From positions 1 through 53,014 of IMG/VR virus record IMGVR_UViG_3300042914_003037: a stretch of 53,014 nucleotides of DNA; one strand, given 5' to 3'. Below the pieces are notes generated by a model. The model was not told where the DNA came from. It was given only the letters and a program-made list of their open reading frames with translations, and searched no databases. This document shows, in pieces, positions 1-53,014 of this stretch (position 1 is the stretch's first letter; each line of letters starts with the position of its first letter). The translations under genes were made by a program, and so were the position numbers. The stretch is from a virus (lineage: Duplodnaviria > Caudoviricetes).

Positions 1-45
1 TTGATCACCAGTCGCATTATTTGCCTCTCGCCGTTCAAAATATTG

Positions 46-189
46 TCAAACGAGTTGATTGTTCAGGTACATTGGGTGATTGGGATAAACTTGACGAACC
101 ATCCAAACACGAGCCATCAGTTGGCCGAAAGTACCACGCAACGTCATTGGAGTATTCTTTCTGGTATGCGTCCAAGTGAGTGTATGCAT
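46..189 (-). CDS. small hypothetical early protein (47 aa, MHTLTWTHTRK...)
   Basis: Read by hand: GGAG SD directly after the repeated early promoter at 203-249; not in the ORF track. Confidence 0.5.
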   Translation of the reverse strand: MHTLTWTHTRKNTPMTLRGTFGQLMARVWMVRQVYPNHPMYLNNQLV

Positions 190-202
190 TTCGTCTGCTC
201 CG

Positions 203-249
203 TTTTTCTAACTTGAATACATTATACAATAAAAAGGATTTAATGTCAA
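203..249 (-). promoter_or_regulatory. repeated sigma70 early promoter cassette
   Basis: TTGACA-17-TATAAT followed by GTATTCAAGTTAGAAAA and a GGAG SD. Confidence 0.8.
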
Positions 250-534
250 TCAGTAGGGTTGGCTCATACGGCAATCAAGAATGGCATACTTATTCTGAGG
301 GAACACATCATTCCACTTCTTTACATGAATGTAGTGAGTACCAGAGCGGCATTCTCCGGCTTTGACTCGCTGGAAGTAAAAGTCGTAGTCGCGAGGTTTG
401 GCTTCAAAGTACCAGCACAGAGCAAGATACTCTTGTGGAGTACACCATGCATGAACACCGTCAGCATAGAACTGAGTACACTTACGCAGTGCCTGCTCGG
501 TGATCTTCTTGATGCTCTTACGCTGCGGTGTCAT
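250..534 (-). CDS. hypothetical protein
   Basis: ORF in co-oriented run with GAGGAG SD. Confidence 0.7.
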   Translation of the reverse strand: MTPQRKSIKKITEQALRKCTQFYADGVHAWCTPQEYLALCWYFEAKPRDYDFYFQRVKAGECRSGTHYIHVKKWNDVFPQNKYAILDCRMSQPY

Positions 535-540
535 TACCGT

Positions 541-822
541 TTACTCCTCGTTTGAAACTTCCATAAACATCATAATTTCGTCAACTTCGGAAACAGAAAT
601 GCCAACTCTTGCAGCAATTTCCTCCATAGTGAGAAAACGTGCAAGGAGCAGCCGTTCGACTTGGCTGACTACATCTTGATCATCTATGTTGTTCTTTGAA
701 GTCTCGTTCACTTCTTGTTGAAGTTGTTCCTTCATCTTGGCACGAACATTGGTGCCGTCTTTCTTGTGATACGTGCTAGAGTTATGGGTATGATCATTGA
801 TCTTACGATAATTAGCCTTCAT
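541..822 (-). CDS. hypothetical protein, possible C-terminal HTH
   Basis: LTMEEIAARVGISVSEV HTH-like segment; promoter cassette upstream. Confidence 0.6.
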   Translation of the reverse strand: MKANYRKINDHTHNSSTYHKKDGTNVRAKMKEQLQQEVNETSKNNIDDQDVVSQVERLLLARFLTMEEIAARVGISVSEVDEIMMFMEVSNEE

Positions 823-834
823 TTTTGACTCCGT

Positions 835-880
835 TCTCTAACTTGAATACAGTATATCACCGATCCGAATTATTGTCAAA
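835..880 (-). promoter_or_regulatory. repeated sigma70 early promoter cassette
   Basis: TTGACA-17-TATACT then GTATTCAAGTTAGA and GGAG. Confidence 0.8.
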
Positions 881-883
881 TTA

Positions 884-1099
884 TCATTTTTTGTCCGATT
901 TCAATAGCCAATTGCACTGGCGCAATTGTTCGATTTCGTTTGCTGCCTCTTCTAGTAGATCAGCGATACGGTCAGAAGTTCCTTCTTCGACACTTTTGCG
1001 GCCAGGAATTTGTCGTCTGATTTCGGCTCTTTTTCGTAGCCTAAACACCAAACTTTGTTGTTCTACTGGCAATTTGGATTCGTCACGCATTATGTCCAC
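884..1099 (-). CDS. hypothetical phage protein
   Basis: ORF; LVFRLRKRAEIRRQIPGRKSVEEG..DRIADLLEEAA resembles a conserved T4-like hypothetical. Confidence 0.7.
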   Translation of the reverse strand: MDIMRDESKLPVEQQSLVFRLRKRAEIRRQIPGRKSVEEGTSDRIADLLEEAANEIEQLRQCNWLLKSDKK

Positions 1100-1147
1100 C
1101 TTATTGCGGCCACCGTCTACGTATTTCCTTGTCTTTGTTCCAATATT

Positions 1148-1501
1148 TCATGATGCTGTATCTGAAGACTTTTTGTCTCTAAAATCTTCCACATCTTGTA
1201 TGGCTTGTTTGAGCGTATATGCGTAATTAAGTGCTTGTTGTTTTGTTAGAGCAATTTCTACCTCTTGTTCCAAATAACCTTTAGTTAACAATGTCCAAAT
1301 ATGACGGAAACGATTTACTCGCCATTTGCTTTGTACCTTAGTGTATATGGCAACAGTTATATCATGCTCGTCTGCTTCTACCCAAACATCATGATCATGA
1401 TCACTACCGCCGCAATGACAGGCTATCTTGTATACTTTTGAGTTACCCCAATCATTAGTTTTTAGTATACCTTCAGCAGGAGTTTGATAATTTATGTCCA
1501 T
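1148..1501 (-). CDS. hypothetical protein
   Basis: ORF overlapping the upstream gene. Confidence 0.75.
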   Translation of the reverse strand: MDINYQTPAEGILKTNDWGNSKVYKIACHCGGSDHDHDVWVEADEHDITVAIYTKVQSKWRVNRFRHIWTLLTKGYLEQEVEIALTKQQALNYAYTLKQAIQDVEDFRDKKSSDTAS

Positions 1502-2352
1502 AAATGGTTCCTCACTTTAATTAGTCTGGTCATCATTTCTGTATCCTCATCTTCTTGCTGTTTTTCAATTTCACGACAAAGGTCAAGAATACGGCGTGTC
1601 TCTGCCTGTTCCTCTTCTGTTTCATCTTCACCGCCTAACATAGCAGTCCACTGTGTATCTTCGTCTTCATCTTTGAGTTTTTCACGACGACGGTCACACC
1701 AAGCAGTCCAACCACTTAGATCATGTGGATCCTTACGAGTAGGATAAACTTCTTTCCACCAAGTATAAAGTTCAAAAATTTCTTTTGCGGCCAAGGCCTG
1801 TCCAGTAAGAACTGCTTCGTGTTTTTTGTCGTCTTCTAACCATTCTTCGTTAGTTAAACTCATTGCCCACTTTAGATGGTCAATACCTGCTTCTGGGCAA
1901 CGCCAAGTGCGCCAGCGGAACCAGCCCCACGAATAAAATGGGGCGTTGTACTGTTCACGTGATTCTTTGCTCCAAGCAACGTTGCTCCAAGCAGTTTCTA
2001 CTTCCACAAACTCGACGAGTTCATTGAACAAACATGGAAGAAAGCGATTGCCAACATCGCACCACTTTCCTCTTGGAAGATTTTTTGGATGAGCGGTAAG
2101 AGCGTGAGTTTTTGTAACCCAACGATTATTGATGTAATACTTAACATCATAGATTTTATCTACGGGCCACCAAATAAAGTTTTGAACTTTATCGAGACCT
2201 TCTTCTGCGAGCCAGTAGCGAACAGGATTAGACTTCTTGGCAAGTTTGCGCCAATCGTTCCATCCCTTGCCAGTTTCGGCTTTAGGTTTAGCAGTTCCGC
2301 GGAGCCAATTAGCAAACTTACTGCAACTCCAATATCTTGATCTTTGAGCCAT
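1492..2352 (-). CDS. hypothetical Trp-rich phage protein
   Basis: 286 aa ORF in operon. Confidence 0.8.
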   Translation of the reverse strand: MAQRSRYWSCSKFANWLRGTAKPKAETGKGWNDWRKLAKKSNPVRYWLAEEGLDKVQNFIWWPVDKIYDVKYYINNRWVTKTHALTAHPKNLPRGKWCDVGNRFLPCLFNELVEFVEVETAWSNVAWSKESREQYNAPFYSWGWFRWRTWRCPEAGIDHLKWAMSLTNEEWLEDDKKHEAVLTGQALAAKEIFELYTWWKEVYPTRKDPHDLSGWTAWCDRRREKLKDEDEDTQWTAMLGGEDETEEEQAETRRILDLCREIEKQQEDEDTEMMTRLIKVRNHLWT

Positions 2353-2354
2353 GT

Positions 2355-2621
2355 TTATTCCTCTATGTTTTCTATTAGTTTCGGGCTATAGTGTGAGTAT
2401 TTGATTAGAAATAGCGTTGCGTATTCGTTTTTCCAAAAAGTAAAGATTGCATGTGAGAACATTTTTTCTCGAAGTTCGTCACCGTTTTCAAGATCATAAT
2501 ACGCAGGATAATAATCAAAGTTGTAATCTACATCCTTAATGAAGTTGTCTTTTTTAAGTTGATTGACAATCTCAGAGATTTTTGGTCCCTTTGCATTTAA
2601 TCTTATCTTAATCATAACCAT
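2355..2621 (-). CDS. hypothetical protein
   Basis: ORF in tight operon. Confidence 0.65.
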   Translation of the reverse strand: MVMIKIRLNAKGPKISEIVNQLKKDNFIKDVDYNFDYYPAYYDLENGDELREKMFSHAIFTFWKNEYATLFLIKYSHYSPKLIENIEE

Positions 2622-2944
2622 ACGAGTGAAAAACTTGATGCTGCTTTGTCAGACAAATACAATCTTAAATCTTCATCGCTACGTTCCCATGACCAGTCTC
2701 TATTGCAATGCTTTCCATAATCCTGATTTGATGATCTATTGTAAAACCAAATCTCACAACTTGATCCAAATTGTTCCCAGAGCCAAAGTCTTGCCTCACA
2801 AAACATCATTTCTCTTGAGACTGCATCATCTGACACTTTATAGTCATAAACTGAAACAATTTTGACATGGTGAGTAAAAACTTCGTTACCTCTATGTCTT
2901 TTGTCTAATTTTACAAGTTTGTATTGGAATTTACTAATAATCAT
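2612..2944 (-). CDS. hypothetical protein
   Basis: ORF in tight operon. Confidence 0.7.
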   Translation of the reverse strand: MIISKFQYKLVKLDKRHRGNEVFTHHVKIVSVYDYKVSDDAVSREMMFCEARLWLWEQFGSSCEIWFYNRSSNQDYGKHCNRDWSWERSDEDLRLYLSDKAASSFSLVWL

Positions 2945-2953
2945 TCTGTTAAT

Positions 2954-3172
2954 CTACTTCCAATGCAAACTAAATGCGGTGGAATCTACAACATCAGAGA
3001 ATTCAAATGTGTATGTATTATAAAGTTGTTCGTTATTATTTGCAATAAATTCGGATGAAGCAAAATTAGAAATGTGCCAGTCTCCGCGACAACTATTTCT
3101 GCACCATGTCATTACTTTTTCTAATTGGCCAAATTGAACAATTATGCTAATTTTGACTTGAGCCTCGCTCAA
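2954..3172 (-). CDS. hypothetical protein
   Basis: ORF in tight operon. Confidence 0.7.
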   Translation of the reverse strand: MSEAQVKISIIVQFGQLEKVMTWCRNSCRGDWHISNFASSEFIANNNEQLYNTYTFEFSDVVDSTAFSLHWK

Positions 3173-3671
3173 TCTCTACTCCGCATTTTTTAAGAAACTC
3201 TACGCCGTCATCATTTTTATAGTCTTCTCTATAAAATACTCGACGAATGCCAGACTGAAAAATTAGTTTAGCACAGTCGATACATGGCCCGTGAGTTACG
3301 AACAAATCAGCGCCATTTCCACTATTGGAAGACTTAGCTAATTTTGCAATTGCATTTGATTCTGAGTGCAATACCTCAGGTTTAGTTTTTAGTCGATAAC
3401 GGCCTTGCATTTCGTTGCCGTAGGCATCTTTATACGTGCCTTCGTATGGCCAGCCTTCTTCAATTTCTTCCAGACTAAGCCAACCGCCGGCGCTGCACCA
3501 TTCAACATCTTCGCAGTTGTTATCCCATCCAGAGGGCATACCGTTGTATCCATAACTGATAACGGTATCATCTTTGACTATTACAGACCCTACTTTTAGT
3601 CTACGAGCATGACTTAGTTGTGCTACTCTGAGTGCAAAATCCATGTAAAGATCAATAAACTTTTGCTTCAT
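3147..3671 (-). CDS. cd: dCMP deaminase
   Basis: GYNG, HSE(HAE)xNAI and PCxxC zinc motifs. Confidence 0.92.
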   Translation of the reverse strand: MKQKFIDLYMDFALRVAQLSHARRLKVGSVIVKDDTVISYGYNGMPSGWDNNCEDVEWCSAGGWLSLEEIEEGWPYEGTYKDAYGNEMQGRYRLKTKPEVLHSESNAIAKLAKSSNSGNGADLFVTHGPCIDCAKLIFQSGIRRVFYREDYKNDDGVEFLKKCGVEIERGSSQN

Positions 3672-3904
3672 ATAATGTAATTATCGCGAATCCAGCGTTC
3701 GATAATTTTTTTGTCCTTCATAAAATAAATCACGCCTCGAATGTCGAATTTTTCGCAGAATGCCTGTCCGTATGTTTTACCCGCAAGCGCATACATGATA
3801 TATTCTTTATCGAATGTCTCTAATTCTTCTTTGGATATCTTTTTGTTTTCTTCTACTGAGAGTTGTCCCCAGTAGTGTTCCCAGTAATTTTTATTATACA
3901 TCAA
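3668..3904 (-). CDS. hypothetical protein
   Basis: 4-nt overlaps with neighbours. Confidence 0.7.
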   Translation of the reverse strand: MMYNKNYWEHYWGQLSVEENKKISKEELETFDKEYIMYALAGKTYGQAFCEKFDIRGVIYFMKDKKIIERWIRDNYII

Positions 3905-4287
3905 TCAATTCCGTGGTTATTATCGACATTGGCGACTCTACCATCAACAAAACAATAAACCTGCTTGTCATTTGCATGCACGAAGCAGCCAACAAAATCT
4001 TTAATTGTTTCGTTGAATCGCAAAGCCGCATCTTCAAGTGTTGAGCCTTGACACACGAAAGTATTGTCTGTTTCGTGATAGAAATAGTGACACTGATTTA
4101 TAATCTCGTGCTTAAGCATTATGCCATCTCTATGTACGGTTTCTTTATCGTCATCTGCTAATGGTGATGTATTTTTAGAAAGATTAGACGCGAATCGCTG
4201 TTCAAGTTTGCTCTGAACATAACCTATAAGCCAAATGCCACCGCCCAAAATTACACCAATTAGAATATCAAGCATATATTTTATCAA
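3901..4287 (-). CDS. hypothetical membrane-anchored protein
   Basis: N-terminal hydrophobic helix ILIGVILGGGIWLIGYV. Confidence 0.7.
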   Translation of the reverse strand: MIKYMLDILIGVILGGGIWLIGYVQSKLEQRFASNLSKNTSPLADDDKETVHRDGIMLKHEIINQCHYFYHETDNTFVCQGSTLEDAALRFNETIKDFVGCFVHANDKQVYCFVDGRVANVDNNHGID

Positions 4288-4338
4288 ATGATTATGGACG
4301 ACCGAAGTCGTCCATAATTGTTAAACATCAACCAAAAA

Positions 4339-4605
4339 TTACTCGTCTGAGTTTGCCAAAGCACGATAGCCGGCGGCAACTACTGCACGACTTGGAGTTC
4401 CAAGACGATATTTGAAAGTTTCGCGACCACTGCTATTGACATGACGATTGCTATAGACTGCATAGCCGCCACGAAGACGCAAATCGCTTACGGTTGCGGT
4501 TGGGTTTGCGATTCCAAATCGCGAAGCAATTTGCTTGACAGTTAGTTGTTCGCCACTCTTCAATGCTTCTATTAGACGCTTAGATTTAGTTTGTGTAGTA
4601 TTCAT
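4339..4605 (-). CDS. small winged-HTH DNA-binding protein
   Basis: LTVKQIASRFGIANPTATVSDLR HTH pattern, basic. Confidence 0.65.
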   Translation of the reverse strand: MNTTQTKSKRLIEALKSGEQLTVKQIASRFGIANPTATVSDLRLRGGYAVYSNRHVNSSGRETFKYRLGTPSRAVVAAGYRALANSDE

Positions 4606-4686
4606 ACTTTTCCTTTATTGTTATCGCTGTTTTGATAGCGTGAATGTATTATGACATTGCATTGCTGCAATGTCAATACTAATTGG

Positions 4687-5544
4687 TTAAACGATGATTG
4701 TTTTGGCAAAGTAAGGTTCTTCTTCTTGAAGGCCTCTTTCGAAGCCAACATACCCGCGAGGGTTGCAAACCACTCTGCAATCACCAATTTTATAGTCAAA
4801 ATCGGTATGAACATGACCGTGCATCCACAATTTGATTTGTGGGCGATCCAAAATGAATTCACTGAGATCGCTATGATATGCACCATTCATGATTCGATCA
4901 TGTCTATATTGCTCGTGAATGCTCATGCTCGACGGAGCCATGTGACTAACAACGACCACGGTTGAATCAATCTGCTGATCAATTACTTGCTTGAAATATT
5001 CAAGAGTTTGACGATGTCGTCCAAGAGTGTGAGCCGGACGAAGTTTTACATAACCCAACCCATCATGTCTGATAGTGTTGTAATCGTTAGACGCATTAGT
5101 AACCCCGTGAAAAGTCAGTGGATCGCCACGATTCAAATCAGTCCAAAGAGTTCCGCCCACAAAAGTGATATCTTCGATAGTTAGCGTATCTTGCTCCAAG
5201 AAATGAACATTCGGATAAACCGAGCATTCGTTTCTCATAATGTCGATGGTTTGATTCCACTTGCCGTGATAAAACTCGTGATTTCCGGCCACGATCACGA
5301 CCTGTGGGAATTGAAAACTGACTCGATCAAGAAAGTTGCGATAGGATTGAGCCTTTCGCTGACGACTTCCAAGAGTTTTCAGTAGTTCGGCAGCATAGGG
5401 AACGTGAGGCTTTGGGTGATCATGAAGATCAGCCGAAATCATGATGTCTCCAGCCAGCACCAAAATATCGCAGTCGTCATGATTTTGCAGATTGATATCT
5501 GCAAATTCCAGATGAAGATCGGATGCTAATGCAATTTTGGTCAT
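4687..5544 (-). CDS. calcineurin-like metallophosphoesterase
   Basis: SDLH, LAGDI, GNHE, HGHVH and NPRGY motifs. Confidence 0.92.
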   Translation of the reverse strand: MTKIALASDLHLEFADINLQNHDDCDILVLAGDIMISADLHDHPKPHVPYAAELLKTLGSRQRKAQSYRNFLDRVSFQFPQVVIVAGNHEFYHGKWNQTIDIMRNECSVYPNVHFLEQDTLTIEDITFVGGTLWTDLNRGDPLTFHGVTNASNDYNTIRHDGLGYVKLRPAHTLGRHRQTLEYFKQVIDQQIDSTVVVVSHMAPSSMSIHEQYRHDRIMNGAYHSDLSEFILDRPQIKLWMHGHVHTDFDYKIGDCRVVCNPRGYVGFERGLQEEEPYFAKTIIV

Positions 5545-5548
5545 GATT

Positions 5549-5914
5549 TCAACTATGCTCTTTTATGTGCTTGCAAGTGTTTCTAAAAGTAAAGCCTGGG
5601 CAAGAACAAGTGATTCGTCCACCAGAACTTTTTACAATTGTATAAACCTTGCCGTTACTTCCTGCTACTTGAATACCGGCCATTTTTTGCTCGGTTGGCT
5701 GGAAGTAAAGTTCGTCAGATTCGGCAGAACGATTGATTTCCTTGAACTTTCGACCACGAGTGTCGATAGACATTGGACTACTAAACTTTATCAGTTTAGT
5801 AGTTCCTGCTTTGATGTATCCAACAGCACGAGTTTTGCTGTCGTTCATATAGTAGATATGATTTGGAACAGCAAAACTGGTATTCCACTCAGTTATTTCT
5901 TGATAGAACTTCAT
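5549..5914 (-). CDS. SWIM zinc-finger domain protein
   Basis: CSCPGFTFRNTCKHI; start reassigned to MKFYQEI, just after a sigma70-like promoter. Confidence 0.75.
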   Translation of the reverse strand: MKFYQEITEWNTSFAVPNHIYYMNDSKTRAVGYIKAGTTKLIKFSSPMSIDTRGRKFKEINRSAESDELYFQPTEQKMAGIQVAGSNGKVYTIVKSSGGRITCSCPGFTFRNTCKHIKEHS

Positions 5915-5948
5915 AGTAAAACAAGTATAACAGAGTTTGCAATTATTG

Positions 5949-6314
5949 TCAAGTTTCGTCTTCGTTGTCGTCCCGCATCGTATCGTAAACGATTTTTGGA
6001 CGAATAGGCTTCTTGATGCCCAAAGCCTTGCGTTCATCAGGCGAAAGACGCTGATACGCCCGAGACTTAATCAAGTAAGTTTCCCACATTTTCTTCCGAT
6101 TTTCGGCCGCGGCTTCTGACTCTTTGATAATTCCGCCCCACCACTTTCGAATGCGATCATCGCGTAGCAACAGAAAGTCTGCCCGCCCACAGATAAACAA
6201 TTCCATCATGATTATGATCGATCTGGTTTCGGCCATCGAGGACGCTTTGCCGGCGAGGTGATTGATTTCGAAAACGACTTCTTTTGACAATTCATCAATG
6301 TTGCTCATATTCAT
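5949..6314 (-). CDS. hypothetical protein
   Basis: ORF; C-terminal AYQRLSPDERKALG shared with the neighbour. Confidence 0.7.
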   Translation of the reverse strand: MNMSNIDELSKEVVFEINHLAGKASSMAETRSIIIMMELFICGRADFLLLRDDRIRKWWGGIIKESEAAAENRKKMWETYLIKSRAYQRLSPDERKALGIKKPIRPKIVYDTMRDDNEDET

Positions 6315-6658
6315 TACCTCTTGCTATTAGAGACTTGTTTCTTGATCAAACCGAATGCAATACGCTCTTCTTCGGTAAGTTTGGCGTATGCTTTCTTTTT
6401 GAGTGCTTCTGTTTCTTTGGCTTTAAGTTCTCGTTTCAGTTGTGCGAGTCGCTCTTTTCGATCTTCCTCTTTGTGAACTTTCCACCAGTCACTCACTTCT
6501 GAGTCAGACAGAACGGATTTAAGTGCCGTTGGAGATTTTTCCAGTTCATACATAGCCTTACACGCAATTCGTGCAAGGCTATCAACCTTTTTTTTCAGAA
6601 GAAAAACGGTCGATTGATTTGGGTAATAATCGTCAGACCCGTAGTCTCGACAAGGCAT
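6314..6658 (-). CDS. hypothetical protein
   Basis: ORF with AGGAG SD; AYAKLTEEERIAFGL motif. Confidence 0.75.
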   Translation of the reverse strand: MPCRDYGSDDYYPNQSTVFLLKKKVDSLARIACKAMYELEKSPTALKSVLSDSEVSDWWKVHKEEDRKERLAQLKRELKAKETEALKKKAYAKLTEEERIAFGLIKKQVSNSKR

Positions 6659-6719
6659 ACAAACTCCTATCTATTTTAATAGAGATATTATAGTATAATT
6701 TTGTTTTTATGTCAAGAAA

Positions 6720-7046
6720 TTAAATTCTTCTGGCAATCACTCTGAATCGTCTCATTTCTGGAGTAACAGCAACGCGAGGATCGACCAAAATCAAACGAAA
6801 TCTTCTAAGGTCTTCATGTTGACGAAAGATATCAATCAATCGTATTTCTGCTGCCATTTTGTCTGGAAGTGGTCTTGGGCAATCTATCATTATTGCATTA
6901 TCCCCAATATACACTGTGGAATCTGGACCAAAAAATAGTGTGGCTTTTTGTCTAATAAAAGACACATATTCCTGCTTCAATGAGTTTGAAGCTTCGTTCA
7001 AATGAAGAGTTCGAATTAAGGTTTGTGCTATTTCTGAGATACGCAT
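6720..7046 (-). CDS. degenerate minimal-nucleotidyltransferase-like protein, paralog of 30413-30799
   Basis: FFGPDSTVYI...RLILVDP...RRFRVIARRI; start MRISEI after CATAAATA. Confidence 0.5.
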   Translation of the reverse strand: MRISEIAQTLIRTLHLNEASNSLKQEYVSFIRQKATLFFGPDSTVYIGDNAIMIDCPRPLPDKMAAEIRLIDIFRQHEDLRRFRLILVDPRVAVTPEMRRFRVIARRI

Positions 7047-7104
7047 ATAGTATTTATGCAACTCTATAAAAATATTTATATCGTAATTTAACACATTATT
7101 TGTT

Positions 7105-7854
7105 TTATGTCAAGTCTGCTATATCGTAAATCCAACTCTCAAACACGTACTCATCTGCATACTCAAATGTCATATAGAAGTATCCATTCAGACCCCATTC
7201 GGGTCCAAAACTATTTTGGACCAAAAACGACTTTTTGTCCAAATCATAACCAACAATTAGCAGTGCGTGACCGCCCATTGGATTATCGTTATAGTCTCTG
7301 ACGGATAGCATGTAATTGTTTTTATCCAAATACATAAATGACTCAAAGATGTCAATTCCAATTATCACTGGATATCCAGAATTTAGTGCGTCTATTATGT
7401 TGTTCTGTCCAAGAACCAAGTAATAAGTTGGTATCTTGCGTTGTAGGGCCTCTGCATAAGCCTCTTCACTTGGTTTTACTGTGAATTTTTCTATATCGTA
7501 TGGCCACAATTCTTCTTTGCATACTCCGTAAGTTTTTAATCCTTTAAGTCCGTTCTTTATTGTTGCACCAATATCTACATCAACAGTATTGTCAAATGTT
7601 CTGGAATTGTAATACACAAACATTTCGCTCAATTCAATGAACTTAGTTGGATATTTTTTCATGGTCATCAATTCGTATGCGGCAGTAAGTGCTTGACCAG
7701 TGCAACTACCAAGAGAACTTTGGTCTTCTACGAGAGAATTGGCTTCTCTTAAATCCACGAAAGAACTTAGTGTTTGGTTCTTTGGTTTATATATGTAGTC
7801 GCGATAGTCTTCTTTGCTGCCGCAATATCTTATGAATTTTATATTCTCCACCAT
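7105..7854 (-). CDS. papain-like C1 cysteine peptidase
   Basis: DQSSLGSC, GGHALLIVGY, QNSFGPEWG give the Cys-His-Asn triad. Confidence 0.92.
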   Translation of the reverse strand: MVENIKFIRYCGSKEDYRDYIYKPKNQTLSSFVDLREANSLVEDQSSLGSCTGQALTAAYELMTMKKYPTKFIELSEMFVYYNSRTFDNTVDVDIGATIKNGLKGLKTYGVCKEELWPYDIEKFTVKPSEEAYAEALQRKIPTYYLVLGQNNIIDALNSGYPVIIGIDIFESFMYLDKNNYMLSVRDYNDNPMGGHALLIVGYDLDKKSFLVQNSFGPEWGLNGYFYMTFEYADEYVFESWIYDIADLT

Positions 7855-8465
7855 CCGGTGCCTCTATAAACTACGCTAACGCTTTGATACGGAACACGGA
7901 TGATATAGTTGTTAGAATCATCTACCTTTTCACCAGTTTGCGGTTGTATTGTTATTTTTCCATTTCCTTGTCCATACTCGTCTTTGATTGTATAAACTCT
8001 GCCAGATACTCCAGCAGGTAGAGTTATTGTAATAGCACTTGCACTATATACTCCAATGTATTCATCGGTAGCAGTGGCGGTGTAATTTGCAGTGACACGA
8101 ATGACATTTATTAAATCTGCACCAGTTGAACTAATAGTTATGTCTCCAGTGCTTCCGCTTAGTGCTATGCCACTACCAGCAGTAATACTTAAAACTCCAG
8201 TGTTGTTTATCTTGAATTGAGCGTCTGGTCCAGTTGAAGTTATATCAGTTATTGATATTCCGAAACCAGAGGTGGGACTAACCGTGGTAACGACTAATTT
8301 GCCATCTGAATAAACTGCGTCAGATGTCACTGTGTTAAAAACTACATCGGCGGTCGGAGATACATCTTGAGATAGCGATACTATACCATCCTCTACATCG
8401 ATAAAGTCTCCTATTTGAATTACTCCATAATTGGTTTTACTTGTTGATTGTGATAGATATGACAT
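7839..8465 (-). CDS. beta-rich structural-type protein
   Basis: GVLSITAGSGIALSGSTGDITIS fibre-like repeat; C-terminal domain shared with 9370-9990. Confidence 0.7.
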   Translation of the reverse strand: MSYLSQSTSKTNYGVIQIGDFIDVEDGIVSLSQDVSPTADVVFNTVTSDAVYSDGKLVVTTVSPTSGFGISITDITSTGPDAQFKINNTGVLSITAGSGIALSGSTGDITISSTGADLINVIRVTANYTATATDEYIGVYSASAITITLPAGVSGRVYTIKDEYGQGNGKITIQPQTGEKVDDSNNYIIRVPYQSVSVVYRGTGWWRI

Positions 8466-8476
8466 TATTTTTCTCC

Positions 8477-9097
8477 TTATTTTTTGTCACGCTTGAATGT
8501 GTCAAGTAAATTAGTTAGTATTCTACTTGACGATGGAACTCTATCCTCTAAGTTAGTTGCCACTTTTAAACGACTATATGCCAAGAGATTTTCTGGCAAA
8601 TTAAATTTCTTCATTTCAGGAATTGATCCTTTGTTTGTTATTTGTTCAGATTGAGGCTCAGACGGTTTTGATTTTTCTGTCTGTGTTGATTCTGTAATCT
8701 GTTCTTTGATTTCTTCTGTGTGATTTTCTACATTTTGTTCAGAAGAACTATCAACGACAACAACTTTCGTGGGTTCATCTGTTTCTACACTTTCTGCTTT
8801 CTCGGTGACTTCTTCGACAATCTTTTCTTGAACTGGTTCCACATTATGTACCTCGGTGGTAACTTCATTTTTAGATTTGTTTTCTAAAAATGTCATTAAA
8901 CTACGTGCCTTGTCAAGAATTTGTGCTTCTGTTGGAAACGGAGGAAATTCTGGATGTTCAAGTTTTGTGCGAGAAGTTCTCCACGCCTTTTCACTTTCAA
9001 TCACCCAGCGATTATGATCCTGTGCCTTTTTGTCAGTGTATTCCAGAATTAGCAATTCTTTTGCTATTTCCAATAATTTAACATTCATGTCGCTCAT
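8477..9097 (-). CDS. hypothetical protein with acidic low-complexity region
   Basis: 206 aa ORF in operon. Confidence 0.75.
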   Translation of the reverse strand: MSDMNVKLLEIAKELLILEYTDKKAQDHNRWVIESEKAWRTSRTKLEHPEFPPFPTEAQILDKARSLMTFLENKSKNEVTTEVHNVEPVQEKIVEEVTEKAESVETDEPTKVVVVDSSSEQNVENHTEEIKEQITESTQTEKSKPSEPQSEQITNKGSIPEMKKFNLPENLLAYSRLKVATNLEDRVPSSSRILTNLLDTFKRDKK

Positions 9098-9354
9098 CTG
9101 TATCTGCGTCTTTCTGATCTTAGTTGATTTACTATGCTATTTTGATAGACATCTGACATGTATCCAAAGTTAGTCATATTTTGATTTACATTGGATATCT
9201 GACTATCATAAATGTAATTATTGTATGGGTATGGATTGTAGTATGGACTATAGTACGGATAAGGACGATGATACGGATAAGGACGATAATAGTAATCATC
9301 GTAATATCTACGTCTAAACATTACATCAGTGTAATAATCTTTGTATCTTCTCAT
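9094..9354 (-). CDS. Tyr/Pro/Arg-rich small protein
   Basis: YYRPYPYHRPYPYYSPYYNPYPY; GGAG SD. Confidence 0.7.
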   Translation of the reverse strand: MRRYKDYYTDVMFRRRYYDDYYYRPYPYHRPYPYYSPYYNPYPYNNYIYDSQISNVNQNMTNFGYMSDVYQNSIVNQLRSERRRYR

Positions 9355-9369
9355 TTTATTTCTCCCAAT

Positions 9370-9990
9370 TTATATAATGTGCCAACTATTTCCGCGCCAC
9401 AATAATTGCACACTTTCATACGGTATAGTCATGACATAACTGGTTTCGCCGTCTATGATGCCATTGTTTTCTACTACTATGGTAACTTTTCTATTACCAA
9501 GTGGTGGACCCATTTCCGCCTTTACAACAAGATTCTTACAATCTTCAAGACTTCCGGGAAGTGTAATAGTAGTCGGTCCAGTACTATCAACGCCAATATA
9601 ATAATCATCCAATGTAGCAGTGTAGTCTTCTGATACCAAAATTGCTTTGCACTCACAACTACATTCTCCAGGCGGACCAGGAGGTCCGATAGTGCCAGGT
9701 TCTCCTTGAGGGCCTGTCTCTCCAGGTTCTCCAGGCGGGCCTTGAGAGCCTGTATCTCCTTGTGGTCCGGGTGGTCCGGGTGGTCCTGGTGGTCCTGGTG
9801 GGCATTCACAATTATCTCCTTGTATTACTTGTTTTACGTTGATAAAGTCAGAACCAGAAGTAGAATACTGTTCTGCATAATTTAATGCTTGAACTGCATA
9901 AGAAACTTCAAGTGCTCGAAGTTGACTTATTAGCGATCTTAGTTCTATTAGACGACGATCTAATGATTCCATTATTTTCTCCGCAAACAA
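9370..9990 (-). CDS. collagen-like (Gly-X-Y) protein
   Basis: About 15 GXY triplets flanked by CEC / CSCEC motifs. Confidence 0.85.
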
Positions 9991-10012
9991 AAAAGCGGGC
10001 CGAAGCCCGCCT
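9991..10012 (-). terminator. probable intrinsic terminator
   Basis: GCGGGC-TTCG-GCCCGC hairpin followed by TTTTTT on the - strand. Confidence 0.75.
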
Positions 10013-10023
10013 TAGAGTTCAGT

Positions 10024-10629
10024 TTAACGAACGTTGTTTGATGTTGAAGATTGTCCAACACCAGCCATTGTGCCAAAGTTTACCATTCCTTGACGAGTCT
10101 CTTGTAGTTGACTCTGGAATGCCTGTAGCTGACTGTTTAGAGACTGCCACTGACCTTGGTCATAACGACCGCGCCAAAAACGACCATCATCAAGTGCAGC
10201 AACCAATTCAGTGTTGCGCTCGATCAGGTTACGATTCAATACATCATCGTTGACACTGTTGATCAACTCACGAGTTCTTTCTGCTTGACCGTCAATCTTA
10301 TCACTTAGATAAGTTGACTGTTTAGCCATTTCAACTTGTGTCTTTAGTGCGTTGATTTCAGCATCTTTTGCTGCTCCCAGGAAGCCAGCAACCGTTGCTT
10401 GTTGCTGAGAGACAATCTGAGCACGAATATCTGCTAGATCGCGTCCAGTGTCAAAGAAACGATTATCAACTTCTTTGCCAACGTCAGCTACACGAGTGTT
10501 GATATCAAAACGTGCGTCTTTGATAGCGCCCTGAGTTGCATAGTCACCCTTTAGAGCTTCTTTGACGATTTCATTTGTATGCTCTGCTGCTTCGCGACGA
10601 ATATCGCTGAACATGTCTTCTACTGCCAT
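10024..10629 (-). CDS. coiled-coil hypothetical protein
   Basis: 201 aa helical ORF, AGGAG SD, own terminator. Confidence 0.8.
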   Translation of the reverse strand: MAVEDMFSDIRREAAEHTNEIVKEALKGDYATQGAIKDARFDINTRVADVGKEVDNRFFDTGRDLADIRAQIVSQQQATVAGFLGAAKDAEINALKTQVEMAKQSTYLSDKIDGQAERTRELINSVNDDVLNRNLIERNTELVAALDDGRFWRGRYDQGQWQSLNSQLQAFQSQLQETRQGMVNFGTMAGVGQSSTSNNVR

Positions 10630-10740
10630 AATTTTTCTCCTAATAAAAAAATAGATATGAGAGATTTTTGTCTCTCATATCTACTTACTGGAGAAAAAGC
10701 AGTAAATATTACTACTTAAGTGCAGCGTATACCAAATAAA

Positions 10741-11505
10741 TTATTTGTTAATTGCAACTTCATTATTGTCTTTCGCAAACACTGCCAACTGTGTGCGATT
10801 TCGAACCTTGTATTTTTTCAATAAAGCACCCATGTGTAGTTTCACTGTGCTCTCGCTGATGTTCAGCATTTTGGCAATTACTTTGTTACTGGCACCTCGA
10901 TTTGCAACCAAGTTAAAAATCTGTCTCTGTCTTGGAGTAAGATTTATAGAATTTTTTGTCTTTGATGTTTTGCGCTTACTTGACAACATTGCATTCACTT
11001 GATGTGGTAAAGTGGAGTCGTTATTTAGAATATTTTGAACAGATTCAATAATCTCTTCCACGGTAAATCCATCCCCATATCTAAGACCGATATAAGATAT
11101 CATTGGCAAATTAAGTATTTCTTTGATCAATTCCGTAGGAGTTTTAGTTCCAACTAACACAATTATTTTTGTATTTCTACTAACAAGTATATCATTCTCG
11201 TTTTTTACGAGAGTGCAGTTGAGTAGTGTAGAAATGGTATTGAGTGCAGCAAAAACATCTACATTAATGATGCTATATAGTTGCTGTAGGTCTATTGCTA
11301 TGTAGTCACAAATAAAACTACTGTCACTCAACAAACAAAAAAATTCTTTTAGATCACTTATAGTCTGAAAGGATAAATCAAATCTATTCTTTAATTGTTC
11401 TGTAAGTGTTATTGTGTCCGCACATTCTTCGATTGGATTGACGATGGCCATAATCATGGGCTTCTGGTTCATTTTTAGATTCTCCGATATAATTTTAATC
11501 ATCAT
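10741..11505 (-). CDS. LuxR/NarL-type HTH transcriptional regulator with degenerate receiver-like N-terminus
   Basis: LTPRQRQIFNLV..GASNKVIAKMLNISESTVKLHM..LLKKYKVRNRTQLA. Confidence 0.88.
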   Translation of the reverse strand: MMIKIISENLKMNQKPMIMAIVNPIEECADTITLTEQLKNRFDLSFQTISDLKEFFCLLSDSSFICDYIAIDLQQLYSIINVDVFAALNTISTLLNCTLVKNENDILVSRNTKIIVLVGTKTPTELIKEILNLPMISYIGLRYGDGFTVEEIIESVQNILNNDSTLPHQVNAMLSSKRKTSKTKNSINLTPRQRQIFNLVANRGASNKVIAKMLNISESTVKLHMGALLKKYKVRNRTQLAVFAKDNNEVAINK

Positions 11506-11632
11506 ACAGTATATATTTGTCTATAACAGATGTATAGATGTGCAGAGGGCTATATACTACTCAAGTAGTAGAACAATTCTGCACAAAATTATGCCGTGAG
11601 GTTTGAATAACAACGATGTAACATCGTTGAAC

Positions 11633-12481
11633 TTAAATGTTGAGAATACTCTTTATTTCAGGAATAGCATCCTCTACATCAGGTGAATAGGTGGCTATTA
11701 CTTGAAGTAGTTGGTTTCTAATCTCGTTTTGATTTGCAGTAGAAACTCGTCTGAATGCTTGAGATAGTTCTGGATTTGTTCTAAACAATCGAACCAAATC
11801 AGCATCAAACTTTTTGACATACTCAGCCGAAAACTTTTGCTGCGTTCGACTTGTTGGATTATATGTTGTTCCATAATTTTCTGATCTTGGTTTGGTATCT
11901 ACCTCGACACCAACATTACCAGTGTCTTCTGGGTATTTTTGCTTTAAATACTCTGCCAGATTTTTAAATTCGTATGGCATTAGTTTCATCATGTTGTAAT
12001 TAATATATACATGAACGTATCCGTATATTCCTATTAGTTCTCTTATCTTAGAGAACAATTGATTTGTTAGTGGACTTTTTCCAAGACGCAGTATTTGATT
12101 GTAGGGTTCTACGGTTTCTATATTTTCTACGCCAGTTTTATTCCAATACGCCCACAACACATTTTCTTTACTTGCAGCGTCTTTTCTGACGGTGAACATT
12201 AGATAAACGCCAGATTCATCTTCATCATCCGCATATTTTGCCAACTCTGGGTTAGCAAGAAAACCAGTTGGTTCCTCTTTTTTAGGAACTTCAATTGGTT
12301 TTAGTTGTTGAGATATTTTTTGTTGTCTTAGTTTTGCCTTTAATTCAGCCGCCATTTTTTTGGCTTTGTCGGACTCACTTTGTTCTGCTGCGCTTGCCGC
12401 TCTACGCGCAGCAAGTTCTTCTCTTCGTTTCTTTGCTCTTTCGCCTTTGCTGACTTCTAGTATAATTTGACTGATCTTCAT
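11633..12481 (-). CDS. hypothetical protein, possible internal head protein
   Basis: MKISQIILE N-terminus; ATAAATA late-type motif upstream. Confidence 0.7.
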   Translation of the reverse strand: MKISQIILEVSKGERAKKRREELAARRAASAAEQSESDKAKKMAAELKAKLRQQKISQQLKPIEVPKKEEPTGFLANPELAKYADDEDESGVYLMFTVRKDAASKENVLWAYWNKTGVENIETVEPYNQILRLGKSPLTNQLFSKIRELIGIYGYVHVYINYNMMKLMPYEFKNLAEYLKQKYPEDTGNVGVEVDTKPRSENYGTTYNPTSRTQQKFSAEYVKKFDADLVRLFRTNPELSQAFRRVSTANQNEIRNQLLQVIATYSPDVEDAIPEIKSILNI

Positions 12482-12505
12482 AATAAATGTCCTATAAACT
12501 ATTTA

Positions 12506-12727
12506 TTATTTTAGATTATTTAACACTTGTCGCGCTTCTTCAAGATTGTCATCAGTGACAATCTCGTCTATGTAAGTTACTATCAATAACTCTTCCAGAA
12601 CTATTGTCTGTTCGTAGTCTGAACTATTCAACGATTCTTTCCACAAACTAAACTCACATGCATCTTGGAAATTCCACATGATATTAAGCATGTCAATTTG
12701 CTTTGTTGTTAGTCCGTTTATTTTCAT
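12506..12727 (-). CDS. hypothetical protein
   Basis: ORF in run. Confidence 0.65.
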   Translation of the reverse strand: MKINGLTTKQIDMLNIMWNFQDACEFSLWKESLNSSDYEQTIVLEELLIVTYIDEIVTDDNLEEARQVLNNLK

Positions 12728-12732
12728 AACGT

Positions 12733-13026
12733 TCAGTGAACTGTTCCAATAGCAAAGTCTCCAAAATCATCTATTGCTTTCTTTAGATCGTCTTTGGTCC
12801 AACCTGACTCAATCAATATTTCTATTAGTCTTGTGTAGAGTGTAAAACACGCCATACCTTGAACATAGTTTTCATCGTTATTTTCAAAGTCGAATGCTTC
12901 TAATTTTGGAAGAACGTCATCTTCCAAAAATGCTTCAACAATGTTGCTTGTATAGTCGAATTCCCACTCTTCATAGTTGTGCTCGTCTACGTCGATATCA
13001 GTAAATTGATTAGTTTCGTTTTTCAT
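12733..13026 (-). CDS. acidic hypothetical protein
   Basis: ORF with AGGAG SD. Confidence 0.7.
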   Translation of the reverse strand: MKNETNQFTDIDVDEHNYEEWEFDYTSNIVEAFLEDDVLPKLEAFDFENNDENYVQGMACFTLYTRLIEILIESGWTKDDLKKAIDDFGDFAIGTVH

Positions 13027-13102
13027 ATTTGCTCCTATAGTAGACTTAAGTATTTATCTACTATAGCACAACTAGCAAGCTAAGTCACTACATTTAGTAG
13101 TG

Positions 13103-13534
13103 CTATTTGTACCGATAATTTACAGAGTCTAGATTTTCTCTGAAAATCACCGCGCCGTTTTTTAGATGAAACTTACGAGCCATTTCAGTTTTTGGACTCA
13201 GGGTCACAAATGTATTGATCAAATTATATCTGTTTGTAATATCTTCCAAACACGCTCTGAGCAAACAAGCGGCAGAACCAGGTGCATAACTCCATATAGT
13301 ATAAAACACGGCAGTAGTCGGTTCAGATGAAGTTCTGAACAAGTCTTCAACCGATTCGGGAATAAAATCATGCAAACTAATACAAACCATACTTGATGGC
13401 TTGTTGTTTTCTATTAGTGCGGCAATGTATCTGTTTTGAGACACGCGAAACTCAGAGGGAATTTCTGGTCGCACTGGATCATCTTTTATGAATTCTATAA
13501 AACTATCGGTTATTGAATTTATTATGTGTAGCAT
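13103..13534 (-). CDS. conserved phage hypothetical protein, possible GNAT-like fold
   Basis: DDPVRPEI...FYTIWSY..G...VTLSPKTEMARKFHLKNGA. Confidence 0.7.
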   Translation of the reverse strand: MLHIINSITDSFIEFIKDDPVRPEIPSEFRVSQNRYIAALIENNKPSSMVCISLHDFIPESVEDLFRTSSEPTTAVFYTIWSYAPGSAACLLRACLEDITNRYNLINTFVTLSPKTEMARKFHLKNGAVIFRENLDSVNYRYK

Positions 13535-13635
13535 GATAATCGTATTTATTACAACTTACAAAAATATTCATTTAGACAAAAAAATAGGACTAAACCAGTT
13601 TTCTGATTTAGTCCCGCACTCCGATCAGAGTTTAG

Positions 13636-15021
13636 TTATACAACGCAGTAGCGTGGATTGTTGATTGTTTCCAACATCACTGCTTCTGGAGTAAAGTCCT
13701 TAGCAGCAAGAATTGCCTTCATGATGCTTGGGCTGAACCCACTTACCATTGCAACACCACTCTTGTTGAACTCAACTGGGATATTCCCATGTGAATTCAA
13801 ATTCCAGAAAACAATCTTAGGTGTTGCATATCCAGTCGATTCATACTTTCTTTCGATCATCTGCATTGCAGAATCATCGAATTTAGTGCAATAATCGAAC
13901 TGCATATCGCTAAGAATTAGCAAATACGCTGGCATGTCAGCAGCAGGCACCGAGTTATCTACTGCTACCTTTAGGATAGCATCAAATGCACGATGCAAGT
14001 TTGTATTCATGCCCCATTCTGCCTGACACAATTGAGTATACTTGCTAAGAATGTTTCCATTCAACTTCTCCAACTTTGTGTTTTGACTGAAAGTCAAGAA
14101 CAAGTCCTTGAACGCTCCGCGATTCTTGTCTGCACAATACAAGCCAAGAGCCACGGCAACATCAATGCATTGCAGATGTGGATTATCTCCAACTCGGCAA
14201 CTCATGCTTCCGCTAACGTCTACCATAGGTAGAACATTTGCATCAGACATATAGTTAGGCAAAGCCTCCCACTGCGCCGCTGCCACGGTCTTATCTCCAG
14301 TCTTGATGCTACGAATAACATCATGTGGGTAAACCGCACCAGCATTCACCTTGGCATCGCCAGAAGCCAACTCAGCCTTGTACTCGCGGTAAGCATCAGC
14401 AGCATTTCGATTGAATGCCTTTTGATAGCGCGCAGCAGCCAAACTTGGCACATGGCTAAAGTTGATGTTGTCCCAATCCTTAGCGCACATTTGAGTTTCG
14501 ACTACCTTAGTGGCGTTGACCAGCATCTTACGATACTGTTTGGGAGTCAACTCCATAAACTTACGCAACTCAATGCTTACATCGCCCTTTCGGGGCATCC
14601 ACTTGGCACATAGTCCGTCGCCAGACTTTAGCGCAGCACTGATTAGTGCATATGCCTTGTTCTTTACATCTGAAGTCTTAAAGATCAACAGATCGTCCCA
14701 GCGACCGAAAGTAGATACATGAGGCAACATGCGATCCAACAGTGTTGGATGCAAATTTTCCAGATGCATCAAGATGTCGCGAAATATCTGGCGTTCGCCA
14801 GCGCCACCACGAACATCACGAGTCCACAAAGCAAGTCGTAGTGCCAGAGTAGAGTCGCACTGAATGGCGCGCTCAAAATCTGGAACAATTTGCTTGCCAC
14901 GGCTTGCGCCTGCCTTGTAGAAAAAATCTACAAGGGGACTTAGAGAACTTTGAAGTGCTCGCATTCCATTGGTGGTGCGAGTTTCGAACTTAGTATTTTG
15001 AACTGCTTGCGCGAATGTCAT
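13636..15021 (-). CDS. DUF2828 + vWA protein (TROVE/Ro60-like architecture)
   Basis: RDVRGGAGER, GRWDDL, AKWMPR; MIDAS DVSGSM; ILSDMQFD; FWNL; VSGFS. Confidence 0.85.
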   Translation of the reverse strand: MTFAQAVQNTKFETRTTNGMRALQSSLSPLVDFFYKAGASRGKQIVPDFERAIQCDSTLALRLALWTRDVRGGAGERQIFRDILMHLENLHPTLLDRMLPHVSTFGRWDDLLIFKTSDVKNKAYALISAALKSGDGLCAKWMPRKGDVSIELRKFMELTPKQYRKMLVNATKVVETQMCAKDWDNINFSHVPSLAAARYQKAFNRNAADAYREYKAELASGDAKVNAGAVYPHDVIRSIKTGDKTVAAAQWEALPNYMSDANVLPMVDVSGSMSCRVGDNPHLQCIDVAVALGLYCADKNRGAFKDLFLTFSQNTKLEKLNGNILSKYTQLCQAEWGMNTNLHRAFDAILKVAVDNSVPAADMPAYLLILSDMQFDYCTKFDDSAMQMIERKYESTGYATPKIVFWNLNSHGNIPVEFNKSGVAMVSGFSPSIMKAILAAKDFTPEAVMLETINNPRYCVV

Positions 15022-15035
15022 TTTATTTTTCCTTT

Positions 15036-15130
15036 CAACAGATTAGTTATCATTGGTCCTATCACGGTATCCAGCCAGATTCGGGCGTTTTTATGGTGAT
15101 TGATTAAATTTGTTTGCTGTATCTAATCTA
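15036..15130 (-). ncRNA. stem/WCAGCAA motif RNA copy 1
   Basis: TAGATTAG-ATACAGCAA...CTAATCTG-TT, directly upstream of the DUF2828 SD. Confidence 0.65.
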
Positions 15131-15177
15131 GAAACTTATTATATGTTACTTACTATTTTTAGTCTACAAATTCGGAT

Positions 15178-15297
15178 AAACTGTATACGTTTCTTGCCTG
15201 CTGCTCTACCATCTGAGCTATATTACTCACTAGGAATAACAGTTGGATTTGAACCAACGACACACTGGGTGATTTAATAGTTGCTGTATGTATACAA
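15178..15297 (-). ncRNA. Y-RNA-like RNA with permuted tRNA domain (motif copy 2)
   Basis: TGTATAC-ATACAGCAA, T-arm GTTGG-TTCAAAT-CCAAC, loop-closed acceptor helix, D-arm GCTCAGATGGTAGAGC, then GTATACA. Confidence 0.75.
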
Positions 15298-15302
15298 AAA
15301 TA

Positions 15303-15546
15303 TAACAGAGTGAACGATACGGGTATTTTATTTCTCTGCTTGCCCCCTACCACTGTGGGATTCTGTATCACAAGCACAGTCTAAATCGTTTAGACCCGAT
15401 CTTGTTTTATTCTGCACAAGCATCATATCTAGTTCTCTAGAATATTAGTTATATCGTTGTCTAGTTTCCTAGAAATATTTCTACTGTCCTGCGACCAACT
15501 TCTACTACAGTGAGTCAGTAGTGTTTAAATTGCTGTAGTCACTCTA
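15303..15546 (-). ncRNA. stem/WCAGCAA motif RNA copy 3
   Basis: TAGAGTGA-CTACAGCAA...TCACTCTG-TTA. Confidence 0.6.
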
Positions 15547-15551
15547 AATTT

Positions 15552-15658
15552 TAACGGGATAGTTGCCTACTTTTTGTTTCAAGTGAGAAATCGAAACTCA
15601 CCTCGTCCGGCGAACCAGACCATCCATAGTTTTATTAAGTTTGCTGAACCTATCCCTA
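15552..15658 (-). ncRNA. stem/WCAGCAA motif RNA copy 4
   Basis: GGGATAG-GTTCAGCAA...CTATCCC-GTTA. Confidence 0.6.
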
Positions 15659-15692
15659 AAATCTCTTTCGTTGTTGCTATCTATGTATTATG

Positions 15693-15896
15693 CTACGATT
15701 TCGCATTTGTAGCAAGCGTTTTGGATGACTTGATCTTGACCAAATTAGCCAAGTTCATCCAAACCAAACGCTGATTGTCTGGACGATGAACCTCAACAAA
15801 GTCCACGCCGTCAACGCGTCTACGATTATCAAAATTCTCGCATACCCAGACTTCTCCTGTTCGTGGATTAGTTAGAGTCACTGACTTTGCTTTCAT
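15693..15896 (-). CDS. hypothetical protein
   Basis: Start MKAKSV after GGGGA SD. Confidence 0.6.
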   Translation of the reverse strand: MKAKSVTLTNPRTGEVWVCENFDNRRRVDGVDFVEVHRPDNQRLVWMNLANLVKIKSSKTLATNAKS

Positions 15897-15906
15897 AGTT
15901 TTCCCC

Positions 15907-16392
15907 TTAGGCCGCCTTACGACGAGTATCCAAACTCTTGAATTGGTCCGCTGCATATGATGCGGCGAAAGCACGAGGCTTCACCAATGGCACCACATTA
16001 CACATACCCTTGACATAACCAATCGCTTCGTTGATGACAAGATTACTGTTGTGCATTTCGCTTGGGTTGATATCCAAGTGAACTTCCACTTCGAATGGAA
16101 CTTCTTTTGCCAATTCCAAGTATAGATTTGCAACACGATAAACTTCGTTCATTAAACGCATTCTTGGCTTGTCTGCTCGTTGATCATAGTCACGCTCACG
16201 ATCAACCGCACCAAAAATCTTACAGCCATTGTTGCCATTCACGTGAACAACAACCGCAGTAATATAATCGGCACACCATACTCCATTGTGCTGCAAACGC
16301 TCGGAGTCGCAGCCGATGTAAATTTTTGTATTGTCAGATAGAGTGTCGCAAAAACGAGCAACTTCTTCAACATTGATTTGCCGATTATACAT
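15907..16392 (-). CDS. RNase H-like YkuK (DUF458) family protein
   Basis: IYIGCDS, RLMNEV, EVHLDIN, KPRAFAASYAAD. Confidence 0.85.
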   Translation of the reverse strand: MYNRQINVEEVARFCDTLSDNTKIYIGCDSERLQHNGVWCADYITAVVVHVNGNNGCKIFGAVDRERDYDQRADKPRMRLMNEVYRVANLYLELAKEVPFEVEVHLDINPSEMHNSNLVINEAIGYVKGMCNVVPLVKPRAFAASYAADQFKSLDTRRKAA

Positions 16393-16403
16393 GATTTTTC
16401 TCC

Positions 16404-16691
16404 TTAAATGTAATCGTATTTCTTTACCTTGGTCTTTTTATCACGGTCTTTAATTTTGTTCAAATATTCTCGCCCAATTCGTTGGGACTCAATATCATCA
16501 AATGCAACTGATGTTGGAATTGGTTTTCGTTTCCTTAGTTCCAGATATTCAGCGGCACTCATAGTGCTATACTTCATGCTCTCGTCTTCTTGCTTTCGCT
16601 CAGCATGCAGTTCTCGCAATCGTTCACTGGCAACAAGTATCAAATCGAACCTGTTGCCTATATTCTTATTCATTTTGTCAAAGTCGTTCAT
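16404..16691 (-). CDS. rpoZ: RNA polymerase omega subunit-like protein
   Basis: IGNRFDLILVASERLREL...KP..VAFDDIE matches the omega motif. Confidence 0.7.
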   Translation of the reverse strand: MNDFDKMNKNIGNRFDLILVASERLRELHAERKQEDESMKYSTMSAAEYLELRKRKPIPTSVAFDDIESQRIGREYLNKIKDRDKKTKVKKYDYI

Positions 16692-16797
16692 TCATTTCTC
16701 CATGTTTTTATTTTATGTCTTATTTGATATCTTGTCAAGTCGATTGTCAAATAATAGTCCAATACTTACACGCATACAGTATTTACTAAATACCATT

Positions 16798-16965
16798 ATG
16801 ATATCCAAAACTATTAAAACAGATAATGGTTACACCTTTCACGTGTCGCTCAGTGATTACGGCACATACTACATTTTGGTTTGTGATCCATACACTGGCG
16901 GAATAAATCTCAAGTATTTTTCAGATTGGGTATCTGCACTGATGTTTATCAAGTCATTGAACTGA
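16798..16965 (+). CDS. small hypothetical protein (55 aa)
   Basis: Fills an intergenic gap; CTAAATA late-type motif just upstream. Confidence 0.55.
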   Translation: MISKTIKTDNGYTFHVSLSDYGTYYILVCDPYTGGINLKYFSDWVSALMFIKSLN

Positions 16966-17148
16966 CAACATTTCTTTCAATTTCTGAATTTGAGCCGGCG
17001 TTAGAACCATTTCAAAACGCATTTCAGTGTTATCGTGCCATTGAGCGTAAAAACGCAAATGCTTGAATTCTGGGCCAACTGAGATAGGCTGTGTTAGTTC
17101 AGCATATACACTATAATTTCCGTTTTCACTTATTAGAATTTTACTCAT
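16954..17148 (-). CDS. hypothetical protein
   Basis: Start MSKILIS after AGGA SD, downstream of tRNA-Ser. Confidence 0.6.
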   Translation of the reverse strand: MSKILISENGNYSVYAELTQPISVGPEFKHLRFYAQWHDNTEMRFEMVLTPAQIQKLKEMLSVQ

Positions 17149-17164
17149 GATTGTCCTATAATTT

Positions 17165-17254
17165 TGGCGGGTAGTGAGGGATTCGAACCCCCGAGGGCAT
17201 TTCTGCCCTAACTGCTTAGTAGGCAGCCGCCATAGTCCGCTCGGCCAACTACCC
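17165..17254 (-). tRNA. tRNA-Ser(ACT), A34
   Basis: Cloverleaf, loop CT-ACT-AA, long variable arm, G73, encoded CCA. Confidence 0.85.
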
Positions 17255-17263
17255 AAATATTTT

Positions 17264-17893
17264 TCACTCAGTATTTAGTGATGAATTAGTCTGTTGAATT
17301 TTTTGTCTTTTCTCTAACTTCTTACGAAGTAGAGTATGGATTCCAGGATTAATTCTAAGTACATTAGGCATAAATTCGTGCCTAATATAATTGCGAGTAT
17401 AACGAGTATCGTTATTACTAAAATCTTCAATCCACCGAACATTTTTTCTACGCGCCCAATTTTCTAAATCATACTTTCTATTTAATAGAAATGGTCGAAT
17501 GACATTGTTGCGTCTGTATGGTAGCAATTTGCTTTGTCCGTGCAAACTACTCCACGCCCATGTTTCTACTACATCGTCAAGATGATGCCCGGTAACAACA
17601 CACTCAAATTGACTTAAAAATTCATATCTCTTGTCTCTCCAGTATTCTTCCGCACTTAGTTTGAGAGGAATTGACGAATCCTCAATTCGCTTAGTGATAA
17701 GATTCAAGTTTCTATCTGAGCATTCCCGTGTAATGAAGTCGAGAGCACGATCACTGGTTTCTGTTCCGTGATGAAAGAATGCAACATTTACTGCATGGTT
17801 GCGAGAGAGAAAGTCAAGCAACACCATACTATCGATTCCGCCGCTACACGCGACAGTCACGACACGAGGAATTGACCCAAGAATCTTGATCAC
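17264..17893 (-). CDS. tilS: tRNA(Ile)-lysidine synthetase-like PP-loop ATPase (catalytic domain only)
   Basis: ACSGGIDS, TGHHLDDVVET, IRPFL, EDFSN..YTRNYIRH. Confidence 0.88.
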   Translation of the reverse strand: MIKILGSIPRVVTVACSGGIDSMVLLDFLSRNHAVNVAFFHHGTETSDRALDFITRECSDRNLNLITKRIEDSSIPLKLSAEEYWRDKRYEFLSQFECVVTGHHLDDVVETWAWSSLHGQSKLLPYRRNNVIRPFLLNRKYDLENWARRKNVRWIEDFSNNDTRYTRNYIRHEFMPNVLRINPGIHTLLRKKLEKRQKIQQTNSSLNTE

Positions 17894-18009
17894 TTATTGA
17901 CCATCAAAGCGATAAACATGCCCGAGATAATCACTACAACAAAACAATGTCCAACGTTTTGCCAAAACGTAAAGTCCTTGCTATAAACCCAATTTACAAT
18001 TTTCTTCAT

Positions 18010-18423
18010 TTATGCCTCCAAAATATAGGGCTTGTCCCACTTGCCAATGTTGATATCAACATAGTAGGCAATATCAAAGTAATCAATCATTGTATCAGTG
18101 TTGTCATACCAGCCATTAGATTTCATGGCCTTGAGCACTTCTGCAAGAAACTCGCGCGCCGCGCCATCATAGTGCTCCTGATACCAGTAGGTATTGACTT
18201 GAATGTAGTCACGAGCCAGATTGATCCTGCGATTTCCGGTAGGATCACGATCATCGATCATTCGATTGAAACTGCCGATAAAATCGATCTTGCCAGACTT
18301 GACATTCAGAACCAGAGTAGAGTGGTTATTCACTGCAAGACGAGCCTTGACGCCATACTTGTTGCAAATTGCCTTGATAGCGGGTTCCAGAGCCTTCTTG
18401 CGTTCCTGCGAAATGTAAGCCAT
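18010..18423 (-). CDS. conserved phage hypothetical protein
   Basis: GGAG SD, promoter upstream; WYDNTDTMIDYFDIAYYVDINIGKWDKPY. Confidence 0.8.
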   Translation of the reverse strand: MAYISQERKKALEPAIKAICNKYGVKARLAVNNHSTLVLNVKSGKIDFIGSFNRMIDDRDPTGNRRINLARDYIQVNTYWYQEHYDGAAREFLAEVLKAMKSNGWYDNTDTMIDYFDIAYYVDINIGKWDKPYILEA

Positions 18424-18475
18424 TTGATTTCTCCGTTATCTAACTGTCTATGTATGTATTATACACCCAAAACGA

Positions 18476-18670
18476 TTATTTGTCAACTCGCTTGGTCTTG
18501 ACTTGGCACTCGTAGACCGTATCGCCTACATAGAAGGACCCAAGGCGTTCGCAGTCTTGAGACGCCGTGTTTTGAGCGAATCCCCAACCTATCAAAAAGA
18601 TGAGCCCTGCAATTAGCATGACGACGATGCCAAACAAAAATGAAATACCGTTATTATTTTCCGATGACAT
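18476..18670 (-). CDS. small membrane protein
   Basis: Single TM helix. Confidence 0.65.
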   Translation of the reverse strand: MSSENNNGISFLFGIVVMLIAGLIFLIGWGFAQNTASQDCERLGSFYVGDTVYECQVKTKRVDK

Positions 18671-18706
18671 AATTACTTTCCTTGTTGCGATGTTGTTCCT
18701 AATCTA

Positions 18707-19009
18707 TTATTGAATAGAATTGTTGTCAGTCTTGAGAATGCGCCACATCAACCACAGAACAGAAGTCAGTTGCCACATTGCGGGAACCATTGGTCCATCA
18801 AACAGTGCGATGCAACCAGCCAACAGAACAATCACTCCAATCAGCATTTGAAACATTACTGCTTTGAGACTGGGTTTTGCAGAAACCCGGCTTGTCGATA
18901 CACTAACAAGCGGGGTCAACTTTTGTCGCGAAGAATCAGCCGCAATTTGCGAGGACTCTTTGATGATCAACTCAGCGAACCGCTCAATCGACTCGTTATT
19001 CACGCTCAT
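18707..19009 (-). CDS. hypothetical membrane protein
   Basis: AGGAG SD after promoter cassette; hydrophobic C-terminus. Confidence 0.55.
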   Translation of the reverse strand: MSVNNESIERFAELIIKESSQIAADSSRQKLTPLVSVSTSRVSAKPSLKAVMFQMLIGVIVLLAGCIALFDGPMVPAMWQLTSVLWLMWRILKTDNNSIQ

Positions 19010-19058
19010 TCTCCTGTTTTCTAACTTGAATACAGTATATCACTGTTCCGAATTATTG

Positions 19059-19379
19059 TCAAGCCGACACAGGATCGAGTGTTTCAATGAAATTGAGCAA
19101 GATATTGGTGATGTTTCGAGCCCCCACGGGATTCTGACTATGCACTGCAAACTCAGTAGGGAACGAGTTGATATCAGCATCCAGATAGCGATTGATCATC
19201 CAGTGAATGAAGATCATGCTGGTGTCTTTGTCCCCCAGATCGTGATCATAGGACACGAAAGATGGAACGCCACGATTAGCCACCATCACCATGGCTTCGT
19301 AAGAACTACGAACAATGACCCATTCCTTACCATCGTTAGGCGGAAATCGCTCATCATCGATGAACATGCGGTAGGTCAT
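19059..19379 (-). CDS. cyclic-phosphate-processing receiver-like domain protein
   Basis: FIDDER, VSYDHDLG, HSQNPVG motifs. Confidence 0.75.
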   Translation of the reverse strand: MTYRMFIDDERFPPNDGKEWVIVRSSYEAMVMVANRGVPSFVSYDHDLGDKDTSMIFIHWMINRYLDADINSFPTEFAVHSQNPVGARNITNILLNFIETLDPVSA

Positions 19380-19433
19380 TTCTTCCCTTTCTAACTGTCT
19401 ATGTATGTATTATATATCCAAACCGATTTATTG

Positions 19434-19703
19434 TCAATCGAGGAATTCAATGTCCTGTGGGTTAACCAGTGCATACTTGTCGGAGCGCTGGATCACCACC
19501 TTATTGAATTCCACAATGTTGCGACGAGCCCAGTCGGGAACATCCTCGCGCTCATTGTACACCGCTACAATGTCCCAGACCTCATTCTTGTCGTAGAGCT
19601 TGTCCTCACGGGTGGTGTAGGGAATCCAGCCTGACCACCAATAGTGAGTATTACTCTTAGGTGTTTGGACCTGAATCACAGTGCCTGCTTTGACTAGGAA
19701 CAT
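19434..19703 (-). CDS. hypothetical protein
   Basis: ORF behind promoter cassette. Confidence 0.7.
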   Translation of the reverse strand: MFLVKAGTVIQVQTPKSNTHYWWSGWIPYTTREDKLYDKNEVWDIVAVYNEREDVPDWARRNIVEFNKVVIQRSDKYALVNPQDIEFLD

Positions 19704-19944
19704 GTTTGCTCTTTCTACCTACTATGAATACAGTATAACAGAAAATGGATTTATTGTCAAGTCCTGAGACGTTGCCGTTGACTCTTTAGCCGCCAGAACA
19801 TGCGGTAGCGGCAACCCGAGCGGGTACGATGGAGACTACCTGTTCCGCAAATAAACCTGCCTTCCCACAAACGGCAGTATCTCTTGGGTTTTGGTTGATC
19901 CTGCAACAGGCGCCTGCTGGTTCGTTCGTAGACTCTTGTAAGCA

Positions 19945-20133
19945 TCATTCAATGACCTCAAAAGTAATTCTAACACGCGAACCTAAAGGCAAGTCGTCGC
20001 TAAAGTAAAAATATTCTGGTGGCAGGATATTTCGTTCGTCGTCAAACATGGCTTCCAATGTGTTTAACACTGTCAACTTCTTGACTGTCTTTTCATCATC
20101 AAACAAGGTCATATCAAAAGTAGTCTTCATCAT
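19945..20133 (-). CDS. hypothetical protein
   Basis: ATGA-coupled ORF. Confidence 0.6.
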   Translation of the reverse strand: MMKTTFDMTLFDDEKTVKKLTVLNTLEAMFDDERNILPPEYFYFSDDLPLGSRVRITFEVIE

Positions 20134-20321
20134 TCAACTTCCCAATCAATCTCATCCGTTTCACCAAGAGGTTCTACCTTGACGATCTTGGCGCCGTAAA
20201 TCTGTTGCTTGTTCCAGAAATTGGTCACATGCTTCTTGACGCCGGAAACAGAATTGCGTCCATATGTGATCCAAGTTTCCAACTTGCCTTCGTACAAAGC
20301 GGTGACGCGGTAGGCTTTCAT
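20130..20321 (-). CDS. hypothetical protein
   Basis: Start MKAYRV after AGGGG SD. Confidence 0.6.
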   Translation of the reverse strand: MKAYRVTALYEGKLETWITYGRNSVSGVKKHVTNFWNKQQIYGAKIVKVEPLGETDEIDWEVE

Positions 20322-20568
20322 CTTGTGCCCCTGTTCAAAATTGGGCGATAAGGGTAGGAATACCACCAGCAGGACCTTCCAGGATCACATCTTCAAGAGG
20401 TGCGGTAGTCATGCCGTGGCCGTACACGTAAGGATATGCCACACGAACCTCTTCGGTAGGATCAAGAGTTTGGAGAATGTTGATCAGTTCTGCTACGGTC
20501 ATTACGTCTGCTCCTGTTTTCTAACTTGAATACAGTATATCAGGAAATGGATTTATTGTCAAATTTGA

Positions 20569-20913
20569 TTACCAAGCGTGATAGATAACCATGTGGTCAA
20601 CACCAGGAACATTACCAACAGGACGATAGATTTGCATTTCGCCGTCCCAACCATCTTGGCTGAACAACCGATCCTCAGGACCAACGGTAACGAAACGCAC
20701 TTCCTTACCTGTGTGGTGGCTCTTAACGAAGAAAGTACGTGGCATACCAAAATATTCGGACGCCAACTTGAGCACCTTACGGCTCTTATCGTATTCGCAC
20801 AACTTGAGAGCCACGGTGGGGATAGTAGTCATTTCAGATTCCTCATCAAGAGACGGAACGGGGTAATGTTGATCTTCCCATTCGGGGGAAACCCTACGAA
20901 AATTTGAAATCAT
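20569..20913 (-). CDS. hypothetical protein
   Basis: ORF behind promoter cassette with GGAG SD. Confidence 0.7.
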   Translation of the reverse strand: MISNFRRVSPEWEDQHYPVPSLDEESEMTTIPTVALKLCEYDKSRKVLKLASEYFGMPRTFFVKSHHTGKEVRFVTVGPEDRLFSQDGWDGEMQIYRPVGNVPGVDHMVIYHAW

Positions 20914-21086
20914 CGTCTGACTCCGTTTTTCTAACTTGAATACAGTATATCAGGAAATGGATTTATTGTCAAATTTTGGTTATTCTTCTACCGCTCGGAT
21001 TGCGGCACGCACTTCACGAACTTGATGCCTTGCCAAGTGGAAGTCTTCGTCATCTTTTGCCACCTATCTGTGTTGTGATCAGGCAC

Positions 21087-21527
21087 TCATGCCAGAGACT
21101 CTGCCCATTTTTCATATTGCGGTGAAATTTTATCGCCACGCAAAGTCATGATGATTTCTTCCTCTTCGGTAAAGATCAATCCTAGTTTTTCCAGATTAAA
21201 CCGTCGTCCATCATCAGACATGTTAATCCAACGATTTACGATTTCATAACTTCCATGAAATATGCCATCTCTCTCAGGACATATGTCAAGAATCCATCGA
21301 ATCAGACTTTTAAGACCTTCGATTGAATTACCAGGATGACTGCGAAGTATTGCATCGGAAAAATTGTTTGCCAAAACAGAAGTAAAAAACGACCCCGGAT
21401 AATATCCATGCACCAAATAGTTATAAATTGGGTCAAAGTAATCCCGATTTACCTCGTAATGATAGTAAGACTGCAATGATTTTGTTGTAAGCAGGATTTT
21501 ATAACGACTGTATATACTGAGGTTCAT
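21087..21527 (-). CDS. hypothetical protein
   Basis: NYLVHGYYPGSFFTSVLAN phage-type motif. Confidence 0.75.
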   Translation of the reverse strand: MNLSIYSRYKILLTTKSLQSYYHYEVNRDYFDPIYNYLVHGYYPGSFFTSVLANNFSDAILRSHPGNSIEGLKSLIRWILDICPERDGIFHGSYEIVNRWINMSDDGRRFNLEKLGLIFTEEEEIIMTLRGDKISPQYEKWAESLA

Positions 21528-21549
21528 CTGTATTATTCGTTATCTAAGA

Positions 21550-21813
21550 TCAAGCCTTGAAACGGTCGTAAGTACGAATTGGGCTACGACTCTCAGTAGA
21601 CTTGACGATATATTCGATCTTAACGCCCTTAAGGGACAGTGCGGTAGTCAATGTGGGTAAATCGCAATCTTCTTCGAGATAGACAGTTCCACCTTTCTGA
21701 TAACTATAGGTTGTGATCTTGTCGGCAATACACAGTTCATAGAGTGTCTGGCGCTTGACAGCAGCCCAACCATGGCCCGAGTCCGAATAGAACTTGATCT
21801 TAAACACAGACAT
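21550..21813 (-). CDS. hypothetical protein
   Basis: DSGHGW...VYLEEDCD motif, GGAG SD. Confidence 0.75.
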   Translation of the reverse strand: MSVFKIKFYSDSGHGWAAVKRQTLYELCIADKITTYSYQKGGTVYLEEDCDLPTLTTALSLKGVKIEYIVKSTESRSPIRTYDRFKA

Positions 21814-21834
21814 GTTGATAACTCCAACTATGAA

Positions 21835-22110
21835 TTAGATCAAATCAACTTGAACTTGACGAAATCCTGCTACATCCTTGACCAACCCAGTTGGCAACTC
21901 GCGACCGTTACCCTTAGCAATACGGCGCAGATAAGACAACTTTTCTAGTGTGGTCCAAACTGCCACACGGGCATCAGTGGTCGCAAACAAATCCGTCATT
22001 TGCTGAACGGTGATCGTCATGCCGAATTCTTCACCGCTGTTAGCCACGAGAATGAAACGAAACTTTTGAGAATTCTTGAAACCGTCGATGATAGTCTTGG
22101 TGCGCATCAT
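21835..22110 (-). CDS. hypothetical protein
   Basis: ORF behind promoter cassette. Confidence 0.75.
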   Translation of the reverse strand: MMRTKTIIDGFKNSQKFRFILVANSGEEFGMTITVQQMTDLFATTDARVAVWTTLEKLSYLRRIAKGNGRELPTGLVKDVAGFRQVQVDLI

Positions 22111-22161
22111 TCGCTCCTGTTTTCTAACTTGAATACAGTATAACAGAAAATGGATTTAATG

Positions 22162-22428
22162 TCAAAATTCGGAATTGAGTCGTGCCCGTGCAGCCGACGC
22201 AAACTTGCTGATATTGCCACACTTGTCTTCCCAGCGCAGCAGACTACGAGCCGTGTAGCCGATTCCTGACCGATCTACGCAACGAGCCTCTTGATTCAGT
22301 TCTCCATTGACAAACACGCGAACATTGTAGCCATTGCCAATTTTCCGAACACTAATCTCGTGCTGACATTCGCCCAACAGCACACGCTTCATGGGCATGA
22401 TTTGTTCGTAACGAGCATTAAGCAACAT
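22162..22428 (-). CDS. hypothetical protein
   Basis: ORF behind promoter cassette. Confidence 0.75.
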   Translation of the reverse strand: MLLNARYEQIMPMKRVLLGECQHEISVRKIGNGYNVRVFVNGELNQEARCVDRSGIGYTARSLLRWEDKCGNISKFASAARARLNSEF

Positions 22429-22728
22429 GGTTTTCTCCTGTCTTTCTAACTTGAATACAGTATATCAGGAATTGGATTTATTGTCAAATAGTCATCAAGC
22501 AGATTTCACAAGTTGAAGAATGACTTTTCCCTCGAAAATAAAGTCCTCGCGAGAAGAACTCGACAAAGAAATCTGAGAAAACTTATACCAGTTTTGAGCA
22601 ATTAGCGCAGCGTTTTTTGCGCCAAAGAAATCGATCAGAAAATCAACAACATACTTGGGAAGCATGATATCTCCGTTCAGTGATTAGTGGATATAAGTAT
22701 ATCCCAGATCGTATTATTTGTCAAATTT

Positions 22729-23193
22729 TCAAGTGGCATACCAAATTTCTTTGTATCCTTCTTGTTCAGTTGGATCCTGCCAATGACGAATCATGCCGTC
22801 AATAACATTCTTAGGAATGCTTTTGCCAACACGACTATTCAAGCGACGAGTCAATTCTTCCTCAGGAGGAGTCTTAAACACAATCGCAATGTGATAGTAA
22901 TTTGGCAGCATTACAAATTTCTTTTTTCTGCTGCTGATGTTGGTTGAGGTTTGATCCCAAACAATGTTCTTTCCTTGACTCGATGCCAATTTTACTTGTT
23001 CGATCATCACATTTACGGCAGTCGGCATATACTCACTAAAAACTTGATCGTAAGTTTTGCCGACGCTTTGTGCGTACTCTTCAACCAACTTGTCAGTTGA
23101 AATGTATGCATAATTCTTCAACCATTCCTGATTGGAAACCCAAGTGCTTTTTCCACTACCAGGAACACCAACCAAAACATACGCAATAGACAT
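22729..23193 (-). CDS. P-loop kinase (AAA_33 / polynucleotide kinase-like)
   Basis: GVPGSGKST, ISTD, IVWDQT. Confidence 0.85.
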   Translation of the reverse strand: MSIAYVLVGVPGSGKSTWVSNQEWLKNYAYISTDKLVEEYAQSVGKTYDQVFSEYMPTAVNVMIEQVKLASSQGKNIVWDQTSTNISSRKKKFVMLPNYYHIAIVFKTPPEEELTRRLNSRVGKSIPKNVIDGMIRHWQDPTEQEGYKEIWYAT

Positions 23194-23663
23194 TATAAAT
23201 TTTCTCCCATATACTTACGATAATCTTCGCGCCAATTGTGACTTTTTACATCATAGTCAAGTCCCAATTCACTCATCATAAGACGCATGACGCGAGTATT
23301 AGGACTACGAAATTTTTCTACTGCATCGAAACCAAGTTTAGTTCCGACTTCGACTACAGCACCGCTGCGACAAATACCCGCAAAACAATGAACAATTACA
23401 TTCATTCGATTATCAAGTGCATGCTGTAGCAGTCCAATCAACTCTTTTGCTTGTTTTTCGCTAACGAACATTTCTGGATCGTCAGCTTCATCGTTATCAT
23501 CGATATCAAGAAATTCAAATGCATGTGTTTCCTTAAACACATGACGCGGCTTTGGAAACCAACTACCTGGATCCATGATCTGAATTAGCATAGAGTTCGG
23601 CCCAGCATCATGATGATATCCCAAAGAGATATCATCAGCAGCACAATTTTCAATCCAAGGCAT
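23193..23663 (-). CDS. protein-tyrosine/dual-specificity phosphatase-like protein
   Basis: VHCFAGICRS CX5R motif. Confidence 0.85.
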   Translation of the reverse strand: MPWIENCAADDISLGYHHDAGPNSMLIQIMDPGSWFPKPRHVFKETHAFEFLDIDDNDEADDPEMFVSEKQAKELIGLLQHALDNRMNVIVHCFAGICRSGAVVEVGTKLGFDAVEKFRSPNTRVMRLMMSELGLDYDVKSHNWREDYRKYMGENL

Positions 23664-23765
23664 ATTTTTCCTTTATTCTGTTAAATTAGATTCTATCTTA
23701 AAAGATATTTATTGTCAAATAAAAGCAAAAAGAGAACCTCGTGGTTCTCTTTTGTTAGAAAGTTC

Positions 23766-24374
23766 TCAATCAACATCTTGAATGGCTTTCCATCCTAATT
23801 TTAGCAAGTCTTCACGAATCTCATCAGTGACTACGCTTTCTGCGACATAGTTTTTAATAATATCAAAATGCTTTTTTAGTTCATCGTCTGCATCGTCGTA
23901 TTTTTCTTCAGAAATTCTATCACGAATTCCACTGCAATACCAATCGATGTAGTCACCCTCTTGAAGCATATCGGCAATTATTCCTCCAGCATGCCTCCAA
24001 CTACAAGACCAAGATTGCATTTGATCACTTGACAAAATCTCTACTATTTTTTCTGGTGTATTTTCTATTTCTATTTTTAGAAATTCGTTGTTGCACATTG
24101 CAGCATAAAGATTTTGAGCGTATGAAGTGCTACTTCTGACTTTTTTCAAAATCCAATCGGTAGTTCTTAAATCATACTCTAAATTATCTTTTTTCCAATC
24201 GTCTTGCGACTCTCTGTCTACAGTATATTCCAACGCATACTTATATTGTTCAATAACACTGTCTAATTCATCTTGCGTGGATTCTCCCCTTTCAAGTCTT
24301 TCTTTGGCACAACTCACGTGAAAAGTAAATCTATCTTTGCTACGACTTGGTTCAGTCATACTAAATCTTTCCAT
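23766..24374 (-). CDS. conserved phage hypothetical protein
   Basis: YAQNLYAAMCNN, WSCSWRHAGGIIAD, DYIDWYCSG. Confidence 0.8.
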   Translation of the reverse strand: MERFSMTEPSRSKDRFTFHVSCAKERLERGESTQDELDSVIEQYKYALEYTVDRESQDDWKKDNLEYDLRTTDWILKKVRSSTSYAQNLYAAMCNNEFLKIEIENTPEKIVEILSSDQMQSWSCSWRHAGGIIADMLQEGDYIDWYCSGIRDRISEEKYDDADDELKKHFDIIKNYVAESVVTDEIREDLLKLGWKAIQDVD

Positions 24375-25386
24375 AAATCGATGTAGTGTATTTACTACTT
24401 AAAACAACATCACCGTTCAAATCTTCTTGTCTTACCCATCCAGACAAATGATTCATGTGATCGGTGGCCCAAGTTTCCAAAACCGCCATAACTCCAGCAG
24501 CAGTGCTACGCTGAATTGCAGTCGCGTTTTCATTGCATGATATTTTCTGAACATATTGTCTTACGCTACTTGTTGATTGTCCAACATTTTGACCAGTCAC
24601 ATTTATGTAAATGTAAACAACATCGTCAGTGGTAGTTGGAATACAATCATTGAACAATTTTACATAAGTGTCAAAATTCTCAGCAAGACCAAGATCATCA
24701 CGCAAGAATTTAATGTTATCCCAATGTCCTGGATATCTAAGCGTTTTGTAATTTACATTGTGTGCTCTTAATTGCCAAGATTCTGGAAGACTGCCAATTC
24801 CACCGCTGGTATTTGCTGCTTCTAACTCAACGCCGTGTATTTCTACTTTTTCCAGACCATCCAGCGGATCAAGATTGACCAACACGCCATTGACCAAAGC
24901 AGGGCAAGGATTGATATATTCGTTTATCAGGCCCTCTGTATTCCAGGTTCTGTAATACTTTAATGAATTATTTGAGTGTGTAGGCAAAGCACCAACTCGT
25001 ATTTGAATCGAGTTTACTCGATCAAACTTGTTGGCCAAACTGTTAGCGATAATGCTAACCATTCCTGGAGCCAGTCCACACTGAGTGACAAACTTTGCAT
25101 TAGTCAGTGTTTTTACATAATCAGTTACCGTTACGCTTTCGGTTAAATCAAAATAATCAACGCCCGACTGATTACACAATTCTGCAATTTGCACATTCAA
25201 ATAAAACGGCGTGCTGCACAAAACTCCATCTACCGTTGAGATAATATCTCGGAGTGTTTTTGAATCACTCAGATCATGACCCAAAGATAAATCATATCCA
25301 CTAACCGCAAAATTAAAATCAGATGACAAGGTGTCATAAACATATTTTCCAATATGTCCCATTCCTAATATAGCAAGTTTCTTCAT
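24361..25386 (-). CDS. saccharopine dehydrogenase / lysine 6-dehydrogenase family oxidoreductase
   Basis: GMGHIG Rossmann motif, YFDLTE, QCGLAPG, RVGALP, GLINEY, YKTLRYPGH. Confidence 0.88.
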   Translation of the reverse strand: MKKLAILGMGHIGKYVYDTLSSDFNFAVSGYDLSLGHDLSDSKTLRDIISTVDGVLCSTPFYLNVQIAELCNQSGVDYFDLTESVTVTDYVKTLTNAKFVTQCGLAPGMVSIIANSLANKFDRVNSIQIRVGALPTHSNNSLKYYRTWNTEGLINEYINPCPALVNGVLVNLDPLDGLEKVEIHGVELEAANTSGGIGSLPESWQLRAHNVNYKTLRYPGHWDNIKFLRDDLGLAENFDTYVKLFNDCIPTTTDDVVYIYINVTGQNVGQSTSSVRQYVQKISCNENATAIQRSTAAGVMAVLETWATDHMNHLSGWVRQEDLNGDVVLSSKYTTSIYGKI

Positions 25387-25387
25387 A

Positions 25388-25693
25388 TTAGCTGGTCCTA
25401 ACAATCAAATGCCAGCCAAATTGTGTTTGAACTGGAGCACTAAGTTGTCCTACACTTAGCCCAAAAGCAGTGTCTTCAAATGGCTTGACCATCATCCCGC
25501 GACCAAATAGTCCAAGATTTCCGCCATTTTGTCCGCTGGGACATTTACTATGCTGTTTGGCAAGTTCTACAAACTTATCCATAGTAGCGGACTGTGATAA
25601 CTCGTTTTGTAGTTGCTGTGCTAACTCAGCACTCTCAACTAAAATATGACAAGCACTCACTTGCTCAACGCTGTTTTGCTCACTATTGCTCAT
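25388..25693 (-). CDS. ppiC: parvulin-type peptidyl-prolyl isomerase
   Basis: HILV, HSKCPSGQNGGNLG.F.RGMMVKPFE, QTQFGWHLI. Confidence 0.93.
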   Translation of the reverse strand: MSNSEQNSVEQVSACHILVESAELAQQLQNELSQSATMDKFVELAKQHSKCPSGQNGGNLGLFGRGMMVKPFEDTAFGLSVGQLSAPVQTQFGWHLIVRTS

Positions 25694-25808
25694 TGTTTTT
25701 CCTTTGTTTGTGTCTGTTAGTTTATTGTGCTCAGCACAATTTGTCAATGTTTTATTATACCATTATGGTACGGAGATGTAGAAGCAATGATAGAACTTAT
25801 ACCATCTG

Positions 25809-25895
25809 TCAGAGTGGCAGGATTCGAACCTGCGACGAGATTGCTCTCTCCTGCTCCCAAAGCAGGTCGACTAAACCGGACTATCGGACACTCTG
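25809..25895 (-). tRNA. tRNA-Pro(TGG), atypical (long variable arm, no CCA, extended flanking stem)
   Basis: CAGAGTG/CACTCTG acceptor, CCTGC-TTTGGGA-GCAGG, canonical T-arm. Confidence 0.75.
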
Positions 25896-25909
25896 ACAGA
25901 TGATACAAA

Positions 25910-25985
25910 TGGTGCATCCTGTAGGGATTGAACCTACGACCTACGCCTTGTAAGGGCGCCGCTACTACCGCTGAGCTAAGGATGC
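25910..25985 (-). tRNA. tRNA-Val(TAC)
   Basis: Cloverleaf with CCA. Confidence 0.92.
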
Positions 25986-25993
25986 AATAAAAA

Positions 25994-26069
25994 TGGAGCG
26001 GGTAACCGGGTTCGAACCGGTGACATCTTCCTTGGCAAGGAAGTGCTCTACCAACTGAGCTACACCCGC
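25994..26069 (-). tRNA. tRNA-Gly(GCC)
   Basis: Cloverleaf with CCA. Confidence 0.95.
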
Positions 26070-26384
26070 ATTTTATTGAAACACATTAGTACCAAACTTT
26101 TTCGCCCCGGGCCGGCCTATATGTCTATGCATCGTAGCGTTGGTCCTTGACGGGTGTTCAAATGCGCTTCAATAAAATGTCGTTGCTACCACTACCACAT
26201 GGCCCACCGACCGAGTTGCTTACCCTGTCACGACGATATTTTATATGGAAGGGTATCGTGTCCTCCTAAGGTATTTTCAAGACGCCCATGTTAAGACGGG
26301 CCTTGCGGTAAAATCCCTACGCACCGCGTGGTTATGGTAACCACAATACCCACTTTTGTAAAGCCAAAGTGTAAGACTGGTTAC

Positions 26385-26459
26385 TGGAGCGGGTGACAGG
26401 GATCGAACCTGCGACGAACAGCTTGGAAGGCTGACACTCTACCACTGAGTTACACCCGC
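26385..26459 (-). tRNA. tRNA-Gly(TCC)
   Basis: Cloverleaf with CCA. Confidence 0.95.
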
Positions 26460-26465
26460 GTTGTC

Positions 26466-26525
26466 TAACAGAATGCCTTTTTGTCAAATTACAATTTTGA
26501 TTTTATGTTTGCTGTAAGCATTCTA
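26466..26525 (-). ncRNA. stem/WCAGCAA motif RNA copy 5 (short, with anticodon-like hairpin)
   Basis: TAGAATGC-TTACAGCAA..TCAAA-ATTGTAA-TTTGA..GCATTCTG-TTA. Confidence 0.65.
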
Positions 26526-26530
26526 AATTT

Positions 26531-26605
26531 TGGTTGCGGGCCCTGGAGTCGCACCAGGTATCTACAGGTTATGAGCCTGTCGGGTTACTGTCTCCCTCGC
26601 CCGCA
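26531..26605 (-). tRNA. tRNA-Met(CAT), possibly initiator-type
   Basis: TGCGGGC/GCCCGCA acceptor, CTCATAA loop, CCA. Confidence 0.8.
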
Positions 26606-26612
26606 ATATAAC

Positions 26613-26801
26613 TTATTTATACTTGTTTAACCACGGAACTTCTTGCCAATACCCTTCAGTATAATACTCAAGATTTCCCTGATTGTTTATTCTGTAATCT
26701 CCATGTTTATCTGTTTCACTATGTTCATAGTGTATCATCGTATTGCTATGATTGTCAATCAATTGTTTATCCATTTGTTTATCCAATTTTTCATCTTTCA
26801 T
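26613..26801 (-). CDS. hypothetical protein
   Basis: ORF between tRNAs; AATAAATA upstream. Confidence 0.55.
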   Translation of the reverse strand: MKDEKLDKQMDKQLIDNHSNTMIHYEHSETDKHGDYRINNQGNLEYYTEGYWQEVPWLNKYK

Positions 26802-26845
26802 ACAAATATTTATTCATGACAACACTGAGCGTAAATTATATATTG

Positions 26846-26922
26846 TGGTGGTCAAGGGGATGCTCGAAATCCCACATTCCAACTTATGAGTTTGGCTCTA
26901 CTTCCTCTTAAGATACTTGACC
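26846..26922 (-). tRNA. tRNA-Met/Ile2(CAT), divergent
   Basis: GGTCAAG/CTTGACC acceptor, CTCATAA loop, CCA. Confidence 0.75.
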
Positions 26923-26928
26923 GATATT

Positions 26929-27002
26929 TGGTGCCTCCGGATGGTTACGCTCCACCGACAACCGCTTATCAAGCGGACGTTATACTATTTAACTAAGGAG
27001 GC
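26929..27002 (-). tRNA. tRNA-Ile(GAT), atypical T-loop
   Basis: TTGATAA loop, T-loop AGCGTAA, CCA. Confidence 0.8.
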
Positions 27003-27010
27003 AAATTATT

Positions 27011-27084
27011 TGGCAGAGGGTGAGGGAATCGAACCCACGAATTCGGAATCAAAACCCGATGTTATACCATTTAACTAACCCCCA
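27011..27084 (-). tRNA. tRNA-Gln(TTG)
   Basis: Cloverleaf with CCA. Confidence 0.88.
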
Positions 27085-27098
27085 ACAGAAAATTATTA

Positions 27099-27220
27099 TA
27101 ACAGGTTCTCTTTTTAAGTGCTACCACTACACCAATACTGCCGACCAAACAGTATCTGGGATTCGAACCCAGCCCTTCTTTTTTTCTGAAAGTTTAAAAT
27201 TATTTGCTGAAAAGAACCTA
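27099..27220 (-). ncRNA. Y-RNA-like RNA with permuted tRNA domain (motif copy 6)
   Basis: TAGGTTCT-TTTCAGCAA, T-arm CTGGG-TTCGAAT-CCCAG, ATACTGT/GCAGTAT closed acceptor, D-arm GTGTAGTGGTAGCAC, AGAACCTG. Confidence 0.75.
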
Positions 27221-27230
27221 ATGGTCTATT

Positions 27231-27707
27231 TTAATCGAATCTAAGCGATGTCGTTTGCTTTGGGGCAACGCCATCGTAGCGTTTTGTTATTTCTTCGCCT
27301 CGTTCTATGAATTTAATGGCTCTTAAACCAACTATTCTGTGAACTGTATCAATCACTTGTTCGCTATTTGGAGTGTCACTATGATTTACAAGTAAAAATG
27401 GACTAACAAAAACTCCATTTTTAAATCTGTCAGTTGATCTAAACTTAGGAATATCAGAATCGGGAAGTTTATACTCTATGTTTCCAACTGGTAAAACCTT
27501 TTCATTGTTTTTCCATTTTAGACCCATGCGTTTTACAAAAATTGTATCTTTAATCTTATTCCAATCGCTCTCGCTAATTGCAACTACTGGTCCCAAATGT
27601 ATTAGTGTTCCAGCAGGAATATCTCCCGCCGCAAACAACCCGTTTCCAGCATTTGGAATTTTTGATTTGGATACTACAGTAGACGAATATATTTCGTTGA
27701 TACGCAT
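27231..27707 (-). CDS. SET-domain protein (lysine methyltransferase fold)
   Basis: SKIPNAGNGLFA..DI..G, NHSDTPN, AIKFIERGEEITKRY. Confidence 0.88.
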   Translation of the reverse strand: MRINEIYSSTVVSKSKIPNAGNGLFAAGDIPAGTLIHLGPVVAISESDWNKIKDTIFVKRMGLKWKNNEKVLPVGNIEYKLPDSDIPKFRSTDRFKNGVFVSPFLLVNHSDTPNSEQVIDTVHRIVGLRAIKFIERGEEITKRYDGVAPKQTTSLRFD

Positions 27708-27723
27708 CTACTATTTATGCTCT

Positions 27724-27797
27724 TGGCGTCTCTCCACGGTACCGCCCCGCATTCCTCAGTTTTGGAGACTGATACATCACTTTAATGCTTGAGAGAC
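27724..27797 (-). tRNA. tRNA-Trp(CCA), atypical T-loop
   Basis: TCAGT-CTCCAAA-ACTGA, T-loop GGCGGTA, G73, CCA. Confidence 0.8.
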
Positions 27798-27874
27798 ATT
27801 ATTTTGGCAGTGAGTGTGGGATTTGAACCCAAACCTGCGTTTTTTTTCAATCATGCTGGATAGGCAAATTAAAT

Positions 27875-27964
27875 TGGCGGAGTGACTGGGACTTGAACCC
27901 AGAAGCCGTATTACTACAGCCGACGGATTAGCAATCCGCTCCAATACCATTATGGGATCACTCC
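27875..27964 (-). tRNA. tRNA-Ser(GCT)
   Basis: Cloverleaf, long variable arm, CCA. Confidence 0.9.
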
Positions 27965-28573
27965 TTGATGTTTTAACTCTTTTTTCTTCCACACAACCAA
28001 ACACTCATTAAATTGCGACCATTTACATCTATCCAATTCAGTTTCATACCCTTTAATTTCAAGATAGCCCCCTAATTCTTCTACCCAAAAATCTGGAGTG
28101 TAATAACTTATTTTATTTTTTAAGTTAATGTATTGAAATCTAATTGTATTTCTTTTCCAAAGAAAATTGTTCTGGTCTAACCATTTAGCTACCGCTAACT
28201 CCCACTTACCGTCTAAACTTACCTCGCCGGCGATTGGAGAAATGTATTTATATTTTTTACATCTTCCAGCTTTCGGGCTCCAACCATTTTCATATCTTTT
28301 GTTTATGTTAGTTCTGGCCGAATCTGCTAATCGTTTCTTGCCATCCACAGTTAATTTTCCTTTTCCATTCTTTTTGGAAATACTAACGGAATCGCTTATT
28401 TTTCTTGGGGTGAATAAACCATTCTTTACTGCTTGATTGATAAGTGTCTGGGAAGATAGATCATATAATTTGATTATGTCACGATATGAAAGTCCAGAAT
28501 CATACACGCGCTGAATTTCTTTCCAATCGTAATTTACAAATTTTTTATTATTCGAATTGTTTCTTTCCTTCAT
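27950..28573 (-). CDS. putative homing endonuclease, PD-(D/E)xK type
   Basis: WELAVAKWLD...YTPDFWV...YLEIKGY with N-terminal HTH-like part. Confidence 0.75.
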   Translation of the reverse strand: MKERNNSNNKKFVNYDWKEIQRVYDSGLSYRDIIKLYDLSSQTLINQAVKNGLFTPRKISDSVSISKKNGKGKLTVDGKKRLADSARTNINKRYENGWSPKAGRCKKYKYISPIAGEVSLDGKWELAVAKWLDQNNFLWKRNTIRFQYINLKNKISYYTPDFWVEELGGYLEIKGYETELDRCKWSQFNECLVVWKKKELKHQGVIP

Positions 28574-28703
28574 CGAGGGACATTGGCTGGAATAATTAGA
28601 ACAACATCATCTGCCTGACCCAAATTGCTTAATAGCATTAAGATTACATCCAAAATCACACTTCATTTATTTTTTTCTCCATGTGATTTTATTTATCAAA
28701 TAT

Positions 28704-28743
28704 TTGGTAGGGTGCCGATTTAAACCTCTCATCCAACTCACTA
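28704..28743 (-). pseudogene. 5' fragment of a Ser-like tRNA
   Basis: GTGAGTTGGATGAGAGGTTTAAATCGGCACCCT: acceptor strand and D-arm, no 3' half. Confidence 0.5.
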
Positions 28744-28748
28744 TATTC

Positions 28749-28828
28749 TGGTGGAGAATATCGGATTCGAACCGATCTGAATTTCCTCGGTGCAAGCGAG
28801 GCGACCACCCCAAGCAGTCCCATTCCCC
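28749..28828 (-). tRNA. tRNA-Ala(TGC)
   Basis: G3:U70, CTTGCAC loop, CCA. Confidence 0.9.
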
Positions 28829-28839
28829 ATAAAAAACTT

Positions 28840-28924
28840 TGGTGCCCCCCAAGAGACTCGAACTCTCACGCCTTTCGGCGCCAGGACCTAAACCTGGTGC
28901 GTCTACCAATTCCGCCAAGAGGGC
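28840..28924 (-). tRNA. tRNA-Leu(TAG)
   Basis: Cloverleaf, long variable arm, CCA. Confidence 0.93.
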
Positions 28925-28986
28925 AATCAATTATCTATTTAGCATTACTCACATTATAGTTCGTTGAACTATAATGTCAATAATTT

Positions 28987-29106
28987 TGGTGTCGCCGCTG
29001 AGATTCGAACTCAGGTTTCTTCCTTGGAATGGAATAAGAAATTGCTGAACGTACTCTATACAGAGTCACCCTTTTTTAAGCGTCCTAACCACTAGACGAC
29101 AGCGAC
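28987..29106 (-). ncRNA. tRNA-like RNA whose anticodon arm is replaced by the stem/WCAGCAA motif (copy 7)
   Basis: GTCGCTG/CGGCGAC-A-CCA, normal D and T arms, centre AAAAAAGGGTGACTCTGTATAGAGTACGTTCAGCAA. Confidence 0.7.
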
Positions 29107-29146
29107 AAAAATTCTGAACGGGTTTGCACCGTAATCAAAATGTTTT

Positions 29147-29204
29147 AAACAGAATGCTTTTTTTCACCAATTGAAAGTTGTGTAAGATTTGCTGTAAGCA
29201 TTCT
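29147..29204 (-). ncRNA. stem/WCAGCAA motif RNA copy 8
   Basis: TAGAATGC-TTACAGCAA..CAA-CTTTCAA-TTG..GCATTCTG-TT. Confidence 0.65.
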
Positions 29205-29210
29205 AAAATT

Positions 29211-29285
29211 TGGCGGTCCCAACGGGGGTCGAACCCGTTCCTGCGCCGTGACAGGGCGCTATCCTAGCCGGTAGACGATGGAACC
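29211..29285 (-). tRNA. tRNA-Asp(GTC)
   Basis: Cloverleaf with CCA. Confidence 0.92.
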
Positions 29286-29291
29286 TATATT

Positions 29292-29366
29292 TGGTAGGAG
29301 CATTGGGATTCGAACCCAAGACCAACGGATTAAAAGTCCGCTGCGCTACCGCTGCGCCATACTCCC
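29292..29366 (-). tRNA. tRNA-Lys(TTT)
   Basis: Cloverleaf with CCA. Confidence 0.92.
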
Positions 29367-29792
29367 AAAAATTGTTATCATATTTCAACACACTGATGGG
29401 CTTCTTTTAAGTCGAACTAACCCCGCACCCCAGTGATTTATTCCACTCTGTTCAGAGGTTGTTTTCAATGTGCTGAAATATGATATCTTAAAGACATCAT
29501 ATCCTACTTTGACTTTTAAAGAACTGTTTTGATGCAATACATAGATTGTGCATCAAACCTCAATTCTTGTCAATAGTAGTTTGACAATATGCTCACCAAC
29601 ACGAATTTCAATTAATCATCGTGTTTAGATTTTTTACAGCCGATGAATCATTGTCACGACATACGTAATAGCAACAACTTTACCTGACGATTTAATTAAA
29701 TAGATAATGTCAGCATCTAACTCATGTGTCTTACCACACTATATAATAATTTTAAAATATATATATTATTTTTGTGAGCATATCATCAAATT

Positions 29793-29870
29793 TGGAGTGC
29801 GGGGTCGGATTTGAACCGACGGTTTTCAGGATTTGCAATCCCGTGCAATGGGCCGCTCTGCCACCCGCAC
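29793..29870 (-). tRNA. tRNA-Cys(GCA)
   Basis: Cloverleaf, U73, CCA. Confidence 0.9.
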
Positions 29871-29876
29871 ACTAAA

Positions 29877-30239
29877 TTATAAATTACTTAAAGTTTTCCA
29901 ACCATATTTCTTTGCACAAGCAATACTAATTTTAAGTGCTGCTGCACATGGAAATCTATGATTCTTTTTAAAACGCCAGCCGTTTAAATAAAATTCTTTT
30001 AATACAGTATCACCATTCCAAGAATTGCGACTGGTCGTAATATAACCTTGTTCTTCTAACTGATCGCGCAGTTTAGTGAATTCATCATGATCTATGTTAC
30101 TGGTAGAGAACGACTTATCAGTGCCCTTAAGAACTTTGATAATATCGTCATGTGTGGGATTATTACGATCCTTAATCCAATCGTATTCTGTTCTAACAGT
30201 AACATCACAGATATATTCTTCCGATATTGTAAAATTCAT
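29877..30239 (-). CDS. hypothetical protein
   Basis: ORF with GGAG SD. Confidence 0.75.
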   Translation of the reverse strand: MNFTISEEYICDVTVRTEYDWIKDRNNPTHDDIIKVLKGTDKSFSTSNIDHDEFTKLRDQLEEQGYITTSRNSWNGDTVLKEFYLNGWRFKKNHRFPCAAALKISIACAKKYGWKTLSNL

Positions 30240-30412
30240 ATCTATTCTCCGATTATTATATGATCAAATGAGACTTAATATGGAATGATATGAGCAAAAT
30301 TACGAGTAGTGGACACTGCCCCGCACCATGCTCTACGCTGACTTTGGTTTCGAACCCTAGGCCAGTGTGCCTTTCTCTTGCTAACGCTGAAACACACTAT
30401 GTTATTGATCTA

Positions 30413-30799
30413 TTATATTTGGCGTGAAATTATTCTGAATCTTCGTAATTCATCTGTTAGTTTAGTTTGAGAATCAACCAACATTATACGCGCCTTGCGA
30501 CCTTCAAAAACAGTTTGGAGACGCCTTGCAAGGGAATCCTGCATTGCTACTCTGTCATTTATTTGACGCCGCACTTCAATCATAACAAAACAAGCATCGT
30601 TTGCATTTGTTCCTGACTTGTCTTTCACATATAGAACAATGTCGGGTCCCAATAGACGAACGCAAAATTCCTTAATTTCTTTTAACTCTTCAATGTCTAG
30701 AGGACCAGAGGGCTTGGGAGTAGGCCGCACACCCAGTTTTATCATTTGATTAGATTGGGGGATTAAGCCCCAATTAGTCTCGCTAAATTTAGAGTCCAT
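30413..30799 (-). CDS. degenerate minimal-nucleotidyltransferase-like protein, paralog of 6720-7046
   Basis: IKEFCVRLLGPDIVLYV...LARRLQTVFEGRKARIMLVD; lacks GS/DxD. Confidence 0.55.
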   Translation of the reverse strand: MDSKFSETNWGLIPQSNQMIKLGVRPTPKPSGPLDIEELKEIKEFCVRLLGPDIVLYVKDKSGTNANDACFVMIEVRRQINDRVAMQDSLARRLQTVFEGRKARIMLVDSQTKLTDELRRFRIISRQI

Positions 30800-31049
30800 T
30801 TTATATTTGCCTCACTTTTGGATTGATGCTGCACTTATTTATCGCATGTCTTCATTGCAGTTCTTCTTCACCATATTTCAACACACAGAATTCCCTGAAT
30901 CAACCCCCACTTAAAGCAACGGCGATCCATACATCAACTCACTTTATCGTTCATTGAGTCTGGAGTCGAACCAGAACTATGTGTTGAAATATAGTGCGAC
31001 CCATTGTGGGGTGAACTTCGAAACCACCATCTCGCCGCGCTTTAGACCA

Positions 31050-31754
31050 CTAAGCTACCGCCACTTTAGATTGTTTTCTTTTTTCCCAGGCCAACTTTGA
31101 CGCAACCGATAATTTTTGATTGTGATCCTCTGTTCGTTTTCTCTTGTGTGGGCTCTTTTTCTTACCTCTTACCTTATCTGCTTGCTTTTTAGCAACAGAT
31201 GGGTCCTTCATTGGGTTATTACTACTCATCCGAGTACTCAATATTTCCTGAGTATAAGATGATTTACAAATCACTGAACAAAATATTGTATTAGTAATTT
31301 TTAGATACGATGCGTTGCAATATTTACAAGTGCTCAATTTTTTTCTACCTGCAACCCATCCTTCAGGAATTACCACACTTTTTTCTATTTTCTTTTGTTC
31401 GCCCTGTAAATTTGTTATCCATTTAGTTCCGTGTTGAGAATTCCCTTCGGCAGTTTGATTTATTGACACCGCTTCGGCGTATTTTCTTCTAAGCCAGCCA
31501 TACAATTTATTTGATGGACGATTGACAATCATCACCCTTGCTGCGTAAATTAAAGAATGATTATCTGGATAGATTTTTATCAAGAGTTGATGAGCAACAT
31601 AATGTTCTTCTGGAGTTAGTTCGACCAGATTCTCTATCTCATCTGATCCACCCAAACAACGAGGAATAATATGGTGTATTTCCTTATATTCAGATTCAAT
31701 CTTTCTTTCTTTGCCTCTAGTAATCAGAGTATCGTAAATGTTCTTGTAATTCAT
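31050..31754 (-). CDS. HNH homing endonuclease
   Basis: EIHHIIPRCLGGSDEIENLVELTPEEHYVAHQLL; NUMOD-like basic C-terminus. Confidence 0.9.
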   Translation of the reverse strand: MNYKNIYDTLITRGKERKIESEYKEIHHIIPRCLGGSDEIENLVELTPEEHYVAHQLLIKIYPDNHSLIYAARVMIVNRPSNKLYGWLRRKYAEAVSINQTAEGNSQHGTKWITNLQGEQKKIEKSVVIPEGWVAGRKKLSTCKYCNASYLKITNTIFCSVICKSSYTQEILSTRMSSNNPMKDPSVAKKQADKVRGKKKSPHKRKRTEDHNQKLSVASKLAWEKRKQSKVAVA

Positions 31755-32490
31755 AGTAAAATGCTATAGTAGTTGGGGAGGTGAGATGCCCGCGAACTAC
31801 ACTATTATTTATCACAGTGCTATACAAATACTTCAATATGGTGGGGGAATTCCACCCCCTCTCAATGTGCAGGCTTGCTTACAGACGGTTATGTATTCCC
31901 GTTCTTCCCAACACCGCGATCTTTGAGTAAGACCATGTCTTAATGGTCGCAAGAGACACAGTGAGCAATCCCAACTTCTCATAGCCAATCAGCCACTTAG
32001 GTTAAACCCCGCGCCACTTACATGCTACCATATTTCAACACTCTACCCAACCTAGCCCGGGATGCTGTTTGTACATTAGAGGAGTGCTGAAATATGGCGC
32101 TGTATTTTTGCCCAAGGAGATTGACCTATTGTTCTTCTCTTCACACTGCGACAGCTTTGAACTGAGAGATCGCAGTAACTTGGAATACAGCATAACTTGG
32201 CGTACATGGAGATCATTTCAATCGTCTTTCGCTCTCGCAAGAGTACCCTCAATCTTCGGGCTCATGTACATAAACTAGTTGACAGTATATGGATTCTTTC
32301 CTGTCAGTCACGGAATTACTTCGAATAACCACGAGCATACTTCTCCGTAAAAGGGAGGTGCAACGTATCCGTGTCTTAAAACTTGATGAAGCATTCTGGA
32401 TTCGAACCAGAAGAGCGATACTCAGACCCTGCTAGCGGGTCATATGAGTGCTAGCACGCCGATACTATCTCACGCGATGCTTCAATAACT

Positions 32491-32579
32491 TGGTGGGTCC
32501 TGATGGTAACGCTCCACGAGGCAACTTCCTTACAAAACAATGCCAACGGATTTACAGTCCGCCGTAAGGGGCAGAACCC
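32491..32579 (-). tRNA. D-armless tRNA-Tyr(GTA)-like gene
   Basis: GGGTTCT/AGGACCC-A-CCA, GCGGA-CTGTAAA-TCCGT, short linker instead of a D-arm, expanded variable region. Confidence 0.65.
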
Positions 32580-32909
32580 AAATTCTTGCCGGTTACGCTT
32601 TCCGGCGCTGCTTGTAGTCTCCACAAATCAGGAGTAGTACACAGTCGTAAATACAAATTCTTGCCTGTAGTTCAACATGAAGGACTTTACATGCCTACAC
32701 CCACGTATTACGTTCCGACCGGGTTAGCCGTTGCAGACATCCTTCTGCACTAGGTACCATATTTCAACACACTACAGCTCATCTGAGGATTTCGACGTCC
32801 CCACAGGGTCCAGCACCACCTGGATGGTTCCTGCCTCTTGCGATAGCACTTGTGTAGATCCTTCCAACCACTGTCTACAAGCCCTTGGGTAGGCTAATGC
32901 GCTGAAATA

Positions 32910-32984
32910 TGGTACTCCCGAACGGTTTCGATCCGTCTTTTCCGCCTTGAAAGGGCAGCGTCCTAGCCAGTAGACGACGGGAGC
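32910..32984 (-). tRNA. tRNA-Glu(TTC)
   Basis: Cloverleaf with CCA. Confidence 0.9.
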
Positions 32985-33079
32985 AAATACTCTATGCTAA
33001 TTGTATAAAGAACTCGCTGATTTCTCAGCATGTTGACAGTATATCAGGACTCTGATTTATTGTCAAACTGTTTTTGTTT

Positions 33080-33164
33080 TGGTGCCCGGAGCCGGGGTCG
33101 AACCGGCACGCCGTTAAGCGAGGGATTTTAAGTCCCTTGTGTCTACCTATTTCACCATCCGGGC
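33080..33164 (-). tRNA. tRNA-Leu(TAA)
   Basis: Cloverleaf, long variable arm, CCA. Confidence 0.93.
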
Positions 33165-33170
33165 AATATT

Positions 33171-33247
33171 TGGTGCCCCCACCTGGACTCGAACCAGGAA
33201 CCTAACGATTATGAGTCGTTTGCACTAACCAATTGTGCTATAGGGGC
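33171..33247 (-). tRNA. tRNA-Ile2/Met(CAT)
   Basis: Cloverleaf, CGA-CTCATAA-TCG arm resembling bacterial Ile2, CCA. Confidence 0.88.
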
Positions 33248-33680
33248 ACGATCTAACTTACTATATTTCAACACACTATAGCTTCCTCTTGAGGCTCACT
33301 GGCCGTCTGACGCAGTGCTGGGCCTTGTACCCAGAAAATGTGCTGAAATATAGTATCACGCTACGTCAACGACTCTGAAAATCAGAATCTCAGTTGGCGT
33401 GATACAAAAACTCTATGCTAATTTTTAAAGATCGTCGCTGATTTCTCAGCGTTGAAGACAGTATATCAGAGTTCTGATTTATTGTCAAGAAACTGCCAGG
33501 TAGCTTAATGTGTGATTTCCACTACCCTGTTACTCTGTATCAGTCTAGGCAGTGTTCAAGGACTTTTGTCTCATGTCTTACCTAGCATCAACCTACGTCA
33601 CACTGTTTTCGACAGTTTGATAACTATAACAGAACCCTGATTTATCGTCAATTGCTATGCTCTGTAGGCTGACGCTTCAT

Positions 33681-33752
33681 AAACTCTAGGGGGATTCGAA
33701 CCCACCGTAACCCGCTCAAGGAGCAGGTATCCTATCCGCTAGATGATAGAGA
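33681..33752 (-). pseudogene. degenerate tRNA (loop TCCTTGA, no CCA)
   Basis: D- and T-arms recognisable, acceptor stem broken. Confidence 0.5.
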
Positions 33753-34504
33753 CTCCGATTTAGCACCGCGGCAACGGGGGTTCATCGGGTGAAGTAACAG
33801 ACCTTCTGACGATTGCCGCCATCAGCCTACAGAACACAACAACTTGTTAAAGAACTTCAGTGATTTCTCACTGTTAAAGACAGTATATCAAACTTCTGAT
33901 TTACTGTCAACTCCATTTTTCTCAATGATTAGATCGAAATGCACTCGCATCTGCTTTTTGAGCCGCGTGTTCTCCACCCTTGATTCCTAGACTAGTACTA
34001 GGGGTGTGTGCCCATTTACACTAGCACTTCGATCTAATCACTGATTGTTAAAGAACTACGCTGATTTCTCAACGTTAGAGACAGTATATCAAACTTCTGA
34101 TTTACTGTCAAGTTTCTATAGTGCGTTTATCAGCCCGCCCTGTTAGTTCAAGCTACGCACCCTTGCCGGATGCTCACACCGTTACGTGTGGAGGTTGATT
34201 CCTCTGTTGTAAGCCCCCGTAACGAGAGGCTTGCGGGCTGATAAACACACTACAGATTGTTAAAGAGCGACAGTTTACGCTACTGTCAAACGAAGGCCTG
34301 TGGGTTCTCAGGCTACCTCACACTAGACGTTATACTGACAACTGGGATTGTGCTTCCCGAAACAACCTGTAGCGGCTGTGGGAGTTTGTTGTCCCGCTTT
34401 TGTGCCTGCTACACTGTGACCCTGTTTGTTGTCAGTTCTCTAGCGTATGAATACATTATAGTTGAGACTTGATTTATTGTCAAGCATTAAGTTGTTAAGT
34501 TGTT

Positions 34505-34530
34505 TGGCGCGACTGGAGGGATTCGAATCT
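34505..34530 (-). pseudogene. 3' tRNA fragment (T-loop, acceptor strand, CCA)
   Basis: TTCGAATCCCTCCAGTCGCGCCA immediately after the endonuclease stop codon. Confidence 0.65.
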
Positions 34531-35325
34531 CTATACGCGATTTGATTTTCGTTTAAAACAATTATTTGTGTAGAATTCCAGAGCGTATCGTTTCATATAG
34601 TGATTTACTTTTTGCTGAGGCACTTCTAAAATTAGAGAGGCTTTTTTAACCCACCCAAACACGGAGAAGTTTATGTCAGACTCAAGTAATTTTTTAATTT
34701 TTGATAAAAACTTTTCATCGGTTTTTCTTTTTGTTTTTGTTCCCCTTGCCTCTGAGTTATTCATCAACTTATGCTGATCACGCAACATCTTTACATTGAA
34801 ATACTCAGTATAGTCTGGCTGTTCCCAACGAGTAATCAATTTTTTTAGGATTTCTTCATTGAAGCAACTAGAATAGTGCAATTCAATTAGTTTCCAGCCT
34901 GCATCAACAATTTCGTTGTGTCTATTTTGATAATACTCTTTAAGAGTGCCGTCTCTATTGTAATGCTGATTGCCGTTTATTTCAATTCCAAGTTTAATAT
35001 CAGGAAAAGCAATATCTATAGAGTAGTGGCGCGACTCTAACGGACTCCATTCTTCAACGAAGAGAATTTGCTGTTCAATTAAAAATTTCTTTACTCGTTC
35101 GCACGGCTCAGATTTGAATTTAGTGCTTCTCTTCCATACATGTTTGTCTGAGTTTTGCAGAAGATAGTTTATTCTACTTTTTGAAATTTTTTCTATAGTC
35201 TCAGATGTCACTATCTTCGCACAATTTACTGAGCAATACTTACTCCTTCTTCTGTCGTGAACTACTCCACAGCGTTCACAGTTTTTTTGTTTTCTAGGTC
35301 TAGACATAATTCGAACTTTCATCAA
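34531..35325 (-). CDS. putative homing endonuclease, Vsr/DUF559-like
   Basis: N-terminal CxxC..CxxxC; YSIDIAFPDIKLGIEINGNQHY...GWKLIELHY. Confidence 0.8.
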   Translation of the reverse strand: MMKVRIMSRPRKQKNCERCGVVHDRRRSKYCSVNCAKIVTSETIEKISKSRINYLLQNSDKHVWKRSTKFKSEPCERVKKFLIEQQILFVEEWSPLESRHYSIDIAFPDIKLGIEINGNQHYNRDGTLKEYYQNRHNEIVDAGWKLIELHYSSCFNEEILKKLITRWEQPDYTEYFNVKMLRDQHKLMNNSEARGTKTKRKTDEKFLSKIKKLLESDINFSVFGWVKKASLILEVPQQKVNHYMKRYALEFYTNNCFKRKSNRV

Positions 35326-35351
35326 CAGTAGTATTAATAAAAGTTCAAAAA

Positions 35352-35430
35352 TGGAGCCCCGGAGAGGATTCGAACCTCCATTGACTCCATTACACTGCTA
35401 CGCTTTAGAAGAGCGTTGTGGTACCGGGGC
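35352..35430 (-). tRNA. D-armless tRNA-Arg(TCT)-like gene
   Basis: GCCCCGG/CCGGGGC-T-CCA, ACGCT-CTTCTAA-AGCGT, canonical T-arm, 7-nt linker instead of a D-arm. Confidence 0.7.
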
Positions 35431-35605
35431 ATTGTTCGAATTTCATAATTAAGTTATTATATTGCTTTTTGATTTATTTGTCAACAGAAATGTTGATTCA
35501 GTCACTACTGTTTTGATTAAGTTGCTTTAGCAACTTTCGTTTTCTTTTAGATATAGCTTTGTCAGATATGTTTAACATCTAACACTCATACATGAAATTG
35601 TAAAT

Positions 35606-35874
35606 TGGCTCCCTGTCGTGGGATCGAACCACGGACCAACAGATTCTGGTTTGTGTGACTTTCGCCACTCCCTGGACTTTATCTTGACCATAGCATTTCT
35701 GCCTTAGGCCCCTGCCGTCAAGTCTCTACACGTTCCCATTTCTGGGCTTCGCTCGGTATTGCCATATGCTTTCGCACTTAGATTTCACCGAATTTGACAG
35801 GATTTTCAACTACTGTTTCCAGTAGAAGTGTCAATTTCTAACAGTCTGCTGCTCTACCGCTGAGCTAACAGGGA
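35606..35874 (-). tRNA. tRNA-Asn(GTT) interrupted by a group I intron
   Basis: Exons 35840-35874 and 35606-35645 join into a perfect cloverleaf. Confidence 0.92.
35646..35839 (-). mobile_element. group I self-splicing intron (194 nt, no ORF) at tRNA position 36/37
   Basis: 5' exon ends in U, intron ends in G; core AAATTCGGTGAAA, AATACCGAGC, GTAGAGACTTGAC, AAGATAAAGTCC. Confidence 0.9.
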
Positions 35875-35884
35875 ATTGTTTGAT

Positions 35885-35959
35885 TGGTGCCGGATGTCGG
35901 GTTCGAACTGACGACCTACCGCTTACAAGGCGGTTGCTCTACCACTGAGCTAATCCGGC
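35885..35959 (-). tRNA. tRNA-Thr(TGT)
   Basis: Cloverleaf with CCA. Confidence 0.93.
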
Positions 35960-36166
35960 AAAATCTTTGAAAGAACTAATTTATTTAGACGTAGTATATC
36001 ATCATCGGTATTTTTGTCAAACTGTTTGTTGTCCAAAATTTGTTGATGATTGCTAACGTCAGTAAAGATAACTCCTGTAGTGAAGGCACAATTCGTTCCA
36101 AGCGTTTATTGCATCGTCGTGTTGTCGTTGTATTTCGTTCCACTCATTCATAGTTATCTCCTTATT

Positions 36167-36249
36167 TGGTGCCCTAACTCGGACTCGAACCGAGAAGCCG
36201 AAGCAGTAGATTTTGAGTCTACCGTGTTTACCAATTTCACCATCAGGGC
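36167..36249 (-). tRNA. tRNA-Leu(CAA)
   Basis: Cloverleaf, long variable arm, CCA. Confidence 0.9.
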
Positions 36250-36256
36250 AATATTT

Positions 36257-36332
36257 TGGTGCTGCCTCGTGGGATCGAACCACGTTCCAAGGCTCTTCAG
36301 GCCTCCGCTATGACCACATCAGCTAAAGCAGC
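36257..36332 (-). tRNA. tRNA-Phe(GAA)
   Basis: Cloverleaf with CCA. Confidence 0.9.
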
Positions 36333-36346
36333 ATTATTTCATTATT

Positions 36347-36431
36347 TGGTGCACAAGAGAGGAATCGAACCTCCACGCCTTTCGGCACTACCACCTCAAA
36401 GTAGCGTGTCTACCAATTCCACCACATGTGC
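36347..36431 (-). tRNA. tRNA-Leu(GAG)
   Basis: Cloverleaf, long variable arm, CCA. Confidence 0.88.
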
Positions 36432-36463
36432 AGCGTGTATTCAAAGAACTTAGGGGTGACCGA

Positions 36464-36537
36464 TGGGGCGAAGTCGGGAATCTAACCCTGGCTAACTATT
36501 TCACAGATAGTTGTGCTAACACTACACTAACTTCGCC
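36464..36537 (-). tRNA. tRNA-His(GTG)
   Basis: G-1:C73, CTGTGAA loop, CCA. Confidence 0.85.
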
Positions 36538-36549
36538 ATCTGAAATATT

Positions 36550-36627
36550 TGGTCTGGGTGGCAGGCTCCGCCCCTGCGGCCTCCGGCTTCCAAAACCGGC
36601 CGTCTACTAGACTGACAATACACCCAG
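36550..36627 (-). tRNA. tRNA-Pro(TGG), atypical T-loop
   Basis: CTGGGTG/CACCCAG acceptor, TTTGGAA loop, T-loop GGCGGAG, CCA. Confidence 0.82.
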
Positions 36628-36636
36628 AATGTTCTT

Positions 36637-36732
36637 TGGACCGACGGGTGGGATTCGAACCCACATCAGTATACAGTGATACCACTCCAAGTTACCTTTG
36701 TCCGCGTTCGTAGCGCGGGGGGATACCGTCGG
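36637..36732 (-). tRNA. D-armless tRNA-Arg(ACG)-like gene
   Basis: CCGACGG/CCGTCGG-T-CCA, CCGCG-CTACGAA-CGCGG, canonical T-arm, ~37-nt variable region. Confidence 0.7.
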
Positions 36733-36751
36733 ATTGTTTGTTTGAATTTGT

Positions 36752-36827
36752 TGGTAGGTCTTGCTGGAATCGAACCAGCGGTCTTCACGATGTCAACGTG
36801 ACGATTTAGCCGCTAATCTAAAGACCT
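36752..36827 (-). tRNA. tRNA-Val(GAC)
   Basis: Cloverleaf with CCA. Confidence 0.9.
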
Positions 36828-36900
36828 GATGCTGTTGACGATTTGTCACATTGTCGCCGTCAACAAGGGCGAGAAATAACTTCAGTGTTCAAAAATTTGT

Positions 36901-36974
36901 TGGTGCTCCAGACAAGAATCGGACTTGTGATACATCCTTACCAAGGATGCGTTATACCATTTAACTACAGGAGC
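36901..36974 (-). tRNA. tRNA-Thr(GGT)
   Basis: Cloverleaf with CCA. Confidence 0.85.
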
Positions 36975-36978
36975 AATA

Positions 36979-37043
36979 TAACAGAATGCTTTTTTACGAG
37001 TCAAATTAGTAGTTTGATGTATAAGTTTGCTGTAAGCATTCTA
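36979..37043 (-). ncRNA. stem/WCAGCAA motif RNA copy 9
   Basis: TAGAATGC-TTACAGCAA..TCAAA-CTACTAA-TTTGA..GCATTCTG-TTA. Confidence 0.65.
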
Positions 37044-37049
37044 AAACTT

Positions 37050-37140
37050 TGGCGGAAGAGGGCGGAGTTGAACCCCCAAGGGCTTTCTAGGCCTCGACGC
37101 ATTTCAAGTGCGCTACCGTCGCCAGTCGGTTTGCTCTTCC
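37050..37140 (-). tRNA. tRNA-Ser(TGA)
   Basis: Cloverleaf, long variable arm, G73, CCA. Confidence 0.9.
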
Positions 37141-37180
37141 TTTGATCTATTTACACTAAATACTACGAGGAGAAATAAAA

Positions 37181-37294
37181 ATGCTTGAAACACTATTCTA
37201 TCTTGCAGTAGGCGCATTCATTGGATGGAACTTTCCACAGCCAGAATTCGCCAAAACTCTACAATCTAAGATTGTAGCACTATTCAAAAAGTAA
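37181..37294 (+). CDS. small membrane protein (37 aa, MLETLFYLAVGAFIGWNFPQPEFAK...)
   Basis: GAGGAG SD, CTAAATA motif upstream, hairpin at 37324-37355 downstream. Confidence 0.7.
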   Translation: MLETLFYLAVGAFIGWNFPQPEFAKTLQSKIVALFKK

Positions 37295-37498
37295 CACACT
37301 CAAATTACACATTTGAATGCGTATAGTAAAGAGCACCACTATGCTCTTTACTATCATTGAGACACCACTCAAAGGTGTGCTATCTCGTAATAGATTTCCC
37401 TTTATCGCACTCAGTCAGCCTAAAGAGTACTCGGCTGCTTCTTAGCGGTCCGGCGCTATTTCTATACCGCGAATTCCTGACGCGGTTTACACTGTAAC

Positions 37499-37533
37499 AA
37501 AAACAAAACCCTAAGATTTTCGGTCTTAGGGTT
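37499..37533 (-). terminator. intrinsic terminator of putative attenuator
   Basis: AACCCTAAGA-CCGAAAA-TCTTAGGGTT followed by TTGTTTTT. Confidence 0.8.
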
Positions 37534-37565
37534 CACAGTTTTGTAGATACTTTTATGTAGTTACA

Positions 37566-37679
37566 CTACCGTGAACCCTCCAACCCATCATTATAACCAC
37601 GAATAAATGCGGGCATGACGGACCAGAGTCTTGTCTGCTCACATTTTGAGGCGGTTAGTAATGTATGCTTAGTGTTCAT
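37566..37679 (-). CDS. putative attenuator leader peptide MNTKHTLLTASKCEQTRLWSVMPAFIRGYNDGLEGSR
   Basis: 37 codons, all 20 amino acids; last codons form the 5' strand of an antiterminator. Confidence 0.7.
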   Translation of the reverse strand: MNTKHTLLTASKCEQTRLWSVMPAFIRGYNDGLEGSR

Positions 37680-37689
37680 GATAGATGCT

Positions 37690-37718
37690 ACTATATTCTA
37701 TTTATCAATTTCTGTCAA
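37690..37718 (-). promoter_or_regulatory. sigma70 promoter of the leader/tRNA array
   Basis: TTGACA-17-TATAGT with an embedded GATAAATA late-type motif. Confidence 0.8.
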
Positions 37719-37809
37719 ACATATTGGATAATCGTGTTTTTTTGTGTTTCCAATTTTCCAACATTGTTATTAACAATGCTTTCAATATTTATTTATTGAT
37801 TGTTTCAAT

Positions 37810-38385
37810 TTATCGCTGCTTATCGCTGTTTTTTGCATAAAAAGTGTGATTTCCAATAGTAGCCACTTTTTGATATGGCCATCTTGGATTTACTGAACTA
37901 TTATGAAAGAACAACACATTAGATGGAACTATATCACTCCAAGCATTTTCTGTCAACACTCTTTTTGCAATTTCTTCCGCCTGCTTGTATTGAGCGTTTC
38001 TTGTCGGCGTTTGCTTGTCTTCACATACCCAACTGAATTGACAAACCGTGGTGTCATCTCCATTTTCTCGTTTAATCTCGTGTTTTGCGTAAATCACCGC
38101 ACAAGGGTTCTGTGCAAAACCGTGTTTGATACGATTCATAACAACACGAGCAACCATTACTTGTCCCATGAATGGTTCACTTGCTGCTTCGTGATATATG
38201 TTTGTTGCCATGCATCTTAAATACTCTGCGTTCACGGCAATTTTGGTTGCGGTTTTGTTTTGTAGTTCTACATATACAATATCTTGTGTTTTTTGCTTAG
38301 CACCGACATTATAAAACATCACTGATGTAAAAACAAGTATTGATAAAAATAAAAAATAAAACAGTATTCTGCTTGTTGTAAGCAT
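37810..38385 (-). CDS. cell wall hydrolase, SleB/Hydrolase_2 family, with N-terminal TM anchor
   Basis: CMATNIYHEA, VARVVMNR, CQFSW, IGNHTFY. Confidence 0.92.
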   Translation of the reverse strand: MLTTSRILFYFLFLSILVFTSVMFYNVGAKQKTQDIVYVELQNKTATKIAVNAEYLRCMATNIYHEAASEPFMGQVMVARVVMNRIKHGFAQNPCAVIYAKHEIKRENGDDTTVCQFSWVCEDKQTPTRNAQYKQAEEIAKRVLTENAWSDIVPSNVLFFHNSSVNPRWPYQKVATIGNHTFYAKNSDKQR

Positions 38386-38407
38386 ATCAGTCTCCTTTTG
38401 ATTTTAA

Positions 38408-41320
38408 TTATTTCCAGCAATCGCAATTACAAGTTGTAACCATTCCGATTGCTTCGTTCACCGTATAACTGGCAGTGTTGCTTGATACTAAGTTGTCAGA
38501 TACTGGGAAGTCTCCAGTATATATTGATCCAGCAAAACTTCCAGGAACATTGGTGGTCCCAAGTCTGGGATTTCTTGGTGGTGGGTCTATATTGACTGGA
38601 ATGCATCCATTTTCAATAGAGTAATTACTACCACTCGAAATAATATTTATCTTTGTGACCGATCCATTTTCTACAATTGCCGCTGCTGTTGCTCCAGAAC
38701 CACTTCCTCCGAATACTCCCCCGAATGGTCCTATTTTTACTTTTGGCGGAGTAGTGTTGTTATATCCACGACCTCCAGATATAACAGTAATACTGGATAT
38801 TCCTCCCGATTGATTGACTTCACATGCCTCTGCCGCTGCTTGATTCAGATGCAGTTCTGTCGGGACGCTATTATCCAATTCTCCGCCTATGTTCATAAGT
38901 CTGATGGCATTTCTTGATTCTCTCATTAGTGCTATCAGTGATTGTCCTCCAACGCTGTTTGCGTTTGATATTTGCTCTAATATGCTTGCTATGTCTCCAT
39001 ACTGAGTCTTTTGTGCCCAATTTTCTATGTTTTTTACAAAGATTTCAAAATCAGTTAAACTGGTTTCTGCATATAGTTCTTGATTGCTCTTTATGGCAAA
39101 GGGTATGGCAAGTTGCTCGGTATATAATTGTTTTCCTATTTTGTCCCAATAAAAATTGATTTTATTGTATAAATCATTATTGTTCGCGAATAGTCTGTGT
39201 ATTTCCAAGTTTGCAGCATCTATTAGATTCTGAATACTATTTTCGTATTCTGTTTCCTCGACATATACTATCGTGTTTGCTGATATGTCATTTTGCAACG
39301 ATTCATTTAAAGTTATAGTGGTGTTGACTCCATCAAACGCTATTTGCTTTACAGTGTAGTATGTTGATCCGGTATTTACAAAACTTATTTTTGTATTGGC
39401 CGTAAGAATCTGCGTAAGATTTAGATTGATTTTTATAGTGTCAGTCTGTGCCGAAGCGACATCAACGGTTTTAAATACGGTGTATGCATATTCGCTGCTC
39501 CAAGAAGGAGTTTGATTTATTACAGAATCTTGATGACCTTTGCCTCTGGAAATAAGTGCCCATCCGTTATTCAATGACTTCTGATACAACTTCGTGTAGA
39601 CATTTTCTAACTTTTCTGCGTCTACTAATTTGAATAGATTCTGTATTTGATTGTAATAATCAGCGTATGGGATAGAACTTACTGCTCCAAAAAAATCACA
39701 CTGTCTGAATATTCCACGATTGCCGCTTCCAAACGCGATGTTTTTCAAGAAAGCGTCAACAGAATCAGTGTTCACTGGACTTGCATTTGGATTGTTTATC
39801 AAATCAAGATTTTTATCAAGAACTTCTAAATTCGCCACCACTTGAGCAAATTGCTCAAGATTCATTTTTTTGATGTTCTTTATCTGACACATAGACATCA
39901 TAAATGCACCGCAAGCACTTGCCAACTCTTCGGGCAGTATATTACTTAGATAATCTCCCCAGTTTTCTATTCTGGGATTTATGCCTTCGCCAATGTAAAT
40001 AAAATCGTAAATCTTACTGACTGGATTACTGATGTCATAGTGAGGGACCGTAAGAGATGGATAACTATTAGGAAACATCTTTATTGGATTCATAAGATCA
40101 GACAAAGAATCCAAGTTTTCAGTAGTGCAGTTTAGAATTATTTTTATGCTCTCTAAGTCCTGACCAGTTATGTATTCCATACATTCGTATATCTTTTTTT
40201 CCTGATCAATGGTTGGAACATACTTAGCAGATAAAATGTTGTCCAACTCCGAGGTAGACAAGTCATTGTAAAGCAATACAAACTTTAATGCGTCTGTAAG
40301 AGCACCAACAGATTGAAGATTCAACAGAAATGTGCTTGGAGTTCCAAATTTATCTATACCAGACAAATTCAGTGATTTGCCCAATCTAATTAGATCGTTC
40401 CCGAATTCTTTAAACGCCAAGTTTATGCCTGCTATATCGGCCGAGGCCAAATCATTTAGATTGCTGAAATTACCTTTCAAAAAGGTTTTGCTATTTACGA
40501 ATGATCCGATATTTTGATTAGTAGTATCTTTCCAGGAACTACACTGAACAAAACTTTTTATCAACTCTTTGTATTGATTTGGTCTTCTGGTCTGATGATC
40601 AGACCAGAGTTCATAATACGCTTGTCTTGCTACCGTTGATAAAAACCCGTTCTTGAAATACTCATCATATTCAATGAGATTTTGATCGCGACTTCTTATG
40701 TCAGGACGAGGGAAATATGCTGCACTATAATCGTCAGTTTCTTTTTGAAAGGCACTTCTTGCTGGCCATCCTGTTACCCAAGCATATTCATGACGCCATT
40801 GATAATCGTACTGATAGTCTTGTTTACTTGTTGATCCAAATAGTTTATAGATATAACTACCAGTTTGCTCAGACCCATAATTTGATGGTGGATAAACTTC
40901 ACCAACCAACTTTAACTCTGTTCCTGTGTTTATGACATTTCCAAAAGAATCGATTACATTCATGCTCCAGTCGCCGTATCCAGCATAACTGGTCTTGAAT
41001 GTGTCCGGTCTACTATTACCAAGTGCTGGACAATTTATTCTGTTGTCTGTCTTTATGTTTGTTGGTCTTCCAATCGACAAAAGATTTCTGTATAGCGACA
41101 CACTGATAGAATCAGATTGCGCCATGTTGTAAAAATTAGGAAGTGAGTCGGTAAGTTTCTTTAAAAAAGAATCTGCAACTATTGAACCTTGAGAACATGC
41201 ACTTGGCGTCCAATTTCCCTGATAATTTATCGCTATCGGAGAAATAGAGAATACATTGTTCTTTATTAGTTCTCCATATAGATTTAAACCCAATGGAGTA
41301 TATTGACCGTTCAAACTCAT
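38408..41320 (-). CDS. large virion/baseplate-associated protein
   Basis: 970 aa, coupled to the PAAR gene; C-terminal ITVISGGRGY...GSGATAAAIVENGSVTKINIISSGSNY structural repeat. Confidence 0.7.
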   Translation of the reverse strand: MSLNGQYTPLGLNLYGELIKNNVFSISPIAINYQGNWTPSACSQGSIVADSFLKKLTDSLPNFYNMAQSDSISVSLYRNLLSIGRPTNIKTDNRINCPALGNSRPDTFKTSYAGYGDWSMNVIDSFGNVINTGTELKLVGEVYPPSNYGSEQTGSYIYKLFGSTSKQDYQYDYQWRHEYAWVTGWPARSAFQKETDDYSAAYFPRPDIRSRDQNLIEYDEYFKNGFLSTVARQAYYELWSDHQTRRPNQYKELIKSFVQCSSWKDTTNQNIGSFVNSKTFLKGNFSNLNDLASADIAGINLAFKEFGNDLIRLGKSLNLSGIDKFGTPSTFLLNLQSVGALTDALKFVLLYNDLSTSELDNILSAKYVPTIDQEKKIYECMEYITGQDLESIKIILNCTTENLDSLSDLMNPIKMFPNSYPSLTVPHYDISNPVSKIYDFIYIGEGINPRIENWGDYLSNILPEELASACGAFMMSMCQIKNIKKMNLEQFAQVVANLEVLDKNLDLINNPNASPVNTDSVDAFLKNIAFGSGNRGIFRQCDFFGAVSSIPYADYYNQIQNLFKLVDAEKLENVYTKLYQKSLNNGWALISRGKGHQDSVINQTPSWSSEYAYTVFKTVDVASAQTDTIKINLNLTQILTANTKISFVNTGSTYYTVKQIAFDGVNTTITLNESLQNDISANTIVYVEETEYENSIQNLIDAANLEIHRLFANNNDLYNKINFYWDKIGKQLYTEQLAIPFAIKSNQELYAETSLTDFEIFVKNIENWAQKTQYGDIASILEQISNANSVGGQSLIALMRESRNAIRLMNIGGELDNSVPTELHLNQAAAEACEVNQSGGISSITVISGGRGYNNTTPPKVKIGPFGGVFGGSGSGATAAAIVENGSVTKINIISSGSNYSIENGCIPVNIDPPPRNPRLGTTNVPGSFAGSIYTGDFPVSDNLVSSNTASYTVNEAIGMVTTCNCDCWK

Positions 41321-41586
41321 GATACTATTACATCATCGCTGCCCTGAACTATCGAGTGTCCACAACTATTACCACTGGTTACTCTCAAAACTGGACTTCC
41401 ATTGCAGATTACGTCAGGACTCGCAGAAGTGGTGACTGCATTTTGATGCGGTTTTTTCTTTGGGTGAGGTGATATAGAACTGGTGTGAAGTCCAACGGGA
41501 ATTCCATTGCATATCACATCGTCTGAACCCCTCATTATTTTCCCACCAACTTGATTGGTGTCACCCTTTCTGCTTAGTTTGAACAT
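41317..41586 (-). CDS. PAAR-like baseplate spike tip protein
   Basis: GSDDVICNGIPV, HPKKKPH, SCGHSIVQGSDDV. Confidence 0.88.
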   Translation of the reverse strand: MFKLSRKGDTNQVGGKIMRGSDDVICNGIPVGLHTSSISPHPKKKPHQNAVTTSASPDVICNGSPVLRVTSGNSCGHSIVQGSDDVIVS

Positions 41587-41588
41587 TT

Positions 41589-41888
41589 TTATCCCAGTAT
41601 AAGTTTTTTACTTGGCACTGCTATTCCCGTTGTTGCCTCAATGTATTTATTCTTAACATTTTCTTCAGTTAAACCGTAAAGCACTATGCTATTAGTGTTT
41701 AATCTAATATCGGACTTGGAATCCACGGTAAACAAACTTGGGACTAATCCCATACCTTGTGGGCCTGGAGCCACACTTACTGGGTCAACGATTATTAGTT
41801 CCGTCTCTAATAGGCCAATTATCTTGGCAATTAGTTCTTCTCCACTGACGAGTTTTAGTGTATATACTTCGTTATTTTTGATATTCAT
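41589..41888 (-). CDS. conserved phage hypothetical protein (Sm-like fold)
   Basis: TLKLVSGEELIAK motif. Confidence 0.75.
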   Translation of the reverse strand: MNIKNNEVYTLKLVSGEELIAKIIGLLETELIIVDPVSVAPGPQGMGLVPSLFTVDSKSDIRLNTNSIVLYGLTEENVKNKYIEATTGIAVPSKKLILG

Positions 41889-41889
41889 T

Positions 41890-42117
41890 TTATTGTTCCA
41901 ATATAGATTTTAATTCTTGATACCCACCAACATGTTCATCATCTACGAATATTTGAGGGACGCTACGAGCGGCAGGAACTGCTGTCAGTAAGTCCTCTTT
42001 TGTCCACTTGTCTCCAGAGATGTTTCTCTCTTCGTATTCAAAGCCCTTTAACTTCAACAAGTTTTTTGCTGATTCACAATTAGGGCAATTGTCTTTACTC
42101 CATACTATTACATGCAT
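41890..42117 (-). CDS. nrdC: glutaredoxin
   Basis: CPNC, SVPQIF, HVGGY. Confidence 0.92.
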   Translation of the reverse strand: MHVIVWSKDNCPNCESAKNLLKLKGFEYEERNISGDKWTKEDLLTAVPAARSVPQIFVDDEHVGGYQELKSILEQ

Positions 42118-42135
42118 ATAAATCTCCTTGACATA

Positions 42136-43236
42136 TTATAACTGTGGCAATTCGTGTTTGTCAACAGAATCTGACATTACCCCGATAATATAATTCGTAG
42201 ATTCTGTCTCTTGCAGTGCAGATTGTTTTTTGTGAATGTTTAAGTGTTTGTTAAACCATGGTATAGGAGTAGTTTTTGGATGAGTTCCCTGATACTTGAT
42301 TCCAATATCTTTAAGACGATTGTAAGCAGTCCAATCTACAAAGTCTTTTAGAATCTCAGCATTAAGACCGATTACTGGTCCTTTAATAAACAAGTAATCA
42401 GCCCACGCTTTTTCTTCAGCGATTACCTCTTCGTATAGTTTATATACTTCTTGCTCACAAACTAACGCAACTCTTGCAAATCGTTGATCCTCTTTTACCA
42501 CTTGATTGATAATCCAAGCAGTCCATTCTGTGTGTAGCAATTCATCTTGTAGAATAAGACTAATGATATTACCATTGCCAATGTAAATCTTGTTTTCTAC
42601 CATAGCAAGTGAAGTTGCAAAAGATACCATAAATCTAAATGCTTCTAATGCATAACTGGCGTGTAGTGCCATCCAAATTGCTTGAATATGAGCGTCTTCG
42701 TTTACTTTGTATCCCAATTCTTTGTTGCAATTAAATTGATGCAGTTGTTCGTAATATCGTCCAACACTGGCTGCCATATCAATAATTTCTTTGATGTCAT
42801 GAATTTTATTGAATTCTTCTTTGGGAACACCATAGATATTACGAATAATGTGACTGTAACTCTTGCTGTGAATGTTAGTCTCAAAAAATGACCAGTTATT
42901 TACCAGTGCTTCCATTTCTGGGATGCTTATGACTGGGTTAAATACCTGTGCTGGAGCACGACCTTGAATGCTATCAAGTGCTGTTTGTCGCAGTAAATTA
43001 CTGGTAAAAATATGCTTTATTGCTTCACTGGAATCTTTGTGATCCATTTTGTCTTTTGTTAGCGAGATTTCTTCTGGAACCCAAAAGAAACCACGAGCCA
43101 ATTGTTCGTAATTAGATAATTTTGGATACTTAACCTCTTCAAACCTCTGAATAACAACAGGGCCAGCAGAATCAAGAAACATTGTTCTATTAAGATAGTT
43201 TGTTTTTGTTGATAAGTTATATTGTTCTTTAGACAT
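42136..43236 (-). CDS. nrdB: ribonucleotide reductase class Ia beta subunit
   Basis: FFWVPEE, ETNIHSKSY, LEAFRFMVSF, DELLH, QETESTNY. Confidence 0.96.
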   Translation of the reverse strand: MSKEQYNLSTKTNYLNRTMFLDSAGPVVIQRFEEVKYPKLSNYEQLARGFFWVPEEISLTKDKMDHKDSSEAIKHIFTSNLLRQTALDSIQGRAPAQVFNPVISIPEMEALVNNWSFFETNIHSKSYSHIIRNIYGVPKEEFNKIHDIKEIIDMAASVGRYYEQLHQFNCNKELGYKVNEDAHIQAIWMALHASYALEAFRFMVSFATSLAMVENKIYIGNGNIISLILQDELLHTEWTAWIINQVVKEDQRFARVALVCEQEVYKLYEEVIAEEKAWADYLFIKGPVIGLNAEILKDFVDWTAYNRLKDIGIKYQGTHPKTTPIPWFNKHLNIHKKQSALQETESTNYIIGVMSDSVDKHELPQL

Positions 43237-43839
43237 TTATTTTCTTCCTGCCATAACGATACGACATATGTGTTCGGTTCTCTCAACGTGCTCGAATGCG
43301 CGCCATGGACTGGTATCTATCGAAACAACTCCATGTCTATCGATTCCTACAATGTGATTGTAAACACCACCGTCTTCACGCAGATCAAGTGCTGATATAG
43401 ATTCATCGGCAAGAATTTGACTAATAGGAGGAACATTAGGAACATTTCGCCCGACACGAGTATATCTACCAAGTTCCGGAAACTCTTTGACTAAATCAGA
43501 AAGTTCTATTCCAGCATACATAGCAGCAATCGTGTGAGTCGGATGCAAATGTAATACCACTCTCACATCAGTATCAATTTTTCGTTGCAATCCCCAATGC
43601 AGTGGTAATTCTCCACTGGGTTTCAGAGCGCCACTTAGATCGGTGTATGGCAAAGCACGATGTTCATTGATGTCCCACTTGATAAACATTTCTGGTTGTA
43701 ATGTTTGTTTTCGTATACCACTTGGAGTGATATACATATGGTCGCGATCACGCCAACGAACACTTGCGTTTCCATCACGAGCGGTGATCCAATTACGCTT
43801 ATACGCTTCTACAAATATTTCACTAATAGTTTCTAACAT
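43237..43839 (-). CDS. class II aldolase/adducin family protein
   Basis: DGNASVR, ITPSG, KPSGELPLH, HLHP, HGVV. Confidence 0.9.
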   Translation of the reverse strand: MLETISEIFVEAYKRNWITARDGNASVRWRDRDHMYITPSGIRKQTLQPEMFIKWDINEHRALPYTDLSGALKPSGELPLHWGLQRKIDTDVRVVLHLHPTHTIAAMYAGIELSDLVKEFPELGRYTRVGRNVPNVPPISQILADESISALDLREDGGVYNHIVGIDRHGVVSIDTSPWRAFEHVERTEHICRIVMAGRK

Positions 43840-43859
43840 ATTCTTTCTTTATTAAGTTA

Positions 43860-44408
43860 TTAAAGTTTGCAACTTTCGCAAGAACTATCGTCTTCGTCAG
43901 ACTCGACTACTGGATTGAACTGAATTATTTTTTCATCCTCTTCTTTTAATGCCGCCTTTGCACCCATTTTATTGATGAGACTGTAATAGTATGTCTTGAG
44001 TCCCCAGTGAATTCCAAGCATTAGATTTTTAGTTATCAGTGTTGCTGGTATTTTCCCTTTGCTGTAATTTGCTGGGTTATAGAAAGTGTTTGTGCTGATA
44101 CTTTGATCTACATATGCTGCCAAAACAGCAGCAGTTTTCAAATAATCAACACAATCAGTTTGATTCCACATCAATTGATAGCGATTCTTGAGACGCTTGT
44201 ATTCTGGAACAACTTGAACAAAACTTCCAGCCTTGCTTTCTTTCACACTTATCAATTCCATTGGCATTTCTATGCCATTAGTGCTGTTCAATACCACCGA
44301 AGAATTGTGCGACACACAACCGTTAGGCAATGCATACGCTCCGCTTTTTGTAGTTATATCATAAGTTGGCACTGTTTCAATATTTCTATTAATTTTTTTG
44401 ATTTTCAT
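43860..44408 (-). CDS. nrdA: split intein C-fragment (35 aa) fused to NrdA C-terminal extein
   Basis: MKIKKI...TYDIT...NGCVSHN|SSVVLNSTNGIE...DQSISTN...GLKTYYY...CESCKL. Confidence 0.92.
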   Translation of the reverse strand: MKIKKINRNIETVPTYDITTKSGAYALPNGCVSHNSSVVLNSTNGIEMPMELISVKESKAGSFVQVVPEYKRLKNRYQLMWNQTDCVDYLKTAAVLAAYVDQSISTNTFYNPANYSKGKIPATLITKNLMLGIHWGLKTYYYSLINKMGAKAALKEEDEKIIQFNPVVESDEDDSSCESCKL

Positions 44409-45495
44409 TTATTTTCTCCAATAGTTCTTCCAATGTAATTGAGCATGTCATTCTTTTGCTACAGTTTTGCTCTGTTAATATCCATTCTAAATTTGCTGCA
44501 TTACCAATTATTTCTGGACTTACGCAATTAATGAATCCTTGCATTTTTGAATACATATGATCCAGTTGATATTGTCCTTTGTGGCGTCCTCTTTTACCAG
44601 GACACATTGGTAATTTAATTAATGATTGCTTGGTAAATCTGTCAACTGCTGCGGAATATCCTTTAAATCCTTCATGTAATTCTTCTGCCAACTTACCGTG
44701 CTCACGAAAGCATGATGATCTTGATTTACTGCGTAATTCATAAATTTTTTCACCATCTTCACCGTACTTTTCTTTACAGAATTTAAGACTCGACCCATCT
44801 TTCTTTGAATTAATATCTTGAAGAATAGATTCGATCTTTTCCTTAGACAGTCCTTTAGATTCCCAATATTGCTTGTGTAAGCCAGAATACATCTTTTGGG
44901 TAACTGATACCATTTTAACAGACTCCTCGTGCGAATATCCGCGTTTGATCCAGAAATCCACGGTACATCTATTAGTTTCCCTTTTGTATGCAGTGAACCC
45001 ATCTGTGTTATCACCCCAATAATCAATGTAGTTTTTATGAAAACGATGAATAAATTTATGTTTCTCTCGTCCTTGAGTTTCTCCATACAAGTCAATACAT
45101 CTTTTTAGTGAAAGAGAAGTCTCATATTTTAGATTTTTGACTTTATCTCTAGATTGTTCCTCTGACATTCCTTTTGACATCCAATGTGAAATATCATATA
45201 CATTTGGTCTGCATGCGCGATACTCTTCTCTACGTCTTGCCCAACTATTTCCATATTTCACACGAAAATATTCTTCACTGTTACACGCTGACTTATTTTC
45301 TTTTCTAAATTTTAGCCATAAAATGTATCTTTCAATGCAGTACTCATCATCTGTTAGTCCGCGCACATAGTTCAAAAACAAAGGGTCATGCGTAAATCGA
45401 AATACCGCATCGATGACATTTTCTCTCTTTTCTAGCGAGAGGTTGTAAAATTCTGCAATGTCTGAGGTATTTACACCAGACATTAATTCAGCCAT
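44389..45495 (-). CDS. free-standing putative homing endonuclease inside fractured nrdA
   Basis: Repeated KYG/W..KG.S.EE helical units; C-terminal YQLDHMYS...NLEWILTEQNCSK HNH-like motif; start uncertain. Confidence 0.7.
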   Translation of the reverse strand: MAELMSGVNTSDIAEFYNLSLEKRENVIDAVFRFTHDPLFLNYVRGLTDDEYCIERYILWLKFRKENKSACNSEEYFRVKYGNSWARRREEYRACRPNVYDISHWMSKGMSEEQSRDKVKNLKYETSLSLKRCIDLYGETQGREKHKFIHRFHKNYIDYWGDNTDGFTAYKRETNRCTVDFWIKRGYSHEESVKMVSVTQKMYSGLHKQYWESKGLSKEKIESILQDINSKKDGSSLKFCKEKYGEDGEKIYELRSKSRSSCFREHGKLAEELHEGFKGYSAAVDRFTKQSLIKLPMCPGKRGRHKGQYQLDHMYSKMQGFINCVSPEIIGNAANLEWILTEQNCSKRMTCSITLEELLEKINENQKN

Positions 45496-45529
45496 TTCAG
45501 TCAGGGTTTTTGCTCTCTGTAATATTTTC

Positions 45530-47788
45530 TTAGGCTGGGATCTCAGTTTCCCCAAAATCATTAACTTCAACAACATCATCTCCTTCACTTAATTCTCGAA
45601 CGTGTATCCATTTTTTCTCATTATCGCGATTAACCAACAATCTATGATTATCGGTGAGTTTAACTATTGAGCCATCTTCAAATATAATCTCATTAACAGA
45701 AGCCATCCCGTTATAATATATACTGGTTATAGAATCTGCATTTCCGTCCGGGCCGACAACAGAAATCTCATCTATTTCGTGATGTCCAATTAAATTAGTG
45801 GACTCTATCAATTCCCAATTCAATCCAGCTTTTTCACATAATTCGTGAAAATTTGGCAACGTTCCGTCTAAAGTATTTATCTTATCTTCCCAAGAATGAC
45901 AACTTTCTACTGGTGCAATAGCCATCAGTGTAGCATTTCTAATGCCAGATTTCAACATTCTTAAGCGAAGAGATTCCCAATCCAACGAAGGAGTAAAGTC
46001 AGTTAGATCGTTTACTCCTTCTGCTCTACGCTCCCAAGGGAATACTCCGCGACCATACCAAGTATGTTCGCTACGCTTGCAACTGCCGCGCTCTTCGGCC
46101 AATTCAATACTGGCTTCTGTTAGATAATAAGCCTGATGTTCCATCCAACGTTTTACTTCTGCAAGAGCTTCGGGTGTTCCGTATTTTAGTCCACGCTTGG
46201 CATGCCAGTAAGCCAAATTAGTGATACCAATTCCCAGAGGTTCAAATTCTTGGTTTGCCAATTTACTTTGAACTGACAGAAAATCTTGATATCCCAATAA
46301 ATTACTAAGACTTCTGACTAAGATTCTACAACTCTTACGCATATCTTGAGGGTTACGGAAACTTCCCCAATTTTGACTTCCTAAAGTGCATAACGCGATT
46401 CTTCCGTTTTCATCCTCTAAACGTTGAAATGGACGAGTAGGTAGTAGAATTTCTGCACATAAATTGGACATGTATACTGTATCAACTTCAGTATTAAATG
46501 GTCCTTGATTTATAACATTGTCGATATTTACAAAATAAATTCTGCCAGTGTCAGTGCGTTCTTTTATGACTGCATTCTTGAATATTTCGTCTGCTGCAAT
46601 TACTCGCTTTTTCTTTGTTTTGTCTGACTCATACTTTAAGTATAGTTCTTCAAAGCGACTTACATTTTTATAGTATGCTTCGTATAAATCTGGAACTTCA
46701 TGCGGATCAAATAGCGTAATGTTTTCTCCATTCTTGTATCTTCTCCAGAACATCTTACTTATTACTACACCATAATCCAATTGTCTTACGCGAGTTTCTT
46801 CTGTTCCCTGATTATTCTTCAATCGAATGAAGTCTTCAAACTGATAATGCCAAATAGGAAGATAAACGGTACAACTTGCATTTCGGATTCCACCCTGACT
46901 GCAACTACGCAAATCTCCATACCACTTCTTCAAGAAAGGAATTAGTCCAGTGTGTTTGATTTCGCCGTTTCTAATTGGTGAACCCACTGGTCTGATTCTT
47001 CCAATTTCTAATCCTATGCCGGCGCGCTTGGACGCATACTTGGCCATCATTTCGCCGGCGGCAAATATGCTATCAAGCGTGTCATCACTACTGATAAGAA
47101 CACAACTACTAAATTGTTTGGTGTTAGTTCCAAGACCAGCAAGAACAGGAGTAGCAAGTGTAAATTGACCTTCACTGGCACACTCATAGTATTCTTTTAC
47201 ATACTTTAATCTTTTTTCTTTTGATTCTGCGTGGAATGCAGTTGCCGCAGCGATAGCATACCGTATCTGTGGAGTTTCGTATATCTTACCCGTGCTACGA
47301 TTTTGCACAAGATATTTTTCGCATAACTGAGCAATCGCGGCATATGTATATCCCTCGTCCTTACTGTGATCTATAAACAGATCAATAATATCCCACTCTT
47401 CGTGTGTATACCACTCAAGTAAATCCGCAGTATACACCCCGAGTTCTACATTTCGTTTTACGATATCGTATAACTTCGGAGGATCATAGTCATTGTAAAC
47501 TTCTTTTCTAAGCATGCTGACTCTCTGTCTTCCGGCAACATACTGATAATTTACATTATTGATTTCTTGATTTTCTGATTCGTCAATCAAATCAACCATT
47601 GCTTTTAACAACAATTCATCAATAGTTGAAGTTTTGATTCCATCGTGAAATTGAATTTGTGCTCTGATTTCTATCATGCTGGCACTTACTCCATCTATTC
47701 CTCGGCATGCATGTGCTACTTGCCGCTGAATTTTGGAAATATCTAATTCTACCCTTGCGCCATCGCGCTTGATAACATGTATTGTCAT
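45530..47788 (-). CDS. nrdA: NrdA N-terminal extein fused to split intein N-fragment (123 aa)
   Basis: ATP cone VIKRDG, QFSSC, SNLCAEI, LCTL, AIAPVES|CHSWED...LTDNHRLL...VRELSEGDDVV. Confidence 0.94.
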   Translation of the reverse strand: MTIHVIKRDGARVELDISKIQRQVAHACRGIDGVSASMIEIRAQIQFHDGIKTSTIDELLLKAMVDLIDESENQEINNVNYQYVAGRQRVSMLRKEVYNDYDPPKLYDIVKRNVELGVYTADLLEWYTHEEWDIIDLFIDHSKDEGYTYAAIAQLCEKYLVQNRSTGKIYETPQIRYAIAAATAFHAESKEKRLKYVKEYYECASEGQFTLATPVLAGLGTNTKQFSSCVLISSDDTLDSIFAAGEMMAKYASKRAGIGLEIGRIRPVGSPIRNGEIKHTGLIPFLKKWYGDLRSCSQGGIRNASCTVYLPIWHYQFEDFIRLKNNQGTEETRVRQLDYGVVISKMFWRRYKNGENITLFDPHEVPDLYEAYYKNVSRFEELYLKYESDKTKKKRVIAADEIFKNAVIKERTDTGRIYFVNIDNVINQGPFNTEVDTVYMSNLCAEILLPTRPFQRLEDENGRIALCTLGSQNWGSFRNPQDMRKSCRILVRSLSNLLGYQDFLSVQSKLANQEFEPLGIGITNLAYWHAKRGLKYGTPEALAEVKRWMEHQAYYLTEASIELAEERGSCKRSEHTWYGRGVFPWERRAEGVNDLTDFTPSLDWESLRLRMLKSGIRNATLMAIAPVESCHSWEDKINTLDGTLPNFHELCEKAGLNWELIESTNLIGHHEIDEISVVGPDGNADSITSIYYNGMASVNEIIFEDGSIVKLTDNHRLLVNRDNEKKWIHVRELSEGDDVVEVNDFGETEIPA

Positions 47789-47800
47789 AATTAGTCTTGA

Positions 47801-50800
47801 TTACAAATTAGTAATATTGAATTTTAACTCGAATGTGTATGGTCGTTGAATGGAATTCACATTTTCACCATTTCGTGTGCTGTGAACTCCGATATAATAA
47901 CTATATGTTTTACTTTCGAAATTCACGTTTGTAAAATCTTTCGAATTAGTCGGTCTTTGTGGAGTTCCAGAGATGAAGTATTTGAAAAGATCGAGACCGC
48001 CGGCGCGCTGCTGAACCGTGCTCGATATTTTTAATCCAGGAAACAGTGAACTTCTCCACGCATTTTGCTCGCGCCACCCGCCTGAATTAACGAACGTCAG
48101 TTCGAAAGTACGTGAGCCTACGGGATTTGAAAAGTTACCATAATTGGTGTTTCTTTGTATCTTGGGAAGACGAATCCATTGATTATCATCCATTCCATTA
48201 TACATATCAGCGTTTCTAATCCAAAATATCGCACTAAATGGTTGTCCTATAGTCATGCTGGTAGAGAAACTATTTACTGGGTCCCCAGAATCAGGATACA
48301 AAAGAATGCTCGGAGGAACTACTGGCTCTAATTGATTCGGGCGCATTACGCGAGTCATTATTCGCCCAGTGTTGGCAAACCCACCAACTATATTTACATT
48401 TTCACGGTATGCACCTTTGATTCTACTACCGCCCAGCGAGGAAGCATTTCCCGTTGTTGCTGCGGCTGGGTAACAGTCATTGACTGGCTTACATAATTGC
48501 GCATCCCAAGTAAGTTTACCTAAATAATCCCAGTTTGTGTCAATCAATCTGCCATTGACAGGTGGCAAAGTAGGCTCAACCGCTTGTGGCGTTCCACTCA
48601 ATCTATAAGACATTTTGTTATTTGAAATATCTTCTATAGTTAGTTTTAATCCGGGATGTAGAACGAATCCCACGGCGCCGGTGCGATTCCACTGGAGATC
48701 AGGAAGTTGTGAGTTATATGGGCCTAGACCAGGAATATTATTCCAGAATTCGGCGCCCGCGGGATATCCTTCAAATTGTTTGAATCTATTGATCCGTGTA
48801 TCTTCAGTTGTCGGAGACATAGCCGTAACATTATCGATTTCAATTACATCATCAAACGGCTGATTAAAAATCAAATCGTTATCAAAATAACGATCATAAT
48901 TAACGGTTATCGTTCTCTCAGTTATTTGAGGATAATTCGTAATTCTCGATGATTTAGTGATAGGATTATTAGTCACAGTGTCACTTATTGTATAGAGTCT
49001 GTCTTCCTTTAGCAATATTTTTGGGTATGAACACTTCTCTTTTACCGATACTTCATCCGTGACAAATTGTTTTTTTATTGATGAACCTTTTTCCGTGTAT
49101 TCTATTTTTATGTTGGCCTTTTGATATGGAACATTCGGATATCCCCATAGCGTCAAAATGGTATTGTTTGCGGTGGATATTGGGGCTGGTGTAACACCAA
49201 ACGGGAGTGCACCGGGTCGTAAAAAATTATCGGAGGATTCTCTTGCATTCACTGTATATTTTATTCCCGCGGGCAATCCAGTAACATCAACTATATTGAT
49301 TCCAGAAAAAACAAGATGCTGAAGATGTGGCATGTCCACATAAAAATTGCCATCTATTGAAGTTGGAAGAACTGGGGCCGGCAAATTAAATGTTAGTGTG
49401 TTTATACTTTGTTTTTCAAGAATAACTTTGTTACACGCGGTTGGCCCGCTAATAATTTCATTGAAAACATTAGCAACAACATTGTATGTTGATGAAACTC
49501 CCGTCGCGAATGCAACCATTCCATCGATGGTAACTTCAATGTTTGTTCCAACTTTAAGAACATTAAATCTTAAACCCGGAGGCAATCCAGACATTGAAAG
49601 TCCTGTTGCATTTGCAAACACTATCTTATCTGAAATATTAGTGTCAAAATTCAAATTAGTTACTGACATTCCACTTACTAAACTTGGAATCGGACATGCG
49701 CCTAATTCTATTCTTCCCGAGCCGGCGCGAAGTCCCTTTGCGATTGAAGTCTGACAAATGTTTGATGCGTTCTCTGCATCAATGTATAAAGAAAAACTTT
49801 GCCCAGCAACATTGTTTGCAATAGTTCCACTGACAGTTATAGTATAGATGTCTTTATCTAAAGATCCAGCATAGGTTAAACCACTTGGTAATCCAGTAAG
49901 AGTAGCACTGGTGGTATTTCTCAACTGAATAGTTCCGCTATATGGCTGACCGGCTCTCGTAGCGTATATTCTTCTTGATGGGTCTACACCAGGCATCAAA
50001 TTTTCTATGACGACAGGAGTTGGGCAAATTGGCCGCTCTGCCTTGCCAGACCCAACATCGACATTGTTTGCAAATGACGCGATGCAACGACCATTGCCTG
50101 TATTTGCCGCAGATACTGTAATTGTATAATCTGCATTTTGAGTGAGAGTCCCTGTTATTACATATTGAAACCCACCTGTTATATTTCTTCTCGTCCATCT
50201 CAGCCCAGTTGGTAGAGCCCCGAGAGTAGAAGAGGTTGCATTGTTTATAGTAATTGTTCCGTTAAACGGAGTTCCTCTTTTTATAATATTTGGTGTAAGT
50301 GGCTCTACTGTAGGAGTCGTGCAGTTACCCGGAGGTGGGGCCGCAGTCACTGATAAAGTAGAAATAGCAGTAGATGATGATTCTCCGCATTGAATTCCAG
50401 ACGGTTTATTTTTAGCGATTATCTGAAGATTAAAAGTTTGCCCAGCGGAGGTTGGTGTGCCACTTAGTGTGACAGTTGTTCTAAATTCATTTGTTCCAGA
50501 TATTGGTCTAGTAGTAGTGCTGGAAACAGTTAGCCAAGTTGGTCGTCCCGACACTGACACCGAAGTAGAATTATCGATTACGATTGTTCCCGAATATCGT
50601 ATACCAGCCTCAAAAACCGTGCTACTTATTGGCTGAATGTCAGGTAATGTGCATTGAGTGGTCGCCGTTCCAGGCAATACATTGTATGTATTACTAATAT
50701 TTACTAATGTTTGATCACAGACTTGCGCCAATGGTTTATTTATTGCGGTAAAGCTTAATGTAAATTCACCAGAAGTAGTTGGTGTTCCACTAAAAGTAAG

Positions 50801-50983
50801 ACGACGAGTGGAAACCGTTCCAACAATACTAAGTCTATCATTGGTTATAGTCATCCAACTGGGCCTGTTATTGAGATTCAACCCGGTGCAATTTACTATG
50901 TCCATAGTTCCAAAATACGGAACACCCGCTCTGAATACTATGTTGCTTAATGGTTGAACTATTGGGGTTGGACATGCTGCCAT
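47801..50983 (-). CDS. large Ig-like repeat virion protein
   Basis: ~105-aa Cys-bracketed repeats with GLPxGL...ISGTP motifs. Confidence 0.75.
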   Translation of the reverse strand: MAACPTPIVQPLSNIVFRAGVPYFGTMDIVNCTGLNLNNRPSWMTITNDRLSIVGTVSTRRLTFSGTPTTSGEFTLSFTAINKPLAQVCDQTLVNISNTYNVLPGTATTQCTLPDIQPISSTVFEAGIRYSGTIVIDNSTSVSVSGRPTWLTVSSTTTRPISGTNEFRTTVTLSGTPTSAGQTFNLQIIAKNKPSGIQCGESSSTAISTLSVTAAPPPGNCTTPTVEPLTPNIIKRGTPFNGTITINNATSSTLGALPTGLRWTRRNITGGFQYVITGTLTQNADYTITVSAANTGNGRCIASFANNVDVGSGKAERPICPTPVVIENLMPGVDPSRRIYATRAGQPYSGTIQLRNTTSATLTGLPSGLTYAGSLDKDIYTITVSGTIANNVAGQSFSLYIDAENASNICQTSIAKGLRAGSGRIELGACPIPSLVSGMSVTNLNFDTNISDKIVFANATGLSMSGLPPGLRFNVLKVGTNIEVTIDGMVAFATGVSSTYNVVANVFNEIISGPTACNKVILEKQSINTLTFNLPAPVLPTSIDGNFYVDMPHLQHLVFSGINIVDVTGLPAGIKYTVNARESSDNFLRPGALPFGVTPAPISTANNTILTLWGYPNVPYQKANIKIEYTEKGSSIKKQFVTDEVSVKEKCSYPKILLKEDRLYTISDTVTNNPITKSSRITNYPQITERTITVNYDRYFDNDLIFNQPFDDVIEIDNVTAMSPTTEDTRINRFKQFEGYPAGAEFWNNIPGLGPYNSQLPDLQWNRTGAVGFVLHPGLKLTIEDISNNKMSYRLSGTPQAVEPTLPPVNGRLIDTNWDYLGKLTWDAQLCKPVNDCYPAAATTGNASSLGGSRIKGAYRENVNIVGGFANTGRIMTRVMRPNQLEPVVPPSILLYPDSGDPVNSFSTSMTIGQPFSAIFWIRNADMYNGMDDNQWIRLPKIQRNTNYGNFSNPVGSRTFELTFVNSGGWREQNAWRSSLFPGLKISSTVQQRAGGLDLFKYFISGTPQRPTNSKDFTNVNFESKTYSYYIGVHSTRNGENVNSIQRPYTFELKFNITNL

Positions 50984-50994
50984 ATTATTTCCTA

Positions 50995-51432
50995 TTATTT
51001 CCTATTATTTTTTATAGACGATATGTCTATGATTCTTTGTATGCTAAATGTATTTATTCTATTACTTAGCACCGTGTCAGGATGATAATTCAGTATATAT
51101 TTTGCATCGTCAACTAATACTAAATTATGGTCCTCACATTGTTCATCTGCTGCTATTATTAGTTCTATGTTTTCTACATCACAAAACAACAGTGTGTGAC
51201 AAATTCCTAATGCTCGTGTAAAATTACAATATGTATTTTCCGAAAGCATGGTCCATGGGTCAGGCCAATTTTCACTATCAGACCAATGTAAATGATGATT
51301 GACTAGCGGTGTTTGCTGCCACCATTTGTCAATTTTTACGCATTTTTCTTCTAACGATTTTTCTTGTAGATCGTCTCTAAGATGTTTCCATTCTCGTAAT
51401 CTCACGGGATAATCAAGTTGAAAAATGTTCAT
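50995..51432 (-). CDS. conserved phage hypothetical protein
   Basis: RLREWK..R, WPDPWTML.EN.YC...ALG motif. Confidence 0.75.
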   Translation of the reverse strand: MNIFQLDYPVRLREWKHLRDDLQEKSLEEKCVKIDKWWQQTPLVNHHLHWSDSENWPDPWTMLSENTYCNFTRALGICHTLLFCDVENIELIIAADEQCEDHNLVLVDDAKYILNYHPDTVLSNRINTFSIQRIIDISSIKNNRK

Positions 51433-51466
51433 ATTTGGAATCCTATTTCACTGAATCTGTTATGGT

Positions 51467-53014
51467 TTATTGTGCTTTAACTAATTTAATATCGTCTAAG
51501 TATAAGCTGGCTCCGAGCGCCAGTCCACCAGATGCATCATAACTTCCACTAATGAATACAAATCTATATATTCCTGCTTCTTGAGCGGTAATTAATCTGC
51601 TGGCTTTTGTCCAATTAGTAGTCTGACCGTTGGCATCCAATAATTGAATTGTTGCTCCAGTAGTTTCATTTATCAAATATGCATACACATCAAAGTCATC
51701 GCCGCCGCCCTCGGCTTTCCACCAAAATTCCACGGTATCTCCGGCTTGAGGGTTAATGCTGTTTTCACTTATCACATAAGGACCTCGAACTATACCATAT
51801 GGAGCAGATGTTGTTAAACCGCTGCTAACCAAACGCAACACCTTAGTTCCTACTCCTGACGGAGATCCATTGGCGAACTCGTAACTAAAGGTTCCGCCAG
51901 AGAACGATGGTGCGTCACCATATGGTTGTGGAGCACTTACCGGACTTGGTGTAGGATCATTTGGTGTAGGATAATTCAGAATAGTGGCAAATCCATTCAT
52001 ACGTGTAGATTCAAGATATATCTTCCAGCCAGTAATAGTAACTACATTGCCTACCGTACTAATTACGTCAGCGGTTTCAAAGTCACCATTTGCAAACGTT
52101 GGCAATACAGGAGCGGTAACTCTTGTTGTCGTGTGTGTTAAATCTCTAAATGCAGTTCCGCCTGGTCCAGTCACAGTCAAGCTATAGGTAGCAACTGTTC
52201 CAAAGTCCAATGCTCCGCCCAGTAATACTGGTCCAACTGAATTGGCGCTTGAAGTTGATGTGTAATCCTCAACTTTGCTTGCTGAATTAAAAGTTGAACC
52301 AAGAGAATATTCAACTGTCTGCGAAGTAATGTTTCCAGTTGTAGTCCAAGTGGCTTGATCTAAATCTCCAAAAGCAAAAGTGTTGATTACTGGAGCCGCG
52401 TATGTAACAGTTATGTAACCTGTTTTGATTTCATCATCGCTTCCAGTAGAATTAGACGAAACTAGTTTAACTGTATATGTTCCCGGAGTGCTATAGGTAG
52501 TTGTTGGGTTTTGACTTGTGCTATCAGTGACTCCATCATTGTTAAAGTCCCAAGCCCAACTTGTTGGGTCATTGGTTGATTGATCAATAAACGTCACTGA
52601 CAGTGGAGCAACACCGGACGTAGATGATGCAGTGAAATTAGCCACAGGTTTTGGTTTTATTACAGTTATGTAACCTGTTTTGATTTCATCATCGCTTCCA
52701 GTAGAATTAGACGAAACTAATTTAACAGTGTAAACACCGGGAGTGCTATAGGTAGTTGTTGGGTTTTGATCTGTGCTATCAGTAACTCCATCATTGTTAA
52801 AGTCCCAAGCCCAACTTGTAGGTGTATTAGTTGATGTATCAGTAAATGTCACTGATAGTGGGACAATACCAGATGTAGGTGTCGCGGTGAAATTAGCCAC
52901 TGGAGGAGGAATCAAAACAGTTATGTAACCTGTTTTGATTTCATCATCGCTTCCAGTAGAATTAGACGAAACTAGTTTAACTGTATATGTTCCCGGAGTG
53001 CTATAGGTAGTTGT
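51467..53014 (-). CDS. PKD-repeat virion surface/adhesion protein (5' end outside window)
   Basis: PVANFTA..SG..PLSVTF.D.STN.PTSWAWDF..DG...NPTTTYSTPG.YTVKL repeats; 255-bp DNA periodicity. Confidence 0.88.
   Translation of the reverse strand, partial: TTTYSTPGTYTVKLVSSNSTGSDDEIKTGYITVLIPPPVANFTATPTSGIVPLSVTFTDTSTNTPTSWAWDFNNDGVTDSTDQNPTTTYSTPGVYTVKLVSSNSTGSDDEIKTGYITVIKPKPVANFTASSTSGVAPLSVTFIDQSTNDPTSWAWDFNNDGVTDSTSQNPTTTYSTPGTYTVKLVSSNSTGSDDEIKTGYITVTYAAPVINTFAFGDLDQATWTTTGNITSQTVEYSLGSTFNSASKVEDYTSTSSANSVGPVLLGGALDFGTVATYSLTVTGPGGTAFRDLTHTTTRVTAPVLPTFANGDFETADVISTVGNVVTITGWKIYLESTRMNGFATILNYPTPNDPTPSPVSAPQPYGDAPSFSGGTFSYEFANGSPSGVGTKVLRLVSSGLTTSAPYGIVRGPYVISENSINPQAGDTVEFWWKAEGGGDDFDVYAYLINETTGATIQLLDANGQTTNWTKASRLITAQEAGIYRFVFISGSYDASGGLALGASLYLDDIKLVKAQ

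Follow-up and report, generated by a model that had tools for sequence, protein, structure and literature searches.

Results

Handle RNAs and their presumed protein partner

The window, a 53,014-nt stretch of a lake-water phage, contains nine RNAs built on a common handle; these copies, the Ro60-like gene and the four tRNAs compared with the hairpins below lie on the minus strand. The handle consists of a 7-bp terminal helix, the sequence N-U-N-CAGCAA after the 5' strand of this helix, an A-rich joiner before its 3' strand and a GUU tail. A regex scan for the pattern yielded eight matches on the gene strand of the window and none on the opposite strand, the corresponding numbers for 80 related loci being 184 and 5. 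Two unconstrained positions of the handle helix are paired in 129 of 131 RNAs of a pattern-selected set.

Between the end of copy 1 (93 nt, 15037–15129) and the start codon of a gene for a Ro60-like protein (13636–15021) lie 15 nt. Copy 2 (118 nt, 15179–15296) carries a T arm, a closed acceptor stem and a D arm, and gives a weak match to the Rfam YrlA model at 15200–15265 (26.7 bits versus a gathering score of 69). Copy 3 (242 nt, 15304–15545) represents a long class that is found in relatives too, and copy 4 (104 nt, 15553–15656) a class with a T-arm-like hairpin; all four were located by the regex scan. The same scan, together with folding, revealed a T arm, a loop-closed acceptor stem and a D arm in the interior of copy 6 (120 nt, 27100–27219). 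The layout of this copy is YrlA-like.

The Ro60-like protein comprises 461 aa and in Pfam scores for DUF2828 and DUF7788 only, not for TROVE. It matches PHROG 850 ("RNA-binding protein") with an E-value of 1.1e-151. In a Foldseek search of the PDB with an AlphaFold2 model of the protein (pLDDT 84.7), the top 13 matches were all Ro60, with E-values from 2e-8. Residues D268, S270 and S272 are invariant in 22 of 22 aligned sequences. A DUF2828/DUF7788 gene is present in 35 of 118 pattern-selected loci, in all 35 on the same strand as the RNA, and it was found elsewhere on each of the five long contigs that were checked. Since the handle is accompanied on its strand by a gene of predicted Ro60 fold, Y RNAs offer an analogy from which tethering to the protein can reasonably be inferred. 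The Ro60-like protein is the presumed partner of the handle and, judging from this analogy, probably binds the handle RNAs.

Origin and placement of the short RNAs

In the short members of the family the sole cargo on the handle is a tRNA-type anticodon arm with an AU-rich stem of 5 bp and a 7-nt loop, mostly C-U-NNN-A-A. On other handle RNAs this place is taken by a whole tRNA, or by a T arm and a D arm together with a closed acceptor stem. Near-complete tRNA forms with the handle as acceptor stem occur at loci L071 and L060, and a permuted form at L063. Copy 7 (28987–29106) is a 120-nt tRNA-Gly(UCC)-like gene ending in ACCA, in which an insert consisting of a capped handle hairpin plus CAGCAA separates the D arm from the anticodon arm. 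ARAGORN made no call on the intact gene but recognised tRNA-Gly(tcc) when 42–47 nt were removed in silico, and in the minimum-free-energy fold a cloverleaf bears an additional hairpin. An analogue of copy 7 is present at locus L021. The near-complete forms and copy 7 point to a descent of the handle RNAs from tRNA.

The short RNAs occupy tRNA slots of the phage array. A same-strand tRNA lies at most 15 nt from 53 of 78 instances, with gaps of 5–6 nt upstream and 6–9 nt downstream. No tRNA detector made a call on the short handle RNAs.

Copy 5 (58 nt, 26467–26524) is composed of the helix AGAATGC/GCATTCT, TTA-CAGCAA, the anticodon-arm mimic TCAAA/ATTGTAA/TTTGA (26484–26500, anticodon UGU), an A-rich joiner and a GTT tail. 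It is flanked by an Rfam-only tRNA (26535–26604) on one side and tRNA-Gly(TCC) on the other. Copy 9 (63 nt, 36980–37042) has a tRNA-Sec-like call (37054–37140) and tRNA-Thr(GGT) as neighbours; its mimic TCAAA/CTACTAA/TTTGA (37001–37017, anticodon ACU) is enclosed by a further helix of 3 bp (TAC/GTA). Like copy 5, copy 9 is a typical member of the family. Copy 8 (57 nt, 29148–29204) directly follows tRNA-Asp and gives a weak match to the Rfam Dicty_Class_I_RNA model (30.6 bits). Its hairpin CAA/CTTTCAA/TTG (29168–29180) is ambiguous, because the alternative TTTC/AATTGGT/GAAA is equally possible. The 3-bp stem is not kept in the closest relatives, and the copy belongs to a subclass marked by a conserved TGG(T/C)GAAA, which accounts for 6 of 192 unique short RNAs. 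In single-sequence folding of copies 5, 8 and 9 the small hairpin was not chosen, with z-scores of -1.2 to -2.3.

Anticodon-arm mimicry

The initial annotation had pointed to hairpins resembling anticodon arms in copies 5, 7, 8 and 9. Each of the four strings indeed has a single occurrence in the window, which lies on the minus strand, at a chance expectation of 0.00–0.02 per string. The hairpin of copy 7 (TTCC/ATTCCAA/GGAA, 29020–29034; string search and fold) is, however, the anticodon arm of the tRNA-like gene and not part of a short RNA. ARAGORN calls bore out the likeness to the phage's own tRNAs that had been noted. The Ser loop of copy 9 and the Glu loop of copy 8 are identical to those of tRNA-Ser(ACT) (17165–17254, CTACTAA) and tRNA-Glu(TTC) (32910–32984, CTTTCAA), and the Thr and Gly loops differ solely at position 32 from those of tRNA-Thr(TGT) (35885–35959, CTTGTAA) and tRNA-Gly(TCC) (26385–26459, CTTCCAA). 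This tRNA-Ser(ACT) is the only ACT tRNA in a survey of 2909 tRNAs called in 199 sources.

For statistics, 61 unique short RNAs were drawn from the 80 related loci and the window (set 1) and compared with 1000 shuffles; an independent, pattern-selected set (set 2) contributed 129 RNAs scored for hairpins. A perfect hairpin of 5 bp, 7 nt and 5 bp was present in 44/61 RNAs of set 1 (shuffle mean 6.2, maximum 14) and in 88/129 of set 2 (mean 12.1); since the loci stem from related phages, counts across loci are not fully independent. The proposed enrichment of 7-nt loops with U33 and purine 37 was likewise found in these homologues: 35/61 RNAs combined both with a perfect hairpin (shuffle mean 1.1, maximum 6), as did 68/129 in set 2 (mean 2.0). 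For 120 pattern matches that occur by chance in prokaryote genomes, the corresponding count was 2.

The mimic loops of set 1 have C32 in 28/51, T33 in 39/51, A37 in 44/51 and A38 in 41/51 cases, at a background composition of C 0.13, T 0.29 and A 0.48. The corresponding values for 1006 real tRNAs of the same loci are 62%, 99%, 90% and 78%. In a MAFFT alignment, which was not fitted to structure, changes on both sides were seen at all five stem pairs, and 81% of the cells were paired, compared to 35–46% with the partner slid. The anticodon behaves as a cassette, identical stems, that of copy 5 included, carrying differing triplets in relatives; 103 arms comprise 53 distinct 17-mers. With 1.9 G+C letters of 10 the mimic stems are very AU-rich in comparison to real tRNAs (6.0), and not one of the 53 distinct arms is identical to an arm of a real phage tRNA. 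About one third of the short RNAs are without a clear anticodon-like hairpin. Loop length, the C32/U33/A37/A38 composition and the compensatory stem changes support mimicry as the annotation had proposed it, and judged from these comparisons the hairpin is very probably a real, selected mimic of an anticodon arm.

Discussion

A proposed bait for anticodon-directed enzymes

We propose that the short RNAs are probably cut from the array transcript along with the tRNAs and that the handle probably binds the phage Ro60-like protein in the manner of Y RNAs and Ro60. An anticodon arm would then be exposed on the particle so formed, with the three-letter cassette setting its specificity. As a bait, the displayed arm would capture host enzymes directed at the anticodon loops of tRNAs, or compete for them, and so spare tRNAs needed by the phage; defence nucleases would be the foremost targets. 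Taken as a whole, this is the best explanation at hand, yet a tentative one, plausible rather than probable. The initial annotation had read the RNAs as protein-tethered decoys or as sensors of tRNA-cleaving defences, and this reading finds partial support.

The commonest mimic anticodons are UUU (26/103) and UGU (16/103), and these are described as the main targets in E. coli of AriB, the PARIS nuclease (PMC12409363). This match is circumstantial, as is a second one: the sole ACU mimic and the sole ACU tRNA of the 199 sources both occur in the window. According to the same study AriB also needs contacts to the D loop (PMC12409363); the short RNAs have no D loop, a point against the bait. Since no mimic arm equals a phage tRNA arm, the RNAs would not deceive a nuclease whose recognition extends to the stem or the body of the tRNA. 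The identity of two window loops with phage tRNA loops is not expected if the phage tRNAs have diverged from host targets. Mimic anticodons show neither an excess nor a shortage of cognate tRNAs at the same locus (28/42, permutation mean 27). The very AU-rich stems, the single-sequence folds that pass over the small hairpin and the short RNAs without a clear anticodon-like hairpin weigh against the proposal as well.

The same particle might instead be read by a factor other than a nuclease, which it titrates or whose state it senses. Candidates are an anticodon-loop modification enzyme, the anticodon-binding domain of a synthetase, or the ribosomal A site at a codon emptied by tRNA depletion. 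We regard this as possible, if rather unlikely. U36-A37 and A36-A37 mark tRNAs that receive t6A and i6A, and some enzymes of this type, as well as the 30S A site, accept isolated anticodon stem-loops. In set 1, 48/51 hairpins have U (27) or A (21) at position 36 and 44/51 have A37; in set 2, U or A occupies position 36 in 64/68, although the bias at this position may partly reflect the AT-richness of the RNAs (A 0.48, T 0.29). A phage PP-loop enzyme of the TilS/TtcA kind is encoded 2 kb away (17264–17893), and the confinement of the tRNA likeness to the loop suits readers of the loop alone. However, CAU, which has U36 and is the commonest anticodon of the real tRNAs (89/1006), is absent from the 103 mimic arms, and such factors have no known tie to Ro60-like proteins.

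If the handle alone were functional, e.g. as a binding site or processing signal, the hairpin could be a functionless, decaying leftover of a tRNA. Graded forms from near-complete tRNA to arm-only do exist, the stems are weak, and the RNAs lacking a clear hairpin would also fit. A decaying arm should, however, lose U33, A37, A38 and the 7-nt length, and these are kept in 35/44 perfect hairpins of set 1 and 68/88 of set 2. The stems show compensatory changes. Moreover, they copy no tRNA stem (0/53), and consequently the arms are old and maintained. This explanation appears improbable.

It is very improbable that the short RNAs are minimal, armless tRNAs which are charged and used in translation. 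Their architecture, a 7-bp terminal helix joined by single strands to an anticodon arm of 5 bp and 7 nt, recalls the armless mitochondrial tRNAs of nematodes, but bacterial elongation factors and synthetases need the elbow. Moreover, the RNAs end in GUU and have no discriminator and CCA, which neighbouring tRNAs encode; the conserved CAGCAA has no tRNA counterpart, and the tRNA detectors passed over them.

That the hairpins are chance AU-rich palindromes, or promoter or terminator parts in the array spacers, is scarcely credible: the stems are short and AU-rich and a promoter-like TTGACT-18-TATATT overlaps copy 9 (37004–36975), but no comparable promoter match overlaps the small hairpins of copies 5 and 8, the stems differ among relatives and therefore keep no -35 box, A runs rather than T runs follow the hairpins, and the hairpins are far more frequent than in shuffles or in chance pattern matches. 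The caveat of chance in the initial annotation is thus settled by the homologues for the family, for which this reading is refuted, and holds for copy 8 alone, where the hairpin could still be accidental.

Comparison with known systems

In the literature we found no published description of phage handle RNAs with anticodon arms. Several known systems share single features with them. Dictyostelid Class I RNAs (Rfam RF01414; Kjellin et al. 2021, PMC7919456) are similar in their size of about 60 nt, the short end-joining stem, the A-rich 3' part and the variable interior. As described there, they begin with (A)AG and end with CUGU, further points of likeness, and carry an 11-nt motif by the 5' strand of the stem with conserved T3, C6, C9, A10 and A11; the window copies read C-T-T-A-C-A-G-C-A-A at this place. 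The Rfam matches are nevertheless below threshold (30.6 and 29.2 bits versus 41.5), copy 9 has no Class I match, and three related loci gave none at E up to 0.1. According to PMC7919456 Class I RNAs are eukaryotic, are stated to be unique to Dictyostelia, have their own upstream promoter element and bind an RRM protein, unlike the phage RNAs.

With tRNA (RF00005) the mimics share the 5-bp stem, the 7-nt loop, C32, U33, A37 and A38; at position 34 they mostly have U or G and seldom A, like real tRNAs. The short RNAs sit inside the array at tRNA spacing as in phage tRNA arrays, but they have no D arm, T arm or CCA, and their AU-rich stems match no tRNA of these phages. Variants of T5 tRNA-Lys, tRNA-Thr and tRNA-Asn are reported to escape PARIS (PMC12409363). 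A conflict over anticodon loops would be common to both cases, and UUU, UGU and, less so, GUU stand out in both. In contrast, the T5 molecules are described as working tRNAs that replace cleaved host tRNAs (PMC12409363), whereas the phage short RNAs appear not to be chargeable and could act by binding alone.

The closest counterparts are YrlA-type Y RNAs with Ro60 (Rsr; Chen et al. 2014, PMC4201824), and Ro60 with Yrl1/Yrl2 in Thermus phage phiLo (PMC12135203). As far as these systems are described there, they likewise have small RNAs beside a gene for a Ro60-fold protein on the same strand, a terminal helix as handle, a remainder that mimics part of a tRNA, and several RNAs per genome; copies 2 and 6 share the T arm, closed acceptor stem and D arm with YrlA. 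Differences are the phage handle's own signature (CAGCAA, GUU tail), the low scores with the Rfam YrlA model (at most 26.7 bits) and the scattering of the phage RNAs through the tRNA array. In the description of YrlA available from PMC4201824 a stem-loop flanked by T and D arms occupies the acceptor-stem position and an anticodon arm is not mentioned, unlike in the phage short RNAs; for D. radiodurans Yrn1 a merely possible anticodon arm with a 6-nt loop is given. We place the handle RNAs with the tRNA-mimicking Y RNAs, as a variant that may serve as bait for enzymes attacking or reading tRNA anticodons.

Handle RNAs of the window and their presumed partner

Four small hairpins, each occurring once in the window and all on the minus strand (26484-26500, 29020-29034, 29168-29180 and 37001-37017), were interpreted in the initial annotation as mimics of anticodon stem-loops, perhaps acting as decoys or sensors for anticodon nucleases. 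As stated there, two of their loops are identical to those of the phage's own tRNA-Ser(ACT) (CTACTAA) and tRNA-Glu(TTC) (CTTTCAA), and the other two differ from the loops of its tRNA-Thr(TGT) (CTTGTAA) and tRNA-Gly(TCC) (CTTCCAA) at position 32 only.

The RNAs containing these hairpins share a common frame, the handle, which was found by reading the minus strand and listing every CAGCAA in the window. It begins with seven bases, followed by a triplet (mostly N-T-A or N-T-T) and CAGCAA; after a variable interior and an A-rich segment come the complement of the initial seven bases and GTT. A regular expression for this order detects eight RNAs on the minus strand and none on the plus strand of the window, namely copies 1 (15037-15129), 2 (15179-15296), 3 (15304-15545), 4 (15553-15656), 5 (26467-26524), 6 (27100-27219), 8 (29148-29204) and 9 (36980-37042). 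Copy 7 (28987-29106, minus strand) is a permuted case: a 4-nt loop caps its helix, which is situated within a tRNA-like gene. Over these RNAs, the contigs from four lake-water DNA runs are identical in sequence.

The presumed partner of the handle is a protein of 461 amino acids encoded on the minus strand (13636-15021), 11-22 kb away from copies 5-9. Pfam detects DUF7788 (E 6.7e-46), DUF2828 (E 1.9e-29) and no other domain, and PHROGs places the protein in family 850, 'RNA-binding protein' (E 1.1e-151). DUF2828 is a large uncharacterised protein family of viruses, bacteria and eukaryotes. An AlphaFold2 model calculated from 22 homologues has a pLDDT of 84.7, and the 13 highest-ranking matches in a Foldseek search of the PDB are without exception Ro60 proteins (E from 2e-8, TM about 0.6), from Xenopus, human, Deinococcus (Rsr) and the Thermus phage phiLo. 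Residues D268, S270 and S272 (D-x-S-x-S) are invariant in all 22 aligned sequences; their spacing is that of a vWA metal-site motif. A phmmer search against PDB sequences gave nothing relevant, and a protein atlas search returned DUF2828 clusters only. Since the sequence search against PDB chains is empty, the link to Ro60 rests on the predicted fold; the protein resembles the Ro60 ring (TROVE repeats plus a vWA domain) in this fold, but not in sequence.

Copy 1 stops 15 nt short of the Ro60-like start codon. It represents a class of handle RNAs that end right before this codon (15037-15129 in the window; related loci L023, L024, L027, L029-L031, L035 and L050), a position that conceivably would let the Ro60-like protein control its own translation. 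The window also has an RNaseH_like (PF04308) gene (15907-16392, minus strand). In 21 of 80 related loci a gene of this family is located about 2 kb upstream of the Ro60-like gene and on the same strand, and its product is a possible further partner. One related contig (G005:C1, minus strand) has a divided Ro60-like gene, whose parts at 114278-115267 and 116407-116808 are separated by about 1.1 kb. The split falls between query residues 134 and 135 and may be due to an intron or the insertion of a homing element.

Conservation of the handle

For comparison, 80 loci were fetched from viral contigs encoding relatives of the Ro60-like protein (54-62% identity), out of at least 280 related protein loci. 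The handle regular expression, which is blind to the RNA interior, matches 184 times on the gene strand of these loci and 5 times on the opposite strand. At least one match is present in 73 of the 81 sources (80 loci and the window), which represent related lake-water phages, so that such counts are not independent events. The lengths of the RNAs are bimodal, with 78 instances (61 unique) of up to 70 nt and the remainder of 80-280 nt. The 61 unique short RNAs are referred to as set 1; one of them, L001:10670-10735, lies within the gene for the Ro60-like protein, is probably a false match and was dropped only from the alignment.

A second set was selected by scanning the viral collection, without a protein criterion, for AGGAT-N5-CAGCAA-N25-50-ATCCTGTT, which gave at least 120 stretches. 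The matches listed comprise 131 new unique RNAs, and in 129 of these the two helix positions left free by the pattern are paired, where by our arithmetic chance pairing, G-U allowed, amounts to about 14%. A Ro60-like gene is present in 35 of the 118 loci among these matches, on the strand of the RNA in all 35. Five long contigs without the gene in the scanned stretch all encode it elsewhere (E 1e-138 to 1e-171); in these, a looser handle pattern gave 14 matches, all on the gene strand, and a reversed control pattern gave one.

As a negative control, the set 2 pattern was applied to a prokaryote genome collection. The 120 matches are chance-like: the helix is complete in 24, any hairpin with 5-bp stem and 7-nt loop is found in 21 and U33 with a purine at position 37 in 2. 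About four of them, from binned phage contigs, look by eye like true members and were kept in the control; the 120 matches point to no host.

An anticodon arm in the short handle RNAs

The initial annotation had proposed a comparison of homologous RNAs with shuffled sequences. In this comparison the homologues show a strong anticodon-loop bias, not its absence. The best interior hairpin has a 7-nt loop in 34 of the 61 set 1 RNAs (mean 4.7, maximum 11 in 500 shuffles). A perfect 5-bp stem with a 7-nt loop occurs in 44 (mean 6.2, maximum 14 in 1000 shuffles), and 35 also carry T as the second and a purine as the sixth base of the loop (shuffle mean 1.1, maximum 6). Set 2 behaves alike among the matches listed: a perfect hairpin is present in 88 of 129 RNAs (shuffles 12.1, maximum 22), together with U33 and a purine at position 37 in 68 (shuffles 2.0, maximum 9).

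The loop letters resemble those of tRNA. The 51 hairpins of set 1 have C32 in 28 cases, T33 in 39, A37 in 44 and A38 in 41, at interior background frequencies of 0.13 for C, 0.29 for T and 0.48 for A, and among the 68 set 2 arms listed C32 is found in 54, A37 in 66 and A38 in 60. For 1006 tRNAs called by ARAGORN in the same sources, the values are 62% (C32), 99% (T33), 90% (A37) and 78% (A38). Position 34 of the 51 hairpins is T in 29, G in 15, A in 4 and C in 3; A34 is present in 3% of the tRNAs.

Covariation was examined in a MAFFT alignment of 60 set 1 RNAs that was fitted to no structure. At the five arm stem pairs 81% of the cells are paired, with changes on both sides at all five, and only 35-46% pair if the partner is slid by 1-3 columns. 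The terminal helix covaries too, which is circular since the regular expression had required its pairing. Single-sequence folds of copies 5, 8 and 9 keep this terminal helix and not the small hairpin (z -1.2 to -2.3). The arm stems are weak and are not favoured by single-sequence folding; hence, the case for the arm rests on comparison and not on energy. A reading of the hairpins as promoter or terminator parts was rejected for the family, with a promoter-like site over copy 9 only, stems that are not kept as a -35 box in relatives, and A runs following the hairpins.

The four hairpins of the window differ in quality. Copies 5 and 9, with 5-bp arm stems, are typical members of the family; their TCAAA/TTTGA stems recur in relatives with other triplets, and the outer 3-bp helix of copy 9 is also present in many relatives. 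In copy 7 the anticodon arm has 4 bp and more pairs past a mismatch. This RNA of 120 nt is not called by ARAGORN when intact, but is called as tRNA-Gly(tcc) after removal of 42-47 nt between the D and anticodon arms. At minimum energy it folds into a cloverleaf that has the capped handle as an additional hairpin, and it ends in ACCA. An analogous gene is present in one related locus (L021). Copy 8 is the weak case of the four: its stem has 3 bp only, its closest relatives have not preserved the CAA/TTG pairing, and TTTC/GAAA enclosing AATTGGT as the loop is an equal alternative. It belongs to a class of six RNAs, among the matches listed, with a conserved TGG(T/C)GAAA.

Relation to tRNA and the tRNA array

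The 24 tRNA genes called by ARAGORN in the window are all on the minus strand, as are the hairpins. A same-strand tRNA lies within 15 nt of 53 of the 78 short RNA instances, with usual gaps of 5-6 nt upstream and 6-9 nt downstream. By this tRNA-like spacing the short RNAs occupy tRNA slots in the array, and they may be released by the enzymes that separate the tRNAs.

Many of the longer handle RNAs, among them copies 2 and 6, contain T and D arms and an acceptor stem closed by a loop, and TTCGA or TTCAA is present in 63 of 101 unique long handle RNAs. As read from sequence, two related loci (L071 and L060) contain near-complete tRNAs with the handle helix replacing the acceptor stem, and a third (L063) a permuted tRNA with its anticodon arm adjoining the handle. 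The forms seen thus have the handle grafted on a whole tRNA, on the elbow and acceptor stem, or on the anticodon arm alone, at graft points that differ within the tRNA frame. Measured against tRNA (RF00005), many of the short RNAs, including copies 5 and 9, have the anticodon arm with 5-bp stem, 7-nt loop, U33 and purine 37. Copies 5, 8 and 9 lack discriminator and CCA and have GTT after the terminal helix instead. No cloverleaf was called in these three copies by ARAGORN or the Rfam tRNA model.

Mimic anticodons are not linked to the tRNAs of the same locus: in these partial genomes a cognate tRNA accompanies 28 of 42 mimics, and permutation gives a mean of 27. Among 2909 tRNAs and 103 mimics (matches listed), a single tRNA and a single mimic have the anticodon ACU, and both are in the window, a coincidence suggestive of some coupling with the tRNAs of the phage itself. 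The tRNA-Ser(ACU) gene (17165-17254, minus strand), with A at position 34, is located about 1.5 kb from the RNA cluster at the Ro60-like gene and adjoins a gene for a PP-loop enzyme (17264-17893, Pfam ATP_bind_3).

Further elements were noticed on the minus strand. A tRNA-like gene of the array contains a group I intron (35653-35851, flanks to about 35610 and 35890; Rfam 59.8 bits against a gathering score of 50), apparently in its anticodon loop; this tRNA is not called by ARAGORN. Isolated tRNA 3' halves, with T arm, acceptor strand and CCA and no 5' half, are present at 27798-27860, 32384-32450 and 34498-34545 and adjoin homing-endonuclease-like ORFs (HNH, 31050-31754; 27950-28573 and 34531-35325). 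A second RNA-like family has five members of 66-152 nt (29380-29481, 30873-30992, 32030-32095, 32759-32910 and 33263-33351), in which a GC-rich interior is enclosed by the strands of a long end helix, ATATTTCA(G/A)C(A/G)C ... G(T/C)G(T/C)TGAAATAT; the exact helix motif was not found in 198 viral loci. Strong promoter-like sites of the form TTGACA-17-TATACT are repeated at 33038-33066, 33460-33488, 33882-33910, 34083-34111 and elsewhere. Behind each of these four lie a small conserved hairpin (...GAGAAATCA...) and TTCTTTAA or TCTTTAAA. The gene for the large subunit of ribonucleotide reductase (45530-47788, minus strand) has a weak C-terminal match to an intein-splicing domain (Pfam E 1.3e-5, below cut-off).

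Repertoire of the mimic anticodons

Both sets were pooled to 190 unique short RNAs, the set 2 part comprising the matches listed, as in all pooled counts of this section. A strict arm (5-bp stem, 7-nt loop, U33 and purine 37) is present in 103 of the 190, in 53 distinct 17-mers. The commonest mimic anticodon among the 103 is UUU (26), followed by UGU (16), GGA and UGA (9 each), UCU (8), GUA (7), GCA (4) and GGU, UGG, GCU and GUU (3 each), with fewer of the others. CAU is found in none of the 103, though it is commonest in the real tRNAs (89 of 1006). None of the 53 distinct mimic arms equals the arm of any of 2909 tRNAs called in 199 sources. On average 1.9 of the 10 stem letters are G or C, versus 6.0 in real tRNAs, and several different triplets occur on the same few stems. 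Therefore, the likeness to tRNA is confined to the loop, whose triplet behaves like an interchangeable cassette.

The remaining 89 RNAs belong to a tally of 192 unique RNAs that keeps two with an incomplete terminal helix. They comprise 18 with a 4-bp version of the arm, 16 with a 4-bp stem and a 9-nt loop holding the same motif, 16 of a separate class with a GC-richer stem, 6 of the class of copy 8 and 33 unclassified RNAs.

Possible function of the arm

Cleavage of tRNA is a common bacterial defence against phages. Known phage countermeasures are repair enzymes and replacement tRNAs. Judging from Y RNAs, the handle would bind the Ro60-like protein and the arm would be displayed. A Ro60-like ring would then hold RNAs showing a whole tRNA, the elbow with the acceptor stem or the anticodon arm only, and the three-letter cassette would set which anticodon-directed nuclease of the host is captured or neutralised. 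We regard it as rather unlikely that this full scheme holds, i.e. a programmable bait system for RNA-based counter-defence whose handle makes the RNAs viral counterparts of the dictyostelid Class I RNAs, with the latter being Y-like RNAs of a Ro60 relative and not an amoebal invention.

A possible role against anticodon nucleases, such as that of the decoys suggested in the initial annotation, has in its favour the varying triplet cassette on constant scaffolds and the large tRNA arrays of these phages. Furthermore, UUU and UGU, the two commonest mimic anticodons among the matches listed, are those of the prime tRNA targets of the PARIS nuclease AriB, GUU being secondary, according to the accessible text of PMC12409363. 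The same text reports that AriB reads the stem as well (site U36-A-A-U-C-A41) and the D loop. Three points count against the nuclease role: this requirement, mimic stems that resemble none of the tRNA stems of these phages, and the missing link between mimic anticodons and locus tRNAs (28 of 42 versus 27). The AriB site is present in one common mimic scaffold and, among the matches listed, in 1 of 81 real phage tRNA-Lys(UUU), 35 of 108 tRNA-Thr(UGU) and 58 of 113 tRNA-Asn(GUU). As it is common in the latter two, it was rejected as a general mimic signal.

Readers other than nucleases may also recognize the arm, namely modification enzymes for loops with U36-A37 or A36-A37, synthetases or the ribosomal A site. 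They are consistent with position 36, which is U or A in 48 of 51 hairpins of set 1 and in 64 of 68 among the set 2 matches listed.

If the bait system exists, it is a hitherto undescribed RNA-based counter-defence. A non-chargeable RNA with an anticodon arm on a Ro60-like particle would then be a third kind of phage answer to tRNA cleavage, with a specificity readable from three letters, and it would provide the DUF2828 family with a candidate partner among RNAs and with a function that can be tested. The large handle RNA family offers many natural variants from which binding and competition tests can start.

Comparison with Y RNAs and Class I RNAs

Bacterial and phage Y RNAs are encoded beside a Ro60 gene, and their mimicry of tRNA comprises a T arm, a D arm and a stem resembling the acceptor; Yrn1 of D. 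radiodurans has no more than a possible anticodon arm, whose loop is 6 nt long (PMC4201824). In a Thermus phage, Ro60 forms a complex with two Y-like RNAs of the phage and together with these binds the host PNPase (PMC12135203), and TROVE proteins of jumbo phages are described as part of RNA repair repertoires (PMC7824862, accessible text). Like Y RNAs, the handle RNAs are on the same strand as a gene for a predicted Ro60 fold. The T arm, D arm and closed acceptor stem of YrlA are present in copies 2 and 6, but absent in copies 5, 8 and 9. With the Rfam YrlA model the best score is 26.7 bits (copy 2; gathering score 69), and copies 5, 7, 8 and 9 gave no match.

No Rfam 15 family reaches its threshold on the short RNAs. 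Their only other matches are to Class I (RF01414), with 30.6 bits for copy 8 and 29.2 bits for copy 5 (gathering score 41.5); copy 9 was not matched by this model. Dictyostelid Class I RNAs, in the accessible text of PMC7919456, are about 60 nt long, have a short terminal stem, start with (A)AG and end with CUGU. An 11-nt motif with conserved T3, C6, C9, A10 and A11 lies beside the 5' strand of the stem, and the RNAs are said to be unique to Dictyostelia (PMC7919456). The handle bears all these marks: AG...CTGTT ends are found in most members of the handle family, and copies 5 and 8 show the 11-nt motif when aligned to the model. The Class I genes have the eukaryotic promoter element DUSE about 60 nt ahead of the RNA start; the handle RNAs stand 5-6 nt behind tRNA genes. 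Three related loci (L058, L072 and L024) gave no match to RF01414 at E up to 0.1, and thus the likeness is a lead and does not establish membership.

In the literature searched, we found no description of these RNAs or of a DUF2828 function. If the likeness to Class I reflects homology, it bears on the function of those abundant amoebal RNAs. From the known tRNA-mimicking Y RNAs the handle RNAs differ in the new handle, in a distant Ro60 relative as presumed partner and in the mimicry of the anticodon arm. Provided that they do serve as bait, they would extend the tRNA mimicry of Y RNAs to the only portion of tRNA not covered by the known mimics.

Follow-up and report, generated by a model that had tools for sequence, protein, structure and literature searches.

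How a tRNA gene might dispense with its D hairpin and still encode a functional tRNA is the question raised by a lake-phage locus. The window analyzed here is the whole 53,014-nucleotide stretch of the IMG/VR virus record IMGVR_UViG_3300042914_003037; sequence reading picks out three tRNA genes in it without a D hairpin, all on the minus strand, to which the coordinates below refer. As originally predicted, tRNA-Tyr(GTA) (32491..32579), tRNA-Arg(TCT) (35352..35430) and tRNA-Arg(ACG) (36637..36732) retain an intact acceptor stem, anticodon arm and encoded CCA. Each has a short linker of 7-8 nt before the anticodon stem and a long region of 20-37 nt after it.

Detection of the three genes by standard methods

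ARAGORN reports 24 tRNAs across the window, with none for Arg and none for Tyr, and in the window scan it made no call at any of the three sites. The Rfam tRNA model (RF00005) matched only Arg-UCU of the three, at 37.6 bits, in an alignment that reduces 15 D-arm model positions to 4 nt and accommodates 17 extra nt in the variable region; Tyr-GUA and Arg-ACG gave no match to it, even at E<=10. The ordinary tRNAs of the window serve 15 amino acids by ARAGORN, to which Asn and an Ile recovered under relaxed ARAGORN settings and with Rfam are added. Hence, the claim that they cover the other 18 amino acids stands for 17, with Trp not found in the window by ARAGORN, relaxed ARAGORN or Rfam. The companion claim, that these three are the sole Arg and Tyr candidates, was borne out, as relaxed ARAGORN yields no further minus-strand Arg or Tyr. 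The single-sequence folding z-scores of the three genes are unimpressive (-0.39, -2.38 and -1.13), and their minimum-energy folds use pairings other than those proposed below.

Among the ordinary set, the tRNA-Asn carries a group I intron, and the tRNA-Ile(GAU) (26929-27002), which has an ordinary fold, shows a T-loop variant, AGCGUAA, and a D loop without GG. Further odd tRNA-like genes are also present in the window.

The Tyr type

The Tyr-GUA gene comprises 86 nt plus the encoded CCA (32493-32491), with A as the discriminator (32494). It is composed in order of an 8-bp acceptor stem, GGGUUCUG/CAGGACCC (5' strand 32572..32579, partner 32495-32502), CC, CCUUAC, the anticodon arm (32545..32563; anticodon GUA at 32555-32553), 27 nt, the T arm, A, and CCA. 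By sequence reading, the T arm (32503..32517) has a 4-bp stem, GUGG/CCAU, and a non-canonical loop, AGCGUUA. The complementarity between CCUUAC (32564..32569) and GUAAGG (32528..32533), already noticed in the original prediction, is confirmed by comparison with homologues; we term this pairing helix h, in which CCUUAC would play the role of the D-stem 3' strand and GUAAGG that of the 5' strand. The latter lies within the loop of a variable arm closed by helix v (GGCA, 32541..32544, with UGCC, 32520-32523), and, as helices h and v cross, the Tyr type is predicted to form a pseudoknot.

In the 29 sequences of this type, all eight acceptor pairs are formed in 29/29, with both-side changes at 7/8 pairs, and the anticodon stem pairs throughout (100% of cells). 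The 6-bp helix h is paired in 174/174 cells, with both-side changes at 4/6 pairs; the initial Tyr set retained only sequences with 6/6 helix-h pairs, and six members recovered by a pattern free of any helix-h requirement all fit it (6/6). The three modelled pairs of helix v are formed in 95.4% of cells, with the middle pair occurring as CG in 19 sequences, UA in 5 and GC in 4. The window gene scores 77.5 bits with the Tyr-type model R2, whose source alignment (A3) includes this gene itself. A 100% identical copy is found in another viral contig (locus L142), where the flanking matched segments are rearranged and only 91-94% identical.

The prediction of D-loop-like GG motifs in all three genes holds for both Arg genes and fails for Tyr, where the GG of GUAAGG is sequestered inside helix h. 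With no free GG and a T loop of AGCGUUA, the elbow contact of the window Tyr cannot be of the standard kind. Beyond phages, metagenome-assembled genomes of Phycisphaerae have a Tyr-type gene adjoining an ordinary tRNA-Tyr, and two of the three Tyr-type matches in the class sample have altered anticodon loops; in bacteria, therefore, the Tyr type may not be a standard decoder.

The Arg/Ile type

The Arg-UCU gene (76 nt plus the encoded CCA) has a 7-bp acceptor stem, the 7-nt linker UACCACA, the anticodon arm (35400..35416; anticodon UCU at 35409-35407), 20 nt, a canonical T arm (GGAGG UUCGAAU CCUCU, 35363..35379), U, and CCA. The homologue alignment places the 5' strand of helix h, CAC, at 35418..35420 and its partner, GUG (35393-35395), at the start of a segment (35384..35395) that continues into the D-loop-like UAAUGGAGU. 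At the same position homologues have CUC/GAG, CGA/UCG and CGG/CCG. The gene scores 75.3 bits with R1, a model made from phage homologues; its closest cultured relative, in Limnohabitans phage DC31 (89% identity over 81% of the query), scores 75.8 bits.

The Arg-ACG gene (93 nt plus the encoded CCA; 62.1 bits with R1) follows the same order, with a 7-bp acceptor stem, the 7-nt linker UAUCCCC, the anticodon arm (36702..36718; anticodon ACG at 36711-36709), 37 nt, a canonical T arm (GUGGG UUCGAAU CCCAC, 36648..36664), U, and CCA. Its homologues include those at loci L026, L029/L061, L037 and L220, along with one in Xanthomonas phage X1 at 61 bits. Helix h has only two pairs here, formed by CC (36721..36722) and GG (36695-36696), the next two positions being C.A mismatches; the L026 homologue adds a third (CCU/AGG). 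The GG strand leads into the D-loop-like UAACUUGGAGU (36684..36696, helix strand included), after which an extra hairpin, GGUAU-CACUGU-AUACU (36668..36683), precedes the T arm. A hairpin of different sequence occupies the same place in L037 (GGA..UCC) and Xanthomonas phage X1 (GUG..CAC). The anticodon stem also covaries, with CCGCG/CGCGG in the window versus GCUGG/CCAGC in L220.

R1 retrieved 73 matches of the Arg/Ile/CAT type (E<=1e-6) from 50 sources, and in a wider search the members (>=42.5 bits) were separated by a gap from ordinary tRNAs (<=35.8 bits). Throughout the type, the bases directly 5' of the anticodon stem form pairs with those immediately ahead of a conserved UAAYUGG (UAAYUGGA in Arg). 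Alignment A4 is fitted to the model, and in the model-based alignment pair 12-45 of helix h is formed in 73/73 members, as is pair 13-44, which occurs as GC in 39, AU in 13, UA in 11 and CG in 10. A MAFFT alignment concurs on the helix (43/43). It is a short helix, with a third pair in 45/73 members and a fourth in 19/73. Related sequences can beat shuffle controls through kinship alone, without any structure; a shift of the 3' partners by 1-3 columns leaves 36-47% of cells paired, as against 92% in register.

Sampling of the Arg type was biased, since its search began from a pattern with GUAA, UGGAGU and the T loop prescribed; the invariance of UAA and UGGAGU in alignment A1 is in part a product of that pattern. 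UAA..GG is nevertheless kept through all 73 members, including those found by the model outside the pattern, and the T loop is canonical throughout the type. The base after GG tracks the isotype: it is A in 64/64 Arg members versus 0/9 Ile/CAT members, and also in 11/11 of the Arg members in which the search pattern did not force it. Ordinary tRNAs at the same loci show a parallel preference, with GGA in 31/38 tRNA-Arg versus 50/464 of other isotypes and GGU in 20/23 tRNA-Ile. This isotype-specific base argues that the GG segment is recognized as a D loop.

Distribution and complementation of tRNA arrays

The Arg type is matched in 260 GenBank phage records, including phi92, Felix O1-like phages and others. 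The six cultured phages that were checked, with hosts in Escherichia (Antha, wV8), Limnohabitans, Streptomyces, Pseudomonas and Xanthomonas, all score between 61 and 76 bits, and Maribacter phage Panino scores 79.8 bits; the design occurs in phages of at least four host phyla. On these sequence matches, the relocated-D-arm design is conserved, and mostly unannotated, in hundreds of sequenced phages, well-known phages of Escherichia coli among them.

In the 24 phage loci with a Tyr-type gene, ARAGORN finds no tRNA-Tyr; one of these arrays has 37 tRNAs for 19 amino acids. Similarly, 65 of 71 Arg/Ile-type anticodon instances lack an ordinary tRNA with the same anticodon in the locus, and in E. 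coli phage Antha, with 15 annotated tRNAs, no Arg candidate other than the D-hairpin-less gene is present.

Proposed fold and rival explanations

The original proposal of a rewired fold, with the D domain made up from sequence downstream of the anticodon arm, finds support in the comparative data, namely the helix covariation and the base after GG. The covariation check it called for on phage homologues revealed a conserved architecture with compensatory changes, not random decay. Taking these findings together, we propose that Tyr-GUA, Arg-UCU and Arg-ACG are probably working elongator tRNAs with a topologically permuted D arm; their transcription, processing, charging, decoding and use, like the three-dimensional contacts, are what we infer from the sequences. 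In the proposed fold, the D-stem 3' strand (positions 22-25) would remain directly 5' of position 26 and the anticodon stem, with the D-stem 5' side and D loop (A14, G18, G19 and position 20) relocated downstream of the anticodon arm. For the class I Arg/Ile type the moved segment would take the place of the variable loop, and in the class II Tyr type it would sit inside the variable-arm loop, giving the pseudoknot. The separated strands would still pair, in a helix likely to stack, like a normal D stem, on the anticodon stem, and the relocated GG would reach the T loop to form the elbow. This would in turn keep the L shape and the synthetase contacts, such as A20 for ArgRS. As to the reason for such a design, our guess is escape from host enzymes that attack or recognize tRNAs through the D arm.

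One alternative is that these are tRNA-shaped RNAs that do not decode, acting instead as decoys for tRNA-targeting host nucleases or other tRNA-binding proteins, as partners of a Ro-like RNA-binding protein encoded by the phage, or as regulatory RNAs. The window encodes a DUF2828/DUF7788 protein named 'RNA-binding protein' in PHROGs and a kinase/phosphatase pair that could possibly function in RNA repair. The other odd tRNA-like genes and the Phycisphaerae Tyr type, with its ordinary neighbor and two copies with changed anticodon loops, point the same way, and phage tRNAs are counter-defence tools according to the parts of two reports available to us (PMC11555353, PMC10264068). Yet the anticodon loops are canonical and limited to Arg, Ile/CAT and Tyr anticodons, and the identity base after GG tracks the anticodon. 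Further, the genes supply exactly the isotype absent from otherwise full arrays, a complementarity that a decoy does not need. We therefore regard a non-decoding role as unlikely.

We consider it quite unlikely that they are functional but floppy D-armless tRNAs of the mitochondrial kind, in which helix h merely extends the anticodon stem and the GG is a leftover with no T-loop contact. Helix h does run on from the anticodon stem via a small internal loop, the window Tyr combines a non-canonical T loop with the lack of a free GG, and mitochondrial D-armless tRNAs function with a flexible connector, according to the available portion of PMC7609411. However, the retention of UAA..GG in all 73 members, the canonical Arg/Ile T loop and the isotype-specific base after GG favor the D-loop reading.

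A permuted gene order, with the RNA cut and re-joined into an ordinary cloverleaf in the manner of circularly permuted tRNA genes in a red alga, would account for a segment order equivalent to the 5' half of the D arm moved behind the anticodon arm; it is very improbable, as three cuts and three ligations would have to take place in a molecule of about 80 nt to recover the normal order, the genes show neither a bulge-helix-bulge nor an intron signature, a scan of 39 window proteins turned up no RNA ligase, and the same design recurs in phages of at least four host phyla. Finally, decaying pseudogenes or chance tRNA-like sequences, suggested by the failure of ARAGORN on 3/3 and Rfam on 2/3 of the genes and by the weak folding z-scores, are hardly credible in the face of hundreds of homologues, compensatory changes in all stems, an identical Tyr gene in a diverged relative, and a location within tRNA arrays with CCA ends; by this comparative evidence the three window genes are not decayed copies.

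Comparison with known systems

A literature search for this tRNA architecture returned no description of it. Like ordinary bacterial and phage tRNA-Arg and class II tRNA-Tyr (RF00005), the phage genes have the acceptor stem, anticodon arm, T arm, discriminator and CCA, and they share with them the D-loop letters AAYUGGA (Arg type) and the anticodon-arm sequence GGNNGACUGUAAAUCNNUUG (Tyr type). They differ in the order of segments, which runs 8-9, 22-25, 26, anticodon arm, 10-13, 14-21, T arm.

The statement in the original prediction that mitochondria are the main known source of D-armless tRNAs agrees with the accessible part of a 2020 review (PMC7609411), in whose searched text the word 'phage' is absent. 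The mitochondrial examples, metazoan tRNA-Ser(AGY) and nematode tRNA-Ser, function, or are presumed to function, as tRNAs, as far as the available parts of the sources report (PMC7609411, PMC4013460), and they share with the phage genes the lack of a D hairpin and a short connector between the acceptor and anticodon stems. In contrast to them, the phage Arg/Ile type has a canonical T loop and retains, downstream of its anticodon arm, a D-loop-like UAAYUGG(A/U) segment as well as a covarying helix that resembles a D stem; further, the phage isotypes are Arg, Ile/CAT and Tyr rather than Ser, and standard translation factors operate in the bacterial hosts.

The 8-bp acceptor stem, 4-bp T stem and long variable arm of the Tyr type recall the 8/4 and 9/3 allo-tRNAs and the 8/4 tRNA-Ser/His that Mukai et al. 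2017 (PMC5389517) describe from bacteria and phages, and both kinds occur in phage tRNA clusters, on the available portion of that paper. The same portion makes no mention of D-arm loss or relocation for allo-tRNAs, whereas the phage Tyr type has no D hairpin. Also unlike allo-tRNAs, it is of the Tyr isotype, and its variable-arm loop provides one strand of the D-like helix, giving the predicted pseudoknot.

In the circularly permuted tRNA genes of the red alga Cyanidioschyzon and in engineered circularly permuted tRNAs, the entire molecule is permuted at its ends, and in the alga processing restores the normal order. Like these, the phage genes suggest that the tRNA fold tolerates altered backbone connectivity; unlike them, the phage case moves an internal module, and we presume that the mature RNA keeps the new order.

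Anatomy of the three genes lacking a D hairpin

The window, a 53-kb phage-like contig with genes for ribonucleotide reductase and homing endonucleases as well as a long tRNA array on the minus strand, carries three tRNA genes, all on the minus strand, in which the D hairpin between positions 9 and 26 is absent, only 7-8 nt being present there. A reading of the minus strand confirmed these genes as they had originally been predicted. Written 5' to 3', Tyr-GUA (32579..32491) reads GGGUUCUG-CC-CCUUAC-[GGCGGA CUGUAAA UCCGUU]-GGCA-UUGUUUU-GUAAGG-AAGU-UGCC-UC-[GUGG AGCGUUA CCAU]-CAGGACCC-A-CCA; Arg-UCU (35430..35352) reads GCCCCGG-UAC-CAC-A-[ACGCU CUUCUAA AGCGU]-AGCA-GUG-UAAUGGAGU-CAAU-[GGAGG UUCGAAU CCUCU]-CCGGGGC-U-CCA; and Arg-ACG (36732..36637) reads CCGACGG-UAU-CC-CC-[CCGCG CUACGAA CGCGG]-ACAAA-GG-UAACUUGGAGU-[GGUAU CACUGU AUACU]-GAU-[GUGGG UUCGAAU CCCAC]-CCGUCGG-U-CCA. 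All three have an acceptor stem of 7 or 8 bp and an encoded CCA, with A, U, and U, respectively, as discriminators, and their anticodon arms (loops CUGUAAA, CUUCUAA, and CUACGAA) each show the 5-bp stem, 7-nt loop, U33, and purine 37. The T arms of both Arg genes possess a 5-bp stem and a UUCGAAU loop, which fits UUCRANY; in the Tyr gene, the stem is 4 bp long and its loop reads AGCGUUA.

ARAGORN called 24 tRNAs in the window, none of them for Arg or Tyr; permitting introns or relaxing the thresholds added an Ile gene and an Asn gene interrupted by a group I intron of 194 nt, and no further Arg or Tyr candidate on the minus strand. The three genes thus remain, as proposed, the sole candidates for these two amino acids in the window. 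The accompanying claim that the other 18 amino acids are covered stood for 17 of them on the basis of ARAGORN and Rfam, Trp being the one not found. Against the Rfam tRNA model (RF00005; gathering threshold, 29 bits), Arg-UCU was the only one of the three to be scored, at 37.6 bits, and its Infernal alignment deletes the D arm, with 4 nt in place of 15 model positions, and places a 17-nt insert in the variable region. The Tyr-GUA and Arg-ACG genes gave no tRNA match to this model even at an E value of ≤10. Single-sequence folding provided no useful support for the proposed fold of the window genes; an alternative CCA/UGG pairing that it offered in Arg-UCU is unconserved, as it needs an A at column 13 that is present in 13 of 73 family members.

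The DNA of the window recurs in lake-water metagenomes; among RNA runs, a look for positions 32000-37200 gave no match. Contigs from four runs belonging to four studies include error-free pieces spanning Tyr-GUA (X3, 32283-32632), Arg-UCU (X2, X3, and X4), and Arg-ACG (X4, 36388-36752). None of the 40 listed differences, out of 61 in these runs, falls within the three genes, a count that carries little weight.

The Arg/Ile family

Relatives of the Arg genes were gathered from viral contigs with a seed pattern consisting of GUAA, 0-2 nt, UGGAGU, 4-34 nt, and GGUUCGAAUCC. It matched 70 stretches, which were parsed into 46 unique genes; 43 of these were aligned (A1), and three 101-nt sequences with another layout (L004, L020, and L027) were left out. 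In the pairing proposed for this type, termed helix h, columns 12-15, just 5' of the anticodon stem, would pair with columns 42-45, ending in the G of GUAA. The pair 12-45 is C-G in 43/43 sequences of A1, and 13-44 is likewise paired in all 43 but through four combinations (GC 21, UA 11, AU 6, and CG 5); 14-43 and 15-42 form in 29 and 11 of the 43, respectively. A covariance model, R1, separates members, which score at least 42.5 bits, from ordinary tRNAs, which score at most 35.8 bits, with a clean gap between them. In the 73 R1 members from 50 de-duplicated sources (A4), 12-45 is paired in 73/73, 13-44 in 73/73 (GC 39, AU 13, UA 11, and CG 10), 14-43 in 45/73, and 15-42 in 19/73. When the partners are displaced by 1-3 columns, the share of paired cells falls from 92% to 36-47%. 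The acceptor stems covary in both this type and the Tyr type described below, and the anticodon stem is paired in 94.5% and 100% of cells, respectively.

The anticodons of the 73 members are UCU (41), UCG (10), ACG (10), CCU (3), UAU (4), GAU (3), and CAU (2); hence, the isotypes of the family are confined to Arg, Ile, and CAU. Thirteen of these members, among them the subgroup of the window's Arg-ACG and Xanthomonas phage X1, have a longer stretch ahead of the T arm, which forms a hairpin of unrelated sequence in that subgroup, in the second gene of contig L025, in L066, and in phage X1. Borderline R1 matches in bacterial genomes (loci L205, L209, L212, and L224) proved to be ordinary Ser or Arg tRNAs.

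A separate 101-nt conserved tRNA-like gene, present in viral contigs L004, L007, L012, L020, L027, L033, L039, and L051, has a layout unlike both families and stands outside the counts; it displays a D-loop-like string, GUAAUGGAGU, a CCUCUAGGAGG hairpin, and a canonical T arm.

A D-loop-like segment 3' of helix h

On the 3' side of helix h, the Arg type reads UAA(Y)(Y)GG. This GG is present in 73/73 Arg/Ile/CAU members, as is the T-loop core UUCRA. The base that follows it is A in 64/64 Arg members, including 11/11 of those free of the pattern constraint, and U or C in 9/9 Ile/CAU members. Among 502 ordinary tRNAs called by ARAGORN in the same loci, A comes directly after the D-loop GG in 31 of the 38 Arg calls (up to four of these 38 being family members with wrong boundaries) and in 50 of the 464 calls for other isotypes; in Ile tRNAs, this base is U in 20 of 23. 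An ordinary Arg tRNA in L209 carries AAUUGGAUA as its D loop, a string identical to the relocated AAUUGGA. A20 is a major identity element for ArgRS in Escherichia coli. At the level of sequence, the relocated segment of the Arg type behaves like a D loop.

The Tyr type

A pattern built on the Tyr anticodon arm matched at least 118 stretches in at least 113 unique contexts, and at least 23 unique genes have the short-linker layout (A3). The filter for this set had demanded 6/6 helix-h pairs; a re-count without it revealed no short-linker gene failing helix h among the matches listed. The 18 with fewer helix-h pairs show an acceptor match at the ordinary offset or, in locus L161, a visible D hairpin. 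A second pattern, independent of helix h, contributed six more members, all in contigs of bacterial metagenome-assembled genomes (MAGs), and 29 sequences were aligned (A5). In these, the acceptor stem has 8 pairs, with 100% of cells paired and the eighth pair present in 29/29, and helix h has 6 pairs, with 174/174 cells paired and both sides changed at four of the pairs. A variable-arm helix that crosses h, helix v, is paired in 95.4% of cells, its middle pair being CG in 19, UA in 5, and GC in 4. Three pairs of the T stem always form, and the fourth does so in 13/29. The comparative data from the Arg/Ile and Tyr types support the originally predicted rewired fold, in which the D domain would be rebuilt from the region 3' of the anticodon arm.

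In most members of the Tyr type, helix h is followed by UGG and the T loop reads UUCRAUU (UUCGAUU or UUCAAUU). The window gene and its identical twin in contig L142 instead have AAGU and AGCGUUA at these sites. In an ordinary cloverleaf tRNA-Ile(GAU) of the window (26929-27002, minus strand; Rfam, 43.8 bits), the T loop is AGCGUAA and GG is missing from the D loop. Given this similarity to the Tyr gene, the phage lineage of the window seems to use a different, lineage-specific elbow.

A covariance model of the Tyr type, R2, recovered no other anticodons in 78 sources. R1 found no Arg-type member in 24 Tyr-type loci, so the two types are independent; both designs co-occur in the window and in contig L026. 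A BLAST search of GenBank phages with a main-clade Tyr-type gene returned no match.

Distribution and tRNA arrays

ARAGORN calls a tRNA-Tyr in 0/24 phage loci with the Tyr type, whose arrays reach 37 tRNAs for 19 amino acids (L171). Among 71 anticodon instances of the Arg/Ile type, 65 have no ordinary tRNA of the same anticodon in the locus; 10 of the 71 coincide with a same-anticodon ARAGORN call, and in four of these 10 the call is the family gene itself. Of the 73 Arg/Ile-type members, the program assigns only 4 to Arg, Ile, or Met.

Matches to the type-II Arg(UCU) gene were found in 260 phage records of GenBank (Escherichia, 137; Salmonella, 50; Klebsiella, 39; Streptomyces, 8; and others), which include phi92 (100% identity), phages of the BASEL collection, and wV8 along with other Felix O1-like phages. 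In the matches examined, the underlying annotation is mostly none, with some instances of “tRNA-OTHER,” “hypothetical protein,” or “HNH endonuclease.” The closest copies of the window's Arg-UCU and Arg-ACG are in Limnohabitans phage DC31 and Xanthomonas phage X1, respectively, and a type-III copy lies beneath a “hypothetical protein” in Maribacter phage Panino. R1 scored 61-76 bits on each of the six cultured-phage loci examined.

Across 185,579 species genomes, the Arg pattern matched 32 stretches, but the family members among them number only 7 genes, spread over 5 MAG contigs; four of these contigs hold 3-16 other tRNA genes, and the fifth (L220) is a 641-bp fragment. The bacterial Tyr type, which has no encoded CCA, was found in four Phycisphaerae MAGs and two others, in the neighborhood of chromosomal genes (serpin, aldose epimerase, and solute symporter) or clusters of tRNA-Leu genes 74-75 nt in length. 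It is present in 3/151 sampled genomes of the Phycisphaerae class, with altered anticodon loops in two of the three. This sparse occurrence, together with an ordinary tRNA-Tyr in 4/4 of the MAGs, rules out that it serves as the sole cellular tRNA-Tyr of Phycisphaerae. The tRNA-Leu clusters adjoin the Tyr-type gene in three Phycisphaerae loci (L227, L228, and L262) and a viral one (L148); being 73-77 nt long, these Leu genes seem to be without the long variable arm expected of this isotype.

Other unusual features of the window

Several further elements of the window are atypical. The anticodon loop of tRNA-Asn(GUU) (35606-35874, minus strand; ARAGORN with introns) is split by the group I intron (Rfam Intron_gpI, 59.8 bits at 35653-35851), and certain contigs from the lake metagenomes connect 35638 to 35935 through different letters. 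In a tRNA-like gene of about 100 nt (32380-32480, minus strand), the acceptor stem is good and the T arm canonical, but the middle is long and odd, containing a CUCAUAU loop, and the gene ends in UCA, not CCA; most of the population variants among those listed from the lake runs fall at this gene (32310-32461). Another tRNA-like gene (36545-36627, minus strand), labeled Pro(UGG) by relaxed ARAGORN, combines CCA and an acceptor stem of 7-8 bp with an “anticodon” loop of 9 nt, UUUUGGAAG; its T arm is replaced by a CCGC-AGGG-GCGG hairpin. Further, four orphan T-arm-like motifs with a 5-bp stem and UUCRANY loop (15242-15258, 27156-27172, 27816-27832, and 30959-30975, minus strand) lie outside every called tRNA and may mark additional unconventional tRNA-like genes. 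A repeated intergenic element of about 70-85 nt, found between tRNA genes (32985-33066, 33406-33488, 33844-33910, and 34041-34112) and in the related contigs L026, L072, and L061, may be a promoter or processing unit. The anticodon of a tRNA-Ser called by ARAGORN (17165-17254, minus strand) is ACU, which is unusual and places A at position 34.

RNA-related proteins encoded on the minus strand comprise a TilS-like PP-loop protein (17264-17893; PF01171), a DUF2828/DUF7788 protein (13636-15021) named “RNA-binding protein” in PHROGs, and an AAA_33 kinase adjoining a dual-specificity phosphatase (22729-23663), a pair that possibly serves RNA-end repair. No relatives of a 970-aa neighboring protein were found in viral contigs.

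A permuted D arm as the likeliest account

Taking the sequence comparisons together, we propose, with fair though incomplete confidence, that these genes encode working tRNAs with a permuted D arm, which is the likeliest account of them. In standard numbering, the order would be 1-7, 8-9, 22-25, 26, anticodon arm, linker, 10-13, 14-21, a short linker or hairpin, T arm, and 66-73. The strand 5' of the anticodon stem would continue straight into that stem, like 22-25-26-27 of a normal tRNA, and the strand on its 3' side would stand in for 10-13, followed by the D-loop letters. In the textbook L shape of tRNA, position 8 sits close to where the D stem ends in pair 13-22, and position 44 adjoins position 10; because of this proximity, the new joins required by such a permutation would be short.

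To our knowledge, the D-hairpin cloverleaf has been regarded as universal outside organelles. A bolder proposal, which we advance as a long shot, is that these genes constitute an overlooked structural class of tRNA, with the D-arm module relocated behind the anticodon arm and the core of the L rebuilt, spread through phages of at least four bacterial phyla (Arg, Ile, and Tyr, including the model coliphages phi92 and Felix O1-like phages) and some Phycisphaerae chromosomes. Recognition by synthetases, EF-Tu, and the ribosome would be kept, and the D-arm handle by which host enzymes cleave, modify, or check tRNAs would be removed, such that phage translation might survive tRNA-targeting immunity. 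An alternative wiring that is conserved and covaries would in itself show that a tRNA core can be built with a different strand topology and still serve standard bacterial synthetases and ribosomes; it would also account for the Arg and Tyr tRNAs seemingly absent from phage annotations, supply a new model for tRNA finders, and offer new scaffolds for orthogonal tRNA engineering. As copies are found in phages of E. coli K-12, every step of the proposed mechanism is open to bench testing.

Comparison with known systems

A search of the openly accessible full-text literature on phage or viral tRNAs and the D arm, taking in papers on Felix O1-like phages, turned up no account of phage tRNAs that lack the D hairpin; its scope also included the available parts of PMC2674420, PMC4309531, PMC12916289, PMC12851939, and PMC4013460. 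In the portions available, papers describing the genomes of wV8 and the PAK_P phages only count tRNAs, and of two papers on phage tRNAs as counter-defense, D arms go unmentioned in one (PMC11555353) and have 0 occurrences in the other (PMC10264068). A 2020 review of noncanonical tRNAs (PMC7609411) places D-armless tRNAs in mitochondria, with 0 mentions of “phage” in the sections accessible.

Two known architectures offer partial parallels. Only the Tyr type shares with the 8/4 allo-tRNA-like architecture (Mukai 2017) the 8-bp acceptor stem, 4-bp T stem, and long variable arm; that architecture, of which Ser and His versions occur in phages according to the accessible part of the allo-tRNA paper (PMC5389517), has a D arm, whereas the Tyr type has no D hairpin and makes helix h with the variable-arm loop. 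All three window genes resemble the mitochondrial D-armless tRNAs in having a short connector in place of the D arm. However, the mitochondrial type has lost the elbow elements of the D-loop GG and T loop, whereas the phage Arg/Ile/CAU type keeps both GG and UUCRA in 73/73 members, the Tyr gene of the window being an exception to this retention.

What the first reader, a model, noticed from the sequence alone, without database searches (positions are those of the whole stretch)
37499..37718. All-20-amino-acid leader-peptide attenuator at the head of the phage tRNA array
Seen: a sigma70 promoter (TTGACA-17-TATAGT, 37690-37718) precedes an almost leaderless 37-codon ORF (37566-37679, MNTKHTLLTASKCEQTRLWSVMPAFIRGYNDGLEGSR). 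The ORF contains every one of the 20 amino acids and, by my count, 32 different codons. Its last codons (AGGGTTCACGG) are complementary to CTGTGAACCCT (37528-37538), which overlaps the 5' arm of an intrinsic terminator (AACCCTAAGA/TCTTAGGGTT plus U-tract), so the two hairpins are mutually exclusive. Known: this is the geometry of ribosome-mediated attenuators (trp, his), but those sense one or a few amino acids through repeated codons. Inference: this is a pan-tRNA sensor. If all tRNAs are available, the ribosome reaches the stop codon, masks the antiterminator and transcription ends. If any tRNA is lost (starvation or a host anticodon-nuclease defence), the ribosome stalls upstream and the phage tRNAs downstream, which also span all 20 amino acids, are transcribed. 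I do not know of such an element being described.
Basis: partly seen in the sequence, partly recalled or inferred. Interest (0 to 1): 0.95.

Follow-up and report, generated by a model that had tools for sequence, protein, structure and literature searches.

The report
Phage leader peptide using all amino acids
A family of giant lake phages carries, just ahead of their tRNA genes, a tiny gene whose product always contains all twenty amino acids and whose end is wired into a transcription on/off hairpin switch, which looks like a device that measures whether the cell can still translate every amino acid.

Summary
The element lies on the minus strand: a promoter (37718-37690), a 37-codon ORF with no Shine-Dalgarno (37679-37566), and a 12-bp hairpin holding the stop codon that competes with an intrinsic terminator (37534-37506).

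Comparative evidence:
- I found homologues in 20 other phage contigs, with exactly one copy in each of 3 complete ~350-kb genomes.
- The frame is always open and ends in or just after the 5' arm of the competing hairpin.
- Both helices covary, and their shared segment is frozen within sub-families.
- tRNA genes follow on the same strand in all 16 relatives' loci with enough downstream sequence.
- 18 of 20 distinct leader peptides (35-57 aa, 11-62% identical to the window's) contain all 20 amino acids; the other 2 have 19.
- Rare residues such as Cys move between positions. No column shuffle reached the observed coverage (0/4000 and 0/20000).
- Background ORFs of 33-40 aa: 0 of 541.
- Coverage is complete upstream of the hairpin arm in 9 of 13.

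Best reading: a ribosome-mediated attenuator with a "pangram" leader that senses shortage of any amino acid.

- Codon diversity is barely above chance.
- The window's tRNAs cover 17 amino acids, not 20.
- A structured RNA, a second terminator and a convergent gene lie between the switch and the first tRNA.

Function is untested.

The parts
37690..37718 (-). Sigma-70-type promoter (TTGACA, 17-nt spacer, TATAGT). The spacer holds an A/T-rich heptamer (37705..37699) that recurs 7-8 nt or 19-52 nt upstream of the leader ATG in the relatives.
   Evidence: 11 of 12 matches. The heptamer was read by eye in the upstream sequences printed.
37566..37679 (-). Leader ORF of 37 codons plus stop. It has no Shine-Dalgarno, and the ATG lies 10 nt after the -10 hexamer (near-leaderless). 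The peptide contains all 20 amino acids, and all 20 are already present in the first 31 codons.
   Evidence: Homologous ORFs are open in 13 of 13 DNA sequences examined, against 35 and 55 stops in the other two frames.
37586..37667 (-). Long imperfect hairpin inside the leader ORF. It could act as an RNA polymerase pause or timing structure; that is inferred.
   Evidence: Present in both the MFE and centroid folds. Its conservation across relatives was not formally tested.
37568..37579 (-). Arm A, the 5' arm of the antiterminator hairpin. It covers the last three sense codons and the first base of the stop codon.
37528..37539 (-). Arm B, the 3' arm of the antiterminator hairpin. Its last 7 bases are also the start of the terminator's 5' arm.
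   Evidence: The shared bases are invariant in the 10 sequences of alignment A8.
37496..37534 (-). Intrinsic terminator T1: stem-loop 37534..37506 (11 pairs, 7-nt loop) followed by a T-tract.
   Evidence: It forms in 12 of 12 homologues folded with the 5' part masked up to stop+13.
37294..37495 (-). Structured RNA directly downstream of T1 (z = -4.8), ending in a second terminator-like hairpin (37322..37294). It is the first thing a read-through transcript would contain.
   Evidence: The 5' half is identical between the window and L002, although the leaders differ.
37181..37294 (+). Convergent 37-aa small gene with a Shine-Dalgarno, lying between the switch unit and the first tRNA.
   Evidence: A homologue with many synonymous differences is in L003.
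37050..37140 (-). First tRNA of the array, tRNA-Ser(tga). Rfam scores it as Sec-like.

Best explanation
This is a ribosome-mediated transcription attenuator whose leader peptide is a 'pangram' of all 20 amino acids. RNA polymerase starts at a promoter placed so that the transcript begins at or within a few bases of the AUG.

If a ribosome translates the short ORF to its end, it unwinds and covers arm A, which holds the last codons and the stop. Arm B is then free to pair with the downstream segment, the intrinsic terminator forms, and transcription stops.

If the ribosome is held up at any codon upstream of arm A, because any one charged tRNA is scarce, or if translation fails altogether, arm A pairs with arm B as soon as B is made. 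The terminator cannot form, and polymerase reads on into the downstream structured RNA and, in most relatives directly, into the tRNA genes.

Every amino acid is represented in the part of the ORF upstream of arm A, so the switch reports shortage of any amino acid or tRNA family rather than of one. The phage thereby gets demand-driven expression of what lies downstream.

Shown here:
- the anatomy of the element;
- its conservation;
- covariation of both helices;
- the maintained all-20 content and where it sits in the ORF;
- the linkage to tRNA arrays.

Inferred:
- that the ORF is translated;
- that the hairpin terminates transcription;
- the direction of the switch;
- the physiological signal;
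- the regulated cargo.
For: 1. Anatomy in the window.

2. Homologues. I found them in 20 other contigs by four independent routes:
- neighbouring hydrolase gene plus blastn;
- a peptide pattern;
- a DNA pattern of the three arms;
- a covariance model and a peptide profile run on whole records.
There is exactly one match in each of 3 of 3 complete genomes.

3. The reading frame. It is open in 13 of 13 DNA sequences examined, with 35 and 55 stops in the other two frames. The stop lies in arm A, or in the loop after it, in all 13.

4. Antiterminator helix. 92.6% of cells are paired, and 4 of 12 pairs change on both sides. The covariation score is 0.287 against 0.120 in shuffles (0 of 500 reach it). 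Slid controls reach at most 51% paired.

5. Terminator helix. 100% paired, with 2 of 10 pairs compensatory.

6. Divergent homologues (L098, L099, L100, L101) use different arm sequences in the same three-way arrangement.

7. Local folds. The A:B hairpin is the MFE in 8 of 12. With the RNA masked up to stop+13, the terminator forms in 12 of 12. The two conformations lie within 6 kcal/mol of each other.

8. Pangram property.
- 16 of 18 distinct peptides have 20/20, plus 2 more new ones with 20/20. The remaining 2 have 19.
- Column shuffles with gaps held fixed give a mean of 2.6 full sets (0 of 4000 reach 16). The result holds without the window, and within the short and long groups taken separately.
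- Even a perfectly uniform composition gives only 1-2% at 35-38 aa, 9% at 45 and 22-30% at 53-57.
- Background ATG-ORFs in 105 loci: 0 of 541 (33-40 aa), 2 of 332 (41-49 aa), 10 of 242 (50-60 aa).
- Cys occupies 8 different alignment columns.

9. Position of the coverage. The last new amino acid appears 7-19 nt upstream of arm A in 12 of 13. In 9 of 13, all 20 are present in the part of the ORF that ends 9 nt before arm A.

10. Evolution of the peptide. Three pairs of relatives differ about equally at all three codon positions, with more non-synonymous than synonymous codon changes: 9 v 4, 16 v 6 and 9 v 3. This is not what a conventional folded protein shows.

11. No Pfam or PHROG family matches.

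12. tRNA genes follow on the same strand 0.16-1.4 kb downstream in the window and in all 16 relatives' loci with enough downstream sequence.
Against: - No experiment or transcript-end data exists. The only RNA evidence is one 151-nt metatranscriptome contig of a relative that bridges the terminator. DNA carry-over cannot be excluded.
- There is no Shine-Dalgarno in any homologue, so translation must be leaderless. That is usually inefficient in Gram-negative hosts (general knowledge).
- Each amino acid is present only 1-7 times and 4-10 are singletons. Known attenuators use runs of codons to gain sensitivity.
- In L002, L087 and L097 one amino acid occurs only in the zone where a stalled ribosome would already mask arm A.
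- In the window and L003, a second terminator and a convergent gene lie between the switch and the tRNAs.
- In L098, L024, L099 and L101 a sigma-70-like promoter follows the terminator directly, and the window's array has about 10 strong internal promoters. The switch therefore cannot be the sole control of the tRNAs.
- In 4 of 12 homologues (L024, L097, L099, L100) the terminator, not the antiterminator, is the local MFE.
- One close pair (L089/L090) shows 6 synonymous against 1 non-synonymous codon change. An invariant Trp and a conserved I-R-G-x-N-D-like block suggest the peptide sequence itself matters.
- The shuffle tests ignore phylogeny.
- The arm offsets used were read by eye.
Confidence: 0.6

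Rival explanations
1. A nascent-peptide or general translation-rate sensor. The same hairpin switch is used, but the signal is not each amino acid. The conserved Trp and the I-R-G-x-N-D-like block act inside the ribosome tunnel, as in SecM or TnaC. They would pause or hold the ribosome in response to some other cue, or simply time the ribosome over arm A. On this view the all-20 content is secondary.
For: - Trp is invariant in 18 of 18 peptides, and a basic/Gly/Asn/Asp block is conserved 7-10 codons upstream of arm A (distances read by eye).
- The close pair L089/L090 shows purifying selection, 6 synonymous v 1 non-synonymous.
Against: - It does not explain why 18 of 20 homologues keep all 20 amino acids while rare residues move between positions.
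- It does not explain why coverage is complete before arm A.
- The motif's distance from the stop varies from 10 to 21 residues (read).
- The conserved residues may instead reflect RNA structure inside the ORF.
Confidence: 0.15
2. An ordinary small phage gene with its own promoter and terminator. The peptide has a function of its own. The upstream complement of the terminator is a stabilising or incidental structure, and the amino-acid diversity has no regulatory meaning.
For: - Promoter + small ORF + terminator units are common in phage early regions, and the window has many strong promoters.
- The peptide family has conserved positions.
- It is single-copy in complete genomes.
Against: - No Shine-Dalgarno in any member.
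- About equal change at all codon positions in 3 of 4 pairs.
- Covariation of a helix that includes the stop codon and competes with the terminator.
- All-20 coverage far above every null.
- No Pfam or PHROG family, and no gene call in 5.8 billion clusters for the L002 form.
Confidence: 0.12
3. An untranslated small RNA (promoter to terminator, ~185 nt), or the 5' processing leader of the tRNA precursor. On this view the ORF is an accident of a structured RNA.
For: - Very strong predicted structure (z = -6.55).
- No ribosome-binding site.
- A structured RNA also follows it.
Against: - The frame from the promoter-proximal ATG to arm A is open in 13 of 13, with 35 and 55 stops in the other frames.
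- Indels are in multiples of three.
- An amino-acid-level property (all 20) cannot be selected in an untranslated RNA.
Confidence: 0.05

Closest known systems
Leader-peptide attenuators of amino-acid operons (trpL, hisL, thrL, leuL, pheL, ilv leaders); recalled from textbooks, no paper read
   Same: - A short ORF sits in the 5' leader.
- An intrinsic terminator follows, whose 5' arm can alternatively pair with an upstream segment.
- The position of the translating ribosome decides which hairpin forms.
- The stop codon is placed so that a ribosome that finishes masks the antiterminator arm.
   Different: - There is no run of codons for one amino acid. Instead every amino acid is present, mostly once to three times.
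- The mRNA is near-leaderless, with no Shine-Dalgarno.
- No clear anti-antiterminator (1:2) hairpin is present, so the untranslated default appears to be read-through.
- What lies downstream is a structured RNA and tRNA genes, not a biosynthetic operon.
- It is phage-encoded.
pyrBI / pyrE attenuators of E. coli (recalled)
   Same: The leader peptide has no amino-acid-specific meaning. The switch reads how closely the ribosome follows RNA polymerase.
   Different: - There, a closely following ribosome prevents the terminator hairpin and the signal is UTP-dependent polymerase pausing.
- Here, a ribosome that completes the ORF is predicted to promote termination.
- The composition of this peptide is under selection.
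Antibiotic-responsive upstream-ORF attenuators (erm, cat, vmlR / lmo0919 type); recalled, no paper read
   Same: A ribosome stalled inside a short upstream ORF lets an antiterminator form, and polymerase reads through an intrinsic terminator.
   Different: - The signal there is a drug-stalled ribosome on a specific peptide motif, and the cargo is a resistance gene.
- No pangram property is known for those leaders.
T-box riboswitches
   Same: They couple the state of the tRNA pool to a terminator/antiterminator choice.
   Different: - T-boxes bind one uncharged tRNA directly and need no ORF.
- No T-box or any other Rfam family matched the element at E <= 1.

Membership tests
Ribosome-mediated (leader-peptide) transcription attenuator | Short ORF in the transcript's 5' leader | tested here: met
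   37-codon ORF at 37679..37566. Homologous ORFs of 35-57 codons are open in 13 of 13 DNA sequences, with 35 and 55 stops in the other frames. Three further ones are in L110-L112.
Ribosome-mediated (leader-peptide) transcription attenuator | The ORF is translated | not testable with these tools
   Support is indirect only: frame-preserving indels and selection on amino-acid content. No Shine-Dalgarno is present, so initiation would have to be leaderless.
Ribosome-mediated (leader-peptide) transcription attenuator | Intrinsic terminator between the leader ORF and the downstream genes | tested here: met
   Stem of 11 pairs plus a T-tract. The helix is 100% paired in 9 distinct sequences, with 2 compensatory pairs.
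Ribosome-mediated (leader-peptide) transcription attenuator | Alternative antiterminator pairing that shares bases with the terminator's 5' arm | tested here: met
   12-bp helix, 92.6% paired, 4 pairs with changes on both sides, 0 of 500 shuffles reach the covariation score. The same arrangement occurs with other arm sequences in L098, L099, L100 and L101.
Ribosome-mediated (leader-peptide) transcription attenuator | ORF end placed so that a terminating ribosome masks the antiterminator arm | tested here: met
   The stop lies in arm A or in the loop after it in 13 of 13. The terminator stem starts 18 or more nt after the stop (distances read by eye).
Ribosome-mediated (leader-peptide) transcription attenuator | Run of regulatory codons for the sensed amino acid(s) | tested here: not met
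   There are no runs. Each peptide has 4-10 amino acids present exactly once, and the commonest residue occurs 3-7 times.
Ribosome-mediated (leader-peptide) transcription attenuator | Upstream pause / anti-antiterminator hairpin (1:2) | tested here: inconclusive
   A long hairpin lies inside the ORF. In some group-1 members the 5' end can pair with arm A, but this is not seen in group 2.
T-box riboswitch | Match to the T-box covariance model (specifier loop, T-box sequence) | tested here: not met
   No Rfam hit other than tRNAs, a group I intron and weak chance-level matches in 25000-39000 at E <= 1.
Known protein families (Pfam-A, PHROGs) | Profile match of the leader peptide | tested here: not met
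   At E <= 1, no Pfam or PHROG family was matched by more than 1 of the 14 members. The best E-values were 0.013 (PHROG) and 0.11 (Pfam).
Nascent-chain arrest peptides (SecM / TnaC type) | Conserved peptide motif at a fixed distance from the arrest site | tested here: inconclusive
   There is an invariant Trp and a conserved block, but their distance to the stop varies from 10 to 21 residues and no arrest site is known.

The most novel reading that the evidence does not exclude
Giant phages carry a closed-loop 'translation capacity meter'. It is a near-leaderless pangram ORF read once per transcript. Its completion shuts off, and its failure at any one of the 20 amino acids switches on, a conserved structured RNA and the phage's own tRNA genes. 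The phage would then supply tRNAs on demand, for example when the host degrades or cleaves tRNAs in defence or runs out of an amino acid. The conserved Trp / I-R-G-x-N-D block would serve as a built-in nascent-chain brake that holds the ribosome over the antiterminator arm long enough for the terminator to be made.
Probability: 0.3. Interest if true: 0.93.

Novelty: new variant of a known kind. Interest (0 to 1): 0.88.

Why it matters
Leader-peptide attenuation is a textbook mechanism, but every known case senses one or a few amino acids through repeated codons.

A leader that natural selection keeps complete for all 20 amino acids would be a new sensing logic: a single short ORF that reports the weakest link of the whole aminoacyl-tRNA pool.

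It would also be the first regulatory element proposed for phage tRNA arrays. The expression and purpose of these arrays (codon-usage compensation, host shut-off, escape from tRNA-cleaving defences) are debated.

The element is small, modular and easy to test in a reporter. It could serve as a general biosensor of translational sufficiency. The structured RNA that always follows it is itself an uncharacterised family.

Tried and rejected
- Megablast and blastn of the region against 50,697 GenBank phage records gave no meaningful match. The only hits were a 32-nt stretch to two records of Bacillus phage CP-51.
- An exact 24-nt pattern of arm A gave no hit in viral contigs.
A 40-residue translation of L002 found no called protein.
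- Codon-level 'pan-tRNA' reading: rejected as a separate signal.
  - Distinct codons sum to 436. That is well above expectation under the window's codon bias (404 +/- 6.7) but only marginally above uniform synonymous use (422.8 +/- 6.5, P = 0.027).
  - The four Leu codons of the window's leader do match the four phage tRNA-Leu one to one. By my own arithmetic the chance of that is about 0.07, and the relatives have too few Leu codons to repeat the test.
- Sequencing runs: all holders are assembled contigs, and the single RNA run holds only a small share. When laid, it gave one 151-nt contig of a relative covering 37408-37541 and nothing over the ORF. Contigs cannot show transcript ends, so I draw no conclusion about termination.
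- The covariance-model alignment A12 mixed in reverse-strand palindromic matches and was not used for pair counts.
- Covariance-model hits L102 and L103 had no leader ORF and were treated as false. P0007 (repeat protein) and L113 (E = 0.017) were also set aside.
- A 1:2-type pairing of the 5' end with arm A appears in some folds but is not general.
- Supplementary files of papers were not needed.

Full report
WHAT IS THERE

The window is an IMG/VR virus contig of 53 kb, judged about 15% complete. That implies a phage of roughly 350 kb. DNA runs that hold it are labelled lake-water metagenomes.

The finding lies on the minus strand. Reading 5' to 3':
- A sigma-70-type promoter, TTGACA-17-TATAGT, at 37718..37690.
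- An ATG only 10 nt after the -10 hexamer, with no Shine-Dalgarno.
- A 37-codon ORF at 37679..37566.
- Arm A (37579..37568), made of the last three sense codons and the first base of the stop.
- Arm B (37539..37528), complementary to arm A over 12 bp with one G-U.
- A terminator hairpin (37534..37506, 11 pairs) whose 5' arm begins inside arm B, followed by a T-tract.

The 191-nt RNA folds to -66.1 kcal/mol against -40.7 +/- 3.9 for shuffles (z = -6.55). The minimum-energy fold contains the arm A: arm B hairpin, not the terminator. The peptide has all 20 amino acids and 32 distinct codons.

IS THE SINGLE SEQUENCE BEYOND CHANCE?

Only weakly. A random 37-mer with this phage's amino-acid composition has all 20 in 0.4% of draws. 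Among 69 ATG-ORFs of 33-40 aa in the window, a second one (28486..28599, + strand) also has all 20. The 32 codons are what uniform synonymous use gives: 30.5 +/- 1.7, P = 0.27. The case rests on the relatives.

RELATIVES

GenBank phages gave nothing. Four independent routes found homologues in 20 other contigs:
- The neighbouring cell-wall hydrolase gene (38385..37810) led to L002, L003 and L004.
- A peptide pattern led to L084-L087.
- A DNA pattern of the three arms led to L089, L090, L091, L093 and L096.
- A covariance model of the switch region (R1) and a peptide profile, run on whole virus records, led to L097, L098, L024, L099, L100, L101, L110, L111 and L112.

The peptide profile matches exactly once in each of 3 of 3 complete genomes (348-364 kb). 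It also matches once in each of four fragments (G004, G005; G006, G010). Two other fragments had no match, and one had only a weak match that I set aside.

A profile search of 1.84 billion representative proteins found six true hits. One is identical to L099's peptide and five are new variants. There was also one false hit. Pfam and PHROGs have no family for the peptide.

THE FRAME AND THE SWITCH ARE CONSERVED

In 13 of 13 DNA sequences examined, the frame from the promoter-proximal ATG is open for 35-57 codons. The other two frames hold 35 and 55 stops. Indels between relatives are multiples of three. The stop lies in arm A, or in the loop just after it, in all 13.

On the alignment of ten switch regions (nine distinct):
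- The antiterminator helix is 92.6% paired. Four of 12 pairs change on both sides, and the covariation score is 0.287 against 0.120 in shuffles (0 of 500 reach it). Slid controls are at most 51% paired.
- The terminator helix is 100% paired, with two compensatory pairs.
- The bases shared by the two helices never vary in these ten. That is expected if they must satisfy two partners. For five of the ten, however, this invariance was imposed by the search pattern.

The divergent homologues were not found with that pattern. L098, L099, L100 and L101 have different arm sequences in the same three-way arrangement: arm A complementary to arm B, and arm B overlapping a terminator.

Local folds show the following:
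- The A:B hairpin is the minimum-energy form in 8 of 12. In L024, L097, L099 and L100 the terminator is.
- When the RNA is masked up to 13 nt past the stop, as a terminating ribosome would do, the terminator forms in 12 of 12.
- The two conformations differ by 1.3-6 kcal/mol in the seven members compared.

THE PANGRAM PROPERTY IS MAINTAINED

Of 18 distinct peptides (11-62% identical to the window's), 16 contain all 20 amino acids and two contain 19. Two further new variants, L110 and L111, also have all 20.

Shuffling residues within alignment columns, with gaps held fixed, gives on average 2.6 full sets, and 0 of 4000 shuffles reach 16. The result holds in each of these subsets:
- without the window, which was chosen for this property (15 of 17 against 2.4);
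- with one sequence per lineage;
- within the short group alone;
- within the long group alone.
An earlier version that also shuffled the gaps gave 0 of 20000.

Composition cannot explain this. Even equal frequencies of all 20 give a full set in only 1-2% of 35-38-mers, 9% of 45-mers and 22-30% of 53-57-mers.

The empirical background is also low. In 105 loci of related phages (733 kb, six frames, leaders excluded), all 20 occur in 0 of 541 ORFs of 33-40 aa, 2 of 332 of 41-49 aa and 10 of 242 of 50-60 aa.

Rare residues are kept but not in place. Cys occupies eight different alignment columns, and His, Asp, Tyr and Phe also move. Only Trp is invariant.

Three of four related pairs differ about equally at all three codon positions, with more non-synonymous than synonymous codon changes (9 v 4, 16 v 6, 9 v 3). 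One close pair shows the opposite, 1 v 6.

THE COVERAGE IS WHERE THE MODEL NEEDS IT

A ribosome stalled on or just before arm A would mask it, just as a finishing ribosome does. Only codons further upstream can signal.
- In 12 of 13 sequences the last new amino acid appears 7-19 nt upstream of arm A.
- In 9 of 13 all 20 are present in the part of the ORF that ends 9 nt before arm A. That is 29-44 residues.
- In 10 of 13 no amino acid occurs only in the late zone. The arm positions for this test were read by eye.
- For uniform composition the chance of a full set at these lengths is 0.08-7%.

CONTEXT

tRNA genes follow on the same strand 0.16-1.4 kb downstream in the window and in all 16 relatives' loci with enough downstream sequence. 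L004 and L087 end too soon to tell. In the L089 group one tRNA-Met precedes the element.

The ground between switch and tRNAs varies:
- In the window there is a ~190-nt structured RNA (z = -4.8) whose 5' half is identical in L002. It is followed by a second terminator (37322..37294) and a convergent 37-aa gene that is conserved in L003. Only then comes tRNA-Ser(tga).
- In L087, the L089 group, L100 and L097 a different structured RNA family sits there, with 19 of 26 predicted pairs compensatory and no Rfam match. In the L089 group and L100 it runs straight into the first tRNA.
- In L098, L024, L099 and L101 a sigma-70-like promoter follows the terminator.
- The window's array has about ten strong internal promoters.

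The switch therefore cannot be the only control of the tRNAs. Its immediate cargo may be the structured RNA.

MECHANISM

The best-supported reading (confidence 0.6) is a ribosome-mediated attenuator.
- A ribosome that completes the ORF covers arm A. The terminator then forms and transcription stops.
- A ribosome held up at any upstream codon, or no ribosome at all, leaves arm A free to pair with arm B. Polymerase then reads through.
- Because the upstream part of the ORF samples all 20 amino acids, shortage of any one should open the switch.

The anatomy, the conservation, the covariation, the maintained coverage and its position, and the linkage to tRNA arrays are shown. Translation, termination, the direction of the switch and the physiological signal are inferred.

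The main weaknesses are:
- No ribosome-binding site.
- Single codons instead of runs.
- The variable cargo.
- The conserved Trp and I-R-G-x-N-D-like block. These suggest the peptide sequence also matters, perhaps as a nascent-chain brake.

COMPARISON AND NOVELTY

The element works like the trp and his leaders. It fails their defining feature of repeated regulatory codons and does not control a biosynthetic operon. It shares the 'stalled ribosome opens an antiterminator' logic with antibiotic-responsive upstream ORFs. It is not a T-box.

Seven full-text searches found nothing describing such an element. They combined leader peptide, attenuation, all 20 amino acids, phage, tRNA array or cluster, anticodon nuclease and related terms. 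I saw only the listings and the starts of abstracts. Subscription journals are not covered. Statements about known systems are recalled, not read.

I rate it a new variant of a known kind, with high interest.

Noticed in passing
window 37294-37495 (-); L087:3205-3375, L096:2362-2530, L091:7791-7962, L097:4452-4640, L100:1335-1500 (-): A structured RNA always follows the switch. In the window, L002 and L003 it is one type (z = -4.8; the 5' half is identical between the window and L002). In L087, the L089 group, L097 and L100 it is a second, clearly conserved family, with 19 of 26 predicted pairs compensatory. Neither type has an Rfam match. In L097 it sits about 360 nt downstream of the switch, after a protein gene.
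   Followed up: partly
window 37181-37294 (+); L003 5067-5207 (-): A conserved 37-aa hydrophobic small gene with a Shine-Dalgarno, convergent with the switch unit. It differs from its L003 homologue mostly by synonymous changes.
   Followed up: partly
window 35606-35874 (-); L002 5252-6169: tRNA-Asn(gtt) appears to be interrupted by a group I intron (Rfam 59.8 bits at 35653-35851). In L002 a tRNA, an HNH endonuclease ORF and a group I intron lie together.
   Followed up: no
window 17264-17893 (-) and 17165-17254 (-): A PP-loop (TilS-like) ORF sits next to a tRNA that ARAGORN calls Ser with anticodon act.
   Followed up: no
window 29385-29537 (-): A 50-aa ORF with all 20 amino acids starts 7 nt after a TTGACA-17-CACAAT promoter (29573-29545) and ends 18 nt before tRNA-Lys. 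No terminator/antiterminator pair was seen. It could be chance: the background for 50-60 aa is about 4%.
   Followed up: no
window 34111-34058, 33910-33858, 33066-33015 (-): A repeated module inside the tRNA region: a near-consensus promoter (TTGACA-17-TATACT) followed by a short, similar hairpin.
   Followed up: no
L096 2648-2714: A weak Y RNA-like (YrlA) match at 36 bits, below the gathering score, between two tRNAs. It is probably a degenerate tRNA-like element.
   Followed up: no
L098 1915-2529 (-): A 204-aa ORF that I judged by eye, from its N-terminal motif, to be a GIY-YIG-like homing endonuclease. It is inserted between the switch and the tRNA array.
   Followed up: no
window 36059-36283 (-); L003 5223-5315: Small ORFs that share an I/V-N-x-W-N-x-L-C...Y-R-S-x-L-Y motif recur in the tRNA regions. 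In L002 and L087 a short ORF with a related I/V-N-A-W-N motif and a Shine-Dalgarno follows the structured RNA; I read that one by eye from the DNA printed.
   Followed up: no
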